Source: Candidatus Eiseniibacteriota bacterium
GTDB taxonomy: Bacteria > Eisenbacteria > RBG-16-71-46
Length of the DNA stretch: 59,345 bases
Assembly (NCBI GenBank): GCA_038231135.1
Contig: JBBRLX010000028.1
Location: 1 to 59,345, forward strand
Reading direction: 5' to 3'
This document shows positions 1 through 59,345 of the stretch, in pieces. The notes under the pieces are model-generated. The model searched no databases and was not told the DNA's origin. It was given only the letters and a program-made list of their open reading frames with translations. Made by a program: the position numbers and the translations under genes. Positions within the stretch are counted from its first letter, which is position 1. Every line of letters begins with the position of its first letter.

Positions 1-81
1 CGTAGTGGATGCGCGCAGGAGTCGCTCGAGCTCCTGCCGGTCCGAATCGTTGAGCGTAATCGAACGCAGGTGATTCGCCAT
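1..81 (-). CDS. IS630-family transposase, 5' fragment (runs off the window)
   Basis: ATG at 81 reads MANHLRSITLNDSDRQELERLLRASTT, resembling the usual IS630 N-terminus (I.L...R.ELE.L.R..T). A GGGAGGG RBS lies just upstream. Confidence 0.65.
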   Translation of the reverse strand, partial: MANHLRSITLNDSDRQELERLLRASTT

Positions 82-140
82 GGGTTCCCTCCCGTAGGGT
101 GCCATAGCCATGTTATCACGACTTGCAGTACGGAACACTA
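1..140 (-). mobile_element. Left end of an IS630-like element inserted at a CTAG/TA site
   Basis: The minus strand reads CTA|GTGTTCCGTACTGCAAG from 141. TA within CTAG is the typical IS630 target, and the transposase starts about 57 nt inside. Confidence 0.55.
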
Positions 141-1094
141 GCGCGCGACGACGAATCTCTGCGTCTTCCGCCCACCCTCGGCGGCCAGGTCGAGGAAGTA
201 CACGCCGTTCGATACCTGGCGTCCGTCACGCTTGCCGTCCCAGGTCAGGTTCCACGTTCCGGCACCCATCGAGCGATTCACCAGCGTCCGCACCAGGCGG
301 CCGCTCAGATCCACGATGCGCACCTGCACGTGCTGCTCGCGCGGCAGCACGATGCGATACGACATCGAGCCATGCGCTGGATTCGGCGACGGAGCGCTCA
401 GCGCGAGCGAGCCCGCGCCTCCCAGGGGAACGCCGGCCAGATGCTGAACCGTGCCGGTCTGGCCGCCGCTGTTCGTGAACGTGGCCGGGCCCACAGTCAC
501 CGCGTAGTCGGCGGCGTTGTTCGTGCTGCCCGCGCTGAACGCATTCTTGAACAGCAGCGCCTGCTCGGTGGCTGACGGCAGCGCGGCGCCGAAATCGGGA
601 TTGAACTGGCCGTCCAAATCGTTCGTCGTGTTGCCGGTACCCACGCCGGTGAAGCCCGCGCCGCCCCAGCTCACTCGCCAGTAGACCGTTCCGAAGTGAT
701 CCTCGAACGTCAGCGAGCCCGCCGGGAGATACGACGCCGGGATCGGGTTCGTCAGGATGAAGTCCGGGGCGAGGTTGGTGTTCGTGGCGGCCTGGAATCC
801 CGTGGTCGCTGCCAGGATGTGCGTGCCGCCGGCCGTAGGTGTCACGGTCGTCGGGTACGAAATGAGCACGATCGGGTTCGCGCCGGCGGCGTCATGGGCG
901 ATGAGTTCGCCGTTCTGCAACTGGTTCTGGAACGACGCGCGCATGCGGAGCTGGATCGCCTGCACGTCGGTGTGGCCACTCACCCCGCCGATCACCTGTT
1001 CGATTTGCATGACATGAAACGAGGCATGGGCGGGGCGCGGCGCGAGCGCGGCGACGGCGAACAATGGCAGGAGGTATCGGAGACGCAGGTTCAT
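138..1094 (-). CDS. Secreted protein with C-terminal FlgD-Ig / T9SS-sorting-like domain
   Basis: Start re-chosen at MNLRL (GGAAAGGA RBS). Signal peptide ending AHA; C-terminus PNP...DLSGRLVRTL...WDG...GVYFL. Confidence 0.8.
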   Translation of the reverse strand: MNLRLRYLLPLFAVAALAPRPAHASFHVMQIEQVIGGVSGHTDVQAIQLRMRASFQNQLQNGELIAHDAAGANPIVLISYPTTVTPTAGGTHILAATTGFQAATNTNLAPDFILTNPIPASYLPAGSLTFEDHFGTVYWRVSWGGAGFTGVGTGNTTNDLDGQFNPDFGAALPSATEQALLFKNAFSAGSTNNAADYAVTVGPATFTNSGGQTGTVQHLAGVPLGGAGSLALSAPSPNPAHGSMSYRIVLPREQHVQVRIVDLSGRLVRTLVNRSMGAGTWNLTWDGKRDGRQVSNGVYFLDLAAEGGRKTQRFVVAR

Positions 1095-1220
1095 CGGGGC
1101 TCCTTTCCGGCGGTGTAGGTGAGCCGGAAGCATAGCACCCGGAACCCCCTTTAATCCCTCGGTATTACTGCGTAGATACGCGCGAAGCGGAGCGCCGGAC
1201 AGACTGCGCTTCGCGCGGGA

Positions 1221-2816
1221 TCAGCCGACCTTTTCCGCCACGCTCTTGGCCTGCAGGAACAACAGCAGATAATCCCGGCCGCCGGCCTTGGAATCCGTGC
1301 CGCTCATGTTGAAGCCGCCGAACGGATGGGCACCCACGATTGCGCCCGTGCACTTGCGGTTGATATAGAGGTTTCCCACGAAGAACTCGCGCTTGGCGCG
1401 CTCGATCTTGTCGGGGTTCTTCGTGTAGACCGCCCCGGTGAGCCCGTACTCGGTGCCGTTCGCCACCGCCAGCGCCTCGTCGAAGTTCTTGACCGGAATC
1501 ACCGCCAGCACCGGGCCGAAGATCTCCTCCTGGGCGATCGTGGCGTCGGGCTTCACGTCGGCGATCACGGTCGGCTGGATGAACCAGCCCTCGGCGCCGG
1601 GCACCGGGCCGCCGCCCGTGATCAGACGGCCCTGCTGCTTGCCCTTCTCGATGTAGCCGGCGATGGTGTCGCGCGCCCGGCCGCTCACCACCGGTCCCAG
1701 GTACGTGCCGTAGGTCGCGGGGTCGCCGATCGTGATCTTGTCGACGTGCGCCTTGAGCTTCTCGAGAAACGGCTGGTACACCTGTTCGCTCACGATCGCG
1801 CGCGAGCACGCCGAGCACTTCTGCCCCTGGAACCCGAACGCCGACTGCGCCACGCCGAGTGCCGCTGCGTCGAGATCAGCCTCCTCGTCCACCACGATCG
1901 CGTCCTTGCCGCCCATCTCGACGACCACGCGCTTGAGCCAGATCTGGCCGGGCTGGACCTCGGCGGCGAGCTTGTTGATGCCGATGCCCACGGCCTTGGA
2001 ACCCGTGAACGACACGAACCGCGTCTTCGGATGGCGCACCATCGTGTCGCCCACCGTGCCCCCGCCGCCGCTCACGAAATTGAAGACGCCGGGCGGTAGT
2101 CCGACCTCTTCCATGAGCTGGTAGAACTGCCACGCGATCGCGGGCGAGTCGCTCGACGGTTTCACGACCACGGTATTGCCGGTGACGATCGCGGCACTCG
2201 CCATGCCCACACAGATCGCGAGCGGGAAGTTCCACGGCGGGATGATCGCGCCCACGCCGAGCGCCAGGTAGACGAGCGAGTCGCGCTCGCCGGCGAGCTG
2301 CACGATCGGGTCGGGCCGGTCGTAGCGCAGCATCTCGCGGGCGTAGAACTCGAGGAAGTCGATCGCCTCGGCGGTGTCGGCGTCCGCTTCGGCCCAGCTC
2401 TTCCCCACTTCCAGCACCATCCACGCCGAGAACACGTGGCGCCGTTCGCGCATGCGCTTCGCGGCCTCGATCAGGTAGGCGGCGCGCTCGGCGGCGGGTG
2501 TCCGGCTCCAGGCGGGGAACGCGGCGTGCGCGGTTTCGATCGCCTGCACGGCCTGCTCGCGGGTTGCCGACTGGAACCGGCCGATGACCTCGGAAGGGCG
2601 CGTGGGGTTGTGCGACTCGAACGTCTTCCCGCCCGTCAGGCGCTCGCCGCCGATCACCAGCGGATAATCGCGCCCCAGCTCGGACTTGACCTGCACGATC
2701 GCCTGCTCGAACGCCGCGCGATGCTGGGGCTGGGCGAAGTCGACGTAGGTGGTGGGGGCGTACTCCGGCAGCGACTGCGCATCGACCGGGACGATGCGCG
2801 CGGTGGTCGGATTCAT
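1221..2816 (-). CDS. pruA: L-glutamate gamma-semialdehyde (P5C) dehydrogenase
   Basis: ALDH motifs PPWNFP, FTGS, EMGGKD, FQGQKCSACSR, EEIFGP, GNLYINRKCTGA, GGFNMSGTDSKAGG. AAGGAGG RBS before MNPTT. Confidence 0.9.
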   Translation of the reverse strand: MNPTTARIVPVDAQSLPEYAPTTYVDFAQPQHRAAFEQAIVQVKSELGRDYPLVIGGERLTGGKTFESHNPTRPSEVIGRFQSATREQAVQAIETAHAAFPAWSRTPAAERAAYLIEAAKRMRERRHVFSAWMVLEVGKSWAEADADTAEAIDFLEFYAREMLRYDRPDPIVQLAGERDSLVYLALGVGAIIPPWNFPLAICVGMASAAIVTGNTVVVKPSSDSPAIAWQFYQLMEEVGLPPGVFNFVSGGGGTVGDTMVRHPKTRFVSFTGSKAVGIGINKLAAEVQPGQIWLKRVVVEMGGKDAIVVDEEADLDAAALGVAQSAFGFQGQKCSACSRAIVSEQVYQPFLEKLKAHVDKITIGDPATYGTYLGPVVSGRARDTIAGYIEKGKQQGRLITGGGPVPGAEGWFIQPTVIADVKPDATIAQEEIFGPVLAVIPVKNFDEALAVANGTEYGLTGAVYTKNPDKIERAKREFFVGNLYINRKCTGAIVGAHPFGGFNMSGTDSKAGGRDYLLLFLQAKSVAEKVG

Positions 2817-2997
2817 GACTCCTCCTTGGCGACGGCGCGCCGGCGCGCCAGCCGGCGAAACGAAGGTCTGCTCGTGATCGCTCACGGGAATGGATCGGCG
2901 TGACTTACTTGCGTCCCCATTCTCGATGCTCGTTGCCGGATTGGCAACGGTGGCCGGATTGTCGAACGCCGGCCGCTGCCTCTACTGTGACAGTGTC

Positions 2998-3900
2998 ATG
3001 TTTGCCACCCCCAAACCCGAGACCACCCGGCGTGCCGCGGCCCTGCCCTGGCTCGCGTTCGTGGGCTGCTGCGCCATCTGGGGCAGCACGTTCCTCGTGA
3101 TCCGGATCGGCAACGACTCGCTGCCGCCGCTGTGGGCCGCATCGGTCCGGCTGATGCTCGCCGTGGTGCTGCTGACGGCGCTGGCGTCGCGCACGGCCGG
3201 GGGGCTGCCCCGCGGGGCCGCGCTGCGCTCGGCGATGGTGTTCGGCATGCTCGCCTTCGGCTTCGGATTCTGCCTGCTCTACTGGGGCGAGCAGGGGGCG
3301 CCCTCGGGGCTGTCCGCCGTGATGTATGGCCTGGTTCCGGTCACCACGGCCCTGATCGCGAGCGCGCTCGGCCTGGAACGCCTGAAACTCCTCAAGCTGC
3401 TGGCGGCACTGGTCGCGCTGGCCGGGGTGGCGACGCTGTTTTCGGGGCAGCTCCACACCACGGCCCCGCCGGTGCGGCTCGGCGCGGTCATGGTGGCGGC
3501 GCTGCTGGGGGCGCTGGCGGGGGTGCTGCTCAAGCGTGGTCCGCGGCAGAACCCGCTCGGACTCAACGCCGTGGCCGCCATGACCGGCCTCGTTATCTGC
3601 CTCACCGCCAGTTTCGTGTTCCGGGAGCCCCACCCCCTGCCCCGGACGGCCGCCCAGCTGCTGCCAATCGTCTACCTCGCGGTGGCCGGCTCGATCGGGG
3701 CGTTCGTGCTCTATACCTGGCTCGTGAGCCAGTGGAAGGTCAGCCGCGCCAGCTTCATCGCCGTGGTGGTCCCGGTGGTCGCCCTGATCCTGGGCAGCCT
3801 GGTCCGCCACGAGACCCTGGGGGCCACCGGGGCGCTGGGGGCGGGCCTCGTGCTCGCCGGGCTAGCTTTGACCATCGCGGCGGACCGCCTGACGCGGTAA
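2998..3900 (+). CDS. EamA/DMT-family transporter
   Basis: About 10 hydrophobic segments, IWGSTF motif and two-fold EamA repeat pattern. Start is uncertain. Confidence 0.85.
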   Translation: MFATPKPETTRRAAALPWLAFVGCCAIWGSTFLVIRIGNDSLPPLWAASVRLMLAVVLLTALASRTAGGLPRGAALRSAMVFGMLAFGFGFCLLYWGEQGAPSGLSAVMYGLVPVTTALIASALGLERLKLLKLLAALVALAGVATLFSGQLHTTAPPVRLGAVMVAALLGALAGVLLKRGPRQNPLGLNAVAAMTGLVICLTASFVFREPHPLPRTAAQLLPIVYLAVAGSIGAFVLYTWLVSQWKVSRASFIAVVVPVVALILGSLVRHETLGATGALGAGLVLAGLALTIAADRLTR

Positions 3901-3997
3901 ACTGTTTGTCTGGCTTTCTCTCTGACTGGGCCTCATTCGATCGGCGTCGGCCACGCCCGCATCGGCGTGGCAGGACTCACAAAGGAACGAAACCGTC

Positions 3998-4726
3998 ATG
4001 GTTGAGAACGAACCTCCGAAGCAGGATCAAGCGAAGGACGAACCGCAGCCCACGGCATACATCTCCCCCCGGCTGCGGTCCAAGATGTCGGATCGCTACG
4101 AGGAAGAGGAGAAGTCGAGCACGGGAACGACGATCGCCGTGGTTGGGCTGATTGCCGTGATCCTCGTGTGCGGCACGCTGTTCCTGCTCGGGCAACAGCA
4201 CGCCAAGAAGACCACGGGCCAGACTGCCGACGCCTCGCCGGCGCCGGTTCCGGCGATGTCCGACTCCGCGGCGAAGGCGGATTCCGTCGCGCAGCTGGCG
4301 GCGGCCGACAGCATCGCCCAGGCGCAGTCCACGGTGTCGAAGCCGACGCCCGCGGCCGCGAAGGCGGCGGCGAAGGCGGCGAAGGCGGCCGCCGCGCAGA
4401 CGGCCGGAACCACGGCCGGCAATCCGGCGGGAGCCACGGCCGGCGCAGCCGCGCCAGCCGTTGCGGCGCCCGCGCCCACCCGCAAGTTCGGCATCGCGGT
4501 CGCGGACTTCCTGTTCGACGACAAGGCGGCCACGGAGAAGGACCGGCTCGCGGCCGCCACGTCGCTGGAGGCGTCGGTGGTCCCGAAGGACGACGGCGGG
4601 ACGACGACCTATCAGGTCGTGCTGGGAGCGTTCGACAGCCGCCAGGCCGCCGAAGCGAAGGGCGCCGAGTTGCTCGGCGCCGGCACGGTCAAGGAAAGCC
4701 GGGTCATCGCGCTCAAGAAGAAGTAA
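3998..4726 (+). CDS. Membrane-anchored SPOR-domain protein
   Basis: Single TM helix, Ala/Pro-rich linker, C-terminal YQVVLGAFDSRQAAE SPOR-like motif. Confidence 0.75.
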   Translation: MVENEPPKQDQAKDEPQPTAYISPRLRSKMSDRYEEEEKSSTGTTIAVVGLIAVILVCGTLFLLGQQHAKKTTGQTADASPAPVPAMSDSAAKADSVAQLAAADSIAQAQSTVSKPTPAAAKAAAKAAKAAAAQTAGTTAGNPAGATAGAAAPAVAAPAPTRKFGIAVADFLFDDKAATEKDRLAAATSLEASVVPKDDGGTTTYQVVLGAFDSRQAAEAKGAELLGAGTVKESRVIALKKK

Positions 4727-4753
4727 CCGGCCGCATTACCCCTTAGTGCCACG

Positions 4754-4781
4754 AGGGCCCCGTTCCTGCGAGCGGGGCCCT
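4754..4781 (+). terminator. Hairpin after the SPOR gene
   Basis: AGGGCCCCGTT-cctgcg-AGCGGGGCCCT stem; U-tail is weak. Confidence 0.45.
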
Positions 4782-4868
4782 TGGCATATCGTTGAAACCC
4801 GTGGCAGGGGGCCGCCGTAGAGAACAGTGTCAGCGCTCCACTCGAAATCCCTCCACCGGAGTCTGCCC

Positions 4869-5405
4869 ATGAAGCGCGCATTGTTCGCCCTCGCCCTGCT
4901 GGCCATCCTGCCAGCCCGTAGCGCCCTCGCCCACGACGCCGATGCGTGCGGTATGTCGTTCTCGTGCTGCGATCCACCCGTCCGCTGGGCTCAGCGCCAC
5001 ACCCTCGAGCCATCCCGGCTCACGATCACCACCACGGACGGGGAGGTGAACCTGGTCCTCACCGACGACGTCCTGGCGCTCCAGCTCTCCGACCACGTGC
5101 TGCACAAGATCCAGCGGAAACTGCGCAACGAGGAGGATTCGGACGACAACGTGCTCGCCCACTCGATCAAGCTGGCCGTGCTGTCGGGCGTGCGCGCCCT
5201 GCTCGATCACAGCGCCGAGGTCGCGATCGATGACGTGCGGGACGTGGACTACCAGCACGGACGGCTGCGGCTCATCACGCGCAACGGCCAGCAACTGTTC
5301 CAGAACACCGACGTCGACGATCGGAACGTCATGGAGGGATTCTCGGAACACGACGCGCGGGCGTTCGTGCGCGAGTTCCGCCGCGCGAAATCGGGATCGC
5401 ACTAG
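4869..5405 (+). CDS. Secreted hypothetical protein
   Basis: GGAG RBS, signal peptide MKRALFALALLAILPARSALA, typical codon usage. Confidence 0.7.
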   Translation: MKRALFALALLAILPARSALAHDADACGMSFSCCDPPVRWAQRHTLEPSRLTITTTDGEVNLVLTDDVLALQLSDHVLHKIQRKLRNEEDSDDNVLAHSIKLAVLSGVRALLDHSAEVAIDDVRDVDYQHGRLRLITRNGQQLFQNTDVDDRNVMEGFSEHDARAFVREFRRAKSGSH

Positions 5406-5503
5406 CCGGCGCGGAATTCGGCCGGCGGCGGGGGCCGCGGGACGGCTAACCCCGAAGCGTGCCACCACGGGGAATCGACCGCCTCGACCGGGGTCGGTCG
5501 AAA

Positions 5504-8500
5504 TCAGCGTATGAACAGCATCTTGCGCGTGCTCGTGAACCGGCCGGCGGTCAGGCGGTAGAAATACACTCCCGACGTCACCGCGCCCAGCCGCGCGCCG
5601 TCCGACGTCGCGGCGCCGGAACCGAACGACACGGCGTAGCGACCCGCCTCCTGCGCACCATCGACGAGCCGCGCCAGCCGGTGGCCGCGGACGTCGAACA
5701 CCTCGAGCGTCACGCGCGCCGCGCGCGGCAGCGCGTAGCGGATCTCGGTCGAGCGTCCGAACGGATTGGGATGGTTCTGATCCAGCGCGAACGCCACCGG
5801 TGGCGCCGGCGACACCGCCACGTTGCCGCGCGCAGTCCCATGCGCGACCACGCTGTGGGGTGCTGCGGTATCCGCCGCCGTGAACGTGATCACGGTGGTG
5901 TCGGCGCCCGCGGCGATCGGGTGATAGTAGACCCGCACCGTATCGCTCCCGCCGGCCGGCACCGTGAACGACGTGCGGCCCGCGACGAACTCGGGGTTGC
6001 TGCTCGACACGTTCGAGATCGCGAGCGGGCCGCCGCCGTAGTTCGACACCCGCACGTTGCCGTACGCCGTGGCGCCCGGATCGATCGTGCCGAGCTCGAG
6101 CGGAGTGGGCAGCGCCGAGAACGTGCTGCCGACTCCCGTGCCCATGAGCGGCACCGAGATCGTGGGCGAGCCGTGCGCGTTGCTCGCGATCGAGAGCATC
6201 GCGGGGTACTTCAGCAGCGTGGTGGGCCGGAACGTGACGCCGATCGTGTCCAGGGCACCCGGGGGGATCGTGAAGCCGGTGCGGCCCTCGGTGTATCCGG
6301 CGCCGGCGATCGAGACCGAGCTCACGACCAGCGCCGCGCTGCCCGGGTTCTGCAGCGAGACCACCAGCGTGGAGGCGCTGCCGGTCACGCGCGAGCCGTA
6401 GTCGAGCTCCGCCGGAGCGGCCTGCGCGAGCGGGGTCGAGATCTGGAAGCCCTGGTCCGATTCGTCGGACGGCGAGGCGTCCCAGGCGTCGCTCACCCGG
6501 ACGCTGGCGTCGTACGTGACGTCGTACGGCACGGTCCACGCGTAGCTGCCCGCGTCACCGGCCACGTCGGCCACCGGTTGCCAGGGATCGTCAGCGGTCC
6601 GGCGATATTCGATGCGGACCGTGGGCACGTTGAAATGCGTCCACAGGATGTTGTGAACGCTGCCCCCGGCCCAGGTCTCGCCACCGTTGGGCACGCTGAG
6701 ATTGATCGACTGGGTCGAGGACGGGGTGTATGGATACTGCGTCTGCAGCTTCCAGATCCCGAACCCCTGCTGGGCCAGCACCAGGTTCCGGTCGCGGGTG
6801 AAGATCCCGTAGTTCGAACCGACGGCGTTCACATTGACGGGCGGCTGCCACGTGGCGCCGCCATCGTAGGTGAAGTAGAAGTTGTTGCGGGCGTACTGGC
6901 CGAACACGATCACGTTCGGGTCGTCGCGCGCGACGTCCACGCCCCACGCCTGGTCGTTCGAGTTCACGGTCGGCCACGTGGCGCCGTAATCGAGGCTGCG
7001 CTGCACTCCGCCCGCCGACCAGTTGGTGCCGATCACGGCGTTGTTGCGCAGCCGGCCGCAGGCGAGCCCCGGAATCTCGGAGCCGCCCGACGCCGTGACC
7101 GTCGCCTCGAGCTGGAACGTCACGCCGCCGTCCGTCGAGCGGAAGTACTGCCCCTGCCCCACGCCGGTCACGCCGTCCGCGACGTACAGGATGTTCGTGC
7201 TGTCCGGCACGCACAGGATGTCGCACGGGCTGCGGAACGGGGTGCCGACCATCACGGGCGACCAGGTCAGTCCGAAGTTCGTCGAGCGCTGCAAAACCGA
7301 CGATTCCGGCGAGAAGTACACGGTGTCGGGATGGTCCGGGTCCATTTCGAGCGGGATGCCGTACTCGCCGAAGTCCTGGGTCAGCACCGTGTCCCAGCTG
7401 GCGCCGGCGTTCGTCGTTCGCAGGATGCGGTCCAGCAGCGGAGAATTCCCCGCCGCTGCGGCGAGCCACACGTTCGAATCCTTGGGCGACACCACGAACG
7501 CATTGCACTTGTTGAACGTGAACACCGAATCCGGATCCGGCAGCGTCGCGATCTGGGCCCAGGTCTCGCCGTCGTCGCGGCTGCGGTAGACGTATTTGTT
7601 CGCGGCGCAGAAGAACGCGTGCTCGTTCGCGGGATTCATGCGGATCGTGCTGCCGCGCACGTTGGAGATCGAGAGCTTCGACACGAACGTCTGCGTCATG
7701 CCCATGCCCGACGGCAGGACCCACGTGACGCCGCCGTCGGCGCTGTGGAACACGGCACGATTGTTCGAGCTCGCGAAGTAGCCCCGGGCGCCTGAGAACT
7801 CGAGCGCCGAGATCGTCCCGTGCATGCGGTGCCTGGCGAACGTCCAGGTGTTGCCACCATCGGCCGTGCTGCGCACGAACCCGCCACCGCCGGCCAGCCA
7901 GATCGTGGTGGCCGACTGCACCCGCACCACGCGCACGTCGGAGCGCGCATCGAGCTTGAGGTTCACCGGCTGCCAGTGGGCGCCGCCGTCGAGACTGCGC
8001 ACGCAGGTGCCGCGATCGCCGCCGATCCACACCGTGGCGCCGCTCGCATCGACCGAGCGCAGCCGGTTGGTGGTCGGAACCGCGACCGGCAGCCAGTTCG
8101 ATCCGCCGTCCACCGTATGCAGCACGGTGCCGTTGTCGCCGACTGCCCACCCGGTCACGGCGTCGGTGAACTTGAGCGCCCACACTGTGGCCACGACGCC
8201 GGAGATCTGATAGGTCCAGTTCGCGCCACCGTCCGTGCTCTTGAAGATCCTGCCGCTCGTGCCCGCGACGTAGGCCGCCCCGGGCGCGGGGAACGCCAGG
8301 GCGTTCAACTGGGGCGTGCCGAGCAGCACCTGCGTGGTCCACGCGCCGCCGCCGTTGGTGCTGGTCCACACGTGACCACCATCGCCGACCATGATCGCGG
8401 TGAGTCCCTGTGCGGCGATGCCGTGGAGCGGACCAACGCCGACCGTGGTGCTGAAGTAGTCGGCGCCGGAGTTCGTACTGCGGTAGACCGTGCCGCTGTC

Positions 8501-8632
8501 ACCGACCGCCCACACGTCCTGGCCATCGGGCGTGAACAGGCCCTGGAACCCCTGCGCGCGAACCCCCGCCGGGAGGGCGAGCAGGACGCTCGTGAGCAGC
8601 ATCAGGAATCTGCGCTGGATACGGCCGGTCAT
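5504..8632 (-). CDS. Secreted YCF48/BNR (Asp-box) beta-propeller protein with Ig-like (choice-of-anchor-D-like) domains and FlgD-Ig/T9SS-like C-terminus
   Basis: Many S/T.DGG..W Asp-boxes, two Ig-like repeats, C-terminal QNHPNPF...SGVYFYRL. AGGAG RBS before MTGRIQRR. Confidence 0.85.
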   Translation of the reverse strand: MTGRIQRRFLMLLTSVLLALPAGVRAQGFQGLFTPDGQDVWAVGDSGTVYRSTNSGADYFSTTVGVGPLHGIAAQGLTAIMVGDGGHVWTSTNGGGAWTTQVLLGTPQLNALAFPAPGAAYVAGTSGRIFKSTDGGANWTYQISGVVATVWALKFTDAVTGWAVGDNGTVLHTVDGGSNWLPVAVPTTNRLRSVDASGATVWIGGDRGTCVRSLDGGAHWQPVNLKLDARSDVRVVRVQSATTIWLAGGGGFVRSTADGGNTWTFARHRMHGTISALEFSGARGYFASSNNRAVFHSADGGVTWVLPSGMGMTQTFVSKLSISNVRGSTIRMNPANEHAFFCAANKYVYRSRDDGETWAQIATLPDPDSVFTFNKCNAFVVSPKDSNVWLAAAAGNSPLLDRILRTTNAGASWDTVLTQDFGEYGIPLEMDPDHPDTVYFSPESSVLQRSTNFGLTWSPVMVGTPFRSPCDILCVPDSTNILYVADGVTGVGQGQYFRSTDGGVTFQLEATVTASGGSEIPGLACGRLRNNAVIGTNWSAGGVQRSLDYGATWPTVNSNDQAWGVDVARDDPNVIVFGQYARNNFYFTYDGGATWQPPVNVNAVGSNYGIFTRDRNLVLAQQGFGIWKLQTQYPYTPSSTQSINLSVPNGGETWAGGSVHNILWTHFNVPTVRIEYRRTADDPWQPVADVAGDAGSYAWTVPYDVTYDASVRVSDAWDASPSDESDQGFQISTPLAQAAPAELDYGSRVTGSASTLVVSLQNPGSAALVVSSVSIAGAGYTEGRTGFTIPPGALDTIGVTFRPTTLLKYPAMLSIASNAHGSPTISVPLMGTGVGSTFSALPTPLELGTIDPGATAYGNVRVSNYGGGPLAISNVSSSNPEFVAGRTSFTVPAGGSDTVRVYYHPIAAGADTTVITFTAADTAAPHSVVAHGTARGNVAVSPAPPVAFALDQNHPNPFGRSTEIRYALPRAARVTLEVFDVRGHRLARLVDGAQEAGRYAVSFGSGAATSDGARLGAVTSGVYFYRLTAGRFTSTRKMLFIR

Positions 8633-8670
8633 GGAGCTCCTGCGGCGGCGCTGCCGTGCGGTCGCTGCGG

Positions 8671-10758
8671 TCAGTATTCGGCCAGCCGGGCCACGGTCGC
8701 GATCTCCGCGATCCCGACGCGCTCCCGGCCGAGCACCGTGCCGCGGTACCGGGTGGGGCGGAACTCGAGCGCATCCGCCCGGACACCGCCGCACGCGACC
8801 CGCGTTCCCTGGGGGGAAAGTACGGTACGCACCTGCTGCTGCGAGACTTGCCGGCCGTCCTTGAAGAACGCCAGCGTGCATTCCCGCACCTCGAGGCTCG
8901 TACCGGAAGCAGGTTGAACCCTTAGAGCGTAGAGAATCAACGAGTCCACTTCAATGGCCGTGCTCCAGTCGAGCCTGAGGGTCTGATCCCCGGCGGTGTC
9001 GCTGATCCAACCCACGTCGGCGTCCGGCCCCAGCGTGCGGCGGTCGATGGCGGCCCCGGGACCGGCGCTGCCGGGTGCGGTGCTGGTGGCGGTGGCGCGC
9101 GCGGACGGCGCGGCGTTGAAGCGTTTGCCCTCGAAGTCGCTGCGGGCCACCGGGATCGTGGAATGCCCCAGGTGGCAGCCGACGCACTTGGTGCCGCTGC
9201 CGACCCGGTTGGCGTTGAATCCGGGCACGTGCGCCGGCCCCGACACCGAGCGCACGACGTGGCCATGGGCGTCCACCAGTTGCTCGAACATCGGCGTGTC
9301 GCCGGGGAGTCCATCCTCGTGCACAGCGCCTCCGCCCAGCAGCGGCGTCTCGCGGATCATCACCACGGTGTCGCCGCTGGACACGCCCGGGCGCGCGAGC
9401 GCCGCGAAGAACCGGATGCGGAGGCCGGTCTGGATGGGCGGCGCGTCGGGAATCGGCACGTCGACCGCGGCGTTCGCAAACACGTTCAGGCAGTCGAACC
9501 GGAACGTCTCGCCACGGTCGAGGTAACCGGCCGCGTCGGCCGGCGGCAACTCGTTCGGCAGCCCGGAGGCGCGGGCGGGGATCACGGGCGGCCGCCGCCG
9601 GGGCGCGAGCATGGCGGGGTCCAGCTCATCGGTGCCGGGGAGGTCCACGAGCGGCGCCAGGGAGCCGCCGTCGAGGCTCGCCACCTCCAGGCCGAAATCG
9701 CCCGTCCCCTTCACGTCGCAGGCCAGCACGATCCGGCGGCCGCCGAGCGACGCGGGTGCACACGCGATCACCGGCCGGCCGTTGCGATCCGGACGCGGCA
9801 CCGGGACCGGCTCCCCGAAGCCGCCGGAGAACGCGTACACCGACACCGCACCCGGATCGGGATCGAGGCTGGTGTGCTCGGCGGTGACGCCGACCAGCGT
9901 GCCGTCCTCGAGCACCAGCGGCTGGTACGCCATCATGCGCGCGCGGTCGAGCGGGAAGCCCCCGGCGAGCCGGGCGAACCCGCCGTCGGGAGTGATCGAC
10001 ACGGCCTGCCACAGGTCCACCTCGGGCGCCGGGACCGCGCGTGCGCGATCAGTCGTGAACCCCGCCGCGTCGCGATCGCTCGCGAAATGTCCGCTCGTCC
10101 ACCAGCGCGCGAACACGATCCGGCCGGTCCGCGGATCGACGCACGGCTCCTCGGCGCCGTTGCGCTCGGCGGTGATGCGCGTGAGCGCGCCGCCCTGGGC
10201 CTCGACCACGAACAGGTTGCTCGCCAGCCGCCCGCCATGCTCCGCGAGTTGCGGATAGCGCGTGCTCGCGAACACGATGCGCCCGTCGGGCAGCCATGCG
10301 GGATCGAAGTCGTCGTAGCGCTCGAATCGCGCCCGGCCCGGGCCCAGGCGGTCGAGCGGCACGGAGCGATCGCTGCGCGTGACTGGCGCGAGCCCCCGGC
10401 CGTCCGCACCCACGATCCACAGCCGCCACGCGCTGTCAGGAGCGGCGGTCGCGGCGAACACCACGCGCCGGCCGTCCCACGACACCGCGGGGTCCGCGAC
10501 GTCGAAGAACCGCCCGCGCGGCACCAACTCGTAGACCCGGCCGGCCGCCGACCGCACCATCAGCCGCCCGCCGGTCGCGGTCGCCCGCTGCGACGGCCCG
10601 AGTCCGGGAATCCCGCGACCACCGGCGGGCGGCCGCCGCGATACGAACACGATCGCGGGCGCCGAGGTCGGACCCCCAAGCCGGAGCGGCCCGAGAGCGC
10701 TGCCGAACCCCATGCCCCACCCGCCGGCGAGCGCGGCGAGCAGCAGCACACGGTTCAT
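8671..10758 (-). CDS. TolB/PD40 beta-propeller protein, hydrazine-synthase-alpha-like, with one c-type heme motif
   Basis: DPAVSWDGRRVVFA and DDFDPAWLPDGRIVFASTR repeats, CVGCH motif, C-terminal discoidin-like region. ATGA overlap with the upstream gene. Confidence 0.7.
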   Translation of the reverse strand: MNRVLLLAALAGGWGMGFGSALGPLRLGGPTSAPAIVFVSRRPPAGGRGIPGLGPSQRATATGGRLMVRSAAGRVYELVPRGRFFDVADPAVSWDGRRVVFAATAAPDSAWRLWIVGADGRGLAPVTRSDRSVPLDRLGPGRARFERYDDFDPAWLPDGRIVFASTRYPQLAEHGGRLASNLFVVEAQGGALTRITAERNGAEEPCVDPRTGRIVFARWWTSGHFASDRDAAGFTTDRARAVPAPEVDLWQAVSITPDGGFARLAGGFPLDRARMMAYQPLVLEDGTLVGVTAEHTSLDPDPGAVSVYAFSGGFGEPVPVPRPDRNGRPVIACAPASLGGRRIVLACDVKGTGDFGLEVASLDGGSLAPLVDLPGTDELDPAMLAPRRRPPVIPARASGLPNELPPADAAGYLDRGETFRFDCLNVFANAAVDVPIPDAPPIQTGLRIRFFAALARPGVSSGDTVVMIRETPLLGGGAVHEDGLPGDTPMFEQLVDAHGHVVRSVSGPAHVPGFNANRVGSGTKCVGCHLGHSTIPVARSDFEGKRFNAAPSARATATSTAPGSAGPGAAIDRRTLGPDADVGWISDTAGDQTLRLDWSTAIEVDSLILYALRVQPASGTSLEVRECTLAFFKDGRQVSQQQVRTVLSPQGTRVACGGVRADALEFRPTRYRGTVLGRERVGIAEIATVARLAEY

Positions 10759-12314
10759 CGCACGACCGGTACCCGGTGCTCGAGCGTCTGTCCGTTCACC
10801 GTGAGCCGCGCGAAATATATCCCCGAGCCCACCGCGCGGCCGCCGGCGTCGAGGCCGTTCCAGGTCGCGTGATAGCGGCCGGGCGCGTCGGAGCGCGCGC
10901 CGATCAGCGAGCGCACCCGCCGGCCCCGCACGTCGTGGATCGCGAGCGTCACCCGGCTCAGCGCCGGCAGCACCCAATCGAACTCGACGCGTCCCGCACT
11001 CGGCAGCGGGTAGGGCTGCGAGAACTCGAGCAGGCTCGCCGGCGGCGGCACGTTCGACGTGGCGGTCGACACGACGCGGCGGATCTCGCCGGACTGCCGG
11101 CAATACCACAGCCCGCCTTCGGCGCCGATCGCATAGTCGCTGACCTGATCGAACCCGGTGCCCCAGCTGCCGCTCGACGGCTGGCCCGGCACCGGCGCCG
11201 CCACCGCCCAGGTGTCGCCGTCGCGGTGGAGGCGCACCATCACGCTCGAAAAGTAGTCGCTCACGAACGCGTCGCCTTCGTAGGCCGCCGGGAACGACCG
11301 CGTGCCGCCGGCGGGATGGCGATAGATCGCGGCGGCCATGATCGCCGCCGCGCCGGTCGAATGATTGAGCGTGAAGATCGGGAACGTCGCGGGCCCGGTG
11401 AGCGGCTGACCCGACGAGAACACGGCATCGCCTTCGTAGTGGGGCCAGCCGAAGTTCATGCCGCCGTGGTTCGCGATATCGACCTCCTCCCAGGTGTTCT
11501 CGCCGACGTCGGCGATCAGCAGTTCACCGGTGAGATGGTCGAATTGGAAGCGGAACGGATTGCGGAGTCCATACTCCCAGATCAGCCGCGCATTGAGGCC
11601 GCCCACTCCGGCGAACGGGTTACCGGCGGGGGTGATCTGCGCGCGTGACGCGGTACCCGGACCGTCGGGCAATCCGTCGACCGCGAGCCGCAGGATCACG
11701 CCGCGCAGGCTCGTCGTGTCCTGGGCGGCCGGCGACGTCGCATCCTCGCCCAGGCTCACGTACAGGGTACCGTCGGGCGCGAACCGCACGGTGCCGCCGT
11801 TATGGTTGAACGCGTTGTCGGGAATATCGGTGATCAGGTCGTAGCGGCTCGCGGGATCGATCGACAACGTGCCCGCGGGATCCGTGAGCGCGCCCGAGAC
11901 CTTGAACCGCGAGATCTTGATCTTGCCGGTGAGGTCGTTCGAATGCGTATAGATGTAGGGCCGCGACGGCCACGCCGGATCGACCGCGATGCCCAGCAGT
12001 CCGCGCTCCGAGCCGCCGGTGTTGACGTTCGGAACGAAGCCGGCCGAATCCGCGCGCGGCACTCCCGAGTGGCGGACCAACAGGATGCGCGACGACTTCT
12101 GCTCGACGACCAGCAGCCGGCCGTCGGGCAGGAATGCGATGCCCGTGGGAAACCTTAGACCGCCGACGATGAGCTCGTCCGAGAATCCGGTCGGCACGAC
12201 GGCGGCAGGCGTGTTGTGCGCGGCGGCGCAGGACAGGGTGGCGACGACGAGGCCGGGGAACACCATGCGGAACAGGGCCTCGGGGCGGCCGCGTACGGAG
12301 CTGGGGACAGGCAT
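10755..12314 (-). CDS. PQQ-dependent glucose/sorbosone dehydrogenase family protein with FlgD-Ig C-terminus
   Basis: SERGLLGIAVDP, NHNGGTVRFAPDG, YGLRNPFRF, DVGENTWEEV, NFGWP motifs. GGAGG RBS. Confidence 0.85.
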   Translation of the reverse strand: MPVPSSVRGRPEALFRMVFPGLVVATLSCAAAHNTPAAVVPTGFSDELIVGGLRFPTGIAFLPDGRLLVVEQKSSRILLVRHSGVPRADSAGFVPNVNTGGSERGLLGIAVDPAWPSRPYIYTHSNDLTGKIKISRFKVSGALTDPAGTLSIDPASRYDLITDIPDNAFNHNGGTVRFAPDGTLYVSLGEDATSPAAQDTTSLRGVILRLAVDGLPDGPGTASRAQITPAGNPFAGVGGLNARLIWEYGLRNPFRFQFDHLTGELLIADVGENTWEEVDIANHGGMNFGWPHYEGDAVFSSGQPLTGPATFPIFTLNHSTGAAAIMAAAIYRHPAGGTRSFPAAYEGDAFVSDYFSSVMVRLHRDGDTWAVAAPVPGQPSSGSWGTGFDQVSDYAIGAEGGLWYCRQSGEIRRVVSTATSNVPPPASLLEFSQPYPLPSAGRVEFDWVLPALSRVTLAIHDVRGRRVRSLIGARSDAPGRYHATWNGLDAGGRAVGSGIYFARLTVNGQTLEHRVPVVR

Positions 12315-12599
12315 GGAACCTCCGGGAACCTCCGGGTGAAGCGGGTTCGGTGCGGCCTCGTCGCGAAGTTTACGCCACCGGCCGCGGCGGGAGCGAATTT
12401 CCCGTGAAAAACCCGCCTGGGCGCACCCGTCTCCATCCGACCGTGCGTTGCGCGCGTAGTAGGGTGTGACGCGCATCCCGACGAGGCCCTGGAGCCCCGG
12501 GATGCGCGCGCTCCCACCGCCCGCGGTCCCAATGGCCGCCGCGGGCAGCTCCCGGTAACTGGCCGCCGCGCGCGGCCGCAGGAAGGAAAGGGCTCACCC

Positions 12600-14297
12600 A
12601 TGTCCACCCGCAGGTCGTTCACCGCCGTGACAGCGTCGTTGCTGCTCGCCGGCGCCCTGTACGTTCCGTTCGCGCTGGCCTCGAGCCATCGTGAGGCGCC
12701 GGGCATCACCAAGGATCCGACGGCCGACAACACGGATCTCTACGCGTTCCGCAGCCCGGACAAGCCGTCGACGATCACACTCATCAGCAACTGGGAGCCG
12801 CTGCTCGAGCCCGCCGCGGGTCCGAACTTCTACTCGTTCGACGACAAGGCCGTCTATCAGATCATCGTGGACAACGTCGGCGACGCGCAGGACCACATCG
12901 TCTACCAGTTCTACTTCACGTCGCACATCAAGAACGGCAACACGTTCCTCTACAACACCGGCCCCGTGCTGTCGGCGAACGATCCCAATCTGAACGAGTA
13001 CCAGACCTACTCGGTCAAGAAGATCACGAACGGCAAGAGCGAGTGGATTGGCAAGGACCTGCGCTTGCAGCCGAACCGGGTCGGCCCCAAGTCGACGCCC
13101 AACATCAACAAGCTGCAGGAGGACGTCACCTACAAGCTGTCCGACGGCTCGAAGGTGTTCGCGGGCGAACGCGACGATCCGTTCTTCGTGGACCTGGGTG
13201 CCACATTCGACCTGCTCACGATCCGCCATCTCCCGGGCGACATCGGCGGCGGTGTCGACGCGCTGCGCGGCTTCAACACCATGAGCATCGCGCTGCAGGT
13301 GCCGATCGAGGATCTCACCAAGGACGGCGAGGAAGCCGACGACACCAAGTGGCCGGTTCTCGGCATCTATACGACGACCGAGCGTGACGGCAAGCGCGTG
13401 TCGCGCCTCGGCTCCCCGCTCGTGAACGAAGTCGTGATTCCACTCAAGGACAAGGACAACTTCAACCACAGTGATCCGGCCAACGACAGCCAGTTCCTGA
13501 GCTACGTCACGGATCCCGAGCCGTCGCGCCTGCTCCACGCGCTCTACGGCATCAGCGTGCCGCCCCCGCCGCGCAACGACCTGGTGGCGGTGTTCCTCAC
13601 CGGCATCCCCGGCCTCACGCAGCCGAAGAACGGCAAACCGAACGAGATGCTGCGGCTCAACGTGACGATCAAGCCGTCCAGCAATCCCAGCCGCCTCGGC
13701 GTGCTCGGCGGTGACCTCGCCGGATTCCCGAACGGCCGCCGGCTCGCGGACGACGTCGTCGACATCGAGTTGCGCGCGCTGGCCGGCGTGCTGGTCAACG
13801 GCTTCAACACCGCGCCCGGCAACCGGCTCGGCGACGGCGTGGACTTCAACGACCGCTCGTTCCTCACCTACTTCCCGTACGTGTCTCGTCCGTTCGACCC
13901 GCTGAACCACAGCCATCATCGCATCGAGCCGGCGAACGCGCCCGGTCCGGTCGCGCAGCAGGACGGTTCGGAAGGGGCGACGATCACGGTCGCGGGTGAC
14001 GAGATGGCCGGCAACGCCGACGAGGACACGCCGCTGGAAGTGCGCGGCGCGAATCCGGCGCCCAACGCCCAGCTGAGGTTCACGCTGGCCCGTGATGCTG
14101 CCGTGACGCTGCGGGTGTACGACGTGCAGGGCCGGATGGTGCGGTCGCTGCGCGACGAGCGCACCAAGGCTGGCGCGGTCGACGTGGCGTGGGATGGCCG
14201 TGACGACCTCGGCGCGTTCGCCGGCAAAGGCGTGTTCTTCGCCCGCTACTCGGTGGATGGCAAGCTCGTGAACACGAGGAAGCTGATCATCCAGTAG
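12600..14297 (+). CDS. DUF4331-family secreted protein with FlgD-Ig C-terminus
   Basis: ASSHREAP, DNTDLYAFRSP, GERDDPFFVDLG, GFPNGRRLADDVVD motifs. Confidence 0.85.
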   Translation: MSTRRSFTAVTASLLLAGALYVPFALASSHREAPGITKDPTADNTDLYAFRSPDKPSTITLISNWEPLLEPAAGPNFYSFDDKAVYQIIVDNVGDAQDHIVYQFYFTSHIKNGNTFLYNTGPVLSANDPNLNEYQTYSVKKITNGKSEWIGKDLRLQPNRVGPKSTPNINKLQEDVTYKLSDGSKVFAGERDDPFFVDLGATFDLLTIRHLPGDIGGGVDALRGFNTMSIALQVPIEDLTKDGEEADDTKWPVLGIYTTTERDGKRVSRLGSPLVNEVVIPLKDKDNFNHSDPANDSQFLSYVTDPEPSRLLHALYGISVPPPPRNDLVAVFLTGIPGLTQPKNGKPNEMLRLNVTIKPSSNPSRLGVLGGDLAGFPNGRRLADDVVDIELRALAGVLVNGFNTAPGNRLGDGVDFNDRSFLTYFPYVSRPFDPLNHSHHRIEPANAPGPVAQQDGSEGATITVAGDEMAGNADEDTPLEVRGANPAPNAQLRFTLARDAAVTLRVYDVQGRMVRSLRDERTKAGAVDVAWDGRDDLGAFAGKGVFFARYSVDGKLVNTRKLIIQ

Positions 14298-14339
14298 CGC
14301 GGAATCCCGGTGCCGTCCGCGCCGGCAATGACGAGCACG

Positions 14340-14380
14340 GCGGGTCCGGATCCCAATCGATCCGGGCCCGCGGTCGTTTT
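14340..14380 (+). terminator. Intrinsic terminator after the DUF4331 gene
   Basis: GCGGGTCCGGATC-ccaatc-GATCCGGGCCCGC stem followed by ggtcgTTTT. Confidence 0.65.
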
Positions 14381-14429
14381 CGGCATGGACGAAGGAGGCG
14401 GGTCCTTCCCCACAGAATGGGGATGGTAC

Positions 14430-14459
14430 TTGACCCGGCTCCCGCGCCGCTGGCACTCT
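14430..14459 (+). promoter_or_regulatory. Candidate sigma70 promoter for the Cys-leader transcript
   Basis: TTGACC (14430-14435), 18-nt spacer, TGg-CACTCT extended -10-like element. Confidence 0.4.
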
Positions 14460-14509
14460 AATAGCCTGGCTGGAAACCGTCGCGGTTCACCGTTCCCAGG
14501 GGTGTTCTC

Positions 14510-14599
14510 ATGATCCGCAGCCTCACACCGACCTGCTGTTGTTGTTGTCGCATGCTCCCCGGGAGCAGGCGATGTCGGTGCTGGAGCGTCAGGATCTGA
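14510..14599 (+). CDS. Cysteine-rich leader peptide MIRSLTPTCCCCCRMLPGSRRCRCWSVRI
   Basis: AGGGG RBS 7 nt upstream; TGC TGT TGT TGT TGT run at 14534-14548; 7 Cys in 29 aa. Confidence 0.8.
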   Translation: MIRSLTPTCCCCCRMLPGSRRCRCWSVRI

Positions 14600-14680
14600 C
14601 CGCACGGGCTTGAGGCCCGCCTCCAATGACCGCATCGACCGCGGCTCCCGCTTCCACCGGGAGCCGCGGTCTTTTGTATT
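14526..14680 (+). promoter_or_regulatory. Classical transcription attenuator (protector / antiterminator / terminator)
   Basis: Alternative pairings read by eye: 14526-14559 with 14560-14580; 14560-14586 with 14621-14650; 14637-14650 with 14658-14671. Confidence 0.75.
14637..14680 (+). terminator. Attenuator intrinsic terminator
   Basis: Perfect 14-bp stem GACCGCGGCTCCCG / CGGGAGCCGCGGTC, 7-nt loop, then TTTTGTATT, ending 40 nt before the next gene. Confidence 0.85.
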
Positions 14681-14719
14681 CCGATGGATTCCGATCCCAG
14701 CCCGAGAACCGGAGACACC

Positions 14720-15682
14720 ATGATCCTGCAAGCCGACCGTCCAATCGCCGTCTATCACGAGCATCCGCATTGGTTCCGGCCGCTGTTCGCCGAGCTCGAG
14801 CGCCGGCGTACGCCGTATGTGCGGCTCGAGGCCGAGCATCATCGCTACGAAGTTGGCGGCGATCCGCCGCCCTACGGGCTGGTGTTCAACCGCATGAGCC
14901 CGTCGGCGTGGCTGCGCGGCGGCGGCCACGGGATCTTCTACACGCTCCAGTTCCTGCATCACCTGGAGCACCTGGGCGTGCGCGTCGTGAACGGACACGA
15001 CGCGTTCCTCACCGAGACTTCAAAGGCGCGCCAGCTCGCGCTGCTCGAACGGCTCGGCCTGCCGTACCCGCGCGCCCGCGTCATCCACCACCCGGCGCAG
15101 GCGCCGGCGGCCGCGAACGGGCTGCGGTTCCCGGTGGTGGTGAAGCCGAACATCGGCGGCAGCGGCGCCGGCGTGCGGCGGTTCGATACGCTCGACTCGC
15201 TGCGCGCGGCCGCCGAGGGCGGCGAGCTGGATCTCGGCATCGACAGCACCGGCCTGGTGCAGGAGTTCATTCCCGCGGAGAGCGGCCGCATCGTGCGCGT
15301 GGAGACGCTGGGCAAGCGGTTCCTGTATGCGATCCGCGTGTACATGACCGGCGACAGCTACGACCTGTGCCCCGCCGACATCTGCCAGGGCGTCGACGGC
15401 GCCGAGCTGGCACGCGCGGCGTGCCCGGCGGATGCACCGAAGAACGGCCTGCGGGTCGAGGGCTACGATCCCCCGGCCGACATCATCCGCGCCGTCGAGC
15501 GCATCGTCGCCGCCGCGAACATCGAGGTGGGCGGCGTCGAGTACCTGATCGACGAGCGCGACGGCAATCACTATTTCTACGACGTGAACGCGCTGTCGAA
15601 CTTCGTCGCCGACGCCGAACGCGTGATCGGGTTCGATCCGTTCGTGCGGCTCGCGGACTATCTCGAACAGGAGGTCTCGTGA
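14720..15682 (+). CDS. RimK/glutathione-synthase-like ATP-grasp ligase
   Basis: FPVVVKPNIGGSGAGV, VQEFIP, GGVEY, YDVNALSNF motifs. GGAG RBS. Confidence 0.8.
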   Translation: MILQADRPIAVYHEHPHWFRPLFAELERRRTPYVRLEAEHHRYEVGGDPPPYGLVFNRMSPSAWLRGGGHGIFYTLQFLHHLEHLGVRVVNGHDAFLTETSKARQLALLERLGLPYPRARVIHHPAQAPAAANGLRFPVVVKPNIGGSGAGVRRFDTLDSLRAAAEGGELDLGIDSTGLVQEFIPAESGRIVRVETLGKRFLYAIRVYMTGDSYDLCPADICQGVDGAELARAACPADAPKNGLRVEGYDPPADIIRAVERIVAAANIEVGGVEYLIDERDGNHYFYDVNALSNFVADAERVIGFDPFVRLADYLEQEVS

Positions 15683-15684
15683 GC

Positions 15685-16839
15685 ATGCGGCTCGGATACT
15701 GGCTGCCGGTGTTCGGCGGATGGCTGCGCAACGTGCCGGACGAAGGCATGGCGGCGAGCTGGGACTACGTGAGCCGGCTCGCGCGCCGCAGCGAGCAGAT
15801 CGGGTTCGACCTCACGCTCGTCGCCGAGCTGAACCTGAACGACATCAAGGGTCCCGACGCGCCGTCGCTCGACGCGTGGACCACGGCGGCGGCGCTCGCC
15901 GCCGTCACCGAGCGCCTCGAGATCATGGTCGCGGTGCGGCCCACGTTCCATCCGCCGGCGCTGCTCGCCAAGCAGGTGGCGAACCTCGACCACCTGAGCG
16001 GCGGGCGCGTGTCGATCAACGTGGTGTCGTCGTGGTGGGAGGACGAGGCGCGGCAGTACGGCGTGACGTTCGATTCCCACGACGATCGTTACGCGCGCAC
16101 CGCCGAGTGGCTCGCGGTGGTGCGCGGCCTGTGGACCGAGGCGCGGTTCAGCTATTACGGGCGCCACTACCACGTCGAGAACTCGGTGCTGGAGCCCAAG
16201 CCGCAGACTTCACCGGTGATTTATGCCGGCGGCGAATCGGAGGCCGCGAAGGACCTGATCGCGCGGTCGTGCGACGCCTACCTCATGCACGGCGACCCGC
16301 CCGCGCGCATCGCGGAGAAGATCGCCGACCTGTCCGCGCGCCGCGCCCGCCAGCGGCGGGCCAGGTTGAGGTATGGCGTCGCCGGCTACGTGGTGTGCCG
16401 CGACACCGAGGCCGAGGCCCAGCACGAGCTGCAGCGCATCACCACGCTACGCCCGGGCGCCCCCGGGTTCGGCAATTTCGACCAATGGGTGAAGGGCACC
16501 CAGCTCGAGCAGCGGCTGGCGCTCGAGGACTACTCGGTGTCGAACCGCGGGCTGCGCTCGGGGCTCGTCGGCACGCCGGAGCAGATCGCCGAGCGCATCC
16601 GCGAGTTCGAACGCGCGGGCGCGGAGCTGCTGCTGCTGCAGTTCAGCCCGCAGCTCGAGGAGATGGAGCGGTTCGCGGCGCAGGTGACGCCGCTGCTGGA
16701 GCGCGGGGGCGTCGAGGTGACGCCGGTCGCGGTGGGCAGCGAAACGGTCCGAACAGTGGCCCGCCGCGCTTCATCTACCACAGCATCAGCGGCAGTGAAA
16801 CCGGCCAGATTGCACCCAGCAACAGCGCCCAGAACGTGA
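15685..16839 (+). CDS. LLM-class flavin-dependent monooxygenase (SsuD/SfnG-like)
   Basis: AALAAVTERLEIMVAVRP, LDHLSGGRVSINVVS, HDDRYAR, IYAGGES, GLVGTPEQIAERI motifs. Coupled to the upstream gene (alternative GTG start at 15679). The last ~35 aa look non-conserved. Confidence 0.85.
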   Translation: MRLGYWLPVFGGWLRNVPDEGMAASWDYVSRLARRSEQIGFDLTLVAELNLNDIKGPDAPSLDAWTTAAALAAVTERLEIMVAVRPTFHPPALLAKQVANLDHLSGGRVSINVVSSWWEDEARQYGVTFDSHDDRYARTAEWLAVVRGLWTEARFSYYGRHYHVENSVLEPKPQTSPVIYAGGESEAAKDLIARSCDAYLMHGDPPARIAEKIADLSARRARQRRARLRYGVAGYVVCRDTEAEAQHELQRITTLRPGAPGFGNFDQWVKGTQLEQRLALEDYSVSNRGLRSGLVGTPEQIAERIREFERAGAELLLLQFSPQLEEMERFAAQVTPLLERGGVEVTPVAVGSETVRTVARRASSTTASAAVKPARLHPATAPRT

Positions 16840-16972
16840 TGTGCAGGAGCGTTGGATAGGGTGACGCGTCGGAGCCGGCCGCTTCAACGGCGAGCACGAT
16901 CCAAAACCAGGCCGAACTGAGCAGCCATCCGATCAGGTACGCGACCCTTGCCCACAACGGAATTCGCCGCAT
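16775..16972 (-). CDS. Small two-TM membrane protein (tentative)
   Basis: Two strongly hydrophobic Trp-rich stretches; overlaps the 3' end of the convergent LLM gene by 65 nt. Confidence 0.4.
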   Translation of the reverse strand: MRRIPLWARVAYLIGWLLSSAWFWIVLAVEAAGSDASPYPTLLHITFWALLLGAIWPVSLPLMLW

Positions 16973-17012
16973 GGCCACCGCGAACCATTGCACCGTGTTC
17001 GCGCTGAGGCAG

Positions 17013-18050
17013 CTACGAGTTCCCCGTCCGCGAGCCGTTCGGATACCGGCTCATCGCCAGTTCTACGATCTCGCCGATCACGTCCGCGTACTCGCGGCCC
17101 GACTCCTTCGCGGCCATCGAGAATTCGGCGGTCGGCAGCAGGTAGGGATTGGGATTCACCTCGAGCACGTGCACGGTGCCGTCGGTCGCGACGCGGAAGT
17201 CGATGCGGCCGTAGTCGCGCAACTCGAGCGCCTGGAACGCCTGCACGGCGGTGTCCTGCAGCTTGGCGGTGAGGCCCTCGTCGAGGTCCTTGGGAAAGAA
17301 CGGCTGCGTCTGCTTGTAGGCATCGGTGTCCTCGTCCCACTTCACCTCGGTGCCGGCGATCTTGGGCGTGCCGTGCGGCAGCTTCGACAGGTCCAGCTCC
17401 ACGATCGGCAGCGCCTCGGGACGGCCGTTGCCGAGCACCGCAACGTACATCTCGCGGCCTTCGATGTACTCCTCGATCAGCGCCGGGGAATCGAACTGGG
17501 CGTGGATGTAGTCGATGCGGTCCATCAGCTCTTTGATCGAGCTGCACACGGCGCCGAAGTGGATGCCGATCGAACCGTCCTCGCGCGCGGGCTTCACGAT
17601 CACCGGGAACGAGATGTCGTGCGAGTGCTCGGTGCGGCCGCGGAACACGGTGGCGAAGTACGGTGTGTGGATGCCGTGGAACGCGAAGATCTTCTTGGCG
17701 AGCGCCTTGTCCTGGGCGAGATACAGCCCATGCGCTCCGGCGCCGGTGTAGCGGCGCCCCAGCAGCTCGAGATACGCGGCAACGTTGGTGTCGTAGCCGT
17801 CGTGGCCGGAGAACGACTCGACCAGGTTGAAGATCAGGTCGGTCTCGGACGCCGCCAGCTCGACGAGGCTCTGGGCCGTGCCGTCGATGCGCAGGAACAC
17901 GGGATTGTGGCCGTTGGTCTTCAGCGCCTCGTAGACATCCTGCACGTCCTCGTCGGGCGACTTGCGCTTGGGCCGTGGCATCTCCCCCTCGCGCGGCTCG
18001 TCGTCGTCCCACCAGTAGTCGTACAGCACGCCGATGCGAAGCTTGGCCAT
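17013..18050 (-). CDS. D-alanine--D-alanine-ligase-like ATP-grasp protein
   Basis: FNLVES, YTGAG, QDKALAKK, FPVIVKPAREDGSIGI, EEYIEGRE, YGRIDFR, LEVNPNP motifs. Lacks the canonical Ddl GG.S.E N-terminus. Confidence 0.85.
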   Translation of the reverse strand: MAKLRIGVLYDYWWDDDEPREGEMPRPKRKSPDEDVQDVYEALKTNGHNPVFLRIDGTAQSLVELAASETDLIFNLVESFSGHDGYDTNVAAYLELLGRRYTGAGAHGLYLAQDKALAKKIFAFHGIHTPYFATVFRGRTEHSHDISFPVIVKPAREDGSIGIHFGAVCSSIKELMDRIDYIHAQFDSPALIEEYIEGREMYVAVLGNGRPEALPIVELDLSKLPHGTPKIAGTEVKWDEDTDAYKQTQPFFPKDLDEGLTAKLQDTAVQAFQALELRDYGRIDFRVATDGTVHVLEVNPNPYLLPTAEFSMAAKESGREYADVIGEIVELAMSRYPNGSRTGNS

Positions 18051-18104
18051 GTGATGTCCCTTCCCTGGGATCCCCCGACGTTTCCGGTCCTGCGCCGCCC
18101 CGCG

Positions 18105-19118
18105 CTAACTCAGCACGAATCTCCCCCGCGTCAGATAGTTCATCGCCATCGTGGTGCCGTAGGCGGTCAGCTCCACGAGGTATGTACCCTCTCGCCCCGT
18201 CTCCGCCATGAGGTTGCCGTCACGGCAGGTCCGGATGATGCGGTCGACCAAAGCCTTCACGACCGGCCGTTTCACGCCGGTCCAGTAGGTGATCTTGTCG
18301 GTCATCGTCGCGCGATGCTCTTCGAGCAGCTCGGCCGCCGGCCGAAGATTCCTGCGCTTGTCCTTCGCGGCCACGAACAGGTCGGCGAGGTCGGATTCGA
18401 GCGCCACGTTCACGGCAGCTCCGTTCCGGCGCATCATGCGCTGGTAGAACTGCCCCACGGTCACCTGCATGTCCTCGACCGTGATGTCGAAGTCGCCCGT
18501 CGACACGACCGGATCCTGATCACGCAGCTTGCGAAGCGTCACGTCAACATAACGCAACTTGCGGATCGCTGGCCAGGCTTTGTATCGGCGCCGCCAGCTC
18601 GAATTCGGCGTGAGCCACACCGCAAACGTTTCGGCGAAGTCCTCGTCCGGGTGTTTCTGCGCATACCATCCGGCGATGTGCCGCACGAACTTGCGGCTGA
18701 ACGGCACCGGGCGATAGTGGTCGCGATAGCGGCGGTTGTACGGCCCGAACATGTTGCGCCACTCGGGGGTGGCGTACAACCGGTAGGCGTAGTTCAATGC
18801 GTGACCCGCTTCGTGGCGCAGGTACATCATGATCTCGCGCTCGTCCTCGAGATCGTTCATCTCGCGTTCGAGACGCGCGAGCTTGGGGTCCGCCAGGTAG
18901 AATGGAATTCCGATCACCGGCTGGCCGTCGGGGCATCCCCACTCGTCGGTCAGGTAGCACACCGGGCGAAATTTCTTCACGCCCTTCTTCTCGAGCTCGC
19001 GATAGAGCTGGTGCACGAACCGCTCGACGGGAGATCCCTCGAGACGCAATCCGAGCTTGCTGATGGGCGTGCCGAGAATTTCCTGGACGTCGGCAGGAGT
19101 CTTTTCGAAATCCGGCAT
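18105..19118 (-). CDS. Putative zinc-binding metallopeptidase
   Basis: HEAGH zincin motif; WYAQKHPDEDFAETFAVW motif. Confidence 0.8.
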   Translation of the reverse strand: MPDFEKTPADVQEILGTPISKLGLRLEGSPVERFVHQLYRELEKKGVKKFRPVCYLTDEWGCPDGQPVIGIPFYLADPKLARLEREMNDLEDEREIMMYLRHEAGHALNYAYRLYATPEWRNMFGPYNRRYRDHYRPVPFSRKFVRHIAGWYAQKHPDEDFAETFAVWLTPNSSWRRRYKAWPAIRKLRYVDVTLRKLRDQDPVVSTGDFDITVEDMQVTVGQFYQRMMRRNGAAVNVALESDLADLFVAAKDKRRNLRPAAELLEEHRATMTDKITYWTGVKRPVVKALVDRIIRTCRDGNLMAETGREGTYLVELTAYGTTMAMNYLTRGRFVLS

Positions 19119-19445
19119 GTGGGATCAGGTGCTCCGAAGGACGGCGGGTCACGGCGCGGGGGGGGGCAGATGCTACGGCACGGGCCCCGGGCGCTCAAGA
19201 CGCGGGGCCCCTGGGAGGGGGCGCCCAGGGCGCGCGGTACCAAGGCGCGTGCGGAATGACCGTTCTCGCCGCGCGGAGGTCAAATCGCGGCAAAGAACGC
19301 AGAAGTCCCGAATAACTGTGGTGCAACACACATCTACAGGGTGCGGCCTACGGGGAGTGTTCCGGGGATCGCGATCCCTGAGTTCCCCTGTGTCTGTCTC
19401 GCCGCGCGCCGCTTCGCGGATGCGCTCTTCGGAAGGAACGTCGTC

Positions 19446-20108
19446 ATGATGCGTTCGATACGCCCGTTCGTGCTCGCGGTGCTCGCGCTGACATTCGTCG
19501 CCGCCGCCGCGTCGGCCGCCCCGGTGGCCTACAAGATCGACCCGTCGCACTCCGAGGTCGGCTTTCGGATCCGCCACTTCTTCTCGAAGGTGCCGGGCCA
19601 CTTCAACGACTTCGTGGGAACCGTGACACTGGACGACAAGAACCTGGCCGCTTCGGCGGTGGATGTGACGATCCAGACCGCGAGCATCTTCACGAACAAC
19701 GATCGCCGCGACAATCACCTGCGCAGCGACGACTTCTTCGGCGCCGAGAAGAATCCGACGATCACGTTCAAGAGCACCAAGATCACGCCCGGCGAGGGGC
19801 AGAAGTTCAAGATCGACGGCGACCTGACGATGAAGGGGGTCACGAAGCCGGTGACGCTCGACGCCGAGTTCGTGGGCCAGGGCGACATCGGCATGGGTGG
19901 CAATTCGGTCGGCCACCGCGCCGGCTTCGACGCCACCACGACGATCAATCGCAAGGACTGGAACATCCTGTGGAACAAGACGCTCGACAATGGCGGCACG
20001 ATGCTCGACGACATGGTCACGATCAACCTCGGCGTCGAGGCCGTGAAGGACGAGCCGCACAAGGACGGCGCCAAGCCCGCACCCGCGCCGGCGGCCGCCA
20101 AGAAGTAG
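19446..20108 (+). CDS. YceI-family polyisoprenoid-binding protein
   Basis: Signal peptide; YKIDPSHSEVGF, RDNHLRSDDFF, GDLTMKGVTKPV motifs. Confidence 0.9.
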   Translation: MMRSIRPFVLAVLALTFVAAAASAAPVAYKIDPSHSEVGFRIRHFFSKVPGHFNDFVGTVTLDDKNLAASAVDVTIQTASIFTNNDRRDNHLRSDDFFGAEKNPTITFKSTKITPGEGQKFKIDGDLTMKGVTKPVTLDAEFVGQGDIGMGGNSVGHRAGFDATTTINRKDWNILWNKTLDNGGTMLDDMVTINLGVEAVKDEPHKDGAKPAPAPAAAKK

Positions 20109-20140
20109 GCGCCCAAGCAACTTGGCGGCACCACACACGA

Positions 20141-20183
20141 CAGCGCCCCTCCGGGAGTTCCCGAAGGGGCGCTGGTTCGTTTT
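20141..20183. terminator. Hairpin between the convergent YceI and TPR genes
   Basis: CAGCGCCCCT-c-CGGGA gt TCCCG-a-AGGGGCGCTG followed by gttcgtttt. Confidence 0.65.
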
Positions 20184-20193
20184 CGGGCTGCCG

Positions 20194-20877
20194 TTACTTC
20201 GAGCCGGTCGAATCCGCCGCGGCCGGGGTCGTCGCAGTGCTCGGAGTCGATGTGACTATCGCGGTGCCCACCGGTGACGAGGACCCGGCGCTCGCCGTGG
20301 CCGCGGGTGCGGCGGCCTCGGGATGCGCCGCGGCGTAGGTGTTGACCGCGGCCGTGAGCTCGGCCGTCTCGTCGGTCGCCTTCAGGCGCTCGAGCACCGC
20401 GAGCTGCTGGCGCGCCAGGTCCGGCTTGCCCATCTCGAGATACGCCTCGCCCAGGTATTCGCGCGCGGGCGCGTAGTCGTAGGCGATGCCGAGGCACGTC
20501 TGGTACGCAGCGACCGCGTCATCGTACTTGCCGAGCTTGCGCGACGCGTAGCCCACCAGGTTCCACGCCTCGTGGTAGGTGGAATCCAGCCCGACGGCTT
20601 CGCGGGCACGGCCGAGTGCCTTCGTGAACCGCTTCTTCGCGTTGTCGTCCTTCTTGTCGGCGAGATCCTTCTTGGCCTTCGCGATCTCGCTGTAGGCGTC
20701 GCCATAGGCGCGCTCGGCCTGCTGGCGCACGGTCGGACCGTCGGTGCTCGCCGGATCGGTCGAACTCGACGGCATGCTGGGAGCCGAGCCGCCGCCGCCA
20801 CCGCCCATGCTCGCCAGGGCGGGCACGGCGAGAACGCTCGACAGCACGAGTAGCGGAAGCATCCTGTTGTGGCGCAT
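20194..20877 (-). CDS. Secreted tetratricopeptide-repeat protein
   Basis: GAGG RBS before MRHNRML; signal peptide; TPR pattern AWNLVGYASRKLGKYDDA...AREYLGEAYLEMG. Confidence 0.8.
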   Translation of the reverse strand: MRHNRMLPLLVLSSVLAVPALASMGGGGGGSAPSMPSSSTDPASTDGPTVRQQAERAYGDAYSEIAKAKKDLADKKDDNAKKRFTKALGRAREAVGLDSTYHEAWNLVGYASRKLGKYDDAVAAYQTCLGIAYDYAPAREYLGEAYLEMGKPDLARQQLAVLERLKATDETAELTAAVNTYAAAHPEAAAPAATASAGSSSPVGTAIVTSTPSTATTPAAADSTGSK

Positions 20878-21134
20878 GAATTCCTCGGAATGTGCGGTGG
20901 TGGCGGCGTGCGCGGCAGCACGCGGGCGTTCCCGGTACCCAACTATTGTGCACCCGATCGGTGGCGGGAGCCAGCCCGGAGCAGCGGACGGGGACGGACT
21001 GGGGTCGTGTGGGGATGGGCGGGCGGCCACCCGCGCGCCGGCGTCCCGAATAGCGTCCGACCGACGGGCAGCCAACGGAATCGGCCACCCCCCGAAGGGG
21101 ATGGCCGTCCCAGTCCCGGCGGCGCCGGTCCCGC

Positions 21135-24100
21135 TCAGGGAAGCAGGACCATGCGCCGGCCGAGCGTGCCCCGCTCCGTGGTGAGCCTGTAGAAGTACAT
21201 GCCGGCCCGCGCCGGCCCGCCATCCTCGGTCCGGCCATCCCAAGCGCGCTGGTGAACGCCCGCGTCGAGGCGCCCGTCGACGAGCGTCCGCACCCGGCGG
21301 CCGGCGACGTCGAAGATCGTAAGGCTGACCTTCGCGGTCGACGGCAGCGCGAACCGGATCACCGAGCTGCGAGTGAAGGGGTTCGGTGTGTTTTGATTGA
21401 GCGCTAGCCGCAGCGTCCCATCCCCCGCCCCCACTGCGAGCGTCGGCGCCACGCACTGGATGCTCGTGATGGTGAACGCCTGGCTCGCGTTGGGATTGTC
21501 GAACGCCACGACCTTCCACTGATAGGTACCCGGCGCTGGCGTGACGTAAGTCGCCACCTCGGGATCGTTCGTCGACGTCGCACCGCTCGCCACCGCGTTG
21601 CCGCCCGGGTCGAGCAGGTAGAGGTCGAGATCGATCGCCGGGGCCCCGGTCCAACTCAGCAGTCCCTGCACCTGGCTCACGCCCGAGCCGATCGTGAACG
21701 GCTGCGTCACGAACACGTTGTTCGTGCCCTGAACGTCGACGCCCACGGTGCCGGTGTAGATCGAGCTGTCGGGCGTGCAGTCGCTCGGCGGCGCCGCGTA
21801 TTCGCCGGGCGTCGCGGTCAGCACGACCCGCTGCGTGTCGGCCGCGGCCGACGGGTCGGCGACGCGGAACAGCAGCGTATAGTCGCCCTGCGCCCCGAGT
21901 TGCGGCGTCCACGTGAACACGCCCGTCGAGCCGTCGAACGTGGCGTTCGCCGGCAGCGGCGTGGCGCCATAGGTGAGCGGATCGGATTCGCGATCGTGTG
22001 CCGTGACTGTGAACCGCATCGTCGAGCCGACGCGCGTGGTGCGGTCGGCGATGGGATCGAGCACCGGCGCGGTGTTGCTGCCCGGGGCGCGATTCGCGAT
22101 CGTGAGCGTCACGTCCTCGGTGTCCTCCGCGAGCTGGGTATCGGCGGCGTGGAACGTCACGTGGTAGGTGCCCGCCTGCCCGAACGACGGCTGCCACGCA
22201 AACGTGCGGGCGCCGGGATTGAACGTGGCTCCGGCCGGCAGGCCGGTCGCCGAATACGTGATCGCCTGGCCGTCCGCGTCCGTCGCATGCACGTCGATGT
22301 TGAGGTTCAGGCCTTCCGATCCAGAGCGCGGACCGATCGGATCCAGCACCGGCGTGTGATTGAGCGACGTCGCCGGATCGAGCGGGATCCAGAACGTCGT
22401 CGTCTGGCCCTCGACGGTCGGCGTGCTCGAATTCGACGCGCGGAACACCGTCGCCGTGCTGCCGGTGTAGACCGTGACGGAGAAGCTGTCGACCACACCT
22501 TCGGTGTTCACGAACCCCTTCTCATTCACTGCCAGGAACCACGGGTTCGCGGCGCTCGGCGGCAGGAACTGCGTCACCAGGTCCGCGTCGGTGAGATCGG
22601 AGTGGAAGAAATAGCGCGTTACGTCGCCGAACACCCCGGGCACGACGACCACGGCGGAATCCGCTGCGCCGCTGCCGCCGGTGGGCCGGACGAACGCCGG
22701 CGCGTCGATGCTGGTGCCGCTGCCGAACCGTGTGAACAGATCGTTGTCGATCGCCGTGTGCGACACCACCCACTGCACGCGGGCGCGCACCGGCGGGGTG
22801 TCGGTGAGCACCCGGAACGCGGGCTCCAGGCGCTGGCGGCCGTCCGTGTCGGTCCAGCGCACCTGGTACCAGTAGGGCGCGCCGGCGACCAGCGAGGGAT
22901 CGGTGTCGGTCCAGGTGTAGAACGTGCGGTTGCCGGTGCGCTCGATCACCGCGTGCCCTTTGGGCGCTACCGCCGGGCTCGCCGCCGCGAAGTCGCCCGC
23001 GAAGCCGCCGAGATCGGGCGCGCGGTAGACGCCGAACTCCGTGACGCCGATCTCGCGCTGCGTCGTCCACCGCACCTGGATCTGCAGCACACCGTCAAGC
23101 CTGGCGGGCGTGGCGCCTTCGGCGATGACCTGGGTGGTCGCCGGGTCGAGCGCCTCCTTCACGGCGGCATACGCGTCGGGCTCTCCCCAGCCCCATGACG
23201 GATGGTAGTTGGGATCGAGGTGGAACGGATCGGAGGCCGACGGCGGCTGCTGGCCATGATCGGTGCGGTGCTCGGCCGTGTTCTGCGCGATGTCGCGAAC
23301 CTGGAGCGGCGTCAAGTTGGGATTCGCCTCGAGGATCAGGGCGCACAGGCCGGTGATCGTCGGCGTCGCCATGCTGGTGCCGTTGATGTTGTGATAGTGC
23401 CGGCCGTCGCTCGTGGGGTCGCCAAGCGCCGAGATGATGTCGGAGCCCGAGCCGAGCACCGACGGCTTCATCTCGTCGAAGTGATCGCCGTCGTTGTCGG
23501 ACTGCCGCGGGCCCTCGTTCGAGTAGTTGGCGACGATGTCGTCCGAGTGCTGCAGCGTGTTCGCGTCCTGCATCGCGCCCACCGCGATGTCGAGATCGGC
23601 AGACGCCGGGCTCGGCATGTACGCGGTCTTGCCGTCGTTGCCGGTGGCCACGCATACCACGATGCCGGCGCGCACCGCGGCGTTCACCGCGACGGCGTCC
23701 GCGTCGGTGCCGTCGGAGGCGGTCGCGCCGCCGATGCTCATGTTCACGACCTGCACACCCCGGAGCACGGCGCCGCCGGCGTCGGTGCCCCACACCCGAT
23801 TGCGGTTCGCGATGCACCAGTCGAGCGCCTCCGCCGCGCCGCCGCCCTCGCCGGCATCGGTGAGCACCTTGCAGTCGACGAGCCGCGCGTTCGGCGCCAT
23901 GCCGGCGTAGGTGCCCGGTGTCGCGCCCGGCGGCAGCACGCCCGTGGGACCGCCGCTGCCGATCGCGGTGCCCGCGACGTGGGTGGCGTGGTACGACCCC
24001 TCGGGATCGACGGTGTTGCGCGGATTCGCGCTGGAATCGGGCGGCGTGTTGAGGCTCGCGTCCGCGTTCGAGAAGTCGCCGCCGCCCACGAACTTGCCGA

Positions 24101-24695
24101 GCAGGGATTCATGGCCGGGATAGCTGTTGAACGGCTGGTCGTTGACGCCCGTGTCGAGGATGCCGACGACGACGCCGCGTCCCGTCATGCCGAGCTGGCT
24201 CCAGACCGACGGGAACATGCCGGCGCCGACGCCGCCCGCCGCGTCGCGCGCGCGCAGCGTGCGCGTGGCGTTGTCGTTGAACGGGTACATCGGCTGCCAC
24301 GCCTCGACGCGCCGCACGCCCGGCCTGGCGAGGATCGCCTGGATCTGCATGAACGACACGCGTGCACGCAGGTAGTCGATCGAGCGGGCCTGCCACAGCA
24401 GCCGGGCGCCCGTCGCCGTCAGCGCCGCGACGTCGGCCGCGGTCGGATGGTGGTCGTACGCCACGTAGACGCCGTACTCGACGCCGCCCGTCACGGGATA
24501 GACGAACAGGATCTGCCGGTCGTTGAGATTCTGGTGCAGATGCGCGGCGGGCAGGCCGCCCGTCTGCACGGCTTCGATACGGTCGTCGATCCGATTCTGG
24601 TTCTGGTCCCACATCCACGTGGCCGCGAGAGCCAGGGATGTGGTGAGCGAGACGAACACGCTCGCAACGAGCGCGGCAACCAGTGAGCGTCGCAC
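21135..24695 (-). CDS. Secreted S8 subtilisin-like protease with Ig repeats, PPC-like domain and FlgD-Ig C-terminus
   Basis: Catalytic triad ILDTG / HATHVAG / GTSMATP; two putative Ig domains (PVLDPI...F.W.P); QNTPNPF C-terminal domain. GGAGG RBS. Confidence 0.9.
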   Translation of the reverse strand: MRRSLVAALVASVFVSLTTSLALAATWMWDQNQNRIDDRIEAVQTGGLPAAHLHQNLNDRQILFVYPVTGGVEYGVYVAYDHHPTAADVAALTATGARLLWQARSIDYLRARVSFMQIQAILARPGVRRVEAWQPMYPFNDNATRTLRARDAAGGVGAGMFPSVWSQLGMTGRGVVVGILDTGVNDQPFNSYPGHESLLGKFVGGGDFSNADASLNTPPDSSANPRNTVDPEGSYHATHVAGTAIGSGGPTGVLPPGATPGTYAGMAPNARLVDCKVLTDAGEGGGAAEALDWCIANRNRVWGTDAGGAVLRGVQVVNMSIGGATASDGTDADAVAVNAAVRAGIVVCVATGNDGKTAYMPSPASADLDIAVGAMQDANTLQHSDDIVANYSNEGPRQSDNDGDHFDEMKPSVLGSGSDIISALGDPTSDGRHYHNINGTSMATPTITGLCALILEANPNLTPLQVRDIAQNTAEHRTDHGQQPPSASDPFHLDPNYHPSWGWGEPDAYAAVKEALDPATTQVIAEGATPARLDGVLQIQVRWTTQREIGVTEFGVYRAPDLGGFAGDFAAASPAVAPKGHAVIERTGNRTFYTWTDTDPSLVAGAPYWYQVRWTDTDGRQRLEPAFRVLTDTPPVRARVQWVVSHTAIDNDLFTRFGSGTSIDAPAFVRPTGGSGAADSAVVVVPGVFGDVTRYFFHSDLTDADLVTQFLPPSAANPWFLAVNEKGFVNTEGVVDSFSVTVYTGSTATVFRASNSSTPTVEGQTTTFWIPLDPATSLNHTPVLDPIGPRSGSEGLNLNIDVHATDADGQAITYSATGLPAGATFNPGARTFAWQPSFGQAGTYHVTFHAADTQLAEDTEDVTLTIANRAPGSNTAPVLDPIADRTTRVGSTMRFTVTAHDRESDPLTYGATPLPANATFDGSTGVFTWTPQLGAQGDYTLLFRVADPSAAADTQRVVLTATPGEYAAPPSDCTPDSSIYTGTVGVDVQGTNNVFVTQPFTIGSGVSQVQGLLSWTGAPAIDLDLYLLDPGGNAVASGATSTNDPEVATYVTPAPGTYQWKVVAFDNPNASQAFTITSIQCVAPTLAVGAGDGTLRLALNQNTPNPFTRSSVIRFALPSTAKVSLTIFDVAGRRVRTLVDGRLDAGVHQRAWDGRTEDGGPARAGMYFYRLTTERGTLGRRMVLLP

Positions 24696-24799
24696 GGTGA
24701 AACCCTCCTCGGGACTGCCTGATTTCCAGGGAATGCCGTGAGGTCACCGCGAGCCCCCTGTCGCCCGAGGCAACCGCGGGTGACCTTGCGGGGAGGGTG

Positions 24800-24816
24800 T
24801 TGAGCGGGAGTTGAGC
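24800..24816 (-). promoter_or_regulatory. Direct-repeat motif GCTCAA-N5-GCTCAA, copy 1
   Basis: GCTCAACTCCCGCTCAA on the minus strand upstream of S8 protease 1; 16/17 identical to 31300-31316. Confidence 0.55.
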
Positions 24817-24940
24817 GGCGGTAGCACAAGGTGGGTCGGCGCATTGGGCCGCAATAGGTTATGGAATGCGTCACGGCACGGCGAAACGGGCCGAGAAAGG
24901 CGCCAGGGCCAGGAATCGCATGCTTTGGAGGAAACCCCGA

Positions 24941-26785
24941 TCAGCGGCGCTGCGCGGCTTTTGGCTTCACGTATACGCTCTCGATGTTCCACAGCAGGCG
25001 GTGGCGGATCGGGCTCGGGTCGAGGTTGCCGAACCGGTTGCGGATCGGCAACCGGATGTCCTGCACCGGCAACCACACCACCCAGCCCTGATCGCCGATG
25101 ATCTGCTCGATCTTGGCGGACAGCCGCTTGCGAACGACCATGTCGCGCACCGTCACGAGCCGGTCGAACAGGCTGTCGATGCGGGCCTCCTCGGGCGTCT
25201 CGGGATGGAGTTGCCCGACGTTCCAGAAATGGGTCGAGCCACTCGACAGGTAGAAATTCGGCCCCACGCCGGGATCGGGCGGCACGGAACCGCCGAGCCC
25301 GCCCAGCTCCGCGTCGTAGCCGAAATCGTTCGTGATGTGAGCCATCATGCTGTTGAACGCTACGGGCGCGATCGTGCAGCCGATGCCGACCTTCGCGAGA
25401 TCGTCGCGAACGAAGTTCGCGAGCGCCACCCGCACCGCGCTGTTCGCGTTGGTCTCGAGCGTGAACTTCACGGGATTGCCGTGAGCGTCCTCGAGCACGC
25501 CATCGCGGTCGGAGTCGCGCCAGCCCAGGCCGGCGAGCAGTTGTCGTGCGCCGGCGGGATCGTAGTCGTAGGCGGGCGCCTGCGGGTTGTGGAACACCCG
25601 GTTGCCGGGGGTGATCACCGACCAGCTCCGGGTACCGGCGCCGAAATACACCGCGCGGATCATGGCGTCACGGTCGATGGCCTTCGACACCGCACGGCGG
25701 AACACCGGGTTCGAGAACCACGCGTACTTCACCGCGCCCGCGTAGGGATCCCCCACGTTCCTGGCGCCGGCCGCGACCTTCACGGTATTGAGATTGAACC
25801 AGAAGAAGCTGCTGGTGAGCGTGGGCCCCAGGTCATGGAGCGTGTAGTCGCCCGCGGCCTGACCCTTTGCGTAGGTCGCATAGTCGTCGGGCTTCACGTT
25901 GTCGAGCCCGTCGATCTCGCTGTTCGGCGCCTGGAACTGGATCGCCGCGGTGGTCTGATCGGGCACGATCGTGAAGATCAGCCGGTCGAGATACGGCAGG
26001 CGCCGCCCGCGCGCGTCGACCCCGTACCAGTACTTGTTCCGCGCCAGCACCACCTTCTCGTGCGGCGCATACTGCTCGAGCAACCACGGTCCGCTGGTGA
26101 CCAGGCTGTCGCGCGGCGTTCCCACGCCATACGCCGACGCGAACGCGCCCGCCCGCCAGGCCGCGCCCAGCACGTGCTCGGGCAGGATCCGCACCGCTCC
26201 CACCGTCGGCTCCATGAGCGCGAACGGCCGGTCGATGCGCGTCACCACCGTGTAGGAATCGGGCGCCGACACGATCATCGGCCGGCCGTGCACGAGCACG
26301 GCGTCGTGGACCGGGGACGCCAGCGACGTGTCGTTCGCGACATCGAAGCTGAACTTCACGTCGGCCGCCGTGATCGGCTGGCCGTCCGAGAACCGGGCGC
26401 CGCGCCGCAGGTGCCACGTCCAGACGAGGCCGTCGGCACTCACCTCCCACGACTTCGCGAGCGCGGGCCGGATCCGCTGCGTCGCGTTGTCGAAGCGGGT
26501 GAGCGAGGTGAACAGCCGCTCGCACACATCGACCGAATTGGTCTCGGCGGCAAGGATCGGATTGAACGTGCGGGGGTCGTTGGTGACCGCGATCACGAAC
26601 CGGCCGCCATAGGCGCCCGGCTCGCGCATCGGCGTGAGCATGGGCTCGAATGCCGCGGGGCGCGACGTCACGGGTGCGGTGGCGCGATGCGCGGACGTCG
26701 CCGCGGCCGCCCGGACCGGTGAAGCGCCGGCCACGGCGCCGAGAGTCAGCGTGAACGCGATGCCGGCGACGAACACGTTGCGCAT
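24941..26785 (-). CDS. ABC transporter substrate-binding protein, family 5 (peptide/nickel)
   Basis: DPRTFNPI, PALAKSWEVSADG..W..HLR.G.RFSDG.PITAADV, LPYLD motifs. No permease genes adjacent. Confidence 0.9.
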   Translation of the reverse strand: MRNVFVAGIAFTLTLGAVAGASPVRAAAATSAHRATAPVTSRPAAFEPMLTPMREPGAYGGRFVIAVTNDPRTFNPILAAETNSVDVCERLFTSLTRFDNATQRIRPALAKSWEVSADGLVWTWHLRRGARFSDGQPITAADVKFSFDVANDTSLASPVHDAVLVHGRPMIVSAPDSYTVVTRIDRPFALMEPTVGAVRILPEHVLGAAWRAGAFASAYGVGTPRDSLVTSGPWLLEQYAPHEKVVLARNKYWYGVDARGRRLPYLDRLIFTIVPDQTTAAIQFQAPNSEIDGLDNVKPDDYATYAKGQAAGDYTLHDLGPTLTSSFFWFNLNTVKVAAGARNVGDPYAGAVKYAWFSNPVFRRAVSKAIDRDAMIRAVYFGAGTRSWSVITPGNRVFHNPQAPAYDYDPAGARQLLAGLGWRDSDRDGVLEDAHGNPVKFTLETNANSAVRVALANFVRDDLAKVGIGCTIAPVAFNSMMAHITNDFGYDAELGGLGGSVPPDPGVGPNFYLSSGSTHFWNVGQLHPETPEEARIDSLFDRLVTVRDMVVRKRLSAKIEQIIGDQGWVVWLPVQDIRLPIRNRFGNLDPSPIRHRLLWNIESVYVKPKAAQRR

Positions 26786-26917
26786 GCTCAAACCTCCCGA
26801 TCGAGAACTACGAAAGCCTTGCGCGAGCGCCGGCGCCGGGTGCGCCGCCGTCCGTCCGGCCCGAGACCCAACGAGAATTCCGGCGCGGCCGAGCCGCGGT
26901 CACCCGGCGCCGCGTGC

Positions 26918-28654
26918 TCAGCGCGTAGCGGCCAGCGCGTCGTACGCCGGCCAGTCGATGCGGTACGACGTGTAGACCGCCTGCGTGGGACGCATGATGC
27001 CGGGATCGGGCACGGTGACGCTCGCGACCGGCGTGAACGCCGCCGCGTACGGACTCCGCGCGAGCAGCGCGTACGCCGAATCGGCGCGATCGATCACGAA
27101 TTCCGGGCGTGCGAATCCCGCGAACCGCAGCCTGGCGACGGCGTCCTCGAGCGACTCGCGCCGCAGGATCGGGATCATCCGCGGCGTCACGAGGCCGGTG
27201 GTGTCGAGCACGCGCCGGCGGCTGAAGTACCCGATCGCGCCGATGTTGGGGGCCGCGATCGTCGCCGCGGGCGGCGCGTTGGCGGCGAACCACTCCCCCA
27301 TCGGAATCAGGCTGCGCTCCATGCCCAGTGTGAGCGAGCGCACCTGGGGCAGCACGCCGAACTCATAGATCAGCCCGTTCTGGATCACGACGACCACGGC
27401 GAGCACGACCGCGGCGAGCACCGCGCGCCGCGGATCGGCAGCGGCGAGCGCCGCGGACGACGCTTCGCGGGCTCCCGGCGACCACCAGCGCTCGGCGCCG
27501 CGCCACGCCAGCCACGCCAGCACCGGCGACACGAGCAGCAGGTAGCGCGACAGCATGTCGATCCCGCTCGCGACATAGACCACCGGCAGCAGCAGTATCC
27601 ACGCCCACGGCAGCCACACCGGGGTGGCGTCGCCGGCAGGCGGGCGCCGCGCGGGGAAGCTCCAGCCCTGGGCGTCGTGCGCCGGGCCGCCGGCGGCACC
27701 GGGCGCCGCGGCGTCCGGCGGCATTGCGGCCCGCGCGCCGGCGGCCCGCTCCGACGCCGCGACGCCCGTGGGTGCCGCCCGCGCGCCCGCGCGGTTCCTC
27801 ACGATCGTCATCACCAGCGACACGGCGAGGACCAGGCCGAGCGCGCCGTCGGTGGCGCCCAAGATGAGGAACGCCCGCCGTGTCGATGCGATGCGGTACG
27901 CGAGATCGACCGTGCCCGCGGTCTTCGCCACCAGCGTGTTCGCCAGCCACTCGCCGAAGTAACCGCGCGCGAACAGCAGCCAGCCGCCGTAGATCACGGC
28001 CGGCGGCGCGACACCGAGCACCAGCCGGCGCCAGGGATCGGCGCCCGCTCCCGCCCGGACGGCGGAGCGGCGGTCGAGGATCAGGAACAGGCCCCACAGC
28101 AGTAGCAGCACGGCGCCTTCGGGGCGCGCCAGCGCGAACAGCGCCCACAGCGTGCCCGTGAGCGCGGGCCGCGAGCCCCACGGCGTCCGGTCGGTGAACG
28201 CCACGAATCCCGCCAGCAGCAGCGCGACCGCCAGCGGAGTCTCCATGCCCGACATCGACCAGCGCAGCATCCACGCCTGGCAGGCCCACGCCACCGTGGC
28301 CAGCACGCGCAGCGCCGGCGACCGCAGCGTGCGACGCGCCAGCAGGAAGAACAGCACCACCGACGCGAGCGTGGCGAGCGCCCCCAGCAGATGCGCGGCC
28401 GCCACGCCGTCGGCGCCGAGCGCGATCGCCGCGGCGAGCATCGCGACCCACAGCGGACTCGTGCAGCCGTAGACCCGTTCGCCCACGTTGAACACCAGGC
28501 CGTCGCCGTGCGCGAGGTGCCGGGCGTATTGCAGGTGGATGAACGTATCGTCGGTGAGGTAGCCGCGCACCGGCCACAGCAGCGCGGCGGTGATCGCCAG
28601 TGCGACGATCAGGCCGGCCCACTCCCCGGGAGCGGGCGGATCACGATGCGGCAT
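26918..28654 (-). CDS. Polytopic GT-C-type membrane glycosyltransferase
   Basis: DDTFIHLQYARHLAHG.GLVFN.GE...G.TSPLW, SGMETP, RPEG motifs and many TM helices. GGAGG RBS. Confidence 0.75.
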   Translation of the reverse strand: MPHRDPPAPGEWAGLIVALAITAALLWPVRGYLTDDTFIHLQYARHLAHGDGLVFNVGERVYGCTSPLWVAMLAAAIALGADGVAAAHLLGALATLASVVLFFLLARRTLRSPALRVLATVAWACQAWMLRWSMSGMETPLAVALLLAGFVAFTDRTPWGSRPALTGTLWALFALARPEGAVLLLLWGLFLILDRRSAVRAGAGADPWRRLVLGVAPPAVIYGGWLLFARGYFGEWLANTLVAKTAGTVDLAYRIASTRRAFLILGATDGALGLVLAVSLVMTIVRNRAGARAAPTGVAASERAAGARAAMPPDAAAPGAAGGPAHDAQGWSFPARRPPAGDATPVWLPWAWILLLPVVYVASGIDMLSRYLLLVSPVLAWLAWRGAERWWSPGAREASSAALAAADPRRAVLAAVVLAVVVVIQNGLIYEFGVLPQVRSLTLGMERSLIPMGEWFAANAPPAATIAAPNIGAIGYFSRRRVLDTTGLVTPRMIPILRRESLEDAVARLRFAGFARPEFVIDRADSAYALLARSPYAAAFTPVASVTVPDPGIMRPTQAVYTSYRIDWPAYDALAATR

Positions 28655-28723
28655 CGAACGTCCTCCGGGTCGGGCTCGTGACGGGACGCGCCACGATAGC
28701 ACTGCCGGGGAACACGCGCCCGT

Positions 28724-31276
28724 TTAGCGGACGATCACCACGCGCACGGCCGTGGGCTCCCCCGCGCGCACCAGGTAGAGTCCCGGCGGCAGCGCCCGGC
28801 CCGTGGCATCGCGGGTCTGCCACACCGCCGCACCGCCGGCAGCGGTCGCGGTGACGGGGATGCGCGCCACGCGGCGACCCGCGAGATCGATGACGTCGAT
28901 CGCAGCGCCGCTGCCGGCCGGCAGCGAGAATGCGACCGCGGCGCCCGCGATCACGGGATTCGGGCCGTAGTGCAACCCACTCGCGGCCTGGGAGCCCGGG
29001 CCGACGCCGGCGGTGACCTGCGGCGCCGACAGGAACACCGAGCGGCCTTCCACCGTCGGCAGCGGCACCGGACCGCCATCGAACGTCTGGTCACCGCCCG
29101 GCGCATGCCAGATCAACCGGTAGTCCGTGATGCGTCCGGAGTCATTGAGGTAGCCGGCGTCGTCCACGCGCAGCCACCACGGATGCGAGCTCGACGGCGG
29201 CAGCAGCGAATTCGCCGATCCGTCCGGGACGTCGATCCGGAACGTCCATGCCACGCTGCCGGTCGTGCTCGTGCCGTTCACCCAGTCGCTCGACACGGCC
29301 GCACTCGTGCCCGGCAGCGGCAGGCTGACAGCACCCGACGGCCCGGCGGCCGAGACGAGCCCTGTGACGTCGTGGTCGTAGGCATCGTGCACCACGGTCA
29401 GTTCGATCGTCGCGATCGGTGGTCCGCTCGGGCTCACGACGCGGCGCGCGGGCGTTGCGTAGCGCATGCCGGCCTCGGTGTACGCCGCGCGATACCAGAA
29501 CGGACGGCCATGTTCCGCCGCCGGCACCGGCCAGTTGCGCGCATAGGCGTGGCGGTTGACCGCAGTCGCGAGCGACGAGTCGCCCGCCGCCGCGACGGAA
29601 TCGTAGCCCGCGAACGTACCCGGGGCGCCGGCCACATCGGGGGCGCGCTCGAACACGAACCGGGCGGCGCCGCGCTCACGCTGCGTGCGCAGCGACGCCG
29701 CGATCGAGCTGCTGCCGGGCGTCAGCTCGAGCGCCGTCAGCTGCGAGCGCCCGGGCTGCTCCAGCTCGAGCTTCGCCGCGTAGAGATCGACCACGCCCCA
29801 GCCGAGCGACGCGTTCCAGCGCACGTCGTCCCCCGCCGGCCCCGCGGGCGTACCGCTGACGCCACGCCGCGCCGTGGACCGCAGCAGAACCGCGATCGCG
29901 TCGGGCGTCAGCGCGGGATGGGCCGAGCGCAGCGCAGCGACCACGCCGCTCACGAACGCCGCCGCCATGCTGGTGCCGCTCAGGCGCTGATATTGGGCGC
30001 CGTCGCTCGCGAGCGAGCCGTCGGCGGACAGCACCGCGACACCGGGTGCTGCGAGATCGGGCTTCTGCTGGCCGCCCGTGATCGTGATGCCGGCATCGGG
30101 GCGCGGTCCCGAATTCGAGAACGCGGCCCAGCGGTCGTCGCCGGGCTCGGGTGTGCGCTGCACGTCGATGGCACCCACCGCGAGCGCCTGGCTGGCGCCC
30201 GCCGGCGACGGCGCGAACCCGGTGCGTCCGGAGTTGCCGATCGAGGTGACCACCACCATCCCCAGCTCGACCGCGCGGTCGGCGAGGCGCGCCACGACAT
30301 CGGTGCCGTCGCTGGCGTCGGGGCTCGACAGCGACAGGTTGATCACCTGGATGCCGGCATAGCCGGGCGCGCCCCAGTCGCGACCGCGATTGTGAATGCA
30401 CCAGTCGAGGCCGTCGGCGACACCGATGCCCGATCCCGCGTCGCTCAGCACCTTCACGTCCACGAACCGCGCGCCGGGCGCGACGCCGATCGCGTAGCCG
30501 CTCGCGCCGCCCGAGCCGAGGACGATGCCGGCCACGTGCGTGCCGTGCGAATGCGTGGCGTCGCCGCCGCGGTCCACGGGGTTCACGCTGCTGTCGGGCG
30601 GCGTATCGAGCAGCGAATCGCCGTTCACGAACGACGCGCCGCCGAGGCACCGGCCAGCGAGCGATTCGTGACCGGGATAGGCGCCGTCCGCGGCATCGTT
30701 GATGCCCGTGTCGAGGATCGCGACCGCGACGCCGGCGCCGTCGGCGCCGCCGGTTCCGGACCAGGTCGGGAACACTCGCTCCGATGCGTCGCGGGCGGCG
30801 ATCGCCGCTGCGCAGTCGTGCAGTTGCGGATCGAGCTCCGGCACAGCCTCGACGCGCTCGACGCCCACGAGCCCCGCCGCCGCCTGCGCCTGCGCGAATG
30901 TGGCGAGCGCCCGGACCGCGGGCACGCCCTCGTAGCGATGCAGCACCGGAATGCCGAGCGTCGTCAGCGCGACGATGTCACCCGGAGTCGGATCGTGATC
31001 GAACACCACGTAGATGCCGTAGGACAGGCCGCCCGGGGTGCGGATCACCTGGATCCGCTGCGGTGCGAGGGTGTCGCCGTTCTCGAACGAGAATTCGTAG
31101 CCGAGCAGGTGCACGGACTCGATGCGGTCGTCGAGCCCGTTGTCGTCCTGATCCCAGATGAACGGCGCCGCCAGCGCCGGGCCGGCGGCGCAGGCCAGCA
31201 CGACGAGCAGCAGCGCGAACAGCATCGAACCGGAAGCGGCGGAACCGCGGCGGGTGGACCGGTTGGCAGGGTTCAT
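28724..31276 (-). CDS. Second secreted S8 protease, paralog of 21135-24695, with sorting-type C-terminus
   Basis: ILDTG / HGTHVAG / GTSMAA triad. Shares WDQ..N..DDRIE, YPGHESL.G, LDWCI.NR.R.WG and TQRE.G with the first protease. Start at 31276 or 31225. Confidence 0.85.
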   Translation of the reverse strand: MNPANRSTRRGSAASGSMLFALLLVVLACAAGPALAAPFIWDQDDNGLDDRIESVHLLGYEFSFENGDTLAPQRIQVIRTPGGLSYGIYVVFDHDPTPGDIVALTTLGIPVLHRYEGVPAVRALATFAQAQAAAGLVGVERVEAVPELDPQLHDCAAAIAARDASERVFPTWSGTGGADGAGVAVAILDTGINDAADGAYPGHESLAGRCLGGASFVNGDSLLDTPPDSSVNPVDRGGDATHSHGTHVAGIVLGSGGASGYAIGVAPGARFVDVKVLSDAGSGIGVADGLDWCIHNRGRDWGAPGYAGIQVINLSLSSPDASDGTDVVARLADRAVELGMVVVTSIGNSGRTGFAPSPAGASQALAVGAIDVQRTPEPGDDRWAAFSNSGPRPDAGITITGGQQKPDLAAPGVAVLSADGSLASDGAQYQRLSGTSMAAAFVSGVVAALRSAHPALTPDAIAVLLRSTARRGVSGTPAGPAGDDVRWNASLGWGVVDLYAAKLELEQPGRSQLTALELTPGSSSIAASLRTQRERGAARFVFERAPDVAGAPGTFAGYDSVAAAGDSSLATAVNRHAYARNWPVPAAEHGRPFWYRAAYTEAGMRYATPARRVVSPSGPPIATIELTVVHDAYDHDVTGLVSAAGPSGAVSLPLPGTSAAVSSDWVNGTSTTGSVAWTFRIDVPDGSANSLLPPSSSHPWWLRVDDAGYLNDSGRITDYRLIWHAPGGDQTFDGGPVPLPTVEGRSVFLSAPQVTAGVGPGSQAASGLHYGPNPVIAGAAVAFSLPAGSGAAIDVIDLAGRRVARIPVTATAAGGAAVWQTRDATGRALPPGLYLVRAGEPTAVRVVIVR

Positions 31277-31286
31277 GTCGGAAGCA

Positions 31287-34200
31287 TCACACCGGGTCTT
31301 TGAGCGGGACTTGAGCAAGTGGGCGAACATGTTGTGCCCCAGACGGTTCGGGTGATGGTTTGGATCGCGTCGGCGGCCCGGGATCCCGCCAGCCATGGAC
31401 GCTGTCGCCGCTCAGCAACCGCTTCACGGCGTCCTCGGTTTCGGGGAGCGGATCCACCCCCAGCTCGCGCCGCAGCAGAGTGCGAAGCCGCTCGTAGTCC
31501 ACCATCGCCGCGCGGCGGTTGCCGAGGCGGACGTGGCACTCCATCACGGCGAGGCACGTGGCCTCGCGGAACTCGTCGAGTTCGAGCGCCCGCTGGAACA
31601 GCCCCAACGCGGGCTCGAAGTCCCCCATGGTCGCACATAGATTGGCCAGCTGGAGCAGAATCTTCTCCATGCGGTCACGAGACCGCGACGTGAGCTCGTC
31701 GGCCCAGTCGGCATAGAATCCGTCCAGGAACCGGCCCGACGCGAGCTCGATCGCGCGCTCCAATTCGGTGCGGCGCTCGCGCGCATCCTCCGCCCGCCGC
31801 GCCGCGTCGGCCGCCTGATCGAGATCCCAGGCATCGCACGTCAGCGGATAGGCCGGGTTGAGCCGGTAGCGCTCGCCCTCTCGCAGGATCGGCGCCGCGT
31901 CCGCACGCGGCAGCACGCCACGGATGTAGGACAGCGTCGGGTGCAGGTTGCGCCGGCCGGCCGCGGCCTGGCGGCCGGGCCAGAACCGGTCGAGCAGCAC
32001 ATCGCGGCTCACGCCGCCCGGATGGAGCGCCAGGTAGACCAGCATCTGGAACGCTCGCTGGGTGCGCCAGCTCGACGCCGGCAGCGGCCGGCCGTCGAGG
32101 ATCAGGTGCGGAGGACCATGCAGCACGAGCCGCACCGCCGGCGCCGCCGGCGCCAGCGCGGCTGCGCCGCGGCCGCTGCGGCCTTCGATGTGGCGCAGCG
32201 CACTCTTTACCGCCGGCAGCAGCGCCGGCCGGTCACGCCCGATCGCGCTCAGCGCGACGATCGATACCGGGCCGCCGACCTCGGCAAGCACCGCCAGCAC
32301 GGTCTCGCCCGTGCCCACGGCCGGATCGTTCAGCAGCTGGAGCAGTTGGGCCTCGACCGCGGGGCCCGCCTCGACGAGTGCCGCGGCCACGGTGTCGGGC
32401 TCGATGCCGTGCGCCAGCGCGTACAGCAGCGGCGCCGCGTCCTCGCGCGCCTGCACCTCGAGGAAGTACCGGTAGCCGCGCTCGCGCACCCGCGCCAGCG
32501 CGATCGTGAGGTGCTCGCCCACACCCGCGTGCTCGCCGAGCGCGAGCAGCGCTTCGCCGAGCCAGTAGTGGATGCGCATCTGGAGATAGCCGTTCTCCCC
32601 CGCGTCGGCCGCGGTGGCCAGCGGCGCGAGCAGCGCGCGCGCCACGCTGAGCCGGCCGGCGCGCAGCTCGCACCACGCGAGCGCCGCCCGTGCCTCGGCC
32701 AGGCGCGGATCGTCGGGACGCTGCTCGAGGCGGCCGATCGCCTCGTTCACGAATTCGACCGCGCGGCGGTACTGGCCGCGCGCGAGGAACACGCGGCCGT
32801 GGAGCAGCAACAGGTCGGCCTCGATCACCTCCATCCGCAGCTCGGCGTTCAGCTCCTCGGCGCGCTTGACCGCCGCCAGCGCGCCGTCGAGGTCACCGCT
32901 CTGCGCGAGCGCCTGCGCCAGCGCCTGGTGGCATATGCATTCCTGCGCGCGGTTCGAGAACCGCTGCGCGGCGAGCAGGCCCTCCTCCGCGGCGCGGCGC
33001 GCCTCGGGGATCTCGCCCAGCTCCGACAGGTGGAACGACAGGTTCGACAAATACAGCGGGGCCCGCGGCGACGACGTGCCGCGCACCTGCGCCAGGGCCA
33101 CGCGGAACTCGCTCGATGCCTCGCGGAACCGGCCCTGCGCGGCATAGGCGCCGGCGAGGTTGTGAATCGTCGGCAGCAGCAGTTCCGGGTCCGGCGTATC
33201 GGCGAGCAGCGCGCGCACGCGTGCCAGCACTTCGATGGCGGCCTGGTACTGGCCGAGGTAGAAGTGGGCGCCGGCCTTCATCTGGTAGAGCCGCGCCCGC
33301 GTGCCCGGGCCGACGTCCATTCCCATGCCGAGCCCGCGCTCGGCCATCCCGAGCACCTGCTCGTGGCGGCCGCGCAGATTCAGCACCTTGCCGAGCCCGA
33401 TCAGCGCACGGCATTCGGCGGCGCGCAGGGCGCGCGAGCGGCAGCGTTCGAGCACCTCGACGTACAGCACCTCCGCCTCGTCCCAGTTGCCGAGCGTCTG
33501 GCGCGTGTCGGCGAGCGTCAGCGCGAGATCGACATCGTCGCGCACGGTGGCGGCCGGCAGCTCGCTGAGATATTCGAGCACGGTCGCGGCCCGGCCATCG
33601 GCGAGCAGCGCGGGTGCAAGCTCGCGCAGGCTGGCCGCCGCTTCGCCGGCCCGGCCGGCGCGCAGCCAGTGACGCAACGCGCGCTCCGGCTCACCGCGAG
33701 CGGCGAGCGTCGCCGCGACCGCCGCCTCCGCCTCGCGCAGCGCCGCGGGGCCGCCGATCGTCTCGAGCTCGTGGCGCACAAACCGGCGCACGAGGTCGTT
33801 GCACTCGTACGACACCTGCGCACCCGAACCGAACGCCCGCAGCAGCCCGCGACGCACCAGGCCCTCGAGCGTCGCTGCCGGGTGCGGAAGTCCGGTGAGC
33901 GCGGCCGCGAGCGGTGGATCGAACCGCTGGACCGCGACCGTGCGATCGAGCAACAACCGGGCGTCGCCGTCGAGCCGCGAATACACTTCGGCCGACAGAT
34001 AGTCGTGCAGCTCGAGATTCGAGGACCGGAAGTCCGCGAGCACACCCTCGAGGCCGAGCGCCGAGTCCCGGCGCAGTGCCTCGTGGACCAGGTGCACCGC
34101 GGTCGGCCAGCCGAGCGTGGCCTGCTCCAGCGCTTCGATGCCTGTGGCCTCGAGCGGCCGGCGGTAGACGTCGGCGAACAATTGCGCCAGCTCGTCGGTG

Positions 34201-34847
34201 GTGTAGCGCAGATGGCCGGAATGGAGCTCGAACACATCCCCCGACGAGCGGGCGCGCTCGAGCGCGAGCGGCGGCGCCGTGCGCGCCGAGATCACGAGCC
34301 GCACCGACGGCGGCAGGTAGCGCAGCAGCGTATCCGTGAACCCGATCACCGTGCGGCTGGCGGCCACATCCTGGAAATTGTCGAGCACCAGCAGCCGCGT
34401 GGGGCCCTTGAGCATCGCCAGCTCGTTGGCGAGCGTGCCCGCGAGCATCTCGATCGAACGCGAGCCAGGACGCGCATCGTCCAGCGCGCGTTCGAAATCG
34501 CGTCCGAACCGTGGAGCATCGCGCCGGAACCCCTCGAGTACATGGCGCCCGAACACGATGGCATCGGCATCCGAGGGCGCGAGCGAATACCAGATCACCG
34601 GCCGGCGCAGCGATCGGGCGAACGCACCGAGCAGCGTCGTCTTGCCGTACCCGGCATCCGCGATCAACAGCGTCACCGGACGCGTGGCGTGCGCCGCCAG
34701 CGCCTGCAGCAGGCGTGGCCGGTCGAGAACCTGGTGGTCGACGTCCGGGCAGCTGAGCTTCGCGCGTACCACGGGCACCGGAGAGAGTCTCCGGCGGGCG
34801 GCGGCGGAACTGCGCTTCGCGACGAAATGCGCGGCGGCAATGGTCAC
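31287..34847 (-). CDS. MalT-like ATPase-TPR transcriptional regulator with C-terminal SARP-type winged helix and BTAD domain
   Basis: ADAGYGKTT Walker A, LVLDNFQ, T.GWP, TPR array, LVYLALHP.GVSRD...FWP, LRRELGVDPLPET. Confidence 0.85.
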   Translation of the reverse strand: MTIAAAHFVAKRSSAAARRRLSPVPVVRAKLSCPDVDHQVLDRPRLLQALAAHATRPVTLLIADAGYGKTTLLGAFARSLRRPVIWYSLAPSDADAIVFGRHVLEGFRRDAPRFGRDFERALDDARPGSRSIEMLAGTLANELAMLKGPTRLLVLDNFQDVAASRTVIGFTDTLLRYLPPSVRLVISARTAPPLALERARSSGDVFELHSGHLRYTTDELAQLFADVYRRPLEATGIEALEQATLGWPTAVHLVHEALRRDSALGLEGVLADFRSSNLELHDYLSAEVYSRLDGDARLLLDRTVAVQRFDPPLAAALTGLPHPAATLEGLVRRGLLRAFGSGAQVSYECNDLVRRFVRHELETIGGPAALREAEAAVAATLAARGEPERALRHWLRAGRAGEAAASLRELAPALLADGRAATVLEYLSELPAATVRDDVDLALTLADTRQTLGNWDEAEVLYVEVLERCRSRALRAAECRALIGLGKVLNLRGRHEQVLGMAERGLGMGMDVGPGTRARLYQMKAGAHFYLGQYQAAIEVLARVRALLADTPDPELLLPTIHNLAGAYAAQGRFREASSEFRVALAQVRGTSSPRAPLYLSNLSFHLSELGEIPEARRAAEEGLLAAQRFSNRAQECICHQALAQALAQSGDLDGALAAVKRAEELNAELRMEVIEADLLLLHGRVFLARGQYRRAVEFVNEAIGRLEQRPDDPRLAEARAALAWCELRAGRLSVARALLAPLATAADAGENGYLQMRIHYWLGEALLALGEHAGVGEHLTIALARVRERGYRYFLEVQAREDAAPLLYALAHGIEPDTVAAALVEAGPAVEAQLLQLLNDPAVGTGETVLAVLAEVGGPVSIVALSAIGRDRPALLPAVKSALRHIEGRSGRGAAALAPAAPAVRLVLHGPPHLILDGRPLPASSWRTQRAFQMLVYLALHPGGVSRDVLLDRFWPGRQAAAGRRNLHPTLSYIRGVLPRADAAPILREGERYRLNPAYPLTCDAWDLDQAADAARRAEDARERRTELERAIELASGRFLDGFYADWADELTSRSRDRMEKILLQLANLCATMGDFEPALGLFQRALELDEFREATCLAVMECHVRLGNRRAAMVDYERLRTLLRRELGVDPLPETEDAVKRLLSGDSVHGWRDPGPPTRSKPSPEPSGAQHVRPLAQVPLKDPV
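31300..31316 (-). promoter_or_regulatory. Direct-repeat motif GCTCAA-N5-GCTCAA, copy 2
   Basis: GCTCAAGTCCCGCTCAA upstream of S8 protease 2, within the last codons of the regulator ORF. Confidence 0.55.
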
Positions 34848-35179
34848 GGACTTTCCCGGTGTGGTGGCCCGAATGGGTCCTGTGCTCCCGCCCAGCGGGC
34901 CTGGTAGTCCGGACGGTTACTGGTTGGAAACTCGCCGACCCCAGTATATCGCAGGCCAGAATGTCAAAGTGGAGCCGATTCTCGGTCCAGTACGACGTAG
35001 TAAATGGCTGTACCACAACCGATTACGCCGTCGTAACACAGTGGATCGAGCGGGCAGTCTGTGGGATCGGGATCGATCAGCCCACGCGGAAGGGGCGTCG
35101 GAGCGCACGTGGTTCGCCAACTCGGGGCGGAACTGCCACCCGGAACGACCGGGTCCGAGCGCCAGCGTGCGACCCTGGC

Positions 35180-36352
35180 TCAGATCCCGTCGTACCGCGA
35201 ATACCCGCGCTCGTTCCAATAATCGCGCGGCGGGTCGGCCACGTAGGCGACGCTCGTCACCGCCTTGATGTTCTTGAGGCCGAGCTTCATGGGCACCAGC
35301 AGGCGCAGCGGCGCGCCATGGGCCAGTTCGAGCGGACGGCCATCGTGGTGGGTGGCGAGCAGCGTCTGCGGATGACGCGCGGTGTCGAGATCGATCGACA
35401 CGTAGTACGGATCCGGCCGGCCCGAGCCGTCGAGGTTCACCCCCGAGCGCAGCGCCGCGAACCGCATGCCCGGGGCCGGCGGATACGCCTGCAAGAACTC
35501 GGCAAACCGGATGCCGCCCCACCACGCGATCGCGCTCCAGCCTTCGACGCACACCAGCCGCGTCACCTGTTCGTGCAGCGGGAACCGGCGCAGCAGCTCG
35601 TCGATCGACAGCCGCTCGTTGGCTCCCGACGCGAGTCCCGACACCTCGAGCCGCCAGCCCGGCAGATATTCGGGGCCCGGCGTCTGCCCGTCGTAGTTGT
35701 TCCTGAGCGGCGTCACCTGGCCGCGGTCGTAGGTGCGGACGCGGCGATCCTTCGAATACAGCGCCTCGGCAACGTCGTCGTCGAACGTGAGCACGCGATC
35801 CAGCGTGCGCTCGCGGCGGTCGGTCGACAGCCCCACGCGTCCGGCGAGCGTGTCGAGCCGGTCGCGCGCGGCCGGCCCCGTAAGTCGCGCCTTGGCGCCG
35901 TTGGGCAGCAGCCACCACGCGCCGATGGCGGCGACCAGCGTGCCTGCGCCCAACAGCAGGAAGTCGCGGCGCGATTGCGACCGCAGCCGCCCGGCGTCCA
36001 GCTCCACCTCGATCTCGGGCCGTTCCAGCAACGGATGGCGCCAGGCCCCGACGCGGCGCATCTCCGGATCGTGCGACGGCGGCGGCAGCGTATTCGGATC
36101 GAATATCGGAGGAAATTCTGCCGGCGGATCGGGCCCGCGCTCGGGCGGCGGCGCCGGGATCGGATCGCTCAGCGGGGGCGGCGCGGGGCCGGGCTCGCGC
36201 TCGGGCGGCGGCGCCGGCACCGGCTCGCGCACCGGTGGCAGCTCGGGGCCGGGCTCGCGGACCGGCGGCAGGTCGGGATTCGGCCCGCCCGGCGCCGGCA
36301 AGTCCGGGTTCGGCTCGCGCGCGGGCGGCAGGTCGGGATTCGGCGTATTCAA
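35180..36352 (-). CDS. Molybdopterin-dependent oxidoreductase (sulfite oxidase/MsrP family) with Pro-rich N-terminal extension
   Basis: CVEGWS, HPQTLLA, HGAPLRL..P.KLG.KNIK motifs. TTG start with AAAGGAGG RBS overlapping the upstream stop. Confidence 0.85.
   Translation of the reverse strand: MNTPNPDLPPAREPNPDLPAPGGPNPDLPPVREPGPELPPVREPVPAPPPEREPGPAPPPLSDPIPAPPPERGPDPPAEFPPIFDPNTLPPPSHDPEMRRVGAWRHPLLERPEIEVELDAGRLRSQSRRDFLLLGAGTLVAAIGAWWLLPNGAKARLTGPAARDRLDTLAGRVGLSTDRRERTLDRVLTFDDDVAEALYSKDRRVRTYDRGQVTPLRNNYDGQTPGPEYLPGWRLEVSGLASGANERLSIDELLRRFPLHEQVTRLVCVEGWSAIAWWGGIRFAEFLQAYPPAPGMRFAALRSGVNLDGSGRPDPYYVSIDLDTARHPQTLLATHHDGRPLELAHGAPLRLLVPMKLGLKNIKAVTSVAYVADPPRDYWNERGYSRYDGI
36110..36345 (-). 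repeat. Imperfect ~30-bp tandem coding repeats (NPDLPP.REP-type)
   Basis: Repeating units PNPDLPPARE / PNPDLPAPGG / PNPDLPPVRE / PGPELPPVRE / PVPAPPPERE. Confidence 0.7.
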
Positions 36353-37137
36353 CGTCCACCCTCCTTTACGCGCCGCGACCAGCCCGTGACCATCGAGCGG
36401 AACGTGTCCCAACCGTCCGCGATCACGAGCCCCACGTGCGGCAGGATGAATCCGCCCAGCGCGAGCATGCAGCCGAAGTGGATGACGCGAGCGACGTCGT
36501 AATTCACGAACAGCCGCTCGAGCCAGCCGAGTTGCACCGGCTTGTGCATCGCCCAGCCCGTCAGCACCATCAGCGTACCCAGCACCGGCATCGCAAAGTA
36601 CGCCGAGCGCTGGAGCGCATTGTACTTGGAGCGGATCACGGGATGCGGCCACGGCCGGCGCAGGATCGCCATCGGGATCACGCCGAGATAGAAGCGGATC
36701 ATCGCCAGCGACTCCGCCACGTCGCTCGGACGCGGCAGCAGCGCGCGAAAACCGCCGCCCGCGAGCAGCCCGATCCCGTAGAGCGCGCCGTTCGCCATGA
36801 ACAGGTAGGCGAGCAGCCAGTGGAGACGCAGCGCCCGCGCCAGCTCGCGCGTGCCGAGCGCCATGTGGTCGTAGAGCCAGGAGTGCGGGTCGCCGTCGTG
36901 CAGCGCGCGGGAGATCCAGGCGCCCAGGTCCACCAGGTAGTCGCGGCTCATGGTGACGGGATCGCGCGGATGCATGAACACCGGCGCCGCCCAGTAGATC
37001 GACAACCCACTGGCGATCAGTCCGAGCAGCAGCGGCACGTTGATCCAGTGCGTGAGCCGGACGAGGACGTGGTGCTTCGGCACCACGCGCACGCGATCGG
37101 AGGCGGGCGTCGCCTGGGACCGCGCTTCAACGGTCAT
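36349..37137 (-). CDS. Cytochrome b/b6-type membrane subunit (partner of the Mo oxidoreductase)
   Basis: VRLTHWIN...SGL.IY, LHW, KYNALQR, RVIHF...H heme-ligand pattern. Confidence 0.85.
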   Translation of the reverse strand: MTVEARSQATPASDRVRVVPKHHVLVRLTHWINVPLLLGLIASGLSIYWAAPVFMHPRDPVTMSRDYLVDLGAWISRALHDGDPHSWLYDHMALGTRELARALRLHWLLAYLFMANGALYGIGLLAGGGFRALLPRPSDVAESLAMIRFYLGVIPMAILRRPWPHPVIRSKYNALQRSAYFAMPVLGTLMVLTGWAMHKPVQLGWLERLFVNYDVARVIHFGCMLALGGFILPHVGLVIADGWDTFRSMVTGWSRRVKEGGR

Positions 37138-37235
37138 AGCGGAAGTCCTCGGGGCGGAATGACGGTGCTCACGAACGGGATACGGAACGGCACAGGCCGC
37201 GTGACGCCCGCGCCGTTCCGGATCCTACCGCACCT

Positions 37236-38636
37236 CTACCCCACTTCGAAGACCTCCGCCCGGAACCACGCCGGCTCGGCCGGAACCGGCGGCTCGATCC
37301 ACAGTTCGCCGAGCACGCACGCGTCGTCGCCGGGGTTCCACTGCACGCCGTCCTTCCAGCGCCACAGCAACCGCCGCGGGCCGAGTCGCGCGCGATCCTG
37401 GCGCATGAGCAGGCCGGCCGCGGCGCCGGCTTCGAGGCCCGACGTCATGGCGACGCGCCGCGACAGCTCGTCGAGGTCGGTGCCGTCGTGGCGATGGAGC
37501 GCCGCCACCACCGCATCCACCAGCGGCTTCACCAGCGCCGCAGCATCGGCTACGGGCCCCGGACCGGTCTGAACATGGAGCCGCACACCGAACCACCCAG
37601 CGTAGTCCGGCCCGGGAAGCTCCACGGGCGATTCGTGCAGCGCGCGCCACAGCGCGGTCACCCGCAACGGGGCCCGCGAGCTGTCGAGTGGCACACGCTC
37701 CCAGCGCGCGAGCGTGCGGCCCGCGCTCCAGCGGGCGGGCGGCACTGCGGCGTCGATCATCGCGTAGTGATGTTGATGCGGGAACGTGCGCCGGTCCGGC
37801 GAGGGCTCGGGAGGCTCGAACCGCCGCTCGAACCGCAGCCCGCGCAGCGTGGCGCGGCGGAACCGGTGCATGCCCACGTTGTAGAACAGCACGTTCTCGG
37901 TATCCGCCAGCTCGTCGCGCTCGGAGACGTACACCGCATGGAGGATGCGGGCGCCGTCGGAGTCGAGCAGCGTCACCGCATTCGCGAGCGCATTCCGCAA
38001 TCGCAGCATGTCTCCGCGCGGCTCGAACGTGAGGCGCGACGGACACCACGCCCGCACGACCGCGGCGACGGGGTCCGCCTGCAGCACGAATCCCTGCGAG
38101 ATCTGGAGCACAGGCACCAAAGATGCCGGCCGTGCGTCGCGCCGCTCGTGCTGCGAAGGCGAAGCCGGCGCCAGCTCGGCGAGGCTGCGTACCAGATGGG
38201 GTTCGCTGCGACACGGTCCGAACACCTTGCCGCGGGTTTGGATGGCGACGATCAGTTCCGGGAGATCTTCGCTCCACAGCTTTCGCAGCGACAGCGGCCC
38301 CGGAGCGACGCGCAGCATCGACGCCAGCCACGGACACGTCGCGAGATCGTGGATCGGGCACAGCCGCGGCTCGCGACCGCCATAGTCGTTGTAGAGATAG
38401 CCCCGGCGCCGATCGATGACTTCCTGCAACTCTTCGCGGGTGGTGATCGTCCTCAGCACGGCGGTCTCCCGCGGCGCTCCGTCCTGCGGCACGGAGCCCA
38501 TCCCCTGGGCGGATCGCCGCGGCGCCGATGCGCAGATCGGAGGCGCGGGATCGTGAGCGCGATTCGTGGTCGGCGGCGGAACGGACTCGAACTCGGGCTC
38601 GACGAGCGTCGCCAGGACATCGTGTCGGCCGGTCAT
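37236..38636 (-). CDS. Hypothetical protein
   Basis: Long ORF with GGAG RBS before MTGRHD; no confident family. Confidence 0.6.
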   Translation of the reverse strand: MTGRHDVLATLVEPEFESVPPPTTNRAHDPAPPICASAPRRSAQGMGSVPQDGAPRETAVLRTITTREELQEVIDRRRGYLYNDYGGREPRLCPIHDLATCPWLASMLRVAPGPLSLRKLWSEDLPELIVAIQTRGKVFGPCRSEPHLVRSLAELAPASPSQHERRDARPASLVPVLQISQGFVLQADPVAAVVRAWCPSRLTFEPRGDMLRLRNALANAVTLLDSDGARILHAVYVSERDELADTENVLFYNVGMHRFRRATLRGLRFERRFEPPEPSPDRRTFPHQHHYAMIDAAVPPARWSAGRTLARWERVPLDSSRAPLRVTALWRALHESPVELPGPDYAGWFGVRLHVQTGPGPVADAAALVKPLVDAVVAALHRHDGTDLDELSRRVAMTSGLEAGAAAGLLMRQDRARLGPRRLLWRWKDGVQWNPGDDACVLGELWIEPPVPAEPAWFRAEVFEVG

Positions 38637-38924
38637 CAGGCAGCTCCGGGTCGCAAACCGTGAGGATCCGATACGGCAGCGACACACAACGGCAATATGA
38701 GTGCCGGGATGCGGGACGGCGCGTTAACGGTCATTTTGGCAGCGGGTTCGTGGCGGGAATGTGGATTGCGCACTCGCGAGATTCTGCGCGTGGCTCGAAA
38801 TCTGTCGTCGCAGGACGACACCACAGCCCCCCGGAATTCCTTTACTCACGCTGACATTGCGATCCTGTCCGCCGGGGTCACGCAGCGCTGCGGCCCACGG
38901 CGAACGGCGGGGCGGTTCGAACGC

Positions 38925-40559
38925 TCAGCCTGGGGGAGGGACGAAGCCTCTCGCGCGCAGCAACGCGGCGACGCGGCGGCGCGCCAGGTTCTCGGGCGGC
39001 TCGTTCCAGCGGTTGAACGAAGGCTCACGCGCGGCGCCGGCGTCGAGCAGCTGCTCGATCACCGCACAGTAGTCGTCGTCCGCGCGCCGGCAATGGGTGG
39101 ACCCGTGCGCCGCCCATGCCAGCGGCGAACTGCCGAACTGGCGATCGCGCGCGTCGATCGGCGCGCCGAGCTCGAGCAGCAGCCGCACCATGCCGGGATT
39201 CCCGAACCACGCCGCGCGATGGAGCGGCGTGCCGCCGTCCGACCCCTCGCGGCCCAGATCGAATTTCAGCTGCGCCATGAGCCGCACCGCGTCGAGCCTG
39301 CCGTCGCGAGCCGCCTGCACGAACAGGTCGTGGGCGGCGATGGTGGCGATCGCGTCCGGATGTTCGGCCAGCAGCCGCCGCGCCGTGGCTTCGTCCCCGG
39401 CCATGAGCGCGCCCAGCAGCTCGTCGACCGGCGTGATCACGCTCACGTCGGCACCATGGGCCCGCATCGCCTCGGCGACGCCACGGTTTCCGGTTCGCAC
39501 CGCGAGCGCATACGGGGTGCGGCCGTCGGCGCGCGGCCGGTTGGGATCGGCGCCGTGCGCGAGGAACAGCTCCGCGAGTGCCGCGCCGCGATTGTTGCGC
39601 GCGACCAGATGCAGCGGCGTCTCGCGGACGTGGTAGCACGGCACGTTCGGATCGGCCCCGTGCTCGAGCAGCCAGCGCGTGCCGCGTACCATCGCCGCCG
39701 AGGCGTCGCTGCCTTCCTCGGCTCCGGTGATGAAATACAGCGGCGTGTTGTTCCAGCGCGGGTCAGCCCGGCTCAGCTCCGCACCGTGCGCGAGCAACAG
39801 CTGGAGACAGTCCTCGTGGTCGTACTGCGCCGAATGGTAGACCGATTCGCTGTCATTGGGATTCGCGCCGCGTTCGAGCAGTTGGCGGACGATCCCGGGA
39901 TGATTCGCGACGCACGCGTAGTACAGCGCGCCCAGCCGGTCGTCCCGCCCGTCGCCCTCCCACCGTGTCGAGCCGTTGGGATCGGCGCCCGCGTCCATCA
40001 GGAGTTCGGCGATGCGCTCACGGGCGGCAACGGCCTGGGGATCCTCGGCGGGCGCGGGAGCGCCGCACAGGTAGAGCAGCGGCGTCCATTCACCGGTGGC
40101 GTCCGTAGCGACGGCGAGACCCGGATCGGCGGCGAGCGCGGGCTCCACGATATCGAGCGCACCCGTGCAGCACGCGGTCATGAACGTCGCCCGTGCGATC
40201 TCCGGATGGCGTGTGGCGAGGCGCCGCGCCCCATCGCGGTCCTGGTCGCGCACTGCCGCCAGATAGCGCTCGACCTGGGCGGACAGCGGCAGGGCATCCT
40301 CGACCCGGCGTTTGAGCGCGGGCCAGCTCGCGGCGCCATGTTCACGGGCGATGGCATGCTGCGCATCCGACAGCCGGACGGCGGCGGCGACCGCTGTAAC
40401 GGACAACTCGTGGAGCGCGGGCACGACGCGGCAGCGCGCGATCGCGGCCGGGTCGCCGGCGCGGGCGGTGCGCAGCAGCTCCTTCGCGCGCTTGCGAAGC
40501 AGTTCGAGGCTGGGAACGGCGGGAAGCTCGGAATGGAAATCGGCGGGCACGGCGGGCAT
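38925..40559 (-). CDS. Ankyrin-repeat protein with N-terminal LP..PSLE.LRKRAKELL module
   Basis: Multiple TPL../LL..GADPN repeats. GGAGG RBS. Confidence 0.9.
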   Translation of the reverse strand: MPAVPADFHSELPAVPSLELLRKRAKELLRTARAGDPAAIARCRVVPALHELSVTAVAAAVRLSDAQHAIAREHGAASWPALKRRVEDALPLSAQVERYLAAVRDQDRDGARRLATRHPEIARATFMTACCTGALDIVEPALAADPGLAVATDATGEWTPLLYLCGAPAPAEDPQAVAARERIAELLMDAGADPNGSTRWEGDGRDDRLGALYYACVANHPGIVRQLLERGANPNDSESVYHSAQYDHEDCLQLLLAHGAELSRADPRWNNTPLYFITGAEEGSDASAAMVRGTRWLLEHGADPNVPCYHVRETPLHLVARNNRGAALAELFLAHGADPNRPRADGRTPYALAVRTGNRGVAEAMRAHGADVSVITPVDELLGALMAGDEATARRLLAEHPDAIATIAAHDLFVQAARDGRLDAVRLMAQLKFDLGREGSDGGTPLHRAAWFGNPGMVRLLLELGAPIDARDRQFGSSPLAWAAHGSTHCRRADDDYCAVIEQLLDAGAAREPSFNRWNEPPENLARRRVAALLRARGFVPPPG

Positions 40560-40561
40560 GA

Positions 40562-40686
40562 CACGTCCTCCTGAATCGCGCCCGGAGTCCGCCGATCGGG
40601 CTGGAGTGACGTGGATGTTGGAGTGCTGCAGGAGTTCAGGTGGGATGGTCCCTGCCCGCGGACGGGATGCGCCCTGTGCGCGGGAC
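40562..40686 (-). promoter_or_regulatory. Candidate structured 5' leader RNA of the ankyrin gene
   Basis: Long-range GUCCGC/GCGGAC pairing, plus CCUGAA/UUCAGG pairing that overlaps the RBS. Confidence 0.4.
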
Positions 40687-40789
40687 TATTGAAGCAGACG
40701 CGAGGCAGGCGGCGCAAGAGCGCTCAGTGCGGGGGCGGCCCTGACGTTTCGGGTCTAGCTGGAATGCCCGTTTGCGTGCGATCGCTCTC

Positions 40790-40941
40790 ACATGCCTGCC
40801 CGCTACGAGCACGAGCTTCACGTAGCGCTCACCGATCGCGTCGAGGTCGGAAGCGGCGGACGTTTGTGCGCGCGGCTCGCATGACGACAGCACGGCGAGC
40901 ACCAACGAATGCAGCGTCACGACACATGAAATCCCGCGCAA
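40790..40941 (-). pseudogene. Truncated lipoprotein gene remnant
   Basis: GGAGGT RBS + TTG start, hydrophobic leader with VLSSC lipobox, then DLDAIGERYVKLVL, after which the frame loses protein-like character. Confidence 0.4.
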
Positions 40942-40961
40942 GCGACGACCTCCGCAGAAAC

Positions 40962-41777
40962 CTAGGCGATGCCTTCGAACAAATCGGTCTCGCGCGCGCG
41001 GCCGCCGTTCACGACGCTCGAGGCGCGGTAGAACATCTGCGTGCCCCACAGCGCCTGGTGATGCTCGGGTGACAGCTCGGCGAGCGCGCGATACTGGCCG
41101 ATCTGGCTGCGATGGCAGTTCACGGCCTTCCACACCTGCGGCCATACGGCGAGTGTGTCGATCCACGTGGTGATCGACCAGTCCGGCCACGGCATCGCTT
41201 CGCGCTCCGCGCCGTCGACCTTGCTGACGAGTTTCTTGAACGCCTGTTGATACGCCGCCCAGCGCCCGGACGAGGTCGCCATGTAATAGAGTTTGGACAC
41301 GCGATGGGGAGCGGCGGCGGTGCCGTCGGAGAACGACGGATCCGCGGCCACGGTCACGGCGGCGGTGGTGAACTGGCAGATCGCGATGTGATCGGGGTGG
41401 CCATAGGCGCCCCAGGGGTCGAACGTGATCACGACCTGCGGCCGCACGCGGCGAATGTGGGACACGATGCGGCCGATCGCCTCGACGGGGTCGGCCTGAT
41501 CGAGCGCCGCATCGATGTAGCCGAGCAGGCTCACCTCGCGGACGCCGAGCTCGGCGGCGGCGGCGCGCAGCTCGGCTTCGCGGATGCGGCCGAGCGCCTC
41601 GGGGCCGGGATGGGGCTCGGAGCCGTCGCCAAACCGTCCCCGCTCGCCGCGCGTTCCGGCGACGATGTGGGTCTCGACGCCCGCGCCGGAATATTTCGCG
41701 AGCGTGCCGCCCAGCCCGAGCGACTCGTCGTCGGGATGCGCCGTCACCGCCATCAGTCGTCGCCGCTCGGAACCCAC
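40962..41777 (-). CDS. PIG-L family deacetylase (MshB/BshB-like)
   Basis: AHPDDE, TRGERG, R.AEL, YGHPDH, H.SQ motifs. Confidence 0.9.
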   Translation of the reverse strand: MGSERRRLMAVTAHPDDESLGLGGTLAKYSGAGVETHIVAGTRGERGRFGDGSEPHPGPEALGRIREAELRAAAAELGVREVSLLGYIDAALDQADPVEAIGRIVSHIRRVRPQVVITFDPWGAYGHPDHIAICQFTTAAVTVAADPSFSDGTAAAPHRVSKLYYMATSSGRWAAYQQAFKKLVSKVDGAEREAMPWPDWSITTWIDTLAVWPQVWKAVNCHRSQIGQYRALAELSPEHHQALWGTQMFYRASSVVNGGRARETDLFEGIA

Positions 41778-41838
41778 GACACCCTCCCGCGCGGGATGTA
41801 ACTCCCGCCCGGGACGAACGTCAAAGCGGCGGCAGGAT

Positions 41839-44802
41839 CTAGTGAACGACGGTGACGCGCGTGCCCGCGACGCGCGCGCCCTGGCGCAACCGCACGAAAT
41901 ACACGCCGGCCGGCAGCGGCCTCACGGAATCGAGCTCGAGCGAATGGCTGCCCGGACCGAAGCCGTCGAGCTTGCGGAACTGCGCGCGCCGGCCGGCGAT
42001 GTCGACCAGCTCGATCGACGCGGGCTCCCACGTGGGCAGCACGAACGACACCCGCAGGTGGTCGCTGACCGGATTCGGCGCCATGCGGGCCGCGAGCTCG
42101 GCGCCGGACGCAGAGCGATTCGGCACATCGACGGACGGATCGCCGGCGCCCGTCCACATACGGGTGCCGGCGCCGTTCAACCGCTGGCCATAGATGCGGA
42201 ACTCGGCAGGATTCCGGCCGTCCTGCCACGCCGCCACGACACCGCCCGCGCCGTCGGGCGCGATCGACAGCGCTAGCTGCGGGCTGCCGGCGGTCGCCAG
42301 CGGCAGGCCGTTCGCGGCCCACTTCACGACGCCCGTGGAATCGAGCCGCTGCGCGTACACGACCGGCGCTCCCGGCGTGAGGCGTTCGTCAGACCAGCCG
42401 AACACCGCTCCCGCGGCGCCGTCCGCGACGAGGGACGGGTGCGTCTGGGCGTTGGCCGCGGTGCAGACGGCGACGCCGGTCGCCGCCCAGGCCAGGGTGC
42501 CGTTCGACTTCAGGCGCTGGCCATAGATGTCGCTCGAGCTGCCGCGATTGTCGCTCCACGTGACGATCGCGCCGCCCGCACCGCTGGCCACGATGACCGG
42601 GGCGAGCTGGTTGCCGGCCGACGTGTTCACCACCACGCCGTTCGCCGCCCACTTCACGGCGCCGGTTGAATCGATACGCTGCGCGTATAGATCCGTGATG
42701 CCGGAGGCCGCGCGCTCGTCCTGCCACCCGAGAATCGCGCCGCGCGCGCCGTCGGTGGCGACCGCCACGGCCGATTGCTGATTCGCGGCGCTGCACACCG
42801 GCACGCCGGCCGCGGTCCAGCCGAGCGTTCCTGCGGCGGTCACCCGCTGGGCGTAGATGTTGCCGGGATCGGCCGAACGGAAGTCGGTCCACGCCATGAT
42901 CGCGCTGCCCGGACTCGCGAGCACCAATCGCGGGCGGTACTGATCGCCCACGGAGGCGTTCACCGCGACACCGTTCGCGGCCCACACCGGCGCGCCGGCC
43001 GCCGACACGCGCTGGGCGTAGATGTCGGAGTTCACGCCGCCCCGCCAGTCCTCCCACGTGAGGATCGCGCCGCCCGCGCCGTCCGCGATCATGTCGAGCT
43101 CGTCCTGATCGTCCGTCGCGGTGCACACAGGGATGCCGTCCGCCGCCCACTGGCGCACACCCGCGGCGTTGAGCCGCTGCGCATACAGGTCTCCGAAATA
43201 CCCCGTCGTGGCGCTGCGGCCGTCGTACCAGGCGACGATCACCCCGCCCGCGCCGTCGGCGATCACGTGCGGCACCTGCTGCGTGCCCGCGGCCGCGCAC
43301 ACGCGCACGGCGGGCGACCACAGGAACGCGCCGGAGGCGTTCCAGTGCTGGGCATAGATGTCGTAGGCGCCGTTGCGCTTCTCCTGCCATACGAGGAACC
43401 CGCCGCCCGCGCCATCGGCGGCCACGGCCGGATTGCGTTCGATGCCGGGCACGATTCGCACGGGCACGCCGTTGATGGCCCATTGCGGGGCGCCCGCCGC
43501 CGTGATGCGCTGGGCGTAGGTGTCGGCATCGGTGGCGCGGTGATCCTCCCACGCCATGACCATTCCCCCGACGCCGTCAGCCGCGATCTCCGGATAGAGT
43601 TGCTCATCGATCGCCCTGCTCACGGGCACGCCGCCCGCCGTCCACTGCGGAACACCCGCGGCGTTCACGCGCTGGGAGTAGACGCTCGAGCTGCCGTCCC
43701 GCGGATCGTTCCATGCGATCAGCGCTCCGTCCGTGGCGTCGTGCGCCAGCGTCTGACCCTCGCCCAGGTCCGACAGCGCGACGCCGTTGACGGTCCAGGC
43801 GCGGGCGCCGGTGGCGCCGGCCAGCTTCTGCGCGAAGACCGCGTAGCGCCAATCGTCCCAGGCCGCGATCATCGCCGTGGTTCCGTTCGCGATGACGTGC
43901 GGCCGGGACTGGCCGTTGGTGTCGGTGATCAGTGCGACATCGGCCGCCCAGTTCGCGCTGCCGTCGGCGGCGACCAGATGGTTCGCGCGCGCCTGGGTGA
44001 ACAGATCGTCGCGGTCGTCCTCCCACACGACGTACAGGCCGCCGCTGCCGTCGGCGGCCAGATCCGGCGAACTCTGGTCGCCGGTCGCCACCACCACCGG
44101 CTTGCCGGCGCTTGCCCACACGCGCGCGCCCACCGCGGTGAGCCGCTGGGCATAGAGATCGTAGGTGAAGCTCGCCGTGAGCAGGCTCCAAACCACGAGC
44201 GCGCCGCCCTTCTGGTCGGCGATGATCGCCGGCTCGTACTGCTCGGCGCTCTGCGACGCCACCAGTATCCCGGGAGCACCCCACTTCCGGGTGCCGACCG
44301 AGTCGATGCGCTGGCCGTAGATCGCGATCGTGGGATTGCGCAGGTCCTCCCACGCCACGAACGCGCCGCCCGTGCCGTCGCTTGCGACCGTGGGTCCGGT
44401 TCCCGCGCTGGCGGCCGTGGTGACCGGGAATCCATCGAGCGTCCAGATCGGCGAGCCGGACGAATTCAGCCGTTGCGTGTAGATGACGCTGGTGCCCGAG
44501 CGCAGGTCCTCCCACACCACGATCACGCCGCCCGCGCCGTCGGTGGTGAGCTCGGGATTCGTCTGATCGCCGGCCGCCTTGCAGGCCGGCAACCCGGACG
44601 TCGGCCACAGCGCCACACCCGTGGAATTCAGGTGCTGGACGTAGATGTCGGCGTTGCCGTTCCGGGTCTCGACCCAGGTGTTGTAGAGGCCGCCGCCGCC
44701 ATCCGAGACGGTGGCCGCCGCCGAGGCCAGGGCGGGCACACACGCCGCCAGGCCCAGCCAGAGCACGGTTATCGATCGCAAGTGTCTGAATGACAATGAC
44801 AT
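41839..44802 (-). CDS. Large secreted repeat (beta-propeller-like) protein with sorting-type C-terminus
   Basis: About 14 repeats of DGAGG.IV.W.D.R....DIYAQR.....G...W; signal peptide; C-terminal PNP...DIAGR...AGVYFVRL. Confidence 0.85.
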   Translation of the reverse strand: MSLSFRHLRSITVLWLGLAACVPALASAAATVSDGGGGLYNTWVETRNGNADIYVQHLNSTGVALWPTSGLPACKAAGDQTNPELTTDGAGGVIVVWEDLRSGTSVIYTQRLNSSGSPIWTLDGFPVTTAASAGTGPTVASDGTGGAFVAWEDLRNPTIAIYGQRIDSVGTRKWGAPGILVASQSAEQYEPAIIADQKGGALVVWSLLTASFTYDLYAQRLTAVGARVWASAGKPVVVATGDQSSPDLAADGSGGLYVVWEDDRDDLFTQARANHLVAADGSANWAADVALITDTNGQSRPHVIANGTTAMIAAWDDWRYAVFAQKLAGATGARAWTVNGVALSDLGEGQTLAHDATDGALIAWNDPRDGSSSVYSQRVNAAGVPQWTAGGVPVSRAIDEQLYPEIAADGVGGMVMAWEDHRATDADTYAQRITAAGAPQWAINGVPVRIVPGIERNPAVAADGAGGGFLVWQEKRNGAYDIYAQHWNASGAFLWSPAVRVCAAAGTQQVPHVIADGAGGVIVAWYDGRSATTGYFGDLYAQRLNAAGVRQWAADGIPVCTATDDQDELDMIADGAGGAILTWEDWRGGVNSDIYAQRVSAAGAPVWAANGVAVNASVGDQYRPRLVLASPGSAIMAWTDFRSADPGNIYAQRVTAAGTLGWTAAGVPVCSAANQQSAVAVATDGARGAILGWQDERAASGITDLYAQRIDSTGAVKWAANGVVVNTSAGNQLAPVIVASGAGGAIVTWSDNRGSSSDIYGQRLKSNGTLAWAATGVAVCTAANAQTHPSLVADGAAGAVFGWSDERLTPGAPVVYAQRLDSTGVVKWAANGLPLATAGSPQLALSIAPDGAGGVVAAWQDGRNPAEFRIYGQRLNGAGTRMWTGAGDPSVDVPNRSASGAELAARMAPNPVSDHLRVSFVLPTWEPASIELVDIAGRRAQFRKLDGFGPGSHSLELDSVRPLPAGVYFVRLRQGARVAGTRVTVVH

Positions 44803-44914
44803 GAGGCCTTCGCGAGATGGTGGATTCGAGGGTGTGGGAAGGTCGGGATGCTAAATTGTAGCATCGCGCGGGAGTTATCGATGCAACAAGGCCGTTTTCC
44901 CAGGCCTGGCAGCC

Positions 44915-46951
44915 TCACACGCCAAACGTTTCGGGCTCCCAGGCCAGCCCCAGCTCGCTCGGTGGCGCCATGTAGCCAAGCAACGCGCTCGCCGCGACCA
45001 CGGCCGGGCTCGCCAGGTAGCCCTCGCCGCCGAGGCCCATCCGGTTCGTCCAGTTGCGGTTGAACGATGTGATCGCGCGCTGGCCGAGCGTGAGCGAATC
45101 GGGTCCCTGCCCGAAACACGGGCCGCACCACGACTCGCGGATCTCTCCACCCACCGAGCGGAACACGCCGGCGATCGATTCGCCGTCGAGCCGCGGGTCG
45201 GGATTCTCGATCTGGCGCTTCACGCCGCCCGAACCCGGGAAGATGATGAACGGTTTCACCACCTGGCCCCGGCCGCGCGCGCGCGCCGCGTGCAGCACCA
45301 GCGCCGCGCTCAGCAGATCGTCGTAGCCGCCGTTCGTGCACGAGCCGATCATCGCCTTGTCGAAGGCGATCCGCTCCTTCGCCACGTCCTCGGCGGGGAA
45401 CGCGTTCCCGGGGCTGAACGGCTTCGCGATCATCGGCGCCACGTTCGCGAGCTCGAACGTCTCGTCGATCTCCCAGCGCGCGTCGGCGCCCGGCACGAGC
45501 CTGGGATACGGCAGCTGATTCATGCCCTTCGCGCGATACCAGGCGTAGGTGATGTCGTCGGCCGCGAAGATCCCGTTCATCGCCTCGGCCTCCGCCATCA
45601 TGTTGCAGATGGTGTTGCGAAATCCGATCGGCAGCTGGCGGCGCGCGTCGACGAACTCGACCGACATGCCCTGCGACTGTTTCGCGCCCCACTGCTTGAG
45701 CAGCGACAGCACGATGTCCTTGCCCGTCACCCATGGCTGCAGCTCGCCCGCGAACGTCACCCGCCGCTGCCTGGGCAGCGTGAAGTAGATGTAGCCCGTG
45801 GACCAGCCGAACCCCAGCGTCGTCGAGCCCACGCCAATGCCGACCGCGCCGTAGGCGCCATAGGCGCGCGAGTGCGAATCGGCGCCCGGGATGAACTGCC
45901 CCGGCATCACGAGTCCCTGTTCCGGGAAGTAAAAATGAAAAATCCCGTCGCCCGGCGTCGCGTAGTACGGCTTGCGGATGTCGTGCAGCGTGGCGAACGC
46001 GCGGCCGATCGACGTCTGCTTGTCGTCGGCGTCGAGGCCGGTGAACACGAAATGGTCGTTCGCGATCGCGAGCTGGCGTGGCTGGATCGCAGCGCCGCCG
46101 GTGATCTGATTGAACGTGTGGATCGAGAACGGCGCAGTGCCGTCGGATGCCGGCAGCAGGTCGGCGTACACTCGCACCGTCGCGCCCGGCTCGAGCGTCG
46201 CCTGCTTGTCGACGCGATGCGCCCACACGATCTGCTCCGTGGTGCTCATGCGACGCGCGGTCGCGGCATCGGGCCACACGATTTCCGGATGCCGCGCGAC
46301 GGCGTCGCGGAATTCGCGGCGGCCGATCGCGAAGATCCCGCCGCTGCGCCGGATCTCGTCCTCCTTGGGCGTGAGCGGGATCGGCGAATACGTCCTGCCC
46401 TGGGTCTCGTTCGTCAGCTCGCGCGTTGCGGGATCGAAGGCGAACCGGTCGCCGTCACGCGCGTCCGCGACGGCCTCGGGGCTCTGCACCACGTGCAGCC
46501 CCAGGTTGAACGCGTTGCGCCGGAAGATGTCGCCCATGTTGTTGCCCGCGACCACCACCAACTCGAGGCCCACTTCTTCGGCCACGCCCTTGAGGCCCGC
46601 CGGAGTCATCTCGCGCGACGAGCCGATCGCGAACCGGTCGCCCGCGATCAGGAACGTCTGGCCGGCGTGCACGCGCTCGCGGAAATTCGGCATCAGGTAG
46701 CGGAACGAGCCGGCTTTCCACCGCAGATCCAGCGTGTCGAGGCTCTCGGACACGCAATCGGTGGCGGGCGTGATCTGGTCGGTGTCGATCGCGTCGAGCT
46801 TGCGGCCCGGCTGCTTCGGATCCCAGAACACCAGCGCCTCACCGCGGATGACGCCCCCGGGAACCACGGCCGCGAGATCGGCGGCGCGAGGCTGGGGTAA
46901 CGTGTCCGGCGTGATTCCGGGCTTGAGGCGCGCGGGTTCGATGACGTGCAT
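44915..46951 (-). CDS. Aconitase-family dehydratase (homoaconitase/IPMI-like), swivel domain fused N-terminally to the Fe-S domain
   Basis: N-terminal IDTDQI, FAIGSSRE, IFRRNAFNLGL (LeuD-like); C-terminal DH, GADSHS, GSCTNG, CGPCFG, NRN, YLASP (LeuC-like). CAGGAG RBS. Confidence 0.85.
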   Translation of the reverse strand: MHVIEPARLKPGITPDTLPQPRAADLAAVVPGGVIRGEALVFWDPKQPGRKLDAIDTDQITPATDCVSESLDTLDLRWKAGSFRYLMPNFRERVHAGQTFLIAGDRFAIGSSREMTPAGLKGVAEEVGLELVVVAGNNMGDIFRRNAFNLGLHVVQSPEAVADARDGDRFAFDPATRELTNETQGRTYSPIPLTPKEDEIRRSGGIFAIGRREFRDAVARHPEIVWPDAATARRMSTTEQIVWAHRVDKQATLEPGATVRVYADLLPASDGTAPFSIHTFNQITGGAAIQPRQLAIANDHFVFTGLDADDKQTSIGRAFATLHDIRKPYYATPGDGIFHFYFPEQGLVMPGQFIPGADSHSRAYGAYGAVGIGVGSTTLGFGWSTGYIYFTLPRQRRVTFAGELQPWVTGKDIVLSLLKQWGAKQSQGMSVEFVDARRQLPIGFRNTICNMMAEAEAMNGIFAADDITYAWYRAKGMNQLPYPRLVPGADARWEIDETFELANVAPMIAKPFSPGNAFPAEDVAKERIAFDKAMIGSCTNGGYDDLLSAALVLHAARARGRGQVVKPFIIFPGSGGVKRQIENPDPRLDGESIAGVFRSVGGEIRESWCGPCFGQGPDSLTLGQRAITSFNRNWTNRMGLGGEGYLASPAVVAASALLGYMAPPSELGLAWEPETFGV

Positions 46952-47289
46952 GAGCTGAAGCTCCTGGGAAGTCGGGTCGGATGGAGAGCCTGCGTGCCTA
47001 CAGGTTGCCTCAGATGCGATGGGTTCCTCAAGCCGGGAGGCGGTTCTCCGGGCTGTCGGCAATCACGCTCGCTCCGGTCGCCGATGGGCCGGGGCAGCCG
47101 CTGCCGCGACAGCCTGCGTGCGCGCGAGCGACGCCGTGTGCTGCGCCCGCATCTGCGTCCTGAATCCCTGGCGGCGCGGGGACGGTGCTGGAACGACCGC
47201 AAGGGGTGCTGCGCACGAATGCGATTCAACTCGTCAAGTCAAATCGGTGGTATAGACCGGGCGCGCACTGGTAACAGATCAGACCGGGA

Positions 47290-47790
47290 TCAGCGATCCG
47301 CAGGCAGCGGCGACGGCGACGGTTCGAGCACCAGCACGTCGCGCACGCGCGACTTGTTCACGAGCACGACGCCGAGCCGGGAACGCAGCGCGAAAAACTC
47401 CTCGGCGCAATTGAGGAAGTCGGACGCGCGGTTCATGCCGTCCGGCAGCTCCATCTGGATGCGCCCATCGATGCCGCGCCCGTCCGTGAACGTCACGTGC
47501 ACGGACTCCTCGCGCGTGACCACGAACGTCGCCGGGCATACGAGGCGGGGATCGACCCCGTGCCCCATGATCACCCAGTTGATGTTGCGGCGGTTGAGCA
47601 GCAGGACCTTGCCGTCCTCGGTGCTCTGGAACGGGATCACGCGAGCCGTGCCGTTCAGCATTTCGAGCACCGTCTCGGGGCCCTCACGGGTCTCGGAATT
47701 CGGGGCAAGGGACAACGCGCCGTCCATGGGGTCCTCGTTCGGCAGGCTGACCCGCACGGTCACGCGTTGCTTCGAGACGTATTCGGGCAC
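47290..47790 (-). CDS. Hypothetical protein with an internal two-fold repeat
   Basis: Both halves end in LN....P/F......LLN/LVN...I/V. Start uncertain (GTG at 47790). Confidence 0.65.
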   Translation of the reverse strand: MPEYVSKQRVTVRVSLPNEDPMDGALSLAPNSETREGPETVLEMLNGTARVIPFQSTEDGKVLLLNRRNINWVIMGHGVDPRLVCPATFVVTREESVHVTFTDGRGIDGRIQMELPDGMNRASDFLNCAEEFFALRSRLGVVLVNKSRVRDVLVLEPSPSPLPADR

Positions 47791-47996
47791 GAGGAGTCTC
47801 CGATTGGCGCAACGATGGCTTGACAAGTCATCGGCACGGGCCGGCGGCAGCTTGAGTGGGGCGCGAGGCCGGTTCGTGAAAGCTCTTTAGTCGCAACGCG
47901 AAACTGCCGAAACCCATGGCGCCCGGTCCCCGGTGCCGGGCGGCCGTTTCGGGGGCAGCAACCAAGGCCCGGGGCACCTCGCATTCCAGGATACCC

Positions 47997-49082
47997 ATGG
48001 CCCGCATCGACGCGATCCTCAAGCTCGTCAAGGATCAGGGCGCCTCCGACCTCCATATGAGCGCCGGATCGCCGCCGATCGTCCGCATCAATGGCGAGAT
48101 GACGGCGATTCCCCACGAGCGCCTGACGCCGGAGATCGCGAGCCTGCTGCTGTTCGAGATCATGGATCCGCAGTCCCGGGCCCGCTACGAGCAGGTGAAG
48201 GATGTCGACTTCAGCTATGAGGTCCCGGGCGTCGTGCGGGCGCGCTGCAACGTGTACGAGCAGAGCAAGGGCGTGGCGGGCGCGTTCCGACTGCTGCCGA
48301 ACACCGTGCCCACACTCTCGGACCTCGGCTTGCCCGACTCGCTGGTGCGGCTCACCGAGCTCACCCGCGGACTGGTCGTCGTCACGGGTCCGCCGGGCAC
48401 CGGCAAGTCGAGCACGCTGGCAGCCATCATCCACCACATCAACGCCTCGCAGCGGAAGCACATCCTCACGATTGAGGACCCGATCGAATTCCGCCACCAG
48501 AATCAGCTGTCGCTCGTCACGCAGCGGGAGATCGGCCGCAACACGCCGTCGTTCGTGCAGGGGCTGCACGGCGCGCTGCGCGAGGATCCCGACGTGATCA
48601 TGGTCGGCGAGATGCGCGATCCGGACACCATGGCGCTGGCGCTCACCGCCGCCGCCACAGGCCAGCTGGTGTTCGGCACGCTGCACACCATGAGCGCGGC
48701 GCAGACCGTGGACCGCATCCTCGATTCGTTCGACGGCGAGCGGCAGTCGCAGGTGCGCCTGATGCTCGCCGAGTCGATGAAGGCCGTGCTCGCCCAGCGC
48801 CTGATCCGTCGCAAGGACGGGCAGGGTCGCTCGCTCGCGCTCGAGATCCTGATAGGCACGCAGCCCGTCACGGCGCTGATCCGCGAGCGCAAGACTTTCC
48901 AGCTCGCGTCCGTGATCCAGACCGGCCGCAAGGACGGCATGCAGTCGATGGACGACAGCGTCCTCGGCCTGGTGCGCGCCGGCACGATCTCGATCGAGGA
49001 CGCGGCGAACCAGGTCTCGAACCGCGAGCTGCTGGGTTCGCTGCTGCGCGGCAACGCGCCGCCGATGCGGGATGCAGCGTGA
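47997..49082 (+). CDS. pilT: Type IV pilus retraction ATPase, PilT/PilU family
   Basis: ASDLH, GPPGTGKSST, TIEDPIEF, LREDPDVIMVGEMRD, GTLHT, GMQSMD motifs. Confidence 0.9.
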   Translation: MARIDAILKLVKDQGASDLHMSAGSPPIVRINGEMTAIPHERLTPEIASLLLFEIMDPQSRARYEQVKDVDFSYEVPGVVRARCNVYEQSKGVAGAFRLLPNTVPTLSDLGLPDSLVRLTELTRGLVVVTGPPGTGKSSTLAAIIHHINASQRKHILTIEDPIEFRHQNQLSLVTQREIGRNTPSFVQGLHGALREDPDVIMVGEMRDPDTMALALTAAATGQLVFGTLHTMSAAQTVDRILDSFDGERQSQVRLMLAESMKAVLAQRLIRRKDGQGRSLALEILIGTQPVTALIRERKTFQLASVIQTGRKDGMQSMDDSVLGLVRAGTISIEDAANQVSNRELLGSLLRGNAPPMRDAA

Positions 49083-49089
49083 GCGGCCC

Positions 49090-50427
49090 GTGACGCAGGC
49101 TCCGGGCATCCTCGCCGGCGAACTCGGGCTCCTGAGCCTGTTCGACGTCGGGCAGTTGCTGATGTTCAACCGCGCGACCGGCGTGCTGACGGTGACGCGC
49201 GAGGCCGCGCGGGTGTCGCTGATGTTCAACGCCGGCCAGCTGGTGAACGCCGTCGACGAACAGCGCAAGCAGGGCGTGGAAGCCGCCTACCAGGTGTTCG
49301 CCTGGAAGCACGGCCAGTTCGAATTCCGGTCGCTCGACGTGGGATCCCCGGTCGTGATCCTCGATGGCACCGAGTCGATCATGCTCGAGGCTGCCCGGCG
49401 TATGGATGAATCGTCGGCCGGCGCCGCCGCCGCGGGTGTGCAGCCCGAGACGGCGAAGCTGGTGGAACACCAGAGCCGGTTCGACATGCTGCGCGACGAG
49501 TTCTCGCGGGTCACGCGCGAGGCGGTGTCCGAGAGCCGGCGGGCCCCCGAGTGGAGCGATCCGTGGCTCGACGTGCTGCAGATGCCGGGCGACCGGCTGC
49601 TCGCGCGTCCCGGCTGCGTGCCGCGCCTGCATGCCGGCGGCGGCTGGCAGCCCGTGGAAGGCGGCGACGCGCCGATGGATGCCGAGGCGTTCGAAGAGCT
49701 GAAGCAGCAAATGCTGGCGGGCGTGATGCCCGACGACTCCGCGGCGACGTGGCGGCGCGTGGTGCGGCACCGTGGCCGGGCATTCGCGGTGACGCTGGTG
49801 CGTGGCGTGAACGAGTGCCTGTGGATCGCGCCCGCGGTCGGCGCCGCGGTCATGGGCGAGCCGGTCACGGGCCCGTTCGAAGCGCTGGACGCGCTGCTGT
49901 CCCAGCCCGCAGCAATCCTGCTCGCCGGGGCCCCCGCGGTGGACGCGGCGCACTCGCTGTTGCGCGCCCTGATCGTGCGGCTGTCGGACCTGCGCGGGAT
50001 TACGATCGTCGTGGTGACGGACGACCTGCTGTTGAGCCCTCCCGAGAGCATGGGTGTCGTGCTGCCCGCGTCGCCCGCGGAGACCGAGGCCGTGGTGCGG
50101 TCGGCGCGTCCCGGCGCGATCGCGATCGACGCACTGTGCGCGCTCGAGGGGTCCGTGTTCACGTCGCTCGCGACCACGCCGATCGTGCTCGGCGCCGTGG
50201 TCGCGTCGCAGCCGGAGGCGGTCGTGCCCCGCTGGTTGATGCGCTGCCAGGCGGCCGACCTGCCGCGGCTGCAGTCGCTGCTCGAATCGACGCCCGTGGC
50301 CGTCGCGCTCGGCAGCCCGTCGGGAGCGGCGGGCGCGCAGTCGTTCACCGTGCACCGCGTGTCGCGGGCCGCGGACGGGTCGGGCTCCCGGCGCGATCCG
50401 CTGTCGCCGGTCGACCTGTTGCGATGA
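49090..50427 (+). CDS. DUF4388 (PatA-N-like) domain protein with a divergent C-terminal region
   Basis: GELGLLSLFDVGQLL.....TGVL....G.EA......W..G.FEF...MLEAARRMDE. Confidence 0.7.
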   Translation: MTQAPGILAGELGLLSLFDVGQLLMFNRATGVLTVTREAARVSLMFNAGQLVNAVDEQRKQGVEAAYQVFAWKHGQFEFRSLDVGSPVVILDGTESIMLEAARRMDESSAGAAAAGVQPETAKLVEHQSRFDMLRDEFSRVTREAVSESRRAPEWSDPWLDVLQMPGDRLLARPGCVPRLHAGGGWQPVEGGDAPMDAEAFEELKQQMLAGVMPDDSAATWRRVVRHRGRAFAVTLVRGVNECLWIAPAVGAAVMGEPVTGPFEALDALLSQPAAILLAGAPAVDAAHSLLRALIVRLSDLRGITIVVVTDDLLLSPPESMGVVLPASPAETEAVVRSARPGAIAIDALCALEGSVFTSLATTPIVLGAVVASQPEAVVPRWLMRCQAADLPRLQSLLESTPVAVALGSPSGAAGAQSFTVHRVSRAADGSGSRRDPLSPVDLLR

Positions 50428-50602
50428 GCGCGGGCGTTTCGTTTCGGGACGTTTGTCAGGGCGTCCGATCCATTTCCGGCGGCGCCGCATCGAAGGGAAA
50501 CACCCACCCGAAAGCTCATCACCCGATCTCATACCTGACTCCGCCGTGCGATCCGGGCCGCGAATCGGCACGTCGGCGTCGGGCGAAACCTGGGAGCGAA
50601 TC

Positions 50603-51688
50603 ATGTCCTCCAGACTGAATTTCGTAGCGTCGGACGGCGCCACGCCGATCGTCCCCGGCTCCACGGCTCCGGGCACGAACGACGACACGCTGCTCGACGC
50701 CTATTCCACTGCCGTGACGCGCGTGGTCGAACAGGTCGGCCCATCGGTGGTGCGGCTCGAAGTGCAGTCGGCGCCGCGCACCGGCGCCGCGCAGCGCCCC
50801 GGTCCGCCCCGCGGCGGACCGGGCATTCCGCCGCAGGGCCCCGACTCGGCGCCACGCGGCGGCAGCGGGTCCGGCTTCGTGTTCACGCACGACGGCCTGA
50901 TCCTGACGAACAGCCACGTCGTGCACGGCGCGGCCCGGATCGACGTGATCACCCAGGACGGCCGCCACCTGCCGGCGGACCTGGTGGGCGACGATCCCGA
51001 CACCGATCTGGCGGTGGTGCGCGTCTCCGCCGCGGATCTCGTGACCGCCACGCTCGGCGATTCCGATGCGCTCAAGCCCGGGCAGCTCGTGGTCGCGATC
51101 GGCAATCCGTTCGGATTCCAGACCTCGGTCACCGCGGGCGTCGTGAGCGCGCTCGGCCGCACGCTGCGGTCGACGACGGGACGGCTCATGGACAACATCA
51201 TCCAGACCGACGCGTCGCTCAACCCCGGCAACTCCGGCGGGCCGCTCGTGGATTCGCGCGGACGAGTGATCGGCGTGAACACCGCCATGATCCTGCCGGC
51301 TCAGGGGCTGTGCTTCGCGATTCCGTCGAACACCGTGCGCTGGGTCGCGAGCGCCCTGATCAAGGACGGCCGCATCCGGCGCGCGTATCTCGGCGTCGGC
51401 GGCCAGCACGTGAAACTCCAGCGGCGCACGCTGCGCGCGCACGGCATCGAATCCGAGAACGCGCTGATGGTGGTGCACGTCGAGACCGGCGGCCCCGCGC
51501 ATGCCGCGGGGCTCATGGACGGCGACATCATCGTGGCGTTCGAGGGCCGGCCGATCACCGGCGTCGACGATCTGCACCGGGCACTCGACGAGCGCCGCAT
51601 CGGCATCATATCGAACGTGACGTTTCTGCGGCGCGGCATCAAGAAGGACCTCGTCGTCACGCCGGTCGAGAGCGGGATCCGCGACTGA
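50603..51688 (+). CDS. HtrA/DegP-like trypsin serine protease with one PDZ domain
   Basis: GSGSGF, TNSHVV, DLAV, IQTDASLNPGNSGGPL motifs; no obvious signal peptide. Confidence 0.9.
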   Translation: MSSRLNFVASDGATPIVPGSTAPGTNDDTLLDAYSTAVTRVVEQVGPSVVRLEVQSAPRTGAAQRPGPPRGGPGIPPQGPDSAPRGGSGSGFVFTHDGLILTNSHVVHGAARIDVITQDGRHLPADLVGDDPDTDLAVVRVSAADLVTATLGDSDALKPGQLVVAIGNPFGFQTSVTAGVVSALGRTLRSTTGRLMDNIIQTDASLNPGNSGGPLVDSRGRVIGVNTAMILPAQGLCFAIPSNTVRWVASALIKDGRIRRAYLGVGGQHVKLQRRTLRAHGIESENALMVVHVETGGPAHAAGLMDGDIIVAFEGRPITGVDDLHRALDERRIGIISNVTFLRRGIKKDLVVTPVESGIRD

Positions 51689-51849
51689 TGACCAAGCTCA
51701 TGATCCTCGTGTTCACCACCATCGGCAGCGGGGTGGGGTGGTGGCTCGGAGAGCGCTTCGGAATCATGATGGCGTTCTTTCTTAGCCTGGTGGGGACGGC
51801 GTTCGGGCTGTATTGGGGGAATCGGATCGGGCGGGATCACTTCGGGTAG
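51688..51849 (+). CDS. Small two-TM membrane protein
   Basis: TGATG coupling with the protease gene; 53-aa hydrophobic sequence MTKLMILVFTTIGSGVGWWLG... Confidence 0.7.
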   Translation: MTKLMILVFTTIGSGVGWWLGERFGIMMAFFLSLVGTAFGLYWGNRIGRDHFG

Positions 51850-51892
51850 GTCGGGTCGCGGGCAGGCCGTTGGGTAGGTCGTTGGGTAGGTC

Positions 51893-52047
51893 GCGGATGC
51901 CGTGCGGGGTGAGGTTCCTCTGGCGGGGACGCTTCGGCCCCGCCATCCTGGCGGGTCCTCGCTACTCGCGCAGCGCTCCGTGCTTCCCTGCACTCCCGCG
52001 CTGCGCTCGGTCCCCGCCTCCGGAACCTCACCCCGCACGGCATCCGC
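51893..52047. repeat. MITE/REP-like element with 26-bp perfect terminal inverted repeats
   Basis: GCGGATGCCGTGCGGGGTGAGGTTCC (51893-51918) and its reverse complement (52022-52047); inner IR GGCGGGGAC/GTCCCCGCC. Confidence 0.75.
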
Positions 52048-52123
52048 TCACGCCGCCTTACGCTGAGACTTCACAGCCGCCTGCGGCACGGCATCCGCTC
52101 GCGCCGCCTTTCTAATTGCGCTC

Positions 52124-53623
52124 TCAAGTATTCGGCGGCGTCTTGGTGTGCCAGTCGGTGCGTGACTGGTACGTGCGGCCGAGGTCGATCAGGGTGGCCT
52201 CCGAGAATGCGGGGCCCATGAATGCCATCGATGTGGGCAGGCCGTTGTCGCCGAATCCGTTCGGCACGGCGAGCGCGGGCAGGCCGCACAGGTTGCCGGC
52301 GGGGATCAGCGGCGGGCCGCTGCTGATGCCGGGGTATGCGTCCTGGAATGGCTTGTCGATCGGATACGCGACCGTCCCCCGCGTCGGCGACGCCACGGCG
52401 TCGAAGTTCGCGAACAGCTTCGCGACCGCGCGTTTCATGGGTCCGCGCAGGCGCATCGCCTGCAGGTAGTCCACGGCCGGGATCAGGGTGTCGGCGTAGC
52501 CGCCGTGGCGGTCGCTCAGGCACTTGAGCTCCTTCACGCGCCCCGACTCGATCAGGTCGAGGAATGCCGACGCGCCCTCGGCGCCCACGATGATCGACAC
52601 CGCGGGCCCCCACGGGAACTGCGGCCATTCGACGTCGCGCGTGACGTCGGCGACGTCGGCGATCGCCGCCAGCGAGCGCTCGAAATTGTCGCGCACCGCG
52701 GGCTGGACCTTCTCGGTCACCCCTTTCGGCACCGCGAGTCGGAACTTCGCCGCCCGCGGCGCAGCGGCGCGATGTTCGTAGACCTGCTCCACCGAACTGG
52801 CGTCGTTGGGGTCGCGCCCGGCGATCGCCGCCAGCACCAGGCCGCAATCGTCCGCCGTCCGGCACATGGGTCCGAGCTTGTCGAGCGTCCAGCACAGCGC
52901 CATCGCGCCGTGGCGGCTCACGCGGCCATACGTGGGACGCAAGCCGGTGACGCCCGAATACGCCGACGGTGTGAGGATCGATCCGGACGTCTCGGAGCCG
53001 ATCGCGAACGGGACCAGCCCGGCCGCCACCGCGGCGCCGGGGCCGCTCGAGCTGCCGCCGCTCCAGAACTTGAGGTTCCACGGCGTGATGCCGGGACCGG
53101 TGAACGACGCGTCGGCGTGGTCGTATCCCATGCCGCCCGCGAGCTCGACCATCGCCAGCTTCGCGACCAGGATCGCCCCCGCCGCCCGCAGCCGCTCGAC
53201 CACCGTGGCGTCGTAGTCGAACACCTGGTCGCGGTAGGGAGCGGCGCCCCACGATGTCTTCACGCCGCGCGTCGCGATCAGATCCTTGACCCCATAGGGA
53301 ATGCCATGCAGCGGTCCGCGCGAGCGGCCGGCCTTGAGGTCCAGGTCGGCCTCGCGCGCGGCGCGCATCGCGCTGTCGCGCATCAGCGTGACCACGGCAT
53401 TGTAGCGCGGGCCCAGCGTCTGGAGCCGCGTCAGGCTCAAATCGGTGAGCTGCGCGGACGTGATCTCGCGCGCGTGCAGCATGCGGCCGAGTTCGGTCAG
53501 CGGCAGGAAGGTCGCTGCCGGGCGGCCGCGACGCGCGGCGCCCGACGCGGGCGGCGTGGTGTGCGTGGCTGGCGCGCCCGTCCGCGCAGCCGCGCCCCCG
53601 GAGGCTCCTGCGCGCTCAGGCAT
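52124..53623 (-). CDS. Amidase-signature (GatA-like) amidase
   Basis: GPLHGIPYGVKD, GGSSSGP, IGSETSGSI motifs. Own GGAGGT RBS. Confidence 0.9.
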   Translation of the reverse strand: MPERAGASGGAAARTGAPATHTTPPASGAARRGRPAATFLPLTELGRMLHAREITSAQLTDLSLTRLQTLGPRYNAVVTLMRDSAMRAAREADLDLKAGRSRGPLHGIPYGVKDLIATRGVKTSWGAAPYRDQVFDYDATVVERLRAAGAILVAKLAMVELAGGMGYDHADASFTGPGITPWNLKFWSGGSSSGPGAAVAAGLVPFAIGSETSGSILTPSAYSGVTGLRPTYGRVSRHGAMALCWTLDKLGPMCRTADDCGLVLAAIAGRDPNDASSVEQVYEHRAAAPRAAKFRLAVPKGVTEKVQPAVRDNFERSLAAIADVADVTRDVEWPQFPWGPAVSIIVGAEGASAFLDLIESGRVKELKCLSDRHGGYADTLIPAVDYLQAMRLRGPMKRAVAKLFANFDAVASPTRGTVAYPIDKPFQDAYPGISSGPPLIPAGNLCGLPALAVPNGFGDNGLPTSMAFMGPAFSEATLIDLGRTYQSRTDWHTKTPPNT

Positions 53624-53996
53624 GGAACGTGACCTCCGGCTCGTCGCCGTTCGCGAGCCTCACGGCACGCAGCAGCTTGCCGATCTGCATTCCGTCATCC
53701 AGGTCCTGCGTCACCGCCTCGAGCTGCTTCGCGTCGAGGTGGCTGCCATAGCGGCGCTTTACGACGAGGGCCATCGTCTTCGCGTCGTCGACGAATTCCG
53801 ACGGCGGCTCCGCCTTGGCGCCGGACGTGTCCGGCTTGGCGGGGACCGGTTTGCCGGGCGGCGGTTTGGCGGCGCTGCGGGCCGCGGCCTGCGCGAGCAC
53901 CGCCACCGGCGATGCGATCGCCGCAGACAACCCGACGGCGCCGGCGAGCTTGAGGAACGTGCGGCGCGACGAACCGGACGACGAGGAACGGGTCAT
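53616..53996 (-). CDS. Small twin-arginine (Tat) signal protein, possible amidase partner subunit
   Basis: SRRTFLK Tat motif followed by a hydrophobic helix; 8-nt overlap with the amidase start. Confidence 0.75.
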   Translation of the reverse strand: MTRSSSSGSSRRTFLKLAGAVGLSAAIASPVAVLAQAAARSAAKPPPGKPVPAKPDTSGAKAEPPSEFVDDAKTMALVVKRRYGSHLDAKQLEAVTQDLDDGMQIGKLLRAVRLANGDEPEVTFHA

Positions 53997-54120
53997 GGGC
54001 ACCTCGATCGCAGCATGTGGACCACGCGGGATTGCCCGCGCGGCATGAGCCTTCGGGACCGGAGTCGGGTACTGTCGCGCACCCGGGACGCCAGATCAAA
54101 GACAAAAACGGGAGGCCGTG

Positions 54121-54573
54121 ATGACGCACGTTCCGCAGGATTCCGCATTCGACGCGCGCGTGCGGGCCAGTTTTCGGGCGCAGGCGATCATGGCCACGCT
54201 GGGTACCACGCTCGAGCGGCTCGCGCCGGGCGAGGCCGAGCTGTCGCTGCCGTTCCGCCCCGACCTCACCCAGCAGCACGGCTTCCTGCACGCGGGCGTG
54301 CTCGCGACCGTCATGGACAGCGCGTGCGGCTATGCGGCGTTCACGCTGATGCCGGCCGACGCGGCAGTGCTGTCGATCGAGTTCAAGATCAACCTGCTGT
54401 CGCCGGCCAGGGGCGAGCGGTTCAACATCCGCGCGCACGTGGTGCGCCCCGGGAAGACGATCACCGTGTGCCAGGCGGACGCGTTCGCGCTCGCGAACGG
54501 GGGCGAGAAGCTCGTTGCCACCATGGTCGGGACCATGATGTGCCTGCCGGGACGCGAGGCGTTCCGGAGCTGA
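54121..54573 (+). CDS. PaaI-family thioesterase
   Basis: QQHGFLHAG...DSACGYAA, EFKINLL motifs. Confidence 0.9.
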   Translation: MTHVPQDSAFDARVRASFRAQAIMATLGTTLERLAPGEAELSLPFRPDLTQQHGFLHAGVLATVMDSACGYAAFTLMPADAAVLSIEFKINLLSPARGERFNIRAHVVRPGKTITVCQADAFALANGGEKLVATMVGTMMCLPGREAFRS

Positions 54574-54694
54574 GCTCGAGAGGGTCCCTAGAGTTAGACG
54601 GGCCTGCTCGCATGTGCAGGCATTACTCGTTATTCTGCGCGGGTCGCCGGATCGAGGCGTCGATCAACACTGACTACATACGTATTGTTACGTG

Positions 54695-54723
54695 TTGAGC
54701 AACCCGCATCGTAACGTTAGAAT
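54695..54723 (+). promoter_or_regulatory. Candidate sigma70 promoter of the FG-GAP gene
   Basis: TTGAGC, 17-nt spacer, TAGAAT. Confidence 0.5.
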
Positions 54724-54792
54724 TATCGCAATGGCAAGGCGTTGGGATATGACCCGCCCTCGCACATCAGACACAGGCCAAGGGGATGCCTC

Positions 54793-57240
54793 ATGTACCG
54801 CACATACGGCTTCCGTCCATTCCTTGTGGTGCTCCTTGGCCTGAGCGCGATCACCGTGGTGGCCCCGCACGATACCGTCGCCGCTCCGCAGTTCCAGGCG
54901 GCGTTCTACAGGTATCCCGGTTCCGATGTGCATTCGGTCAAGACCGACCTTAATGCCGATGGCAAACTCGACGTGATCGCCGGTGCGGGTGCAACGTTCA
55001 ACGTCTACCTCAACAACGGCGACGGCACGTTCTTGGATCCACAACCCATCAGCCTCCCAGCCGATGCAACAGGGCTGGGCATGGCGATCGCCGACTTCAA
55101 TGGCGACGGCCACCCCGATCTCGTGGTCACGTGTAGCGCCGCGACAGGAGGTTTCTATTTCGTGCGCGGCGCTGGCGGCAGCAGTTTCCTTCCCGCGGTG
55201 CGCTACAGCGTGGCGGCATCGTATCCAGTCGTCGCGGCCGCAGGCGACGTCAATGGCGATGGCAAGGCCGATGTCGTAGTCGCGGACTCGGGCGTACTCA
55301 CCGTCCGGTTTGGAAATGGCGACGGCACCTTCGGCGCCGAATCGGCCGCCAGCACGCTCACGAACGTAACGGCTCTTGCGCTCGCCGATCTCAACGGGGA
55401 CGGCAAGATGGACATCGTCGTGACGGGGGATGAAGGCGTAAGAGTGATTTTTGACTATGCCTACCCTGTCAACACGACCCTCAACTTGTCGGCTCCATCA
55501 AAACCGATTGACTTGCGGGTCGCCGATATCGATGAGGACGGCCACCTGGACATCGCAACCTCCGATGATATCGACGTCCGGTTCTACAAAGGCCACGGGA
55601 CCAGCGTGTTCGACCCCTGGGTTACCATTCCGGCGGGGCCGAAGCCCGAACATCTCGACGTCGCAGATTTCGATGGTGACGGTCATCTCGACATCGTCGC
55701 GTCCCAACAGACCGCGGGCTCTCTGTCCACTGTACGAGGTCACGGCAACGGCACGTTCGATGCTCCCGTCCTGTACGGCACCGTGCAAGTTCCGGCCGGC
55801 GTAATGGCCGGAGATTTCAACCAGGATGGACATCAGGACTTCATTGCGATCAGCTTCGCGGCGGGTCTCGAGATGCACTTCGGCAACGGTAACGGCACGT
55901 TCGGGGCGTGGGCGTCCTATCTCGCCGGCACCCAGCCCACCAGCGTGGTTTTGGGCGACGTGAACCGGGACGGGCGCCGCGACATGTTCACGGTCGGCCA
56001 CGGGGACAATTCGTTGTCCGTGTTCGTGGGCAATGGCAACGGGTCGTTCCAGCCCAGGGTCATCCGCGCGACCGACACCGGGCCGAAGACGGTCGCGGTC
56101 GCCGACCTCGACGAGGACGGTTTTACGGATGTGCTGGTCTCGAACGCCAATTCCATCTCCCGCTGGCCGGGCGGGGCCGGCGGCGCCCTCGGCACACGCG
56201 TCGACATTCCGCTCGCGGGCACCCGGACCCTGGCGGTCGGCGATTTCAACGGCGACTCGCACCGTGACGTCGTGGTGGGCCGTGGAGGCGCCAGCAATTT
56301 CGTCACCGTCCTGCTGGGCGACGGACACGGCGGTCTCACCGCGGCCGGCGACTACCCGACGACGGTCGTCACTTCGATCGCGATCGGAGATCTCAACGGA
56401 GATGGACACCCGGACCTCGCAACCTGCAGTGGCGATCCCTCGGGTGAGCATAGCCAGTATGTCGTGAGCATCCTGCTCGGAAATGGCGATGGCTCGTTCA
56501 AGCCCCACGTCGATTATCCGTGTGGGACGGACCCCATGGCCGTCGCGATCGGCGACCTCGACGGCGACAGCCACGCCGACGTGGTCACCGCGAATTACCA
56601 CTCCGGAAGTCTCGGACTGCTGTACGGCAACGGTAACGGGACGCTGCAGAGCGTGGTGTCCTTGAATGCAGACAATGTCCAGGGTGTCGCGATCGCGGAT
56701 CTCGACGGCGATGGCAAACCGGAACTGATCGGCTCCCAGACCGTCCTGTACTCGGTCGCCGTGTTCAAGAACCTGGGCGGCCGCGCGTTCGAGCCGCTAC
56801 GGGGTTTCGCGGCGGGCGCCTACCCCTCGGCAATCGCGGTCGGAGACGTTTCGGGCGACGGCAGGCCGGACCTGGTCGTGACCGGAGAGGAGTCCAACAC
56901 GCTGTTCGTGCTACGCAACCTGGGAGCGTGGACCGTGACGGGTGTCGGACCCCAGGCCCCGGTCTCGGCGTTGCGTCTCTCGATCGCTCCCAATCCCGCC
57001 TCGCGATTCGCGGAGTTCGCGTTCGACGTGCGGACCCCGGCCCGTGCGCGGCTCGAAATCTTCGATGCCGCTGGCCGGCGTGTGGCACGCGTGTTCGACG
57101 CCGCGTCTTCGGGAACGGGCATGGTCCGTTGGAACGGTCGGACGGCGGCGGGACAGCCGTTGCGCTCGGGAATGTATCTGGCGCGGCTGGCCGTGGGATC
57201 CGAAACCATCGTCCGACCGTTCGTCTGGCTTGGGCGATAG
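54793..57240 (+). CDS. Secreted FG-GAP/VCBS repeat protein with FlgD-Ig C-terminus
   Basis: About 14 D.NGDG..D repeats with G.GDGTF spacers; signal peptide; PNP...WNG...SGMYLARL. Confidence 0.9.
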   Translation: MYRTYGFRPFLVVLLGLSAITVVAPHDTVAAPQFQAAFYRYPGSDVHSVKTDLNADGKLDVIAGAGATFNVYLNNGDGTFLDPQPISLPADATGLGMAIADFNGDGHPDLVVTCSAATGGFYFVRGAGGSSFLPAVRYSVAASYPVVAAAGDVNGDGKADVVVADSGVLTVRFGNGDGTFGAESAASTLTNVTALALADLNGDGKMDIVVTGDEGVRVIFDYAYPVNTTLNLSAPSKPIDLRVADIDEDGHLDIATSDDIDVRFYKGHGTSVFDPWVTIPAGPKPEHLDVADFDGDGHLDIVASQQTAGSLSTVRGHGNGTFDAPVLYGTVQVPAGVMAGDFNQDGHQDFIAISFAAGLEMHFGNGNGTFGAWASYLAGTQPTSVVLGDVNRDGRRDMFTVGHGDNSLSVFVGNGNGSFQPRVIRATDTGPKTVAVADLDEDGFTDVLVSNANSISRWPGGAGGALGTRVDIPLAGTRTLAVGDFNGDSHRDVVVGRGGASNFVTVLLGDGHGGLTAAGDYPTTVVTSIAIGDLNGDGHPDLATCSGDPSGEHSQYVVSILLGNGDGSFKPHVDYPCGTDPMAVAIGDLDGDSHADVVTANYHSGSLGLLYGNGNGTLQSVVSLNADNVQGVAIADLDGDGKPELIGSQTVLYSVAVFKNLGGRAFEPLRGFAAGAYPSAIAVGDVSGDGRPDLVVTGEESNTLFVLRNLGAWTVTGVGPQAPVSALRLSIAPNPASRFAEFAFDVRTPARARLEIFDAAGRRVARVFDAASSGTGMVRWNGRTAAGQPLRSGMYLARLAVGSETIVRPFVWLGR

Positions 57241-57313
57241 ATACGCCGCAGCGCCCCGGGCGGCACCGTGCCCTGGACGCTGCACACGGTGCCGCTGGCG
57301 CCGCCTGCGGTAG

Positions 57314-59116
57314 CTACGCCACCTCCGCCTCCCGGAACTGCTCCTCGTACAGCTTTGCGTAGAGCCCGCCGCGCGCCAGCAGCTCGGCATGGGTGCCGCG
57401 CTCGACGATGCGGCCGGCTTCCATCACCAGGATGAGGTTGGCGCGGAGGATCGTGCTCAGCCGGTGCGCGATCACGAGGCTGCTGCGGCCCGCGAGCAGC
57501 ACTTCGAGCGCGTCGCGGATCAGCGCCTCCGAGCGTGAATCGAGCGACGACGTGGCCTCGTCGAGGATCAGGAGTTGAGGATCGCGGAGAATGACGCGCG
57601 CGAGCGCGAGCCGCTGCTTCTCCCCTCCCGACAGCTTGTACCCGCGCTCGCCGACGATGGTGTCGAGGCCCTGTGGCAGGGCCGCCACCACGTCCTGGAT
57701 CTGCGCGAGCCGGCACGCGCCCTCGATGTCGGCGGCGGTGGCGCCGGGCCGGGCATAGCGCAGGTTCTCGCCGACCGTGGCGTGAAACAGCGTGGTCTCC
57801 TGCGTGACTTTCGCGGCCCATTTCGACAGGTCCGCGAACGACAACTCGCGAACGTCGACGCCGTCGAACGTGATGCGGCCGCGCGCGGGATCGTAGAGCC
57901 GGGTCGCCAGGTACGTGACCGTGGTCTTGCCGGCGCCGCTCGGACCCACGAGCGCCACCATGTGCCCCGGCAGCACCTCGAACGACAGGTCCTCCACCGT
58001 CCACGGCCCGTCGTCGCCTCCGGCATAGCCCATCCACACGCCGTCGAACTTGAGGTGACCGTGCGGCTCCGCGATGCGCGTGGGCACCGCGGGCTCCGCG
58101 ATCTCGATCGGCAGATCGAGATATTCGAACACGCGGCGGAACAGCGCGGCCGCGCTCATCAGGTCGACGTGCACGTTCACCAGCGACGAGGCCGGCACGT
58201 ACAGCCTCCCGAGGTAGCCCACGAACGCGACGATCGTGCCGATCGTCAGCCGCCCGGAGATCGCCTCGTGACCGCCGACGAGGTAGATCAGCGCCGGGCC
58301 GACGCTCGCGAACAGCAGCAGGAACATCAGGAACCAGCGGCCCAGCATGCTCTGGCGGATCTGCAGATCGCGCACGGCCGCGGCCTTGTCGCGAAACCGG
58401 CGGCGCTCGTAGTCCTGCGCCCCGAACAGCCGCGCGAGCAGATAGCCGCTCACCGACAGCGTCTCCTGCGTGTAGGACGTGAGCTCGGCGAGGCATTCCT
58501 GCGTGGCCTTCGACAGCCGCTGGCGCAGTTGACCCACGCGGCGCGTCGGCAGGATGAACAGCGGCAGCACCCCCGAGGCGATCAGCGCCAGCTGCCAGTC
58601 GAGCCGGAAGATCACCGCCAGCGTGGTGGCCACGATCACGAAGTTGGTGACCAGGTTCACCATGGTTCCCGTCACGACCCCCTGCACGCCGCCCACGTCG
58701 TTCTGCAGCCGCGACAGGATCTCGCCCGACTTGGTGTTCGTGAAGAACTTGAGCGACTGCGCCAGCAGCCGGTCGTACATGTCGCTGCGGATCTGGAACA
58801 TCACGCCCTGGCCCATGACCGTGACCAGGTAGTTCTGCCACACCCCGATCAGGCCGGACAGCAGCGGGGCCGCGATCATCAGGAACACCAGCCGGTTGAG
58901 CAGGCGCGCGTCGTGCGCGGGGATGGCGCGGTCGATCACCTCGCGCACCATGAGCGGCGGTACGATGCCCAGCAACGCGGTCACCAGGATGCACACGAGG
59001 ATCAGCAGCGACGGCCGCCACGCCGGCAGCAGGTAGCGGCCGATGCGCAGCGCGTCCCGGCGGCTCACCTTCGTGCCCTTGGGGGCCTCGGCGTAATTGA
59101 AATGGAACGTGGTCAC
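57314..59116 (-). CDS. ABC exporter, fused permease + ATP-binding domain (MsbA/MdlB-like)
   Basis: Six TM helices; GPSGAGKTT, LSGGEKQR, ILDEATS, IAHRLST motifs. Confidence 0.9.
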   Translation of the reverse strand: MTTFHFNYAEAPKGTKVSRRDALRIGRYLLPAWRPSLLILVCILVTALLGIVPPLMVREVIDRAIPAHDARLLNRLVFLMIAAPLLSGLIGVWQNYLVTVMGQGVMFQIRSDMYDRLLAQSLKFFTNTKSGEILSRLQNDVGGVQGVVTGTMVNLVTNFVIVATTLAVIFRLDWQLALIASGVLPLFILPTRRVGQLRQRLSKATQECLAELTSYTQETLSVSGYLLARLFGAQDYERRRFRDKAAAVRDLQIRQSMLGRWFLMFLLLFASVGPALIYLVGGHEAISGRLTIGTIVAFVGYLGRLYVPASSLVNVHVDLMSAAALFRRVFEYLDLPIEIAEPAVPTRIAEPHGHLKFDGVWMGYAGGDDGPWTVEDLSFEVLPGHMVALVGPSGAGKTTVTYLATRLYDPARGRITFDGVDVRELSFADLSKWAAKVTQETTLFHATVGENLRYARPGATAADIEGACRLAQIQDVVAALPQGLDTIVGERGYKLSGGEKQRLALARVILRDPQLLILDEATSSLDSRSEALIRDALEVLLAGRSSLVIAHRLSTILRANLILVMEAGRIVERGTHAELLARGGLYAKLYEEQFREAEVA

Positions 59117-59291
59117 GTCTAAGGCCTCGGGCGACGCCCACGGCGCGTGGGCTCGGAGGGGTGCGCGGCGATTCTACCGAATCGCGCCGGAGCGGCGCGA
59201 CCCCACGCATCAAGCCGTCTAAAATGTAACCCGAGGATGGATCGTCGAGTCATTTGACTGGTAACCCTCCCGCACGGGAGGGACACAGGAG

Positions 59292-59345
59292 ATGACCAGC
59301 ATGGGACGACGTGAATACCTCAGGACGATACACAGCCGCTACCGC
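59292..59345 (+). CDS. 5' fragment of a probable IS integrase-type transposase
   Basis: AGGAG RBS; MTSMGRREYLRTIHSRYR resembles the R.EYL..I..RY...K..ILDE N-terminus of an IS transposase family. Only 18 codons are visible. Confidence 0.4.
   Translation, partial: MTSMGRREYLRTIHSRYR

Follow-up and report, generated by a model that had tools for sequence, protein, structure and literature searches.

A conserved leader with tandem cysteine codons and an intrinsic terminator, a predicted cysteine-sensing attenuator of an ATP-grasp/flavin monooxygenase operon in Candidatus Eisenbacteria

The window, i.e. the whole stretch of DNA that was analysed, comprises the 59,345 nucleotides of contig JBBRLX010000028.1 (assembly GCA_038231135.1, Candidatus Eiseniibacteriota bacterium). 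The region considered here separates a DUF4331 gene from two structural genes, which encode an ATP-grasp ligase and a luciferase-like flavin monooxygenase (LLM), and it contains a short open reading frame with a run of Cys codons, several potential helices and an intrinsic terminator. The individual features are (position, strand, description and basis):

12600-14297, DUF4331 gene, upstream of the leader (gene calls)
14340..14371, + strand, terminator-like hairpin of the upstream DUF4331 gene, 13 pairs followed by GGTCGTTTTC (terminator search)
14430..14462, + strand, possible promoter, TTGACC at 14430-35 and TCTAAT at 14457-62 (read from sequence)
14498..14502, + strand, SD-like AGGGG, 7 nt 5' of the leader ATG (read from sequence)
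14510..14599, + strand, leader ORF of 29 codons, MIRSLTPTCCCCCRMLPGSRRCRCWSVRI, ATG at 14510 and TGA at 14597-14599 (translation)
14526..14532, + strand, segment 1a, CACCGAC, 5' strand of the outer protector helix, pairs with 14574-14580 (folds)
14534..14548, + strand, run of five Cys codons TGC TGT TGT TGT TGT, predicted to be regulatory (sequence, folds)
14547..14573, + strand, inner protector hairpin, 14547-51/14569-73 and 14553-58/14562-67, -16.6 kcal/mol (folds)
14560..14566, + strand, antiterminator core CGGGAGC, can pair with 14644-14650 (masked fold)
14570..14585, + strand, auxiliary 2:3 strands, pair with 14622-14637 (stalled-ribosome fold)
14605..14619, + strand, small G+C hairpin directly 3' of the leader stop codon, present in both states (folds)
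14637..14680, + strand, intrinsic terminator, 14-bp stem 14637-50/14658-71 (terminator search, fold)
14720..15682, + strand, ATP-grasp ligase of the RimK/LysX type, first structural gene (profile matches, below every curated cut-off)
15685..16839, + strand, LLM of the SsuD/SfnG type, second gene (profile and PDB matches)

The ATP-grasp gene is preceded by GGAG (14711-14) at 5 nt from its ATG, and the LLM start codon lies 2 nt past the ATP-grasp stop codon. The LLM scores 248.5 bits with the SfnG and 181.4 bits with the SsuD profile, both under their respective cut-offs, and it matches the PDB entries 3rao (2.5e-125) and 8vw6 ('alkanesulfonate monooxygenase', 5.6e-114); its closest relationship is to sulfonate/dimethylsulfone monooxygenases. 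In many of the related loci an FMN reductase gene is found between the leader and the ATP-grasp gene, an order (leader, FMN reductase, ATP-grasp) that corresponds to the layout of two-component sulfur monooxygenases, and in two of 20 related loci (L033 and L140) a SAM-II riboswitch is located directly upstream of the Cys-rich ORF; none was present in 20 further loci. These properties of the LLM and of the related loci bear out the proposal, made in a sequence-only reading of the window, that the downstream genes fit sulfur starvation. Judged from such similarities, the most likely role of the operon would be to release sulfur from an organosulfur compound, in which case cysteine shortage would induce sulfur scavenging. 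A literature search on the ATP-grasp/LLM pair yielded nothing relevant, and passages of PMC2965389 and PMC8079986 had no bearing on the pair or on Cys attenuators.

On the 5' side the leader region is bounded by the terminator-like hairpin of the DUF4331 gene. A sigma-70 scan of 14200-17100 identified no site on the + strand, for which it should be considered that the promoter consensus of the phylum may differ. The spacer between TTGACC and TCTAAT measures 21 nt and is off-consensus, and we therefore make no claim for the pair as a promoter. Within 13000-16000 an Rfam scan (E up to 10) returned no leader or riboswitch family, the SAM-II riboswitch (RF00521) included; its three matches were at chance level and concerned eukaryotic miRNA and snoRNA models.

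The leader ORF contains seven Cys codons among its 29, namely the run of five at codon positions 9-13 and two further ones at 14573 and 14579. ORF, ribosome-binding site and five-Cys run had been read from the letters alone and were all recovered in place in sequence and translation; equally, TGT is indeed the disfavoured Cys codon, as it makes up 14% of the Cys codons in 1207 long ORFs of the genome, in which one tRNA-Cys (anticodon GCA) was detected. Comparison with the leaders of related operons showed that the start-codon columns are kept in an 11-member alignment, that GGAGG-type motifs precede the leader ORF in two of the loci (L004 and L194), and that start codon, frame, a length of ~30 codons and the clustering of Cys are common to classes of leaders that differ in nucleotide sequence. 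The peptides of different classes are alike only in their richness in Cys (and Met): Cys takes up 18.1% of the leader codons versus 0.92% genome-wide, which is partly by construction as leaders were chosen for Cys, and Met, which was no selection criterion, takes up 9.1% versus 1.63%.

The unconstrained fold of 14500-14690 has an energy of -91.3 kcal/mol (z -3.5; one of 200 shuffles equally good). The protector (1:2) pairings that had been proposed appear exactly so in two folds, this one included; the Cys run (14534-14548) remains unpaired, with the outer protector helix on one side and the inner hairpin on the other. When the stalled ribosome is placed on the first Cys codon, the inner hairpin stays intact in the fold. 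The antiterminator core CGGGAGC (14560-66) is located in the 3' strand of this hairpin, and it is identical to the loop-proximal portion of the terminator 3' arm (14658-14664). The 14-bp terminator and its U-tract were likewise found where they had been placed: 12 of the 14 pairs are G-C, the loop (14651-57) counts 7 nt, the hairpin energy is -32.4 kcal/mol, the U-tract starts at 14672 (TTTTGTATT), and the end of the stem is separated from the ATP-grasp ATG by 48 nt. By its terminator stem the window belongs to the class GCGGCUCCC. A hairpin at the position of the one at 14605-14619 recurs in class A and class B leaders, its pairing in the alignment is weak (58.5% of cells), and its role is probably that of a spacer or a pause hairpin.

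The upstream regions of orthologous ATP-grasp/LLM operons were then compared, whereby the element was defined as a Cys-rich short ORF (at least three Cys codons within 10) with a terminator of 8 bp or more, at most 1 kb upstream. The sequence-only reading had suggested searching such regions for poly-Cys ORFs, and the outcome favours a genuine regulatory element: within the phylum the element was present at all 11 orthologous loci with upstream DNA, and it occurred at 0/11 both on the antisense strand and 1 kb inside the operon. In other phyla it was present at 24/79 loci from the genome collection and at 39/73 metagenome loci, compared to 2/79 and 1/73 on the antisense strand (3/163 with the loci of the phylum included) and to 0/163 inside the operons, again over all loci. 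These counts are lower bounds (an earlier version of the scan overlooked locus L111) and stem from a recount after interspersed Cys and stems longer than 14 bp had been allowed; the leaders of L191-L193, L195, L196 and L111, with interspersed Cys (C-x-C-x-C) or stems over 14 bp, were recognised by eye. Leaders of the predicted kind precede the operon in soil bacteria of several phyla. Outside the window's phylum the locus scan detected no such leader at about half of the orthologous operons, and therefore the control is not obligatory. The whole genome (4.09 Mb) contains 428 Cys-rich short ORFs and 494 terminator-like sites, which are found together only once, in the window, and a scan for a Cys regulon returned no second combination of the two; by itself this single coincidence would prove little, and the argument rests on the comparative 11/11 versus 0/11. 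The distance from the end of the terminator stem to the next SD-preceded start has a median of 29 nt and does not exceed 40 nt in 49 of the 61 leaders, where five of the 61 values, that of the window included, refer to spurious TTG starts. The 48-nt gap of the window contains no sigma-70-like site. Between the terminator and the first gene there is thus no space for a promoter of its own, and the downstream genes would therefore need read-through. A look-up of public sequencing runs listed no RNA run with this sequence.

In the alignment of the window's own class (11 sequences) the structure of the terminator state pairs in 82.9% of the cells, compared to 40-48% with slid partners, and 15 of its 38 pairs change on both sides, a number that was reached in none of 500 shuffles. 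Broken down by helix, the terminator stem pairs in 97.3% of the cells (four pairs with double changes), the inner protector hairpin in 86.8% (also four) and the outer protector helix in 69.7% (three of seven pairs), so that the protector helices together show compensatory changes in 7 of 18 pairs; RNAalifold returned the protector hairpin and the terminator independently. Constraint is visible at the codon level too. The codons in the stem are fixed (CTC 10/10, GGG 11/11, AGC 9/9; genome usage 40%, 18% and 28%), whereas the codon in the hairpin loop is free to vary (P, R, E, H, V, H, R, Q, L, R, D), and therefore selection would act on the RNA, not on the peptide.

The last observation bears directly on another view of the short ORF, namely that it is a gene of its own for a Cys-rich small protein or RiPP-like precursor that is modified by the ATP-grasp/LLM pair, the hairpin being its terminator and ensuring an excess of precursor over enzymes. 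ATP-grasp enzymes do mature ribosomal peptides, the small ORF is always found alongside the ATP-grasp/LLM pair, and a precursor gene followed by a partial terminator is a layout known from lantibiotic clusters. The ATP-grasp ligase even matches TIGR04187 faintly (E 1.9e-5), but the score is 24 bits where the cut-off is 350, and its best matches are of the RimK/LysX type. Moreover, in many loci the FMN reductase gene separates the peptide gene from the ATP-grasp gene, the peptides share only the richness in Cys (and Met) across classes, the constraint in the window's class resides in synonymous stem sites while a loop residue varies freely, and the copy of the terminator arm within the ORF changes along with the terminator class. 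Graspetide cross-links need Asp, Glu or Lys, and the window peptide has none of these. We consider the precursor view very improbable. A graspetide-type RiPP cluster in particular was rejected, on the basis of the TIGR04187 cut-off and of a peptide that is not conserved at the amino-acid level.

The antiterminator (2:3) pairing was studied in a stalled-state fold, in which the ribosome footprint was masked on Cys codons 2-5 and the transcript ended before the terminator 3' arm. The lowest-energy structure then consists of 14560-66/14644-50, 14570-74/14633-37, 14576-79/14629-32 and 14582-85/14622-25. The 2:3 helix that had been put forward does form in this fold, but its parts are not equally conserved. 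In the window's class each pair of the GGGAGC:GCUCCC core is present in 9-11 of the 11 sequences, and CGG:CCG is the sole auxiliary part that is conserved; the CGATG/CATCG and TGGAG/CTCCA helices, also part of the original proposal, are not (45-65% of the cells pair, close to the slid controls) and are best treated as window-specific. In all, three of the four 2:3 helices of that proposal lack conservation. The covariation that had been recommended for testing along with it has two faces: compensatory changes are found in protector and terminator, whereas the antiterminator core is invariant in the window's class (4/7 pairs), and such invariance speaks neither for nor against pairing. In a sister class of 26 sequences the antiterminator helix pairs in 82.3% of the cells, 11 of 21 pairs show double changes, and the number of double-change cells is 71, compared to 44.5 +/- 5.3 in shuffles (0/500 reach 71). 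For all five terminator-stem classes the own post-Cys segment pairs best with the own 5' arm (5/5). Compared to shuffles, the duplex of post-Cys segment and terminator arm is not exceptional in the window (z -0.52); over 63 leaders the mean z is -1.4, with 18/63 below -2. In transcripts that end before the terminator 3' arm, the 5' arm pairs with the post-Cys segment in 25 of the 63 leaders when no ribosome is present, in 44/63 when a ribosome occupies the last and in 50/63 when it occupies the middle Cys codon.

At equilibrium the situation is different. When the ribosome footprint is masked, the terminator state amounts to -75.6 kcal/mol and the forced antiterminator to -65.0 kcal/mol, i.e. 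even with a stalled ribosome the terminator is ~11 kcal/mol more stable. Therefore the switch can only be kinetic. The same stability could be taken to indicate that the terminator in this structured 5' region is constitutive, or regulated by a protein, small RNA, metabolite or Rho, with Cys codons that are no signal or an ORF that is untranslated: the hairpin (-32.4 kcal/mol) wins at equilibrium, the sigma-70 scan left the + strand of 14200-17100 without a site, and in some relatives a SAM-II riboswitch shares the job. We nevertheless regard this as improbable, considering that start codon, frame, ~30-codon length and Cys clustering are kept across divergent classes, that Met is enriched without having been selected for and Cys beyond it (in part by construction), and that no Rfam family matches.

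Taken together, it is likely that the region constitutes a ribosome-mediated leader-peptide transcription attenuator, a predicted cysteine sensor that would control read-through into the ATP-grasp and SsuD/SfnG-like operon. The architecture matches the trp/his/thr type of geometry, as was noted at the outset, and is conserved before orthologous operons; together with the compensatory changes in protector and terminator, the lack of promoter room and the sulfur context it supports the attenuator reading as a whole. In the proposed mechanism, a ribosome that is provided with plentiful Cys-tRNA would reach the stop codon at 14597, behind which the protector hairpin would re-form and hide CGGGAGC; the terminator could then form, and transcription would end near 14675. 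At a low supply of Cys-tRNA it would stall with one of the Cys codons 2-5 in the A site and cover 14526-14556, so that both 5' protector strands would be held open. The freed CGGGAGC and its flanking pairings would capture GCUCCCG (14644-50) immediately upon its transcription; this sequence is the loop-proximal half of the terminator 5' arm, where the hairpin must nucleate. With 2:3 formed, RNA polymerase would pass the U-tract and the operon would be expressed, the switch being kinetic as in the trp attenuator.

The classical leader-peptide attenuators are those of the Enterobacteria, i.e. trpL, hisL, thrL, leuL and pheL. Attenuation of this type is described in passages of Canestrari 2020 (bioRxiv 10.1101/834739). 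The predicted element resembles these systems in its putative translated short leader with regulatory codons, in three pairings (1:2, 2:3 and 3:4) that are predicted to exclude one another, in a terminator before the first gene and in an antiterminator that would act kinetically. It differs in that the codons are Cys codons and lie unpaired between two protector helices, not inside segment 1, in that the operon encodes an ATP-grasp ligase and an organosulfur-type monooxygenase instead of amino-acid biosynthesis, and in that it occurs in a phylum of uncultured soil and sediment bacteria (Ca. Eisenbacteria) and matches no Rfam leader family.

Cys codons in short upstream ORFs have been reported in other contexts. 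The actinobacterial Cys leader peptides were predicted without terminators (Seliverstov et al. 2005, PMC1262725), which the sequence-only reading had stated correctly. According to passages of Canestrari et al. 2020 (bioRxiv 10.1101/834739; see also PMC13096801), the mycobacterial polycysteine sORFs (Ms5788A, Rv2334A and others) are leaderless, their Cys tract base-pairs with the SD of the gene that follows, and they act on translation, termination having been excluded experimentally. As far as those passages describe them, the mycobacterial and actinobacterial cases are similar to the window in that consecutive Cys codons in a short ORF would report Cys-tRNA charging to a sulfur-related operon; in contrast, an SD-like motif precedes the ORF in the window, its folds show no pairing of the Cys run with an SD, and its terminator is canonical and conserved. 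By analogy, Cys might be sensed through stalling while the output is translational or polarity-based and the terminator is minor. This would agree with the only Cys-responsive attenuation shown experimentally in those passages of Canestrari 2020, and with a promoter-like site in locus L006 that, by eye, ends 6 nt before the ATG of the short ORF, which would then be leaderless. We regard such an output as most improbable, since the window folds contain no pair between the Cys run (14534-48) and the ATP-grasp SD (14711-14), and since the terminator and U-tract are canonical at 11/11 loci of the phylum, with a stem that co-varies.

A further case is the uORFC-8-2 motif, which in passages of Brewer et al. 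2021 (PMC8632094) is predicted to be a ribosome-mediated attenuator upstream of cysS in Rhodobacterales, with tandem Cys codons in the first stem and a terminal stem plus U run. Compared by description only, it carries two Cys codons (positions 14-15) where the window carries five (positions 9-13), and it is described only before cysteinyl-tRNA synthetase in one alphaproteobacterial order, against the ATP-grasp and LLM genes here. The suggestion that a complete Cys attenuator may be undescribed can consequently be maintained for the ATP-grasp/LLM family and for this lineage, but not in general, as a short ORF with Cys codons plus an intrinsic terminator was predicted before cysS in the work of Brewer et al. 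A search of the literature on Cys attenuators in Acidobacteria or Gemmatimonadota yielded nothing relevant.

Cysteine is among the amino acids for which no terminator-based leader-peptide attenuator is known to have been demonstrated experimentally; in the passages cited above the mycobacterial cases are translational and the cysS case is a prediction. We hold the chances to be about even that the loci compared here represent a large, unpublished family of sulfur-amino-acid-sensing attenuators in at least three soil phyla (Eisenbacteria-like, Gemmatimonadota and Acidobacteriota), with leaders that are rich in Cys and Met and favour the wobble-read TGT, some of them behind a SAM-II riboswitch, and that control a sulfur-starvation operon with novel organosulfur chemistry. 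As the family comprises many natural variants whose terminator stem and decoy within the ORF change together, it is convenient for studying the evolution of attenuators. It would also provide the uncharacterised pair of ATP-grasp ligase and flavin monooxygenase, which is widespread in soil bacteria, with a predicted regulatory label ('induced by cysteine shortage') and would narrow the range of possible substrates to organosulfur compounds. Finally, the predicted element would bring classical attenuation to uncultured phyla. A His-rich short ORF with a terminator was observed upstream of hisG in the same genome, and on the basis of this putative His-codon leader the lineage appears to use leader-type control elsewhere too.

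The upstream ORF (uORF) described in the sequence-only reading, encoding 29 residues behind a ribosome-binding site and containing five consecutive Cys codons, four of them TGT, is present as stated, and the described features of the element are real in the window sequence. The element is best grouped with the known leader-peptide transcription attenuators, with a predicted specificity for cysteine, and the main lines of the interpretation as a classical attenuator are supported by folds, conservation and covariation.

Features of the leader and its surroundings (window positions; strand and source where assigned)
12600-14297: gene for a DUF4331/FlgD-Ig protein, upstream of the leader
14340-71: terminator-like hairpin of the DUF4331 gene
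7 nt 5' of the uORF ATG, +: SD-like AGGGG (sequence reading)
14510-14599, +: leader uORF, ATG 14510, TGA 14597-99, 29 codons, peptide MIRSLTPTCCCCCRMLPGSRRCRCWSVRI
14534-48, +: Cys run TGC TGT TGT TGT TGT (sequence and translation)
14526-32/14574-80, 14547-51/14569-73, 14553-58/14562-67, +: protector helices (unconstrained fold)
14605-19, +: small hairpin (unconstrained fold)
14637-50/14658-71, +: terminator stem, then TTTTGTATT (terminator scan and fold)
14720-15682: ATP-grasp ligase gene, RimK/LysX-like, under every curated cut-off
15685-16839: luciferase-like monooxygenase (LLM) gene, NCBIfam best matches SfnG at 248.5 bits and SsuD at 181.4 bits, each under its cut-off

By sequence reading, ATG 14510 is the earliest start codon of the uORF frame. 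TGT is indeed disfavoured, as had been supposed for such GC-rich DNA: among 1207 long ORFs from this genome, in which Cys makes up 0.92% of codons, it accounts for 14% of the Cys codons, versus 54% in 58 distinct leaders. TGT is decoded by wobble where the anticodon of tRNA-Cys is GCA, and since the assembly encodes a single tRNA-Cys, with this anticodon, TGT would be wobble-read here. One may speculate that the preference for TGT in leaders confers a higher sensitivity to Cys-tRNA levels or keeps the Cys run unstructured. Met codons constitute 9.1% of the family leaders (initiators counted, leaders not chosen by Met) versus 1.63%. We do not claim Met sensing for the window, because the sole internal uORF ATG in its class of leaders sits within the stem (GCATGC).

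Folding of 14500-14690 without constraint (-91.3 kcal/mol, z-score -3.5) yielded both the protector (1:2) and the terminator (3:4) that had been proposed. For the window's class we aligned 11 distinct leaders with the terminator stem GCGGCUCCC. In this alignment the terminator-state structure is paired in 82.9% of cells (40-48% with slid partners; inner protector hairpin 86.8%, terminator 97.3%). Covariation among homologous leaders is also apparent, in that the terminator-state structure shows compensatory, double-sided changes in 15 of its 38 pairs, a number reached in 0 of 500 shuffles. With the window's structure withheld, RNAalifold recovered the terminator and the protector hairpin, the latter extended into the last Cys codons. 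Moreover, the stem codons CTC (10/10), GGG (11/11) and AGC (9/9) are invariant at synonymous sites in the 11 related leaders (counts, not a probability), their genome usage being 40%, 18% and 28%, while the loop codon of the hairpin varies, specifying eight different amino acids. The fixation of the former next to the variation of the latter points to selection of the uORF stem at the RNA rather than the peptide level.

The antiterminator (2:3) requires more discussion. The core of this pairing, CGGGAGC (14560-66), repeats exactly the loop-proximal part of the terminator 3' arm (14658-64) and would act as a decoy. When the footprint of a ribosome whose A site held any one of Cys codons 2 to 5 was masked and the transcript was cut before the terminator 3' arm, the lowest-energy fold was the proposed 2:3 structure, with CGGGAGC paired to 14644-50; with the ribosome on the first Cys codon the inner hairpin was still intact. 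In the 11 leaders of the window's class, each pair of the 6-bp core is retained by 9-11 sequences, with hardly any variation, and a CGG:CCG sub-helix by 7-10; the remaining helices listed for 2:3 pair no better than controls.

Support for the pairing comes from a wider comparison. Among 63 leaders there are five terminator-stem classes, and in 5/5 the normalised duplex of the terminator 5' arm is best with the post-Cys segment from its own class, by a small margin in the window's class (0.58 vs 0.57 and 0.56). In the Gemmatimonadales-type sister class (26 sequences) the antiterminator helix is paired in 82.3% of cells and shows double changes in 11 of 21 pairs, with 71 double-change cells versus 44.5 +/- 5.3 in shuffles (0/500). 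Finally, in cut-transcript folds, pairing between the terminator 5' arm and the post-Cys part of the uORF occurs in 25/63 leaders when no ribosome is placed, in 44/63 when one sits on the last Cys codon and in 50/63 when it sits on the middle one.

Calculated folding energies
Terminator hairpin: -32.4 kcal/mol
Protector, three helices: -26.2 kcal/mol
Protector, extended: -39.0 kcal/mol
Stalled ribosome, full transcript, terminator state: -75.6 kcal/mol
Stalled ribosome, full transcript, antiterminator forced: -65.0 kcal/mol

The energetic competition between 2:3 helix and terminator on which the sequence-only reading counted is not found at equilibrium (-65.0 vs -75.6 kcal/mol, despite the stalled-ribosome mask), and the switch could therefore be kinetic only. 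In the trp attenuator, too, the terminator is favoured over the antiterminator. The mechanism we propose comprises a predicted kinetic antiterminator switch and a predicted cysteine response. With plentiful cysteine, the ribosome would run to the stop codon and the protector would re-form and hide the decoy, upon which the terminator would form and transcription would stop near 14675. With scarce cysteine, the ribosome would stall on the Cys run and cover both protector 5' strands, and the freed decoy would pair with 14644-50, leading to read-through and expression of the ATP-grasp protein and the monooxygenase. The decoy would have to hold the nucleation half of the terminator 5' arm while the polymerase crosses the U-tract.

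The genes past 16839 are convergent and the operon thus consists of two genes. Compared by sequence with PDB, the monooxygenase matches 3rao (2.5e-125) and 8vw6, an 'alkanesulfonate monooxygenase' (5.6e-114). No Rfam family matched in the leader, and a scan of 14200-17100 gave no sigma-70-like promoter on the + strand. The distance from the end of the terminator stem to the next SD-preceded start codon has a median of 29 nt across leaders and is 48 nt in the window, five rows of the distance table, the window's included, being spurious TTG calls inside the U-tract. A separate promoter would not fit into so short a gap, and hence the structural genes would need read-through.

ATP-grasp orthologues occur in just 12 of the 206 genomes of the window's phylum, and a relative from the same genus lacks one. 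The homologous operons of the phylum do carry the Cys-rich uORF: all 11 phylum loci that have upstream DNA show, ahead of the operon, a short ORF rich in Cys and then an intrinsic terminator (controls: antisense strand 0/11, 1 kb inside the operon 0/11). The ATP-grasp/LLM pair is widespread beyond the phylum (going by record titles, in Gemmatimonadales, Acidobacteriota and others), and the element was found in at least 24 of 79 eligible loci among the best 80 of the genome collection and at least 39 of 73 among the best 80 metagenome loci, both lower bounds as some real leaders escape the scan, and partly non-independent (e.g. the leader peptides of L031 and L032 are identical to those of L191 and L195). 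Controls gave 2/79 (genomes) and 1/73 (metagenomes) on the antisense strand and 0/152 inside the operon. Many non-phylum operons have an FMN reductase gene between leader and ATP-grasp; the two-component sulfonate monooxygenase systems SsuDE and MsuDE likewise combine an FMN reductase with an LLM. Several loci lack a leader altogether. Among them are three metagenome loci (L116, L118, L121) at which neither a Cys leader nor a terminator nor any Rfam element was found upstream of the operon, which begins there with the FMN reductase gene directly beside a divergent gene; these copies must therefore be controlled otherwise.

At two loci, L140 (431-506) and L033 (2690-2766), a SAM-II riboswitch (RF00521; 46.6 and 45.2 bits, gathering score 36) immediately precedes the Cys uORF, an arrangement that places two sulfur-related sensors in series before one ATP-grasp/LLM operon. 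No SAM-II riboswitch was found in the window, in the 18 other leader-bearing loci of the first scan or in 20 further loci. These riboswitches and the enzyme families together connect the operon with sulfur and methionine status. L140, a metagenome locus, also has a match to group II intron D1-D4 (RF01999, 93.3 bits) downstream of the operon, at 3828-3942.

The window's lineage seems to use leader-peptide attenuation, for in the same genome (contig C11, L197) hisG (144-1007, - strand; TIGR00070, 215.5 bits) is preceded by a His-rich 26-codon ORF, MRTIHRHHHEHRSHGPTGPGRARSAG (1130-1210, - strand), and then a terminator, which together form a candidate histidine attenuator.

The statement in the sequence-only reading that Cys leader peptides were predicted in Actinobacteria without terminators agrees with Seliverstov et al. 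2005 (PMC1262725). According to Canestrari et al. 2020 (bioRxiv 10.1101/834739), mycobacterial polycysteine leaderless sORFs act on translation, termination not being involved, and uORF-mediated attenuation for cysteine was by their account then undescribed; in PMC13096801 and PMC13236596, which are later, such sORFs are treated as Cys attenuators. The Cys leaders of L006 (about 1040-1085) and L196 may likewise be leaderless, because the uORF ATG follows only 6 nt after the end of a promoter-like TTGACT-18 nt-TAATCT; both have a different terminator stem, CCCGCUG. The suggestion that a full classical Cys attenuator may be undescribed holds for this operon and lineage, for which no paper was found, but must be narrowed in view of cysS in Rhodobacterales, where Brewer et al. 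2021 (PMC8632094) predicted a ribosome-mediated attenuator with a terminator and two tandem Cys codons, whereas the window has five, before an ATP-grasp/LLM operon. In a literature collection with few subscription journals, we found no report of Cys leaders that precede ATP-grasp/LLM or sulfonate-type operons, nor of any in Acidobacteria, Gemmatimonadota or Eisenbacteria. Judged from the sequence comparisons, the element belongs to a widespread leader family for which we found no published description.

Elsewhere in the window, a convergent pair on the - strand (17013-19118) encodes a D-Ala-D-Ala-ligase-type ATP-grasp (17013-18050) and a protein resembling Peptidase_Mx zinc metallopeptidases (18105-19118). 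This is a second ATP-grasp in the window and has no relation to the attenuated operon. Several large secreted-type proteins (10755-14297 and 21135-24695) have similar FlgD-Ig-like C-terminal domain tails, e.g. DUF4331 plus FlgD_ig at 12600-14297 and, alike by eye, the tail of a 1186-aa subtilase-like ORF; this tail may be a sorting tag of the phylum.
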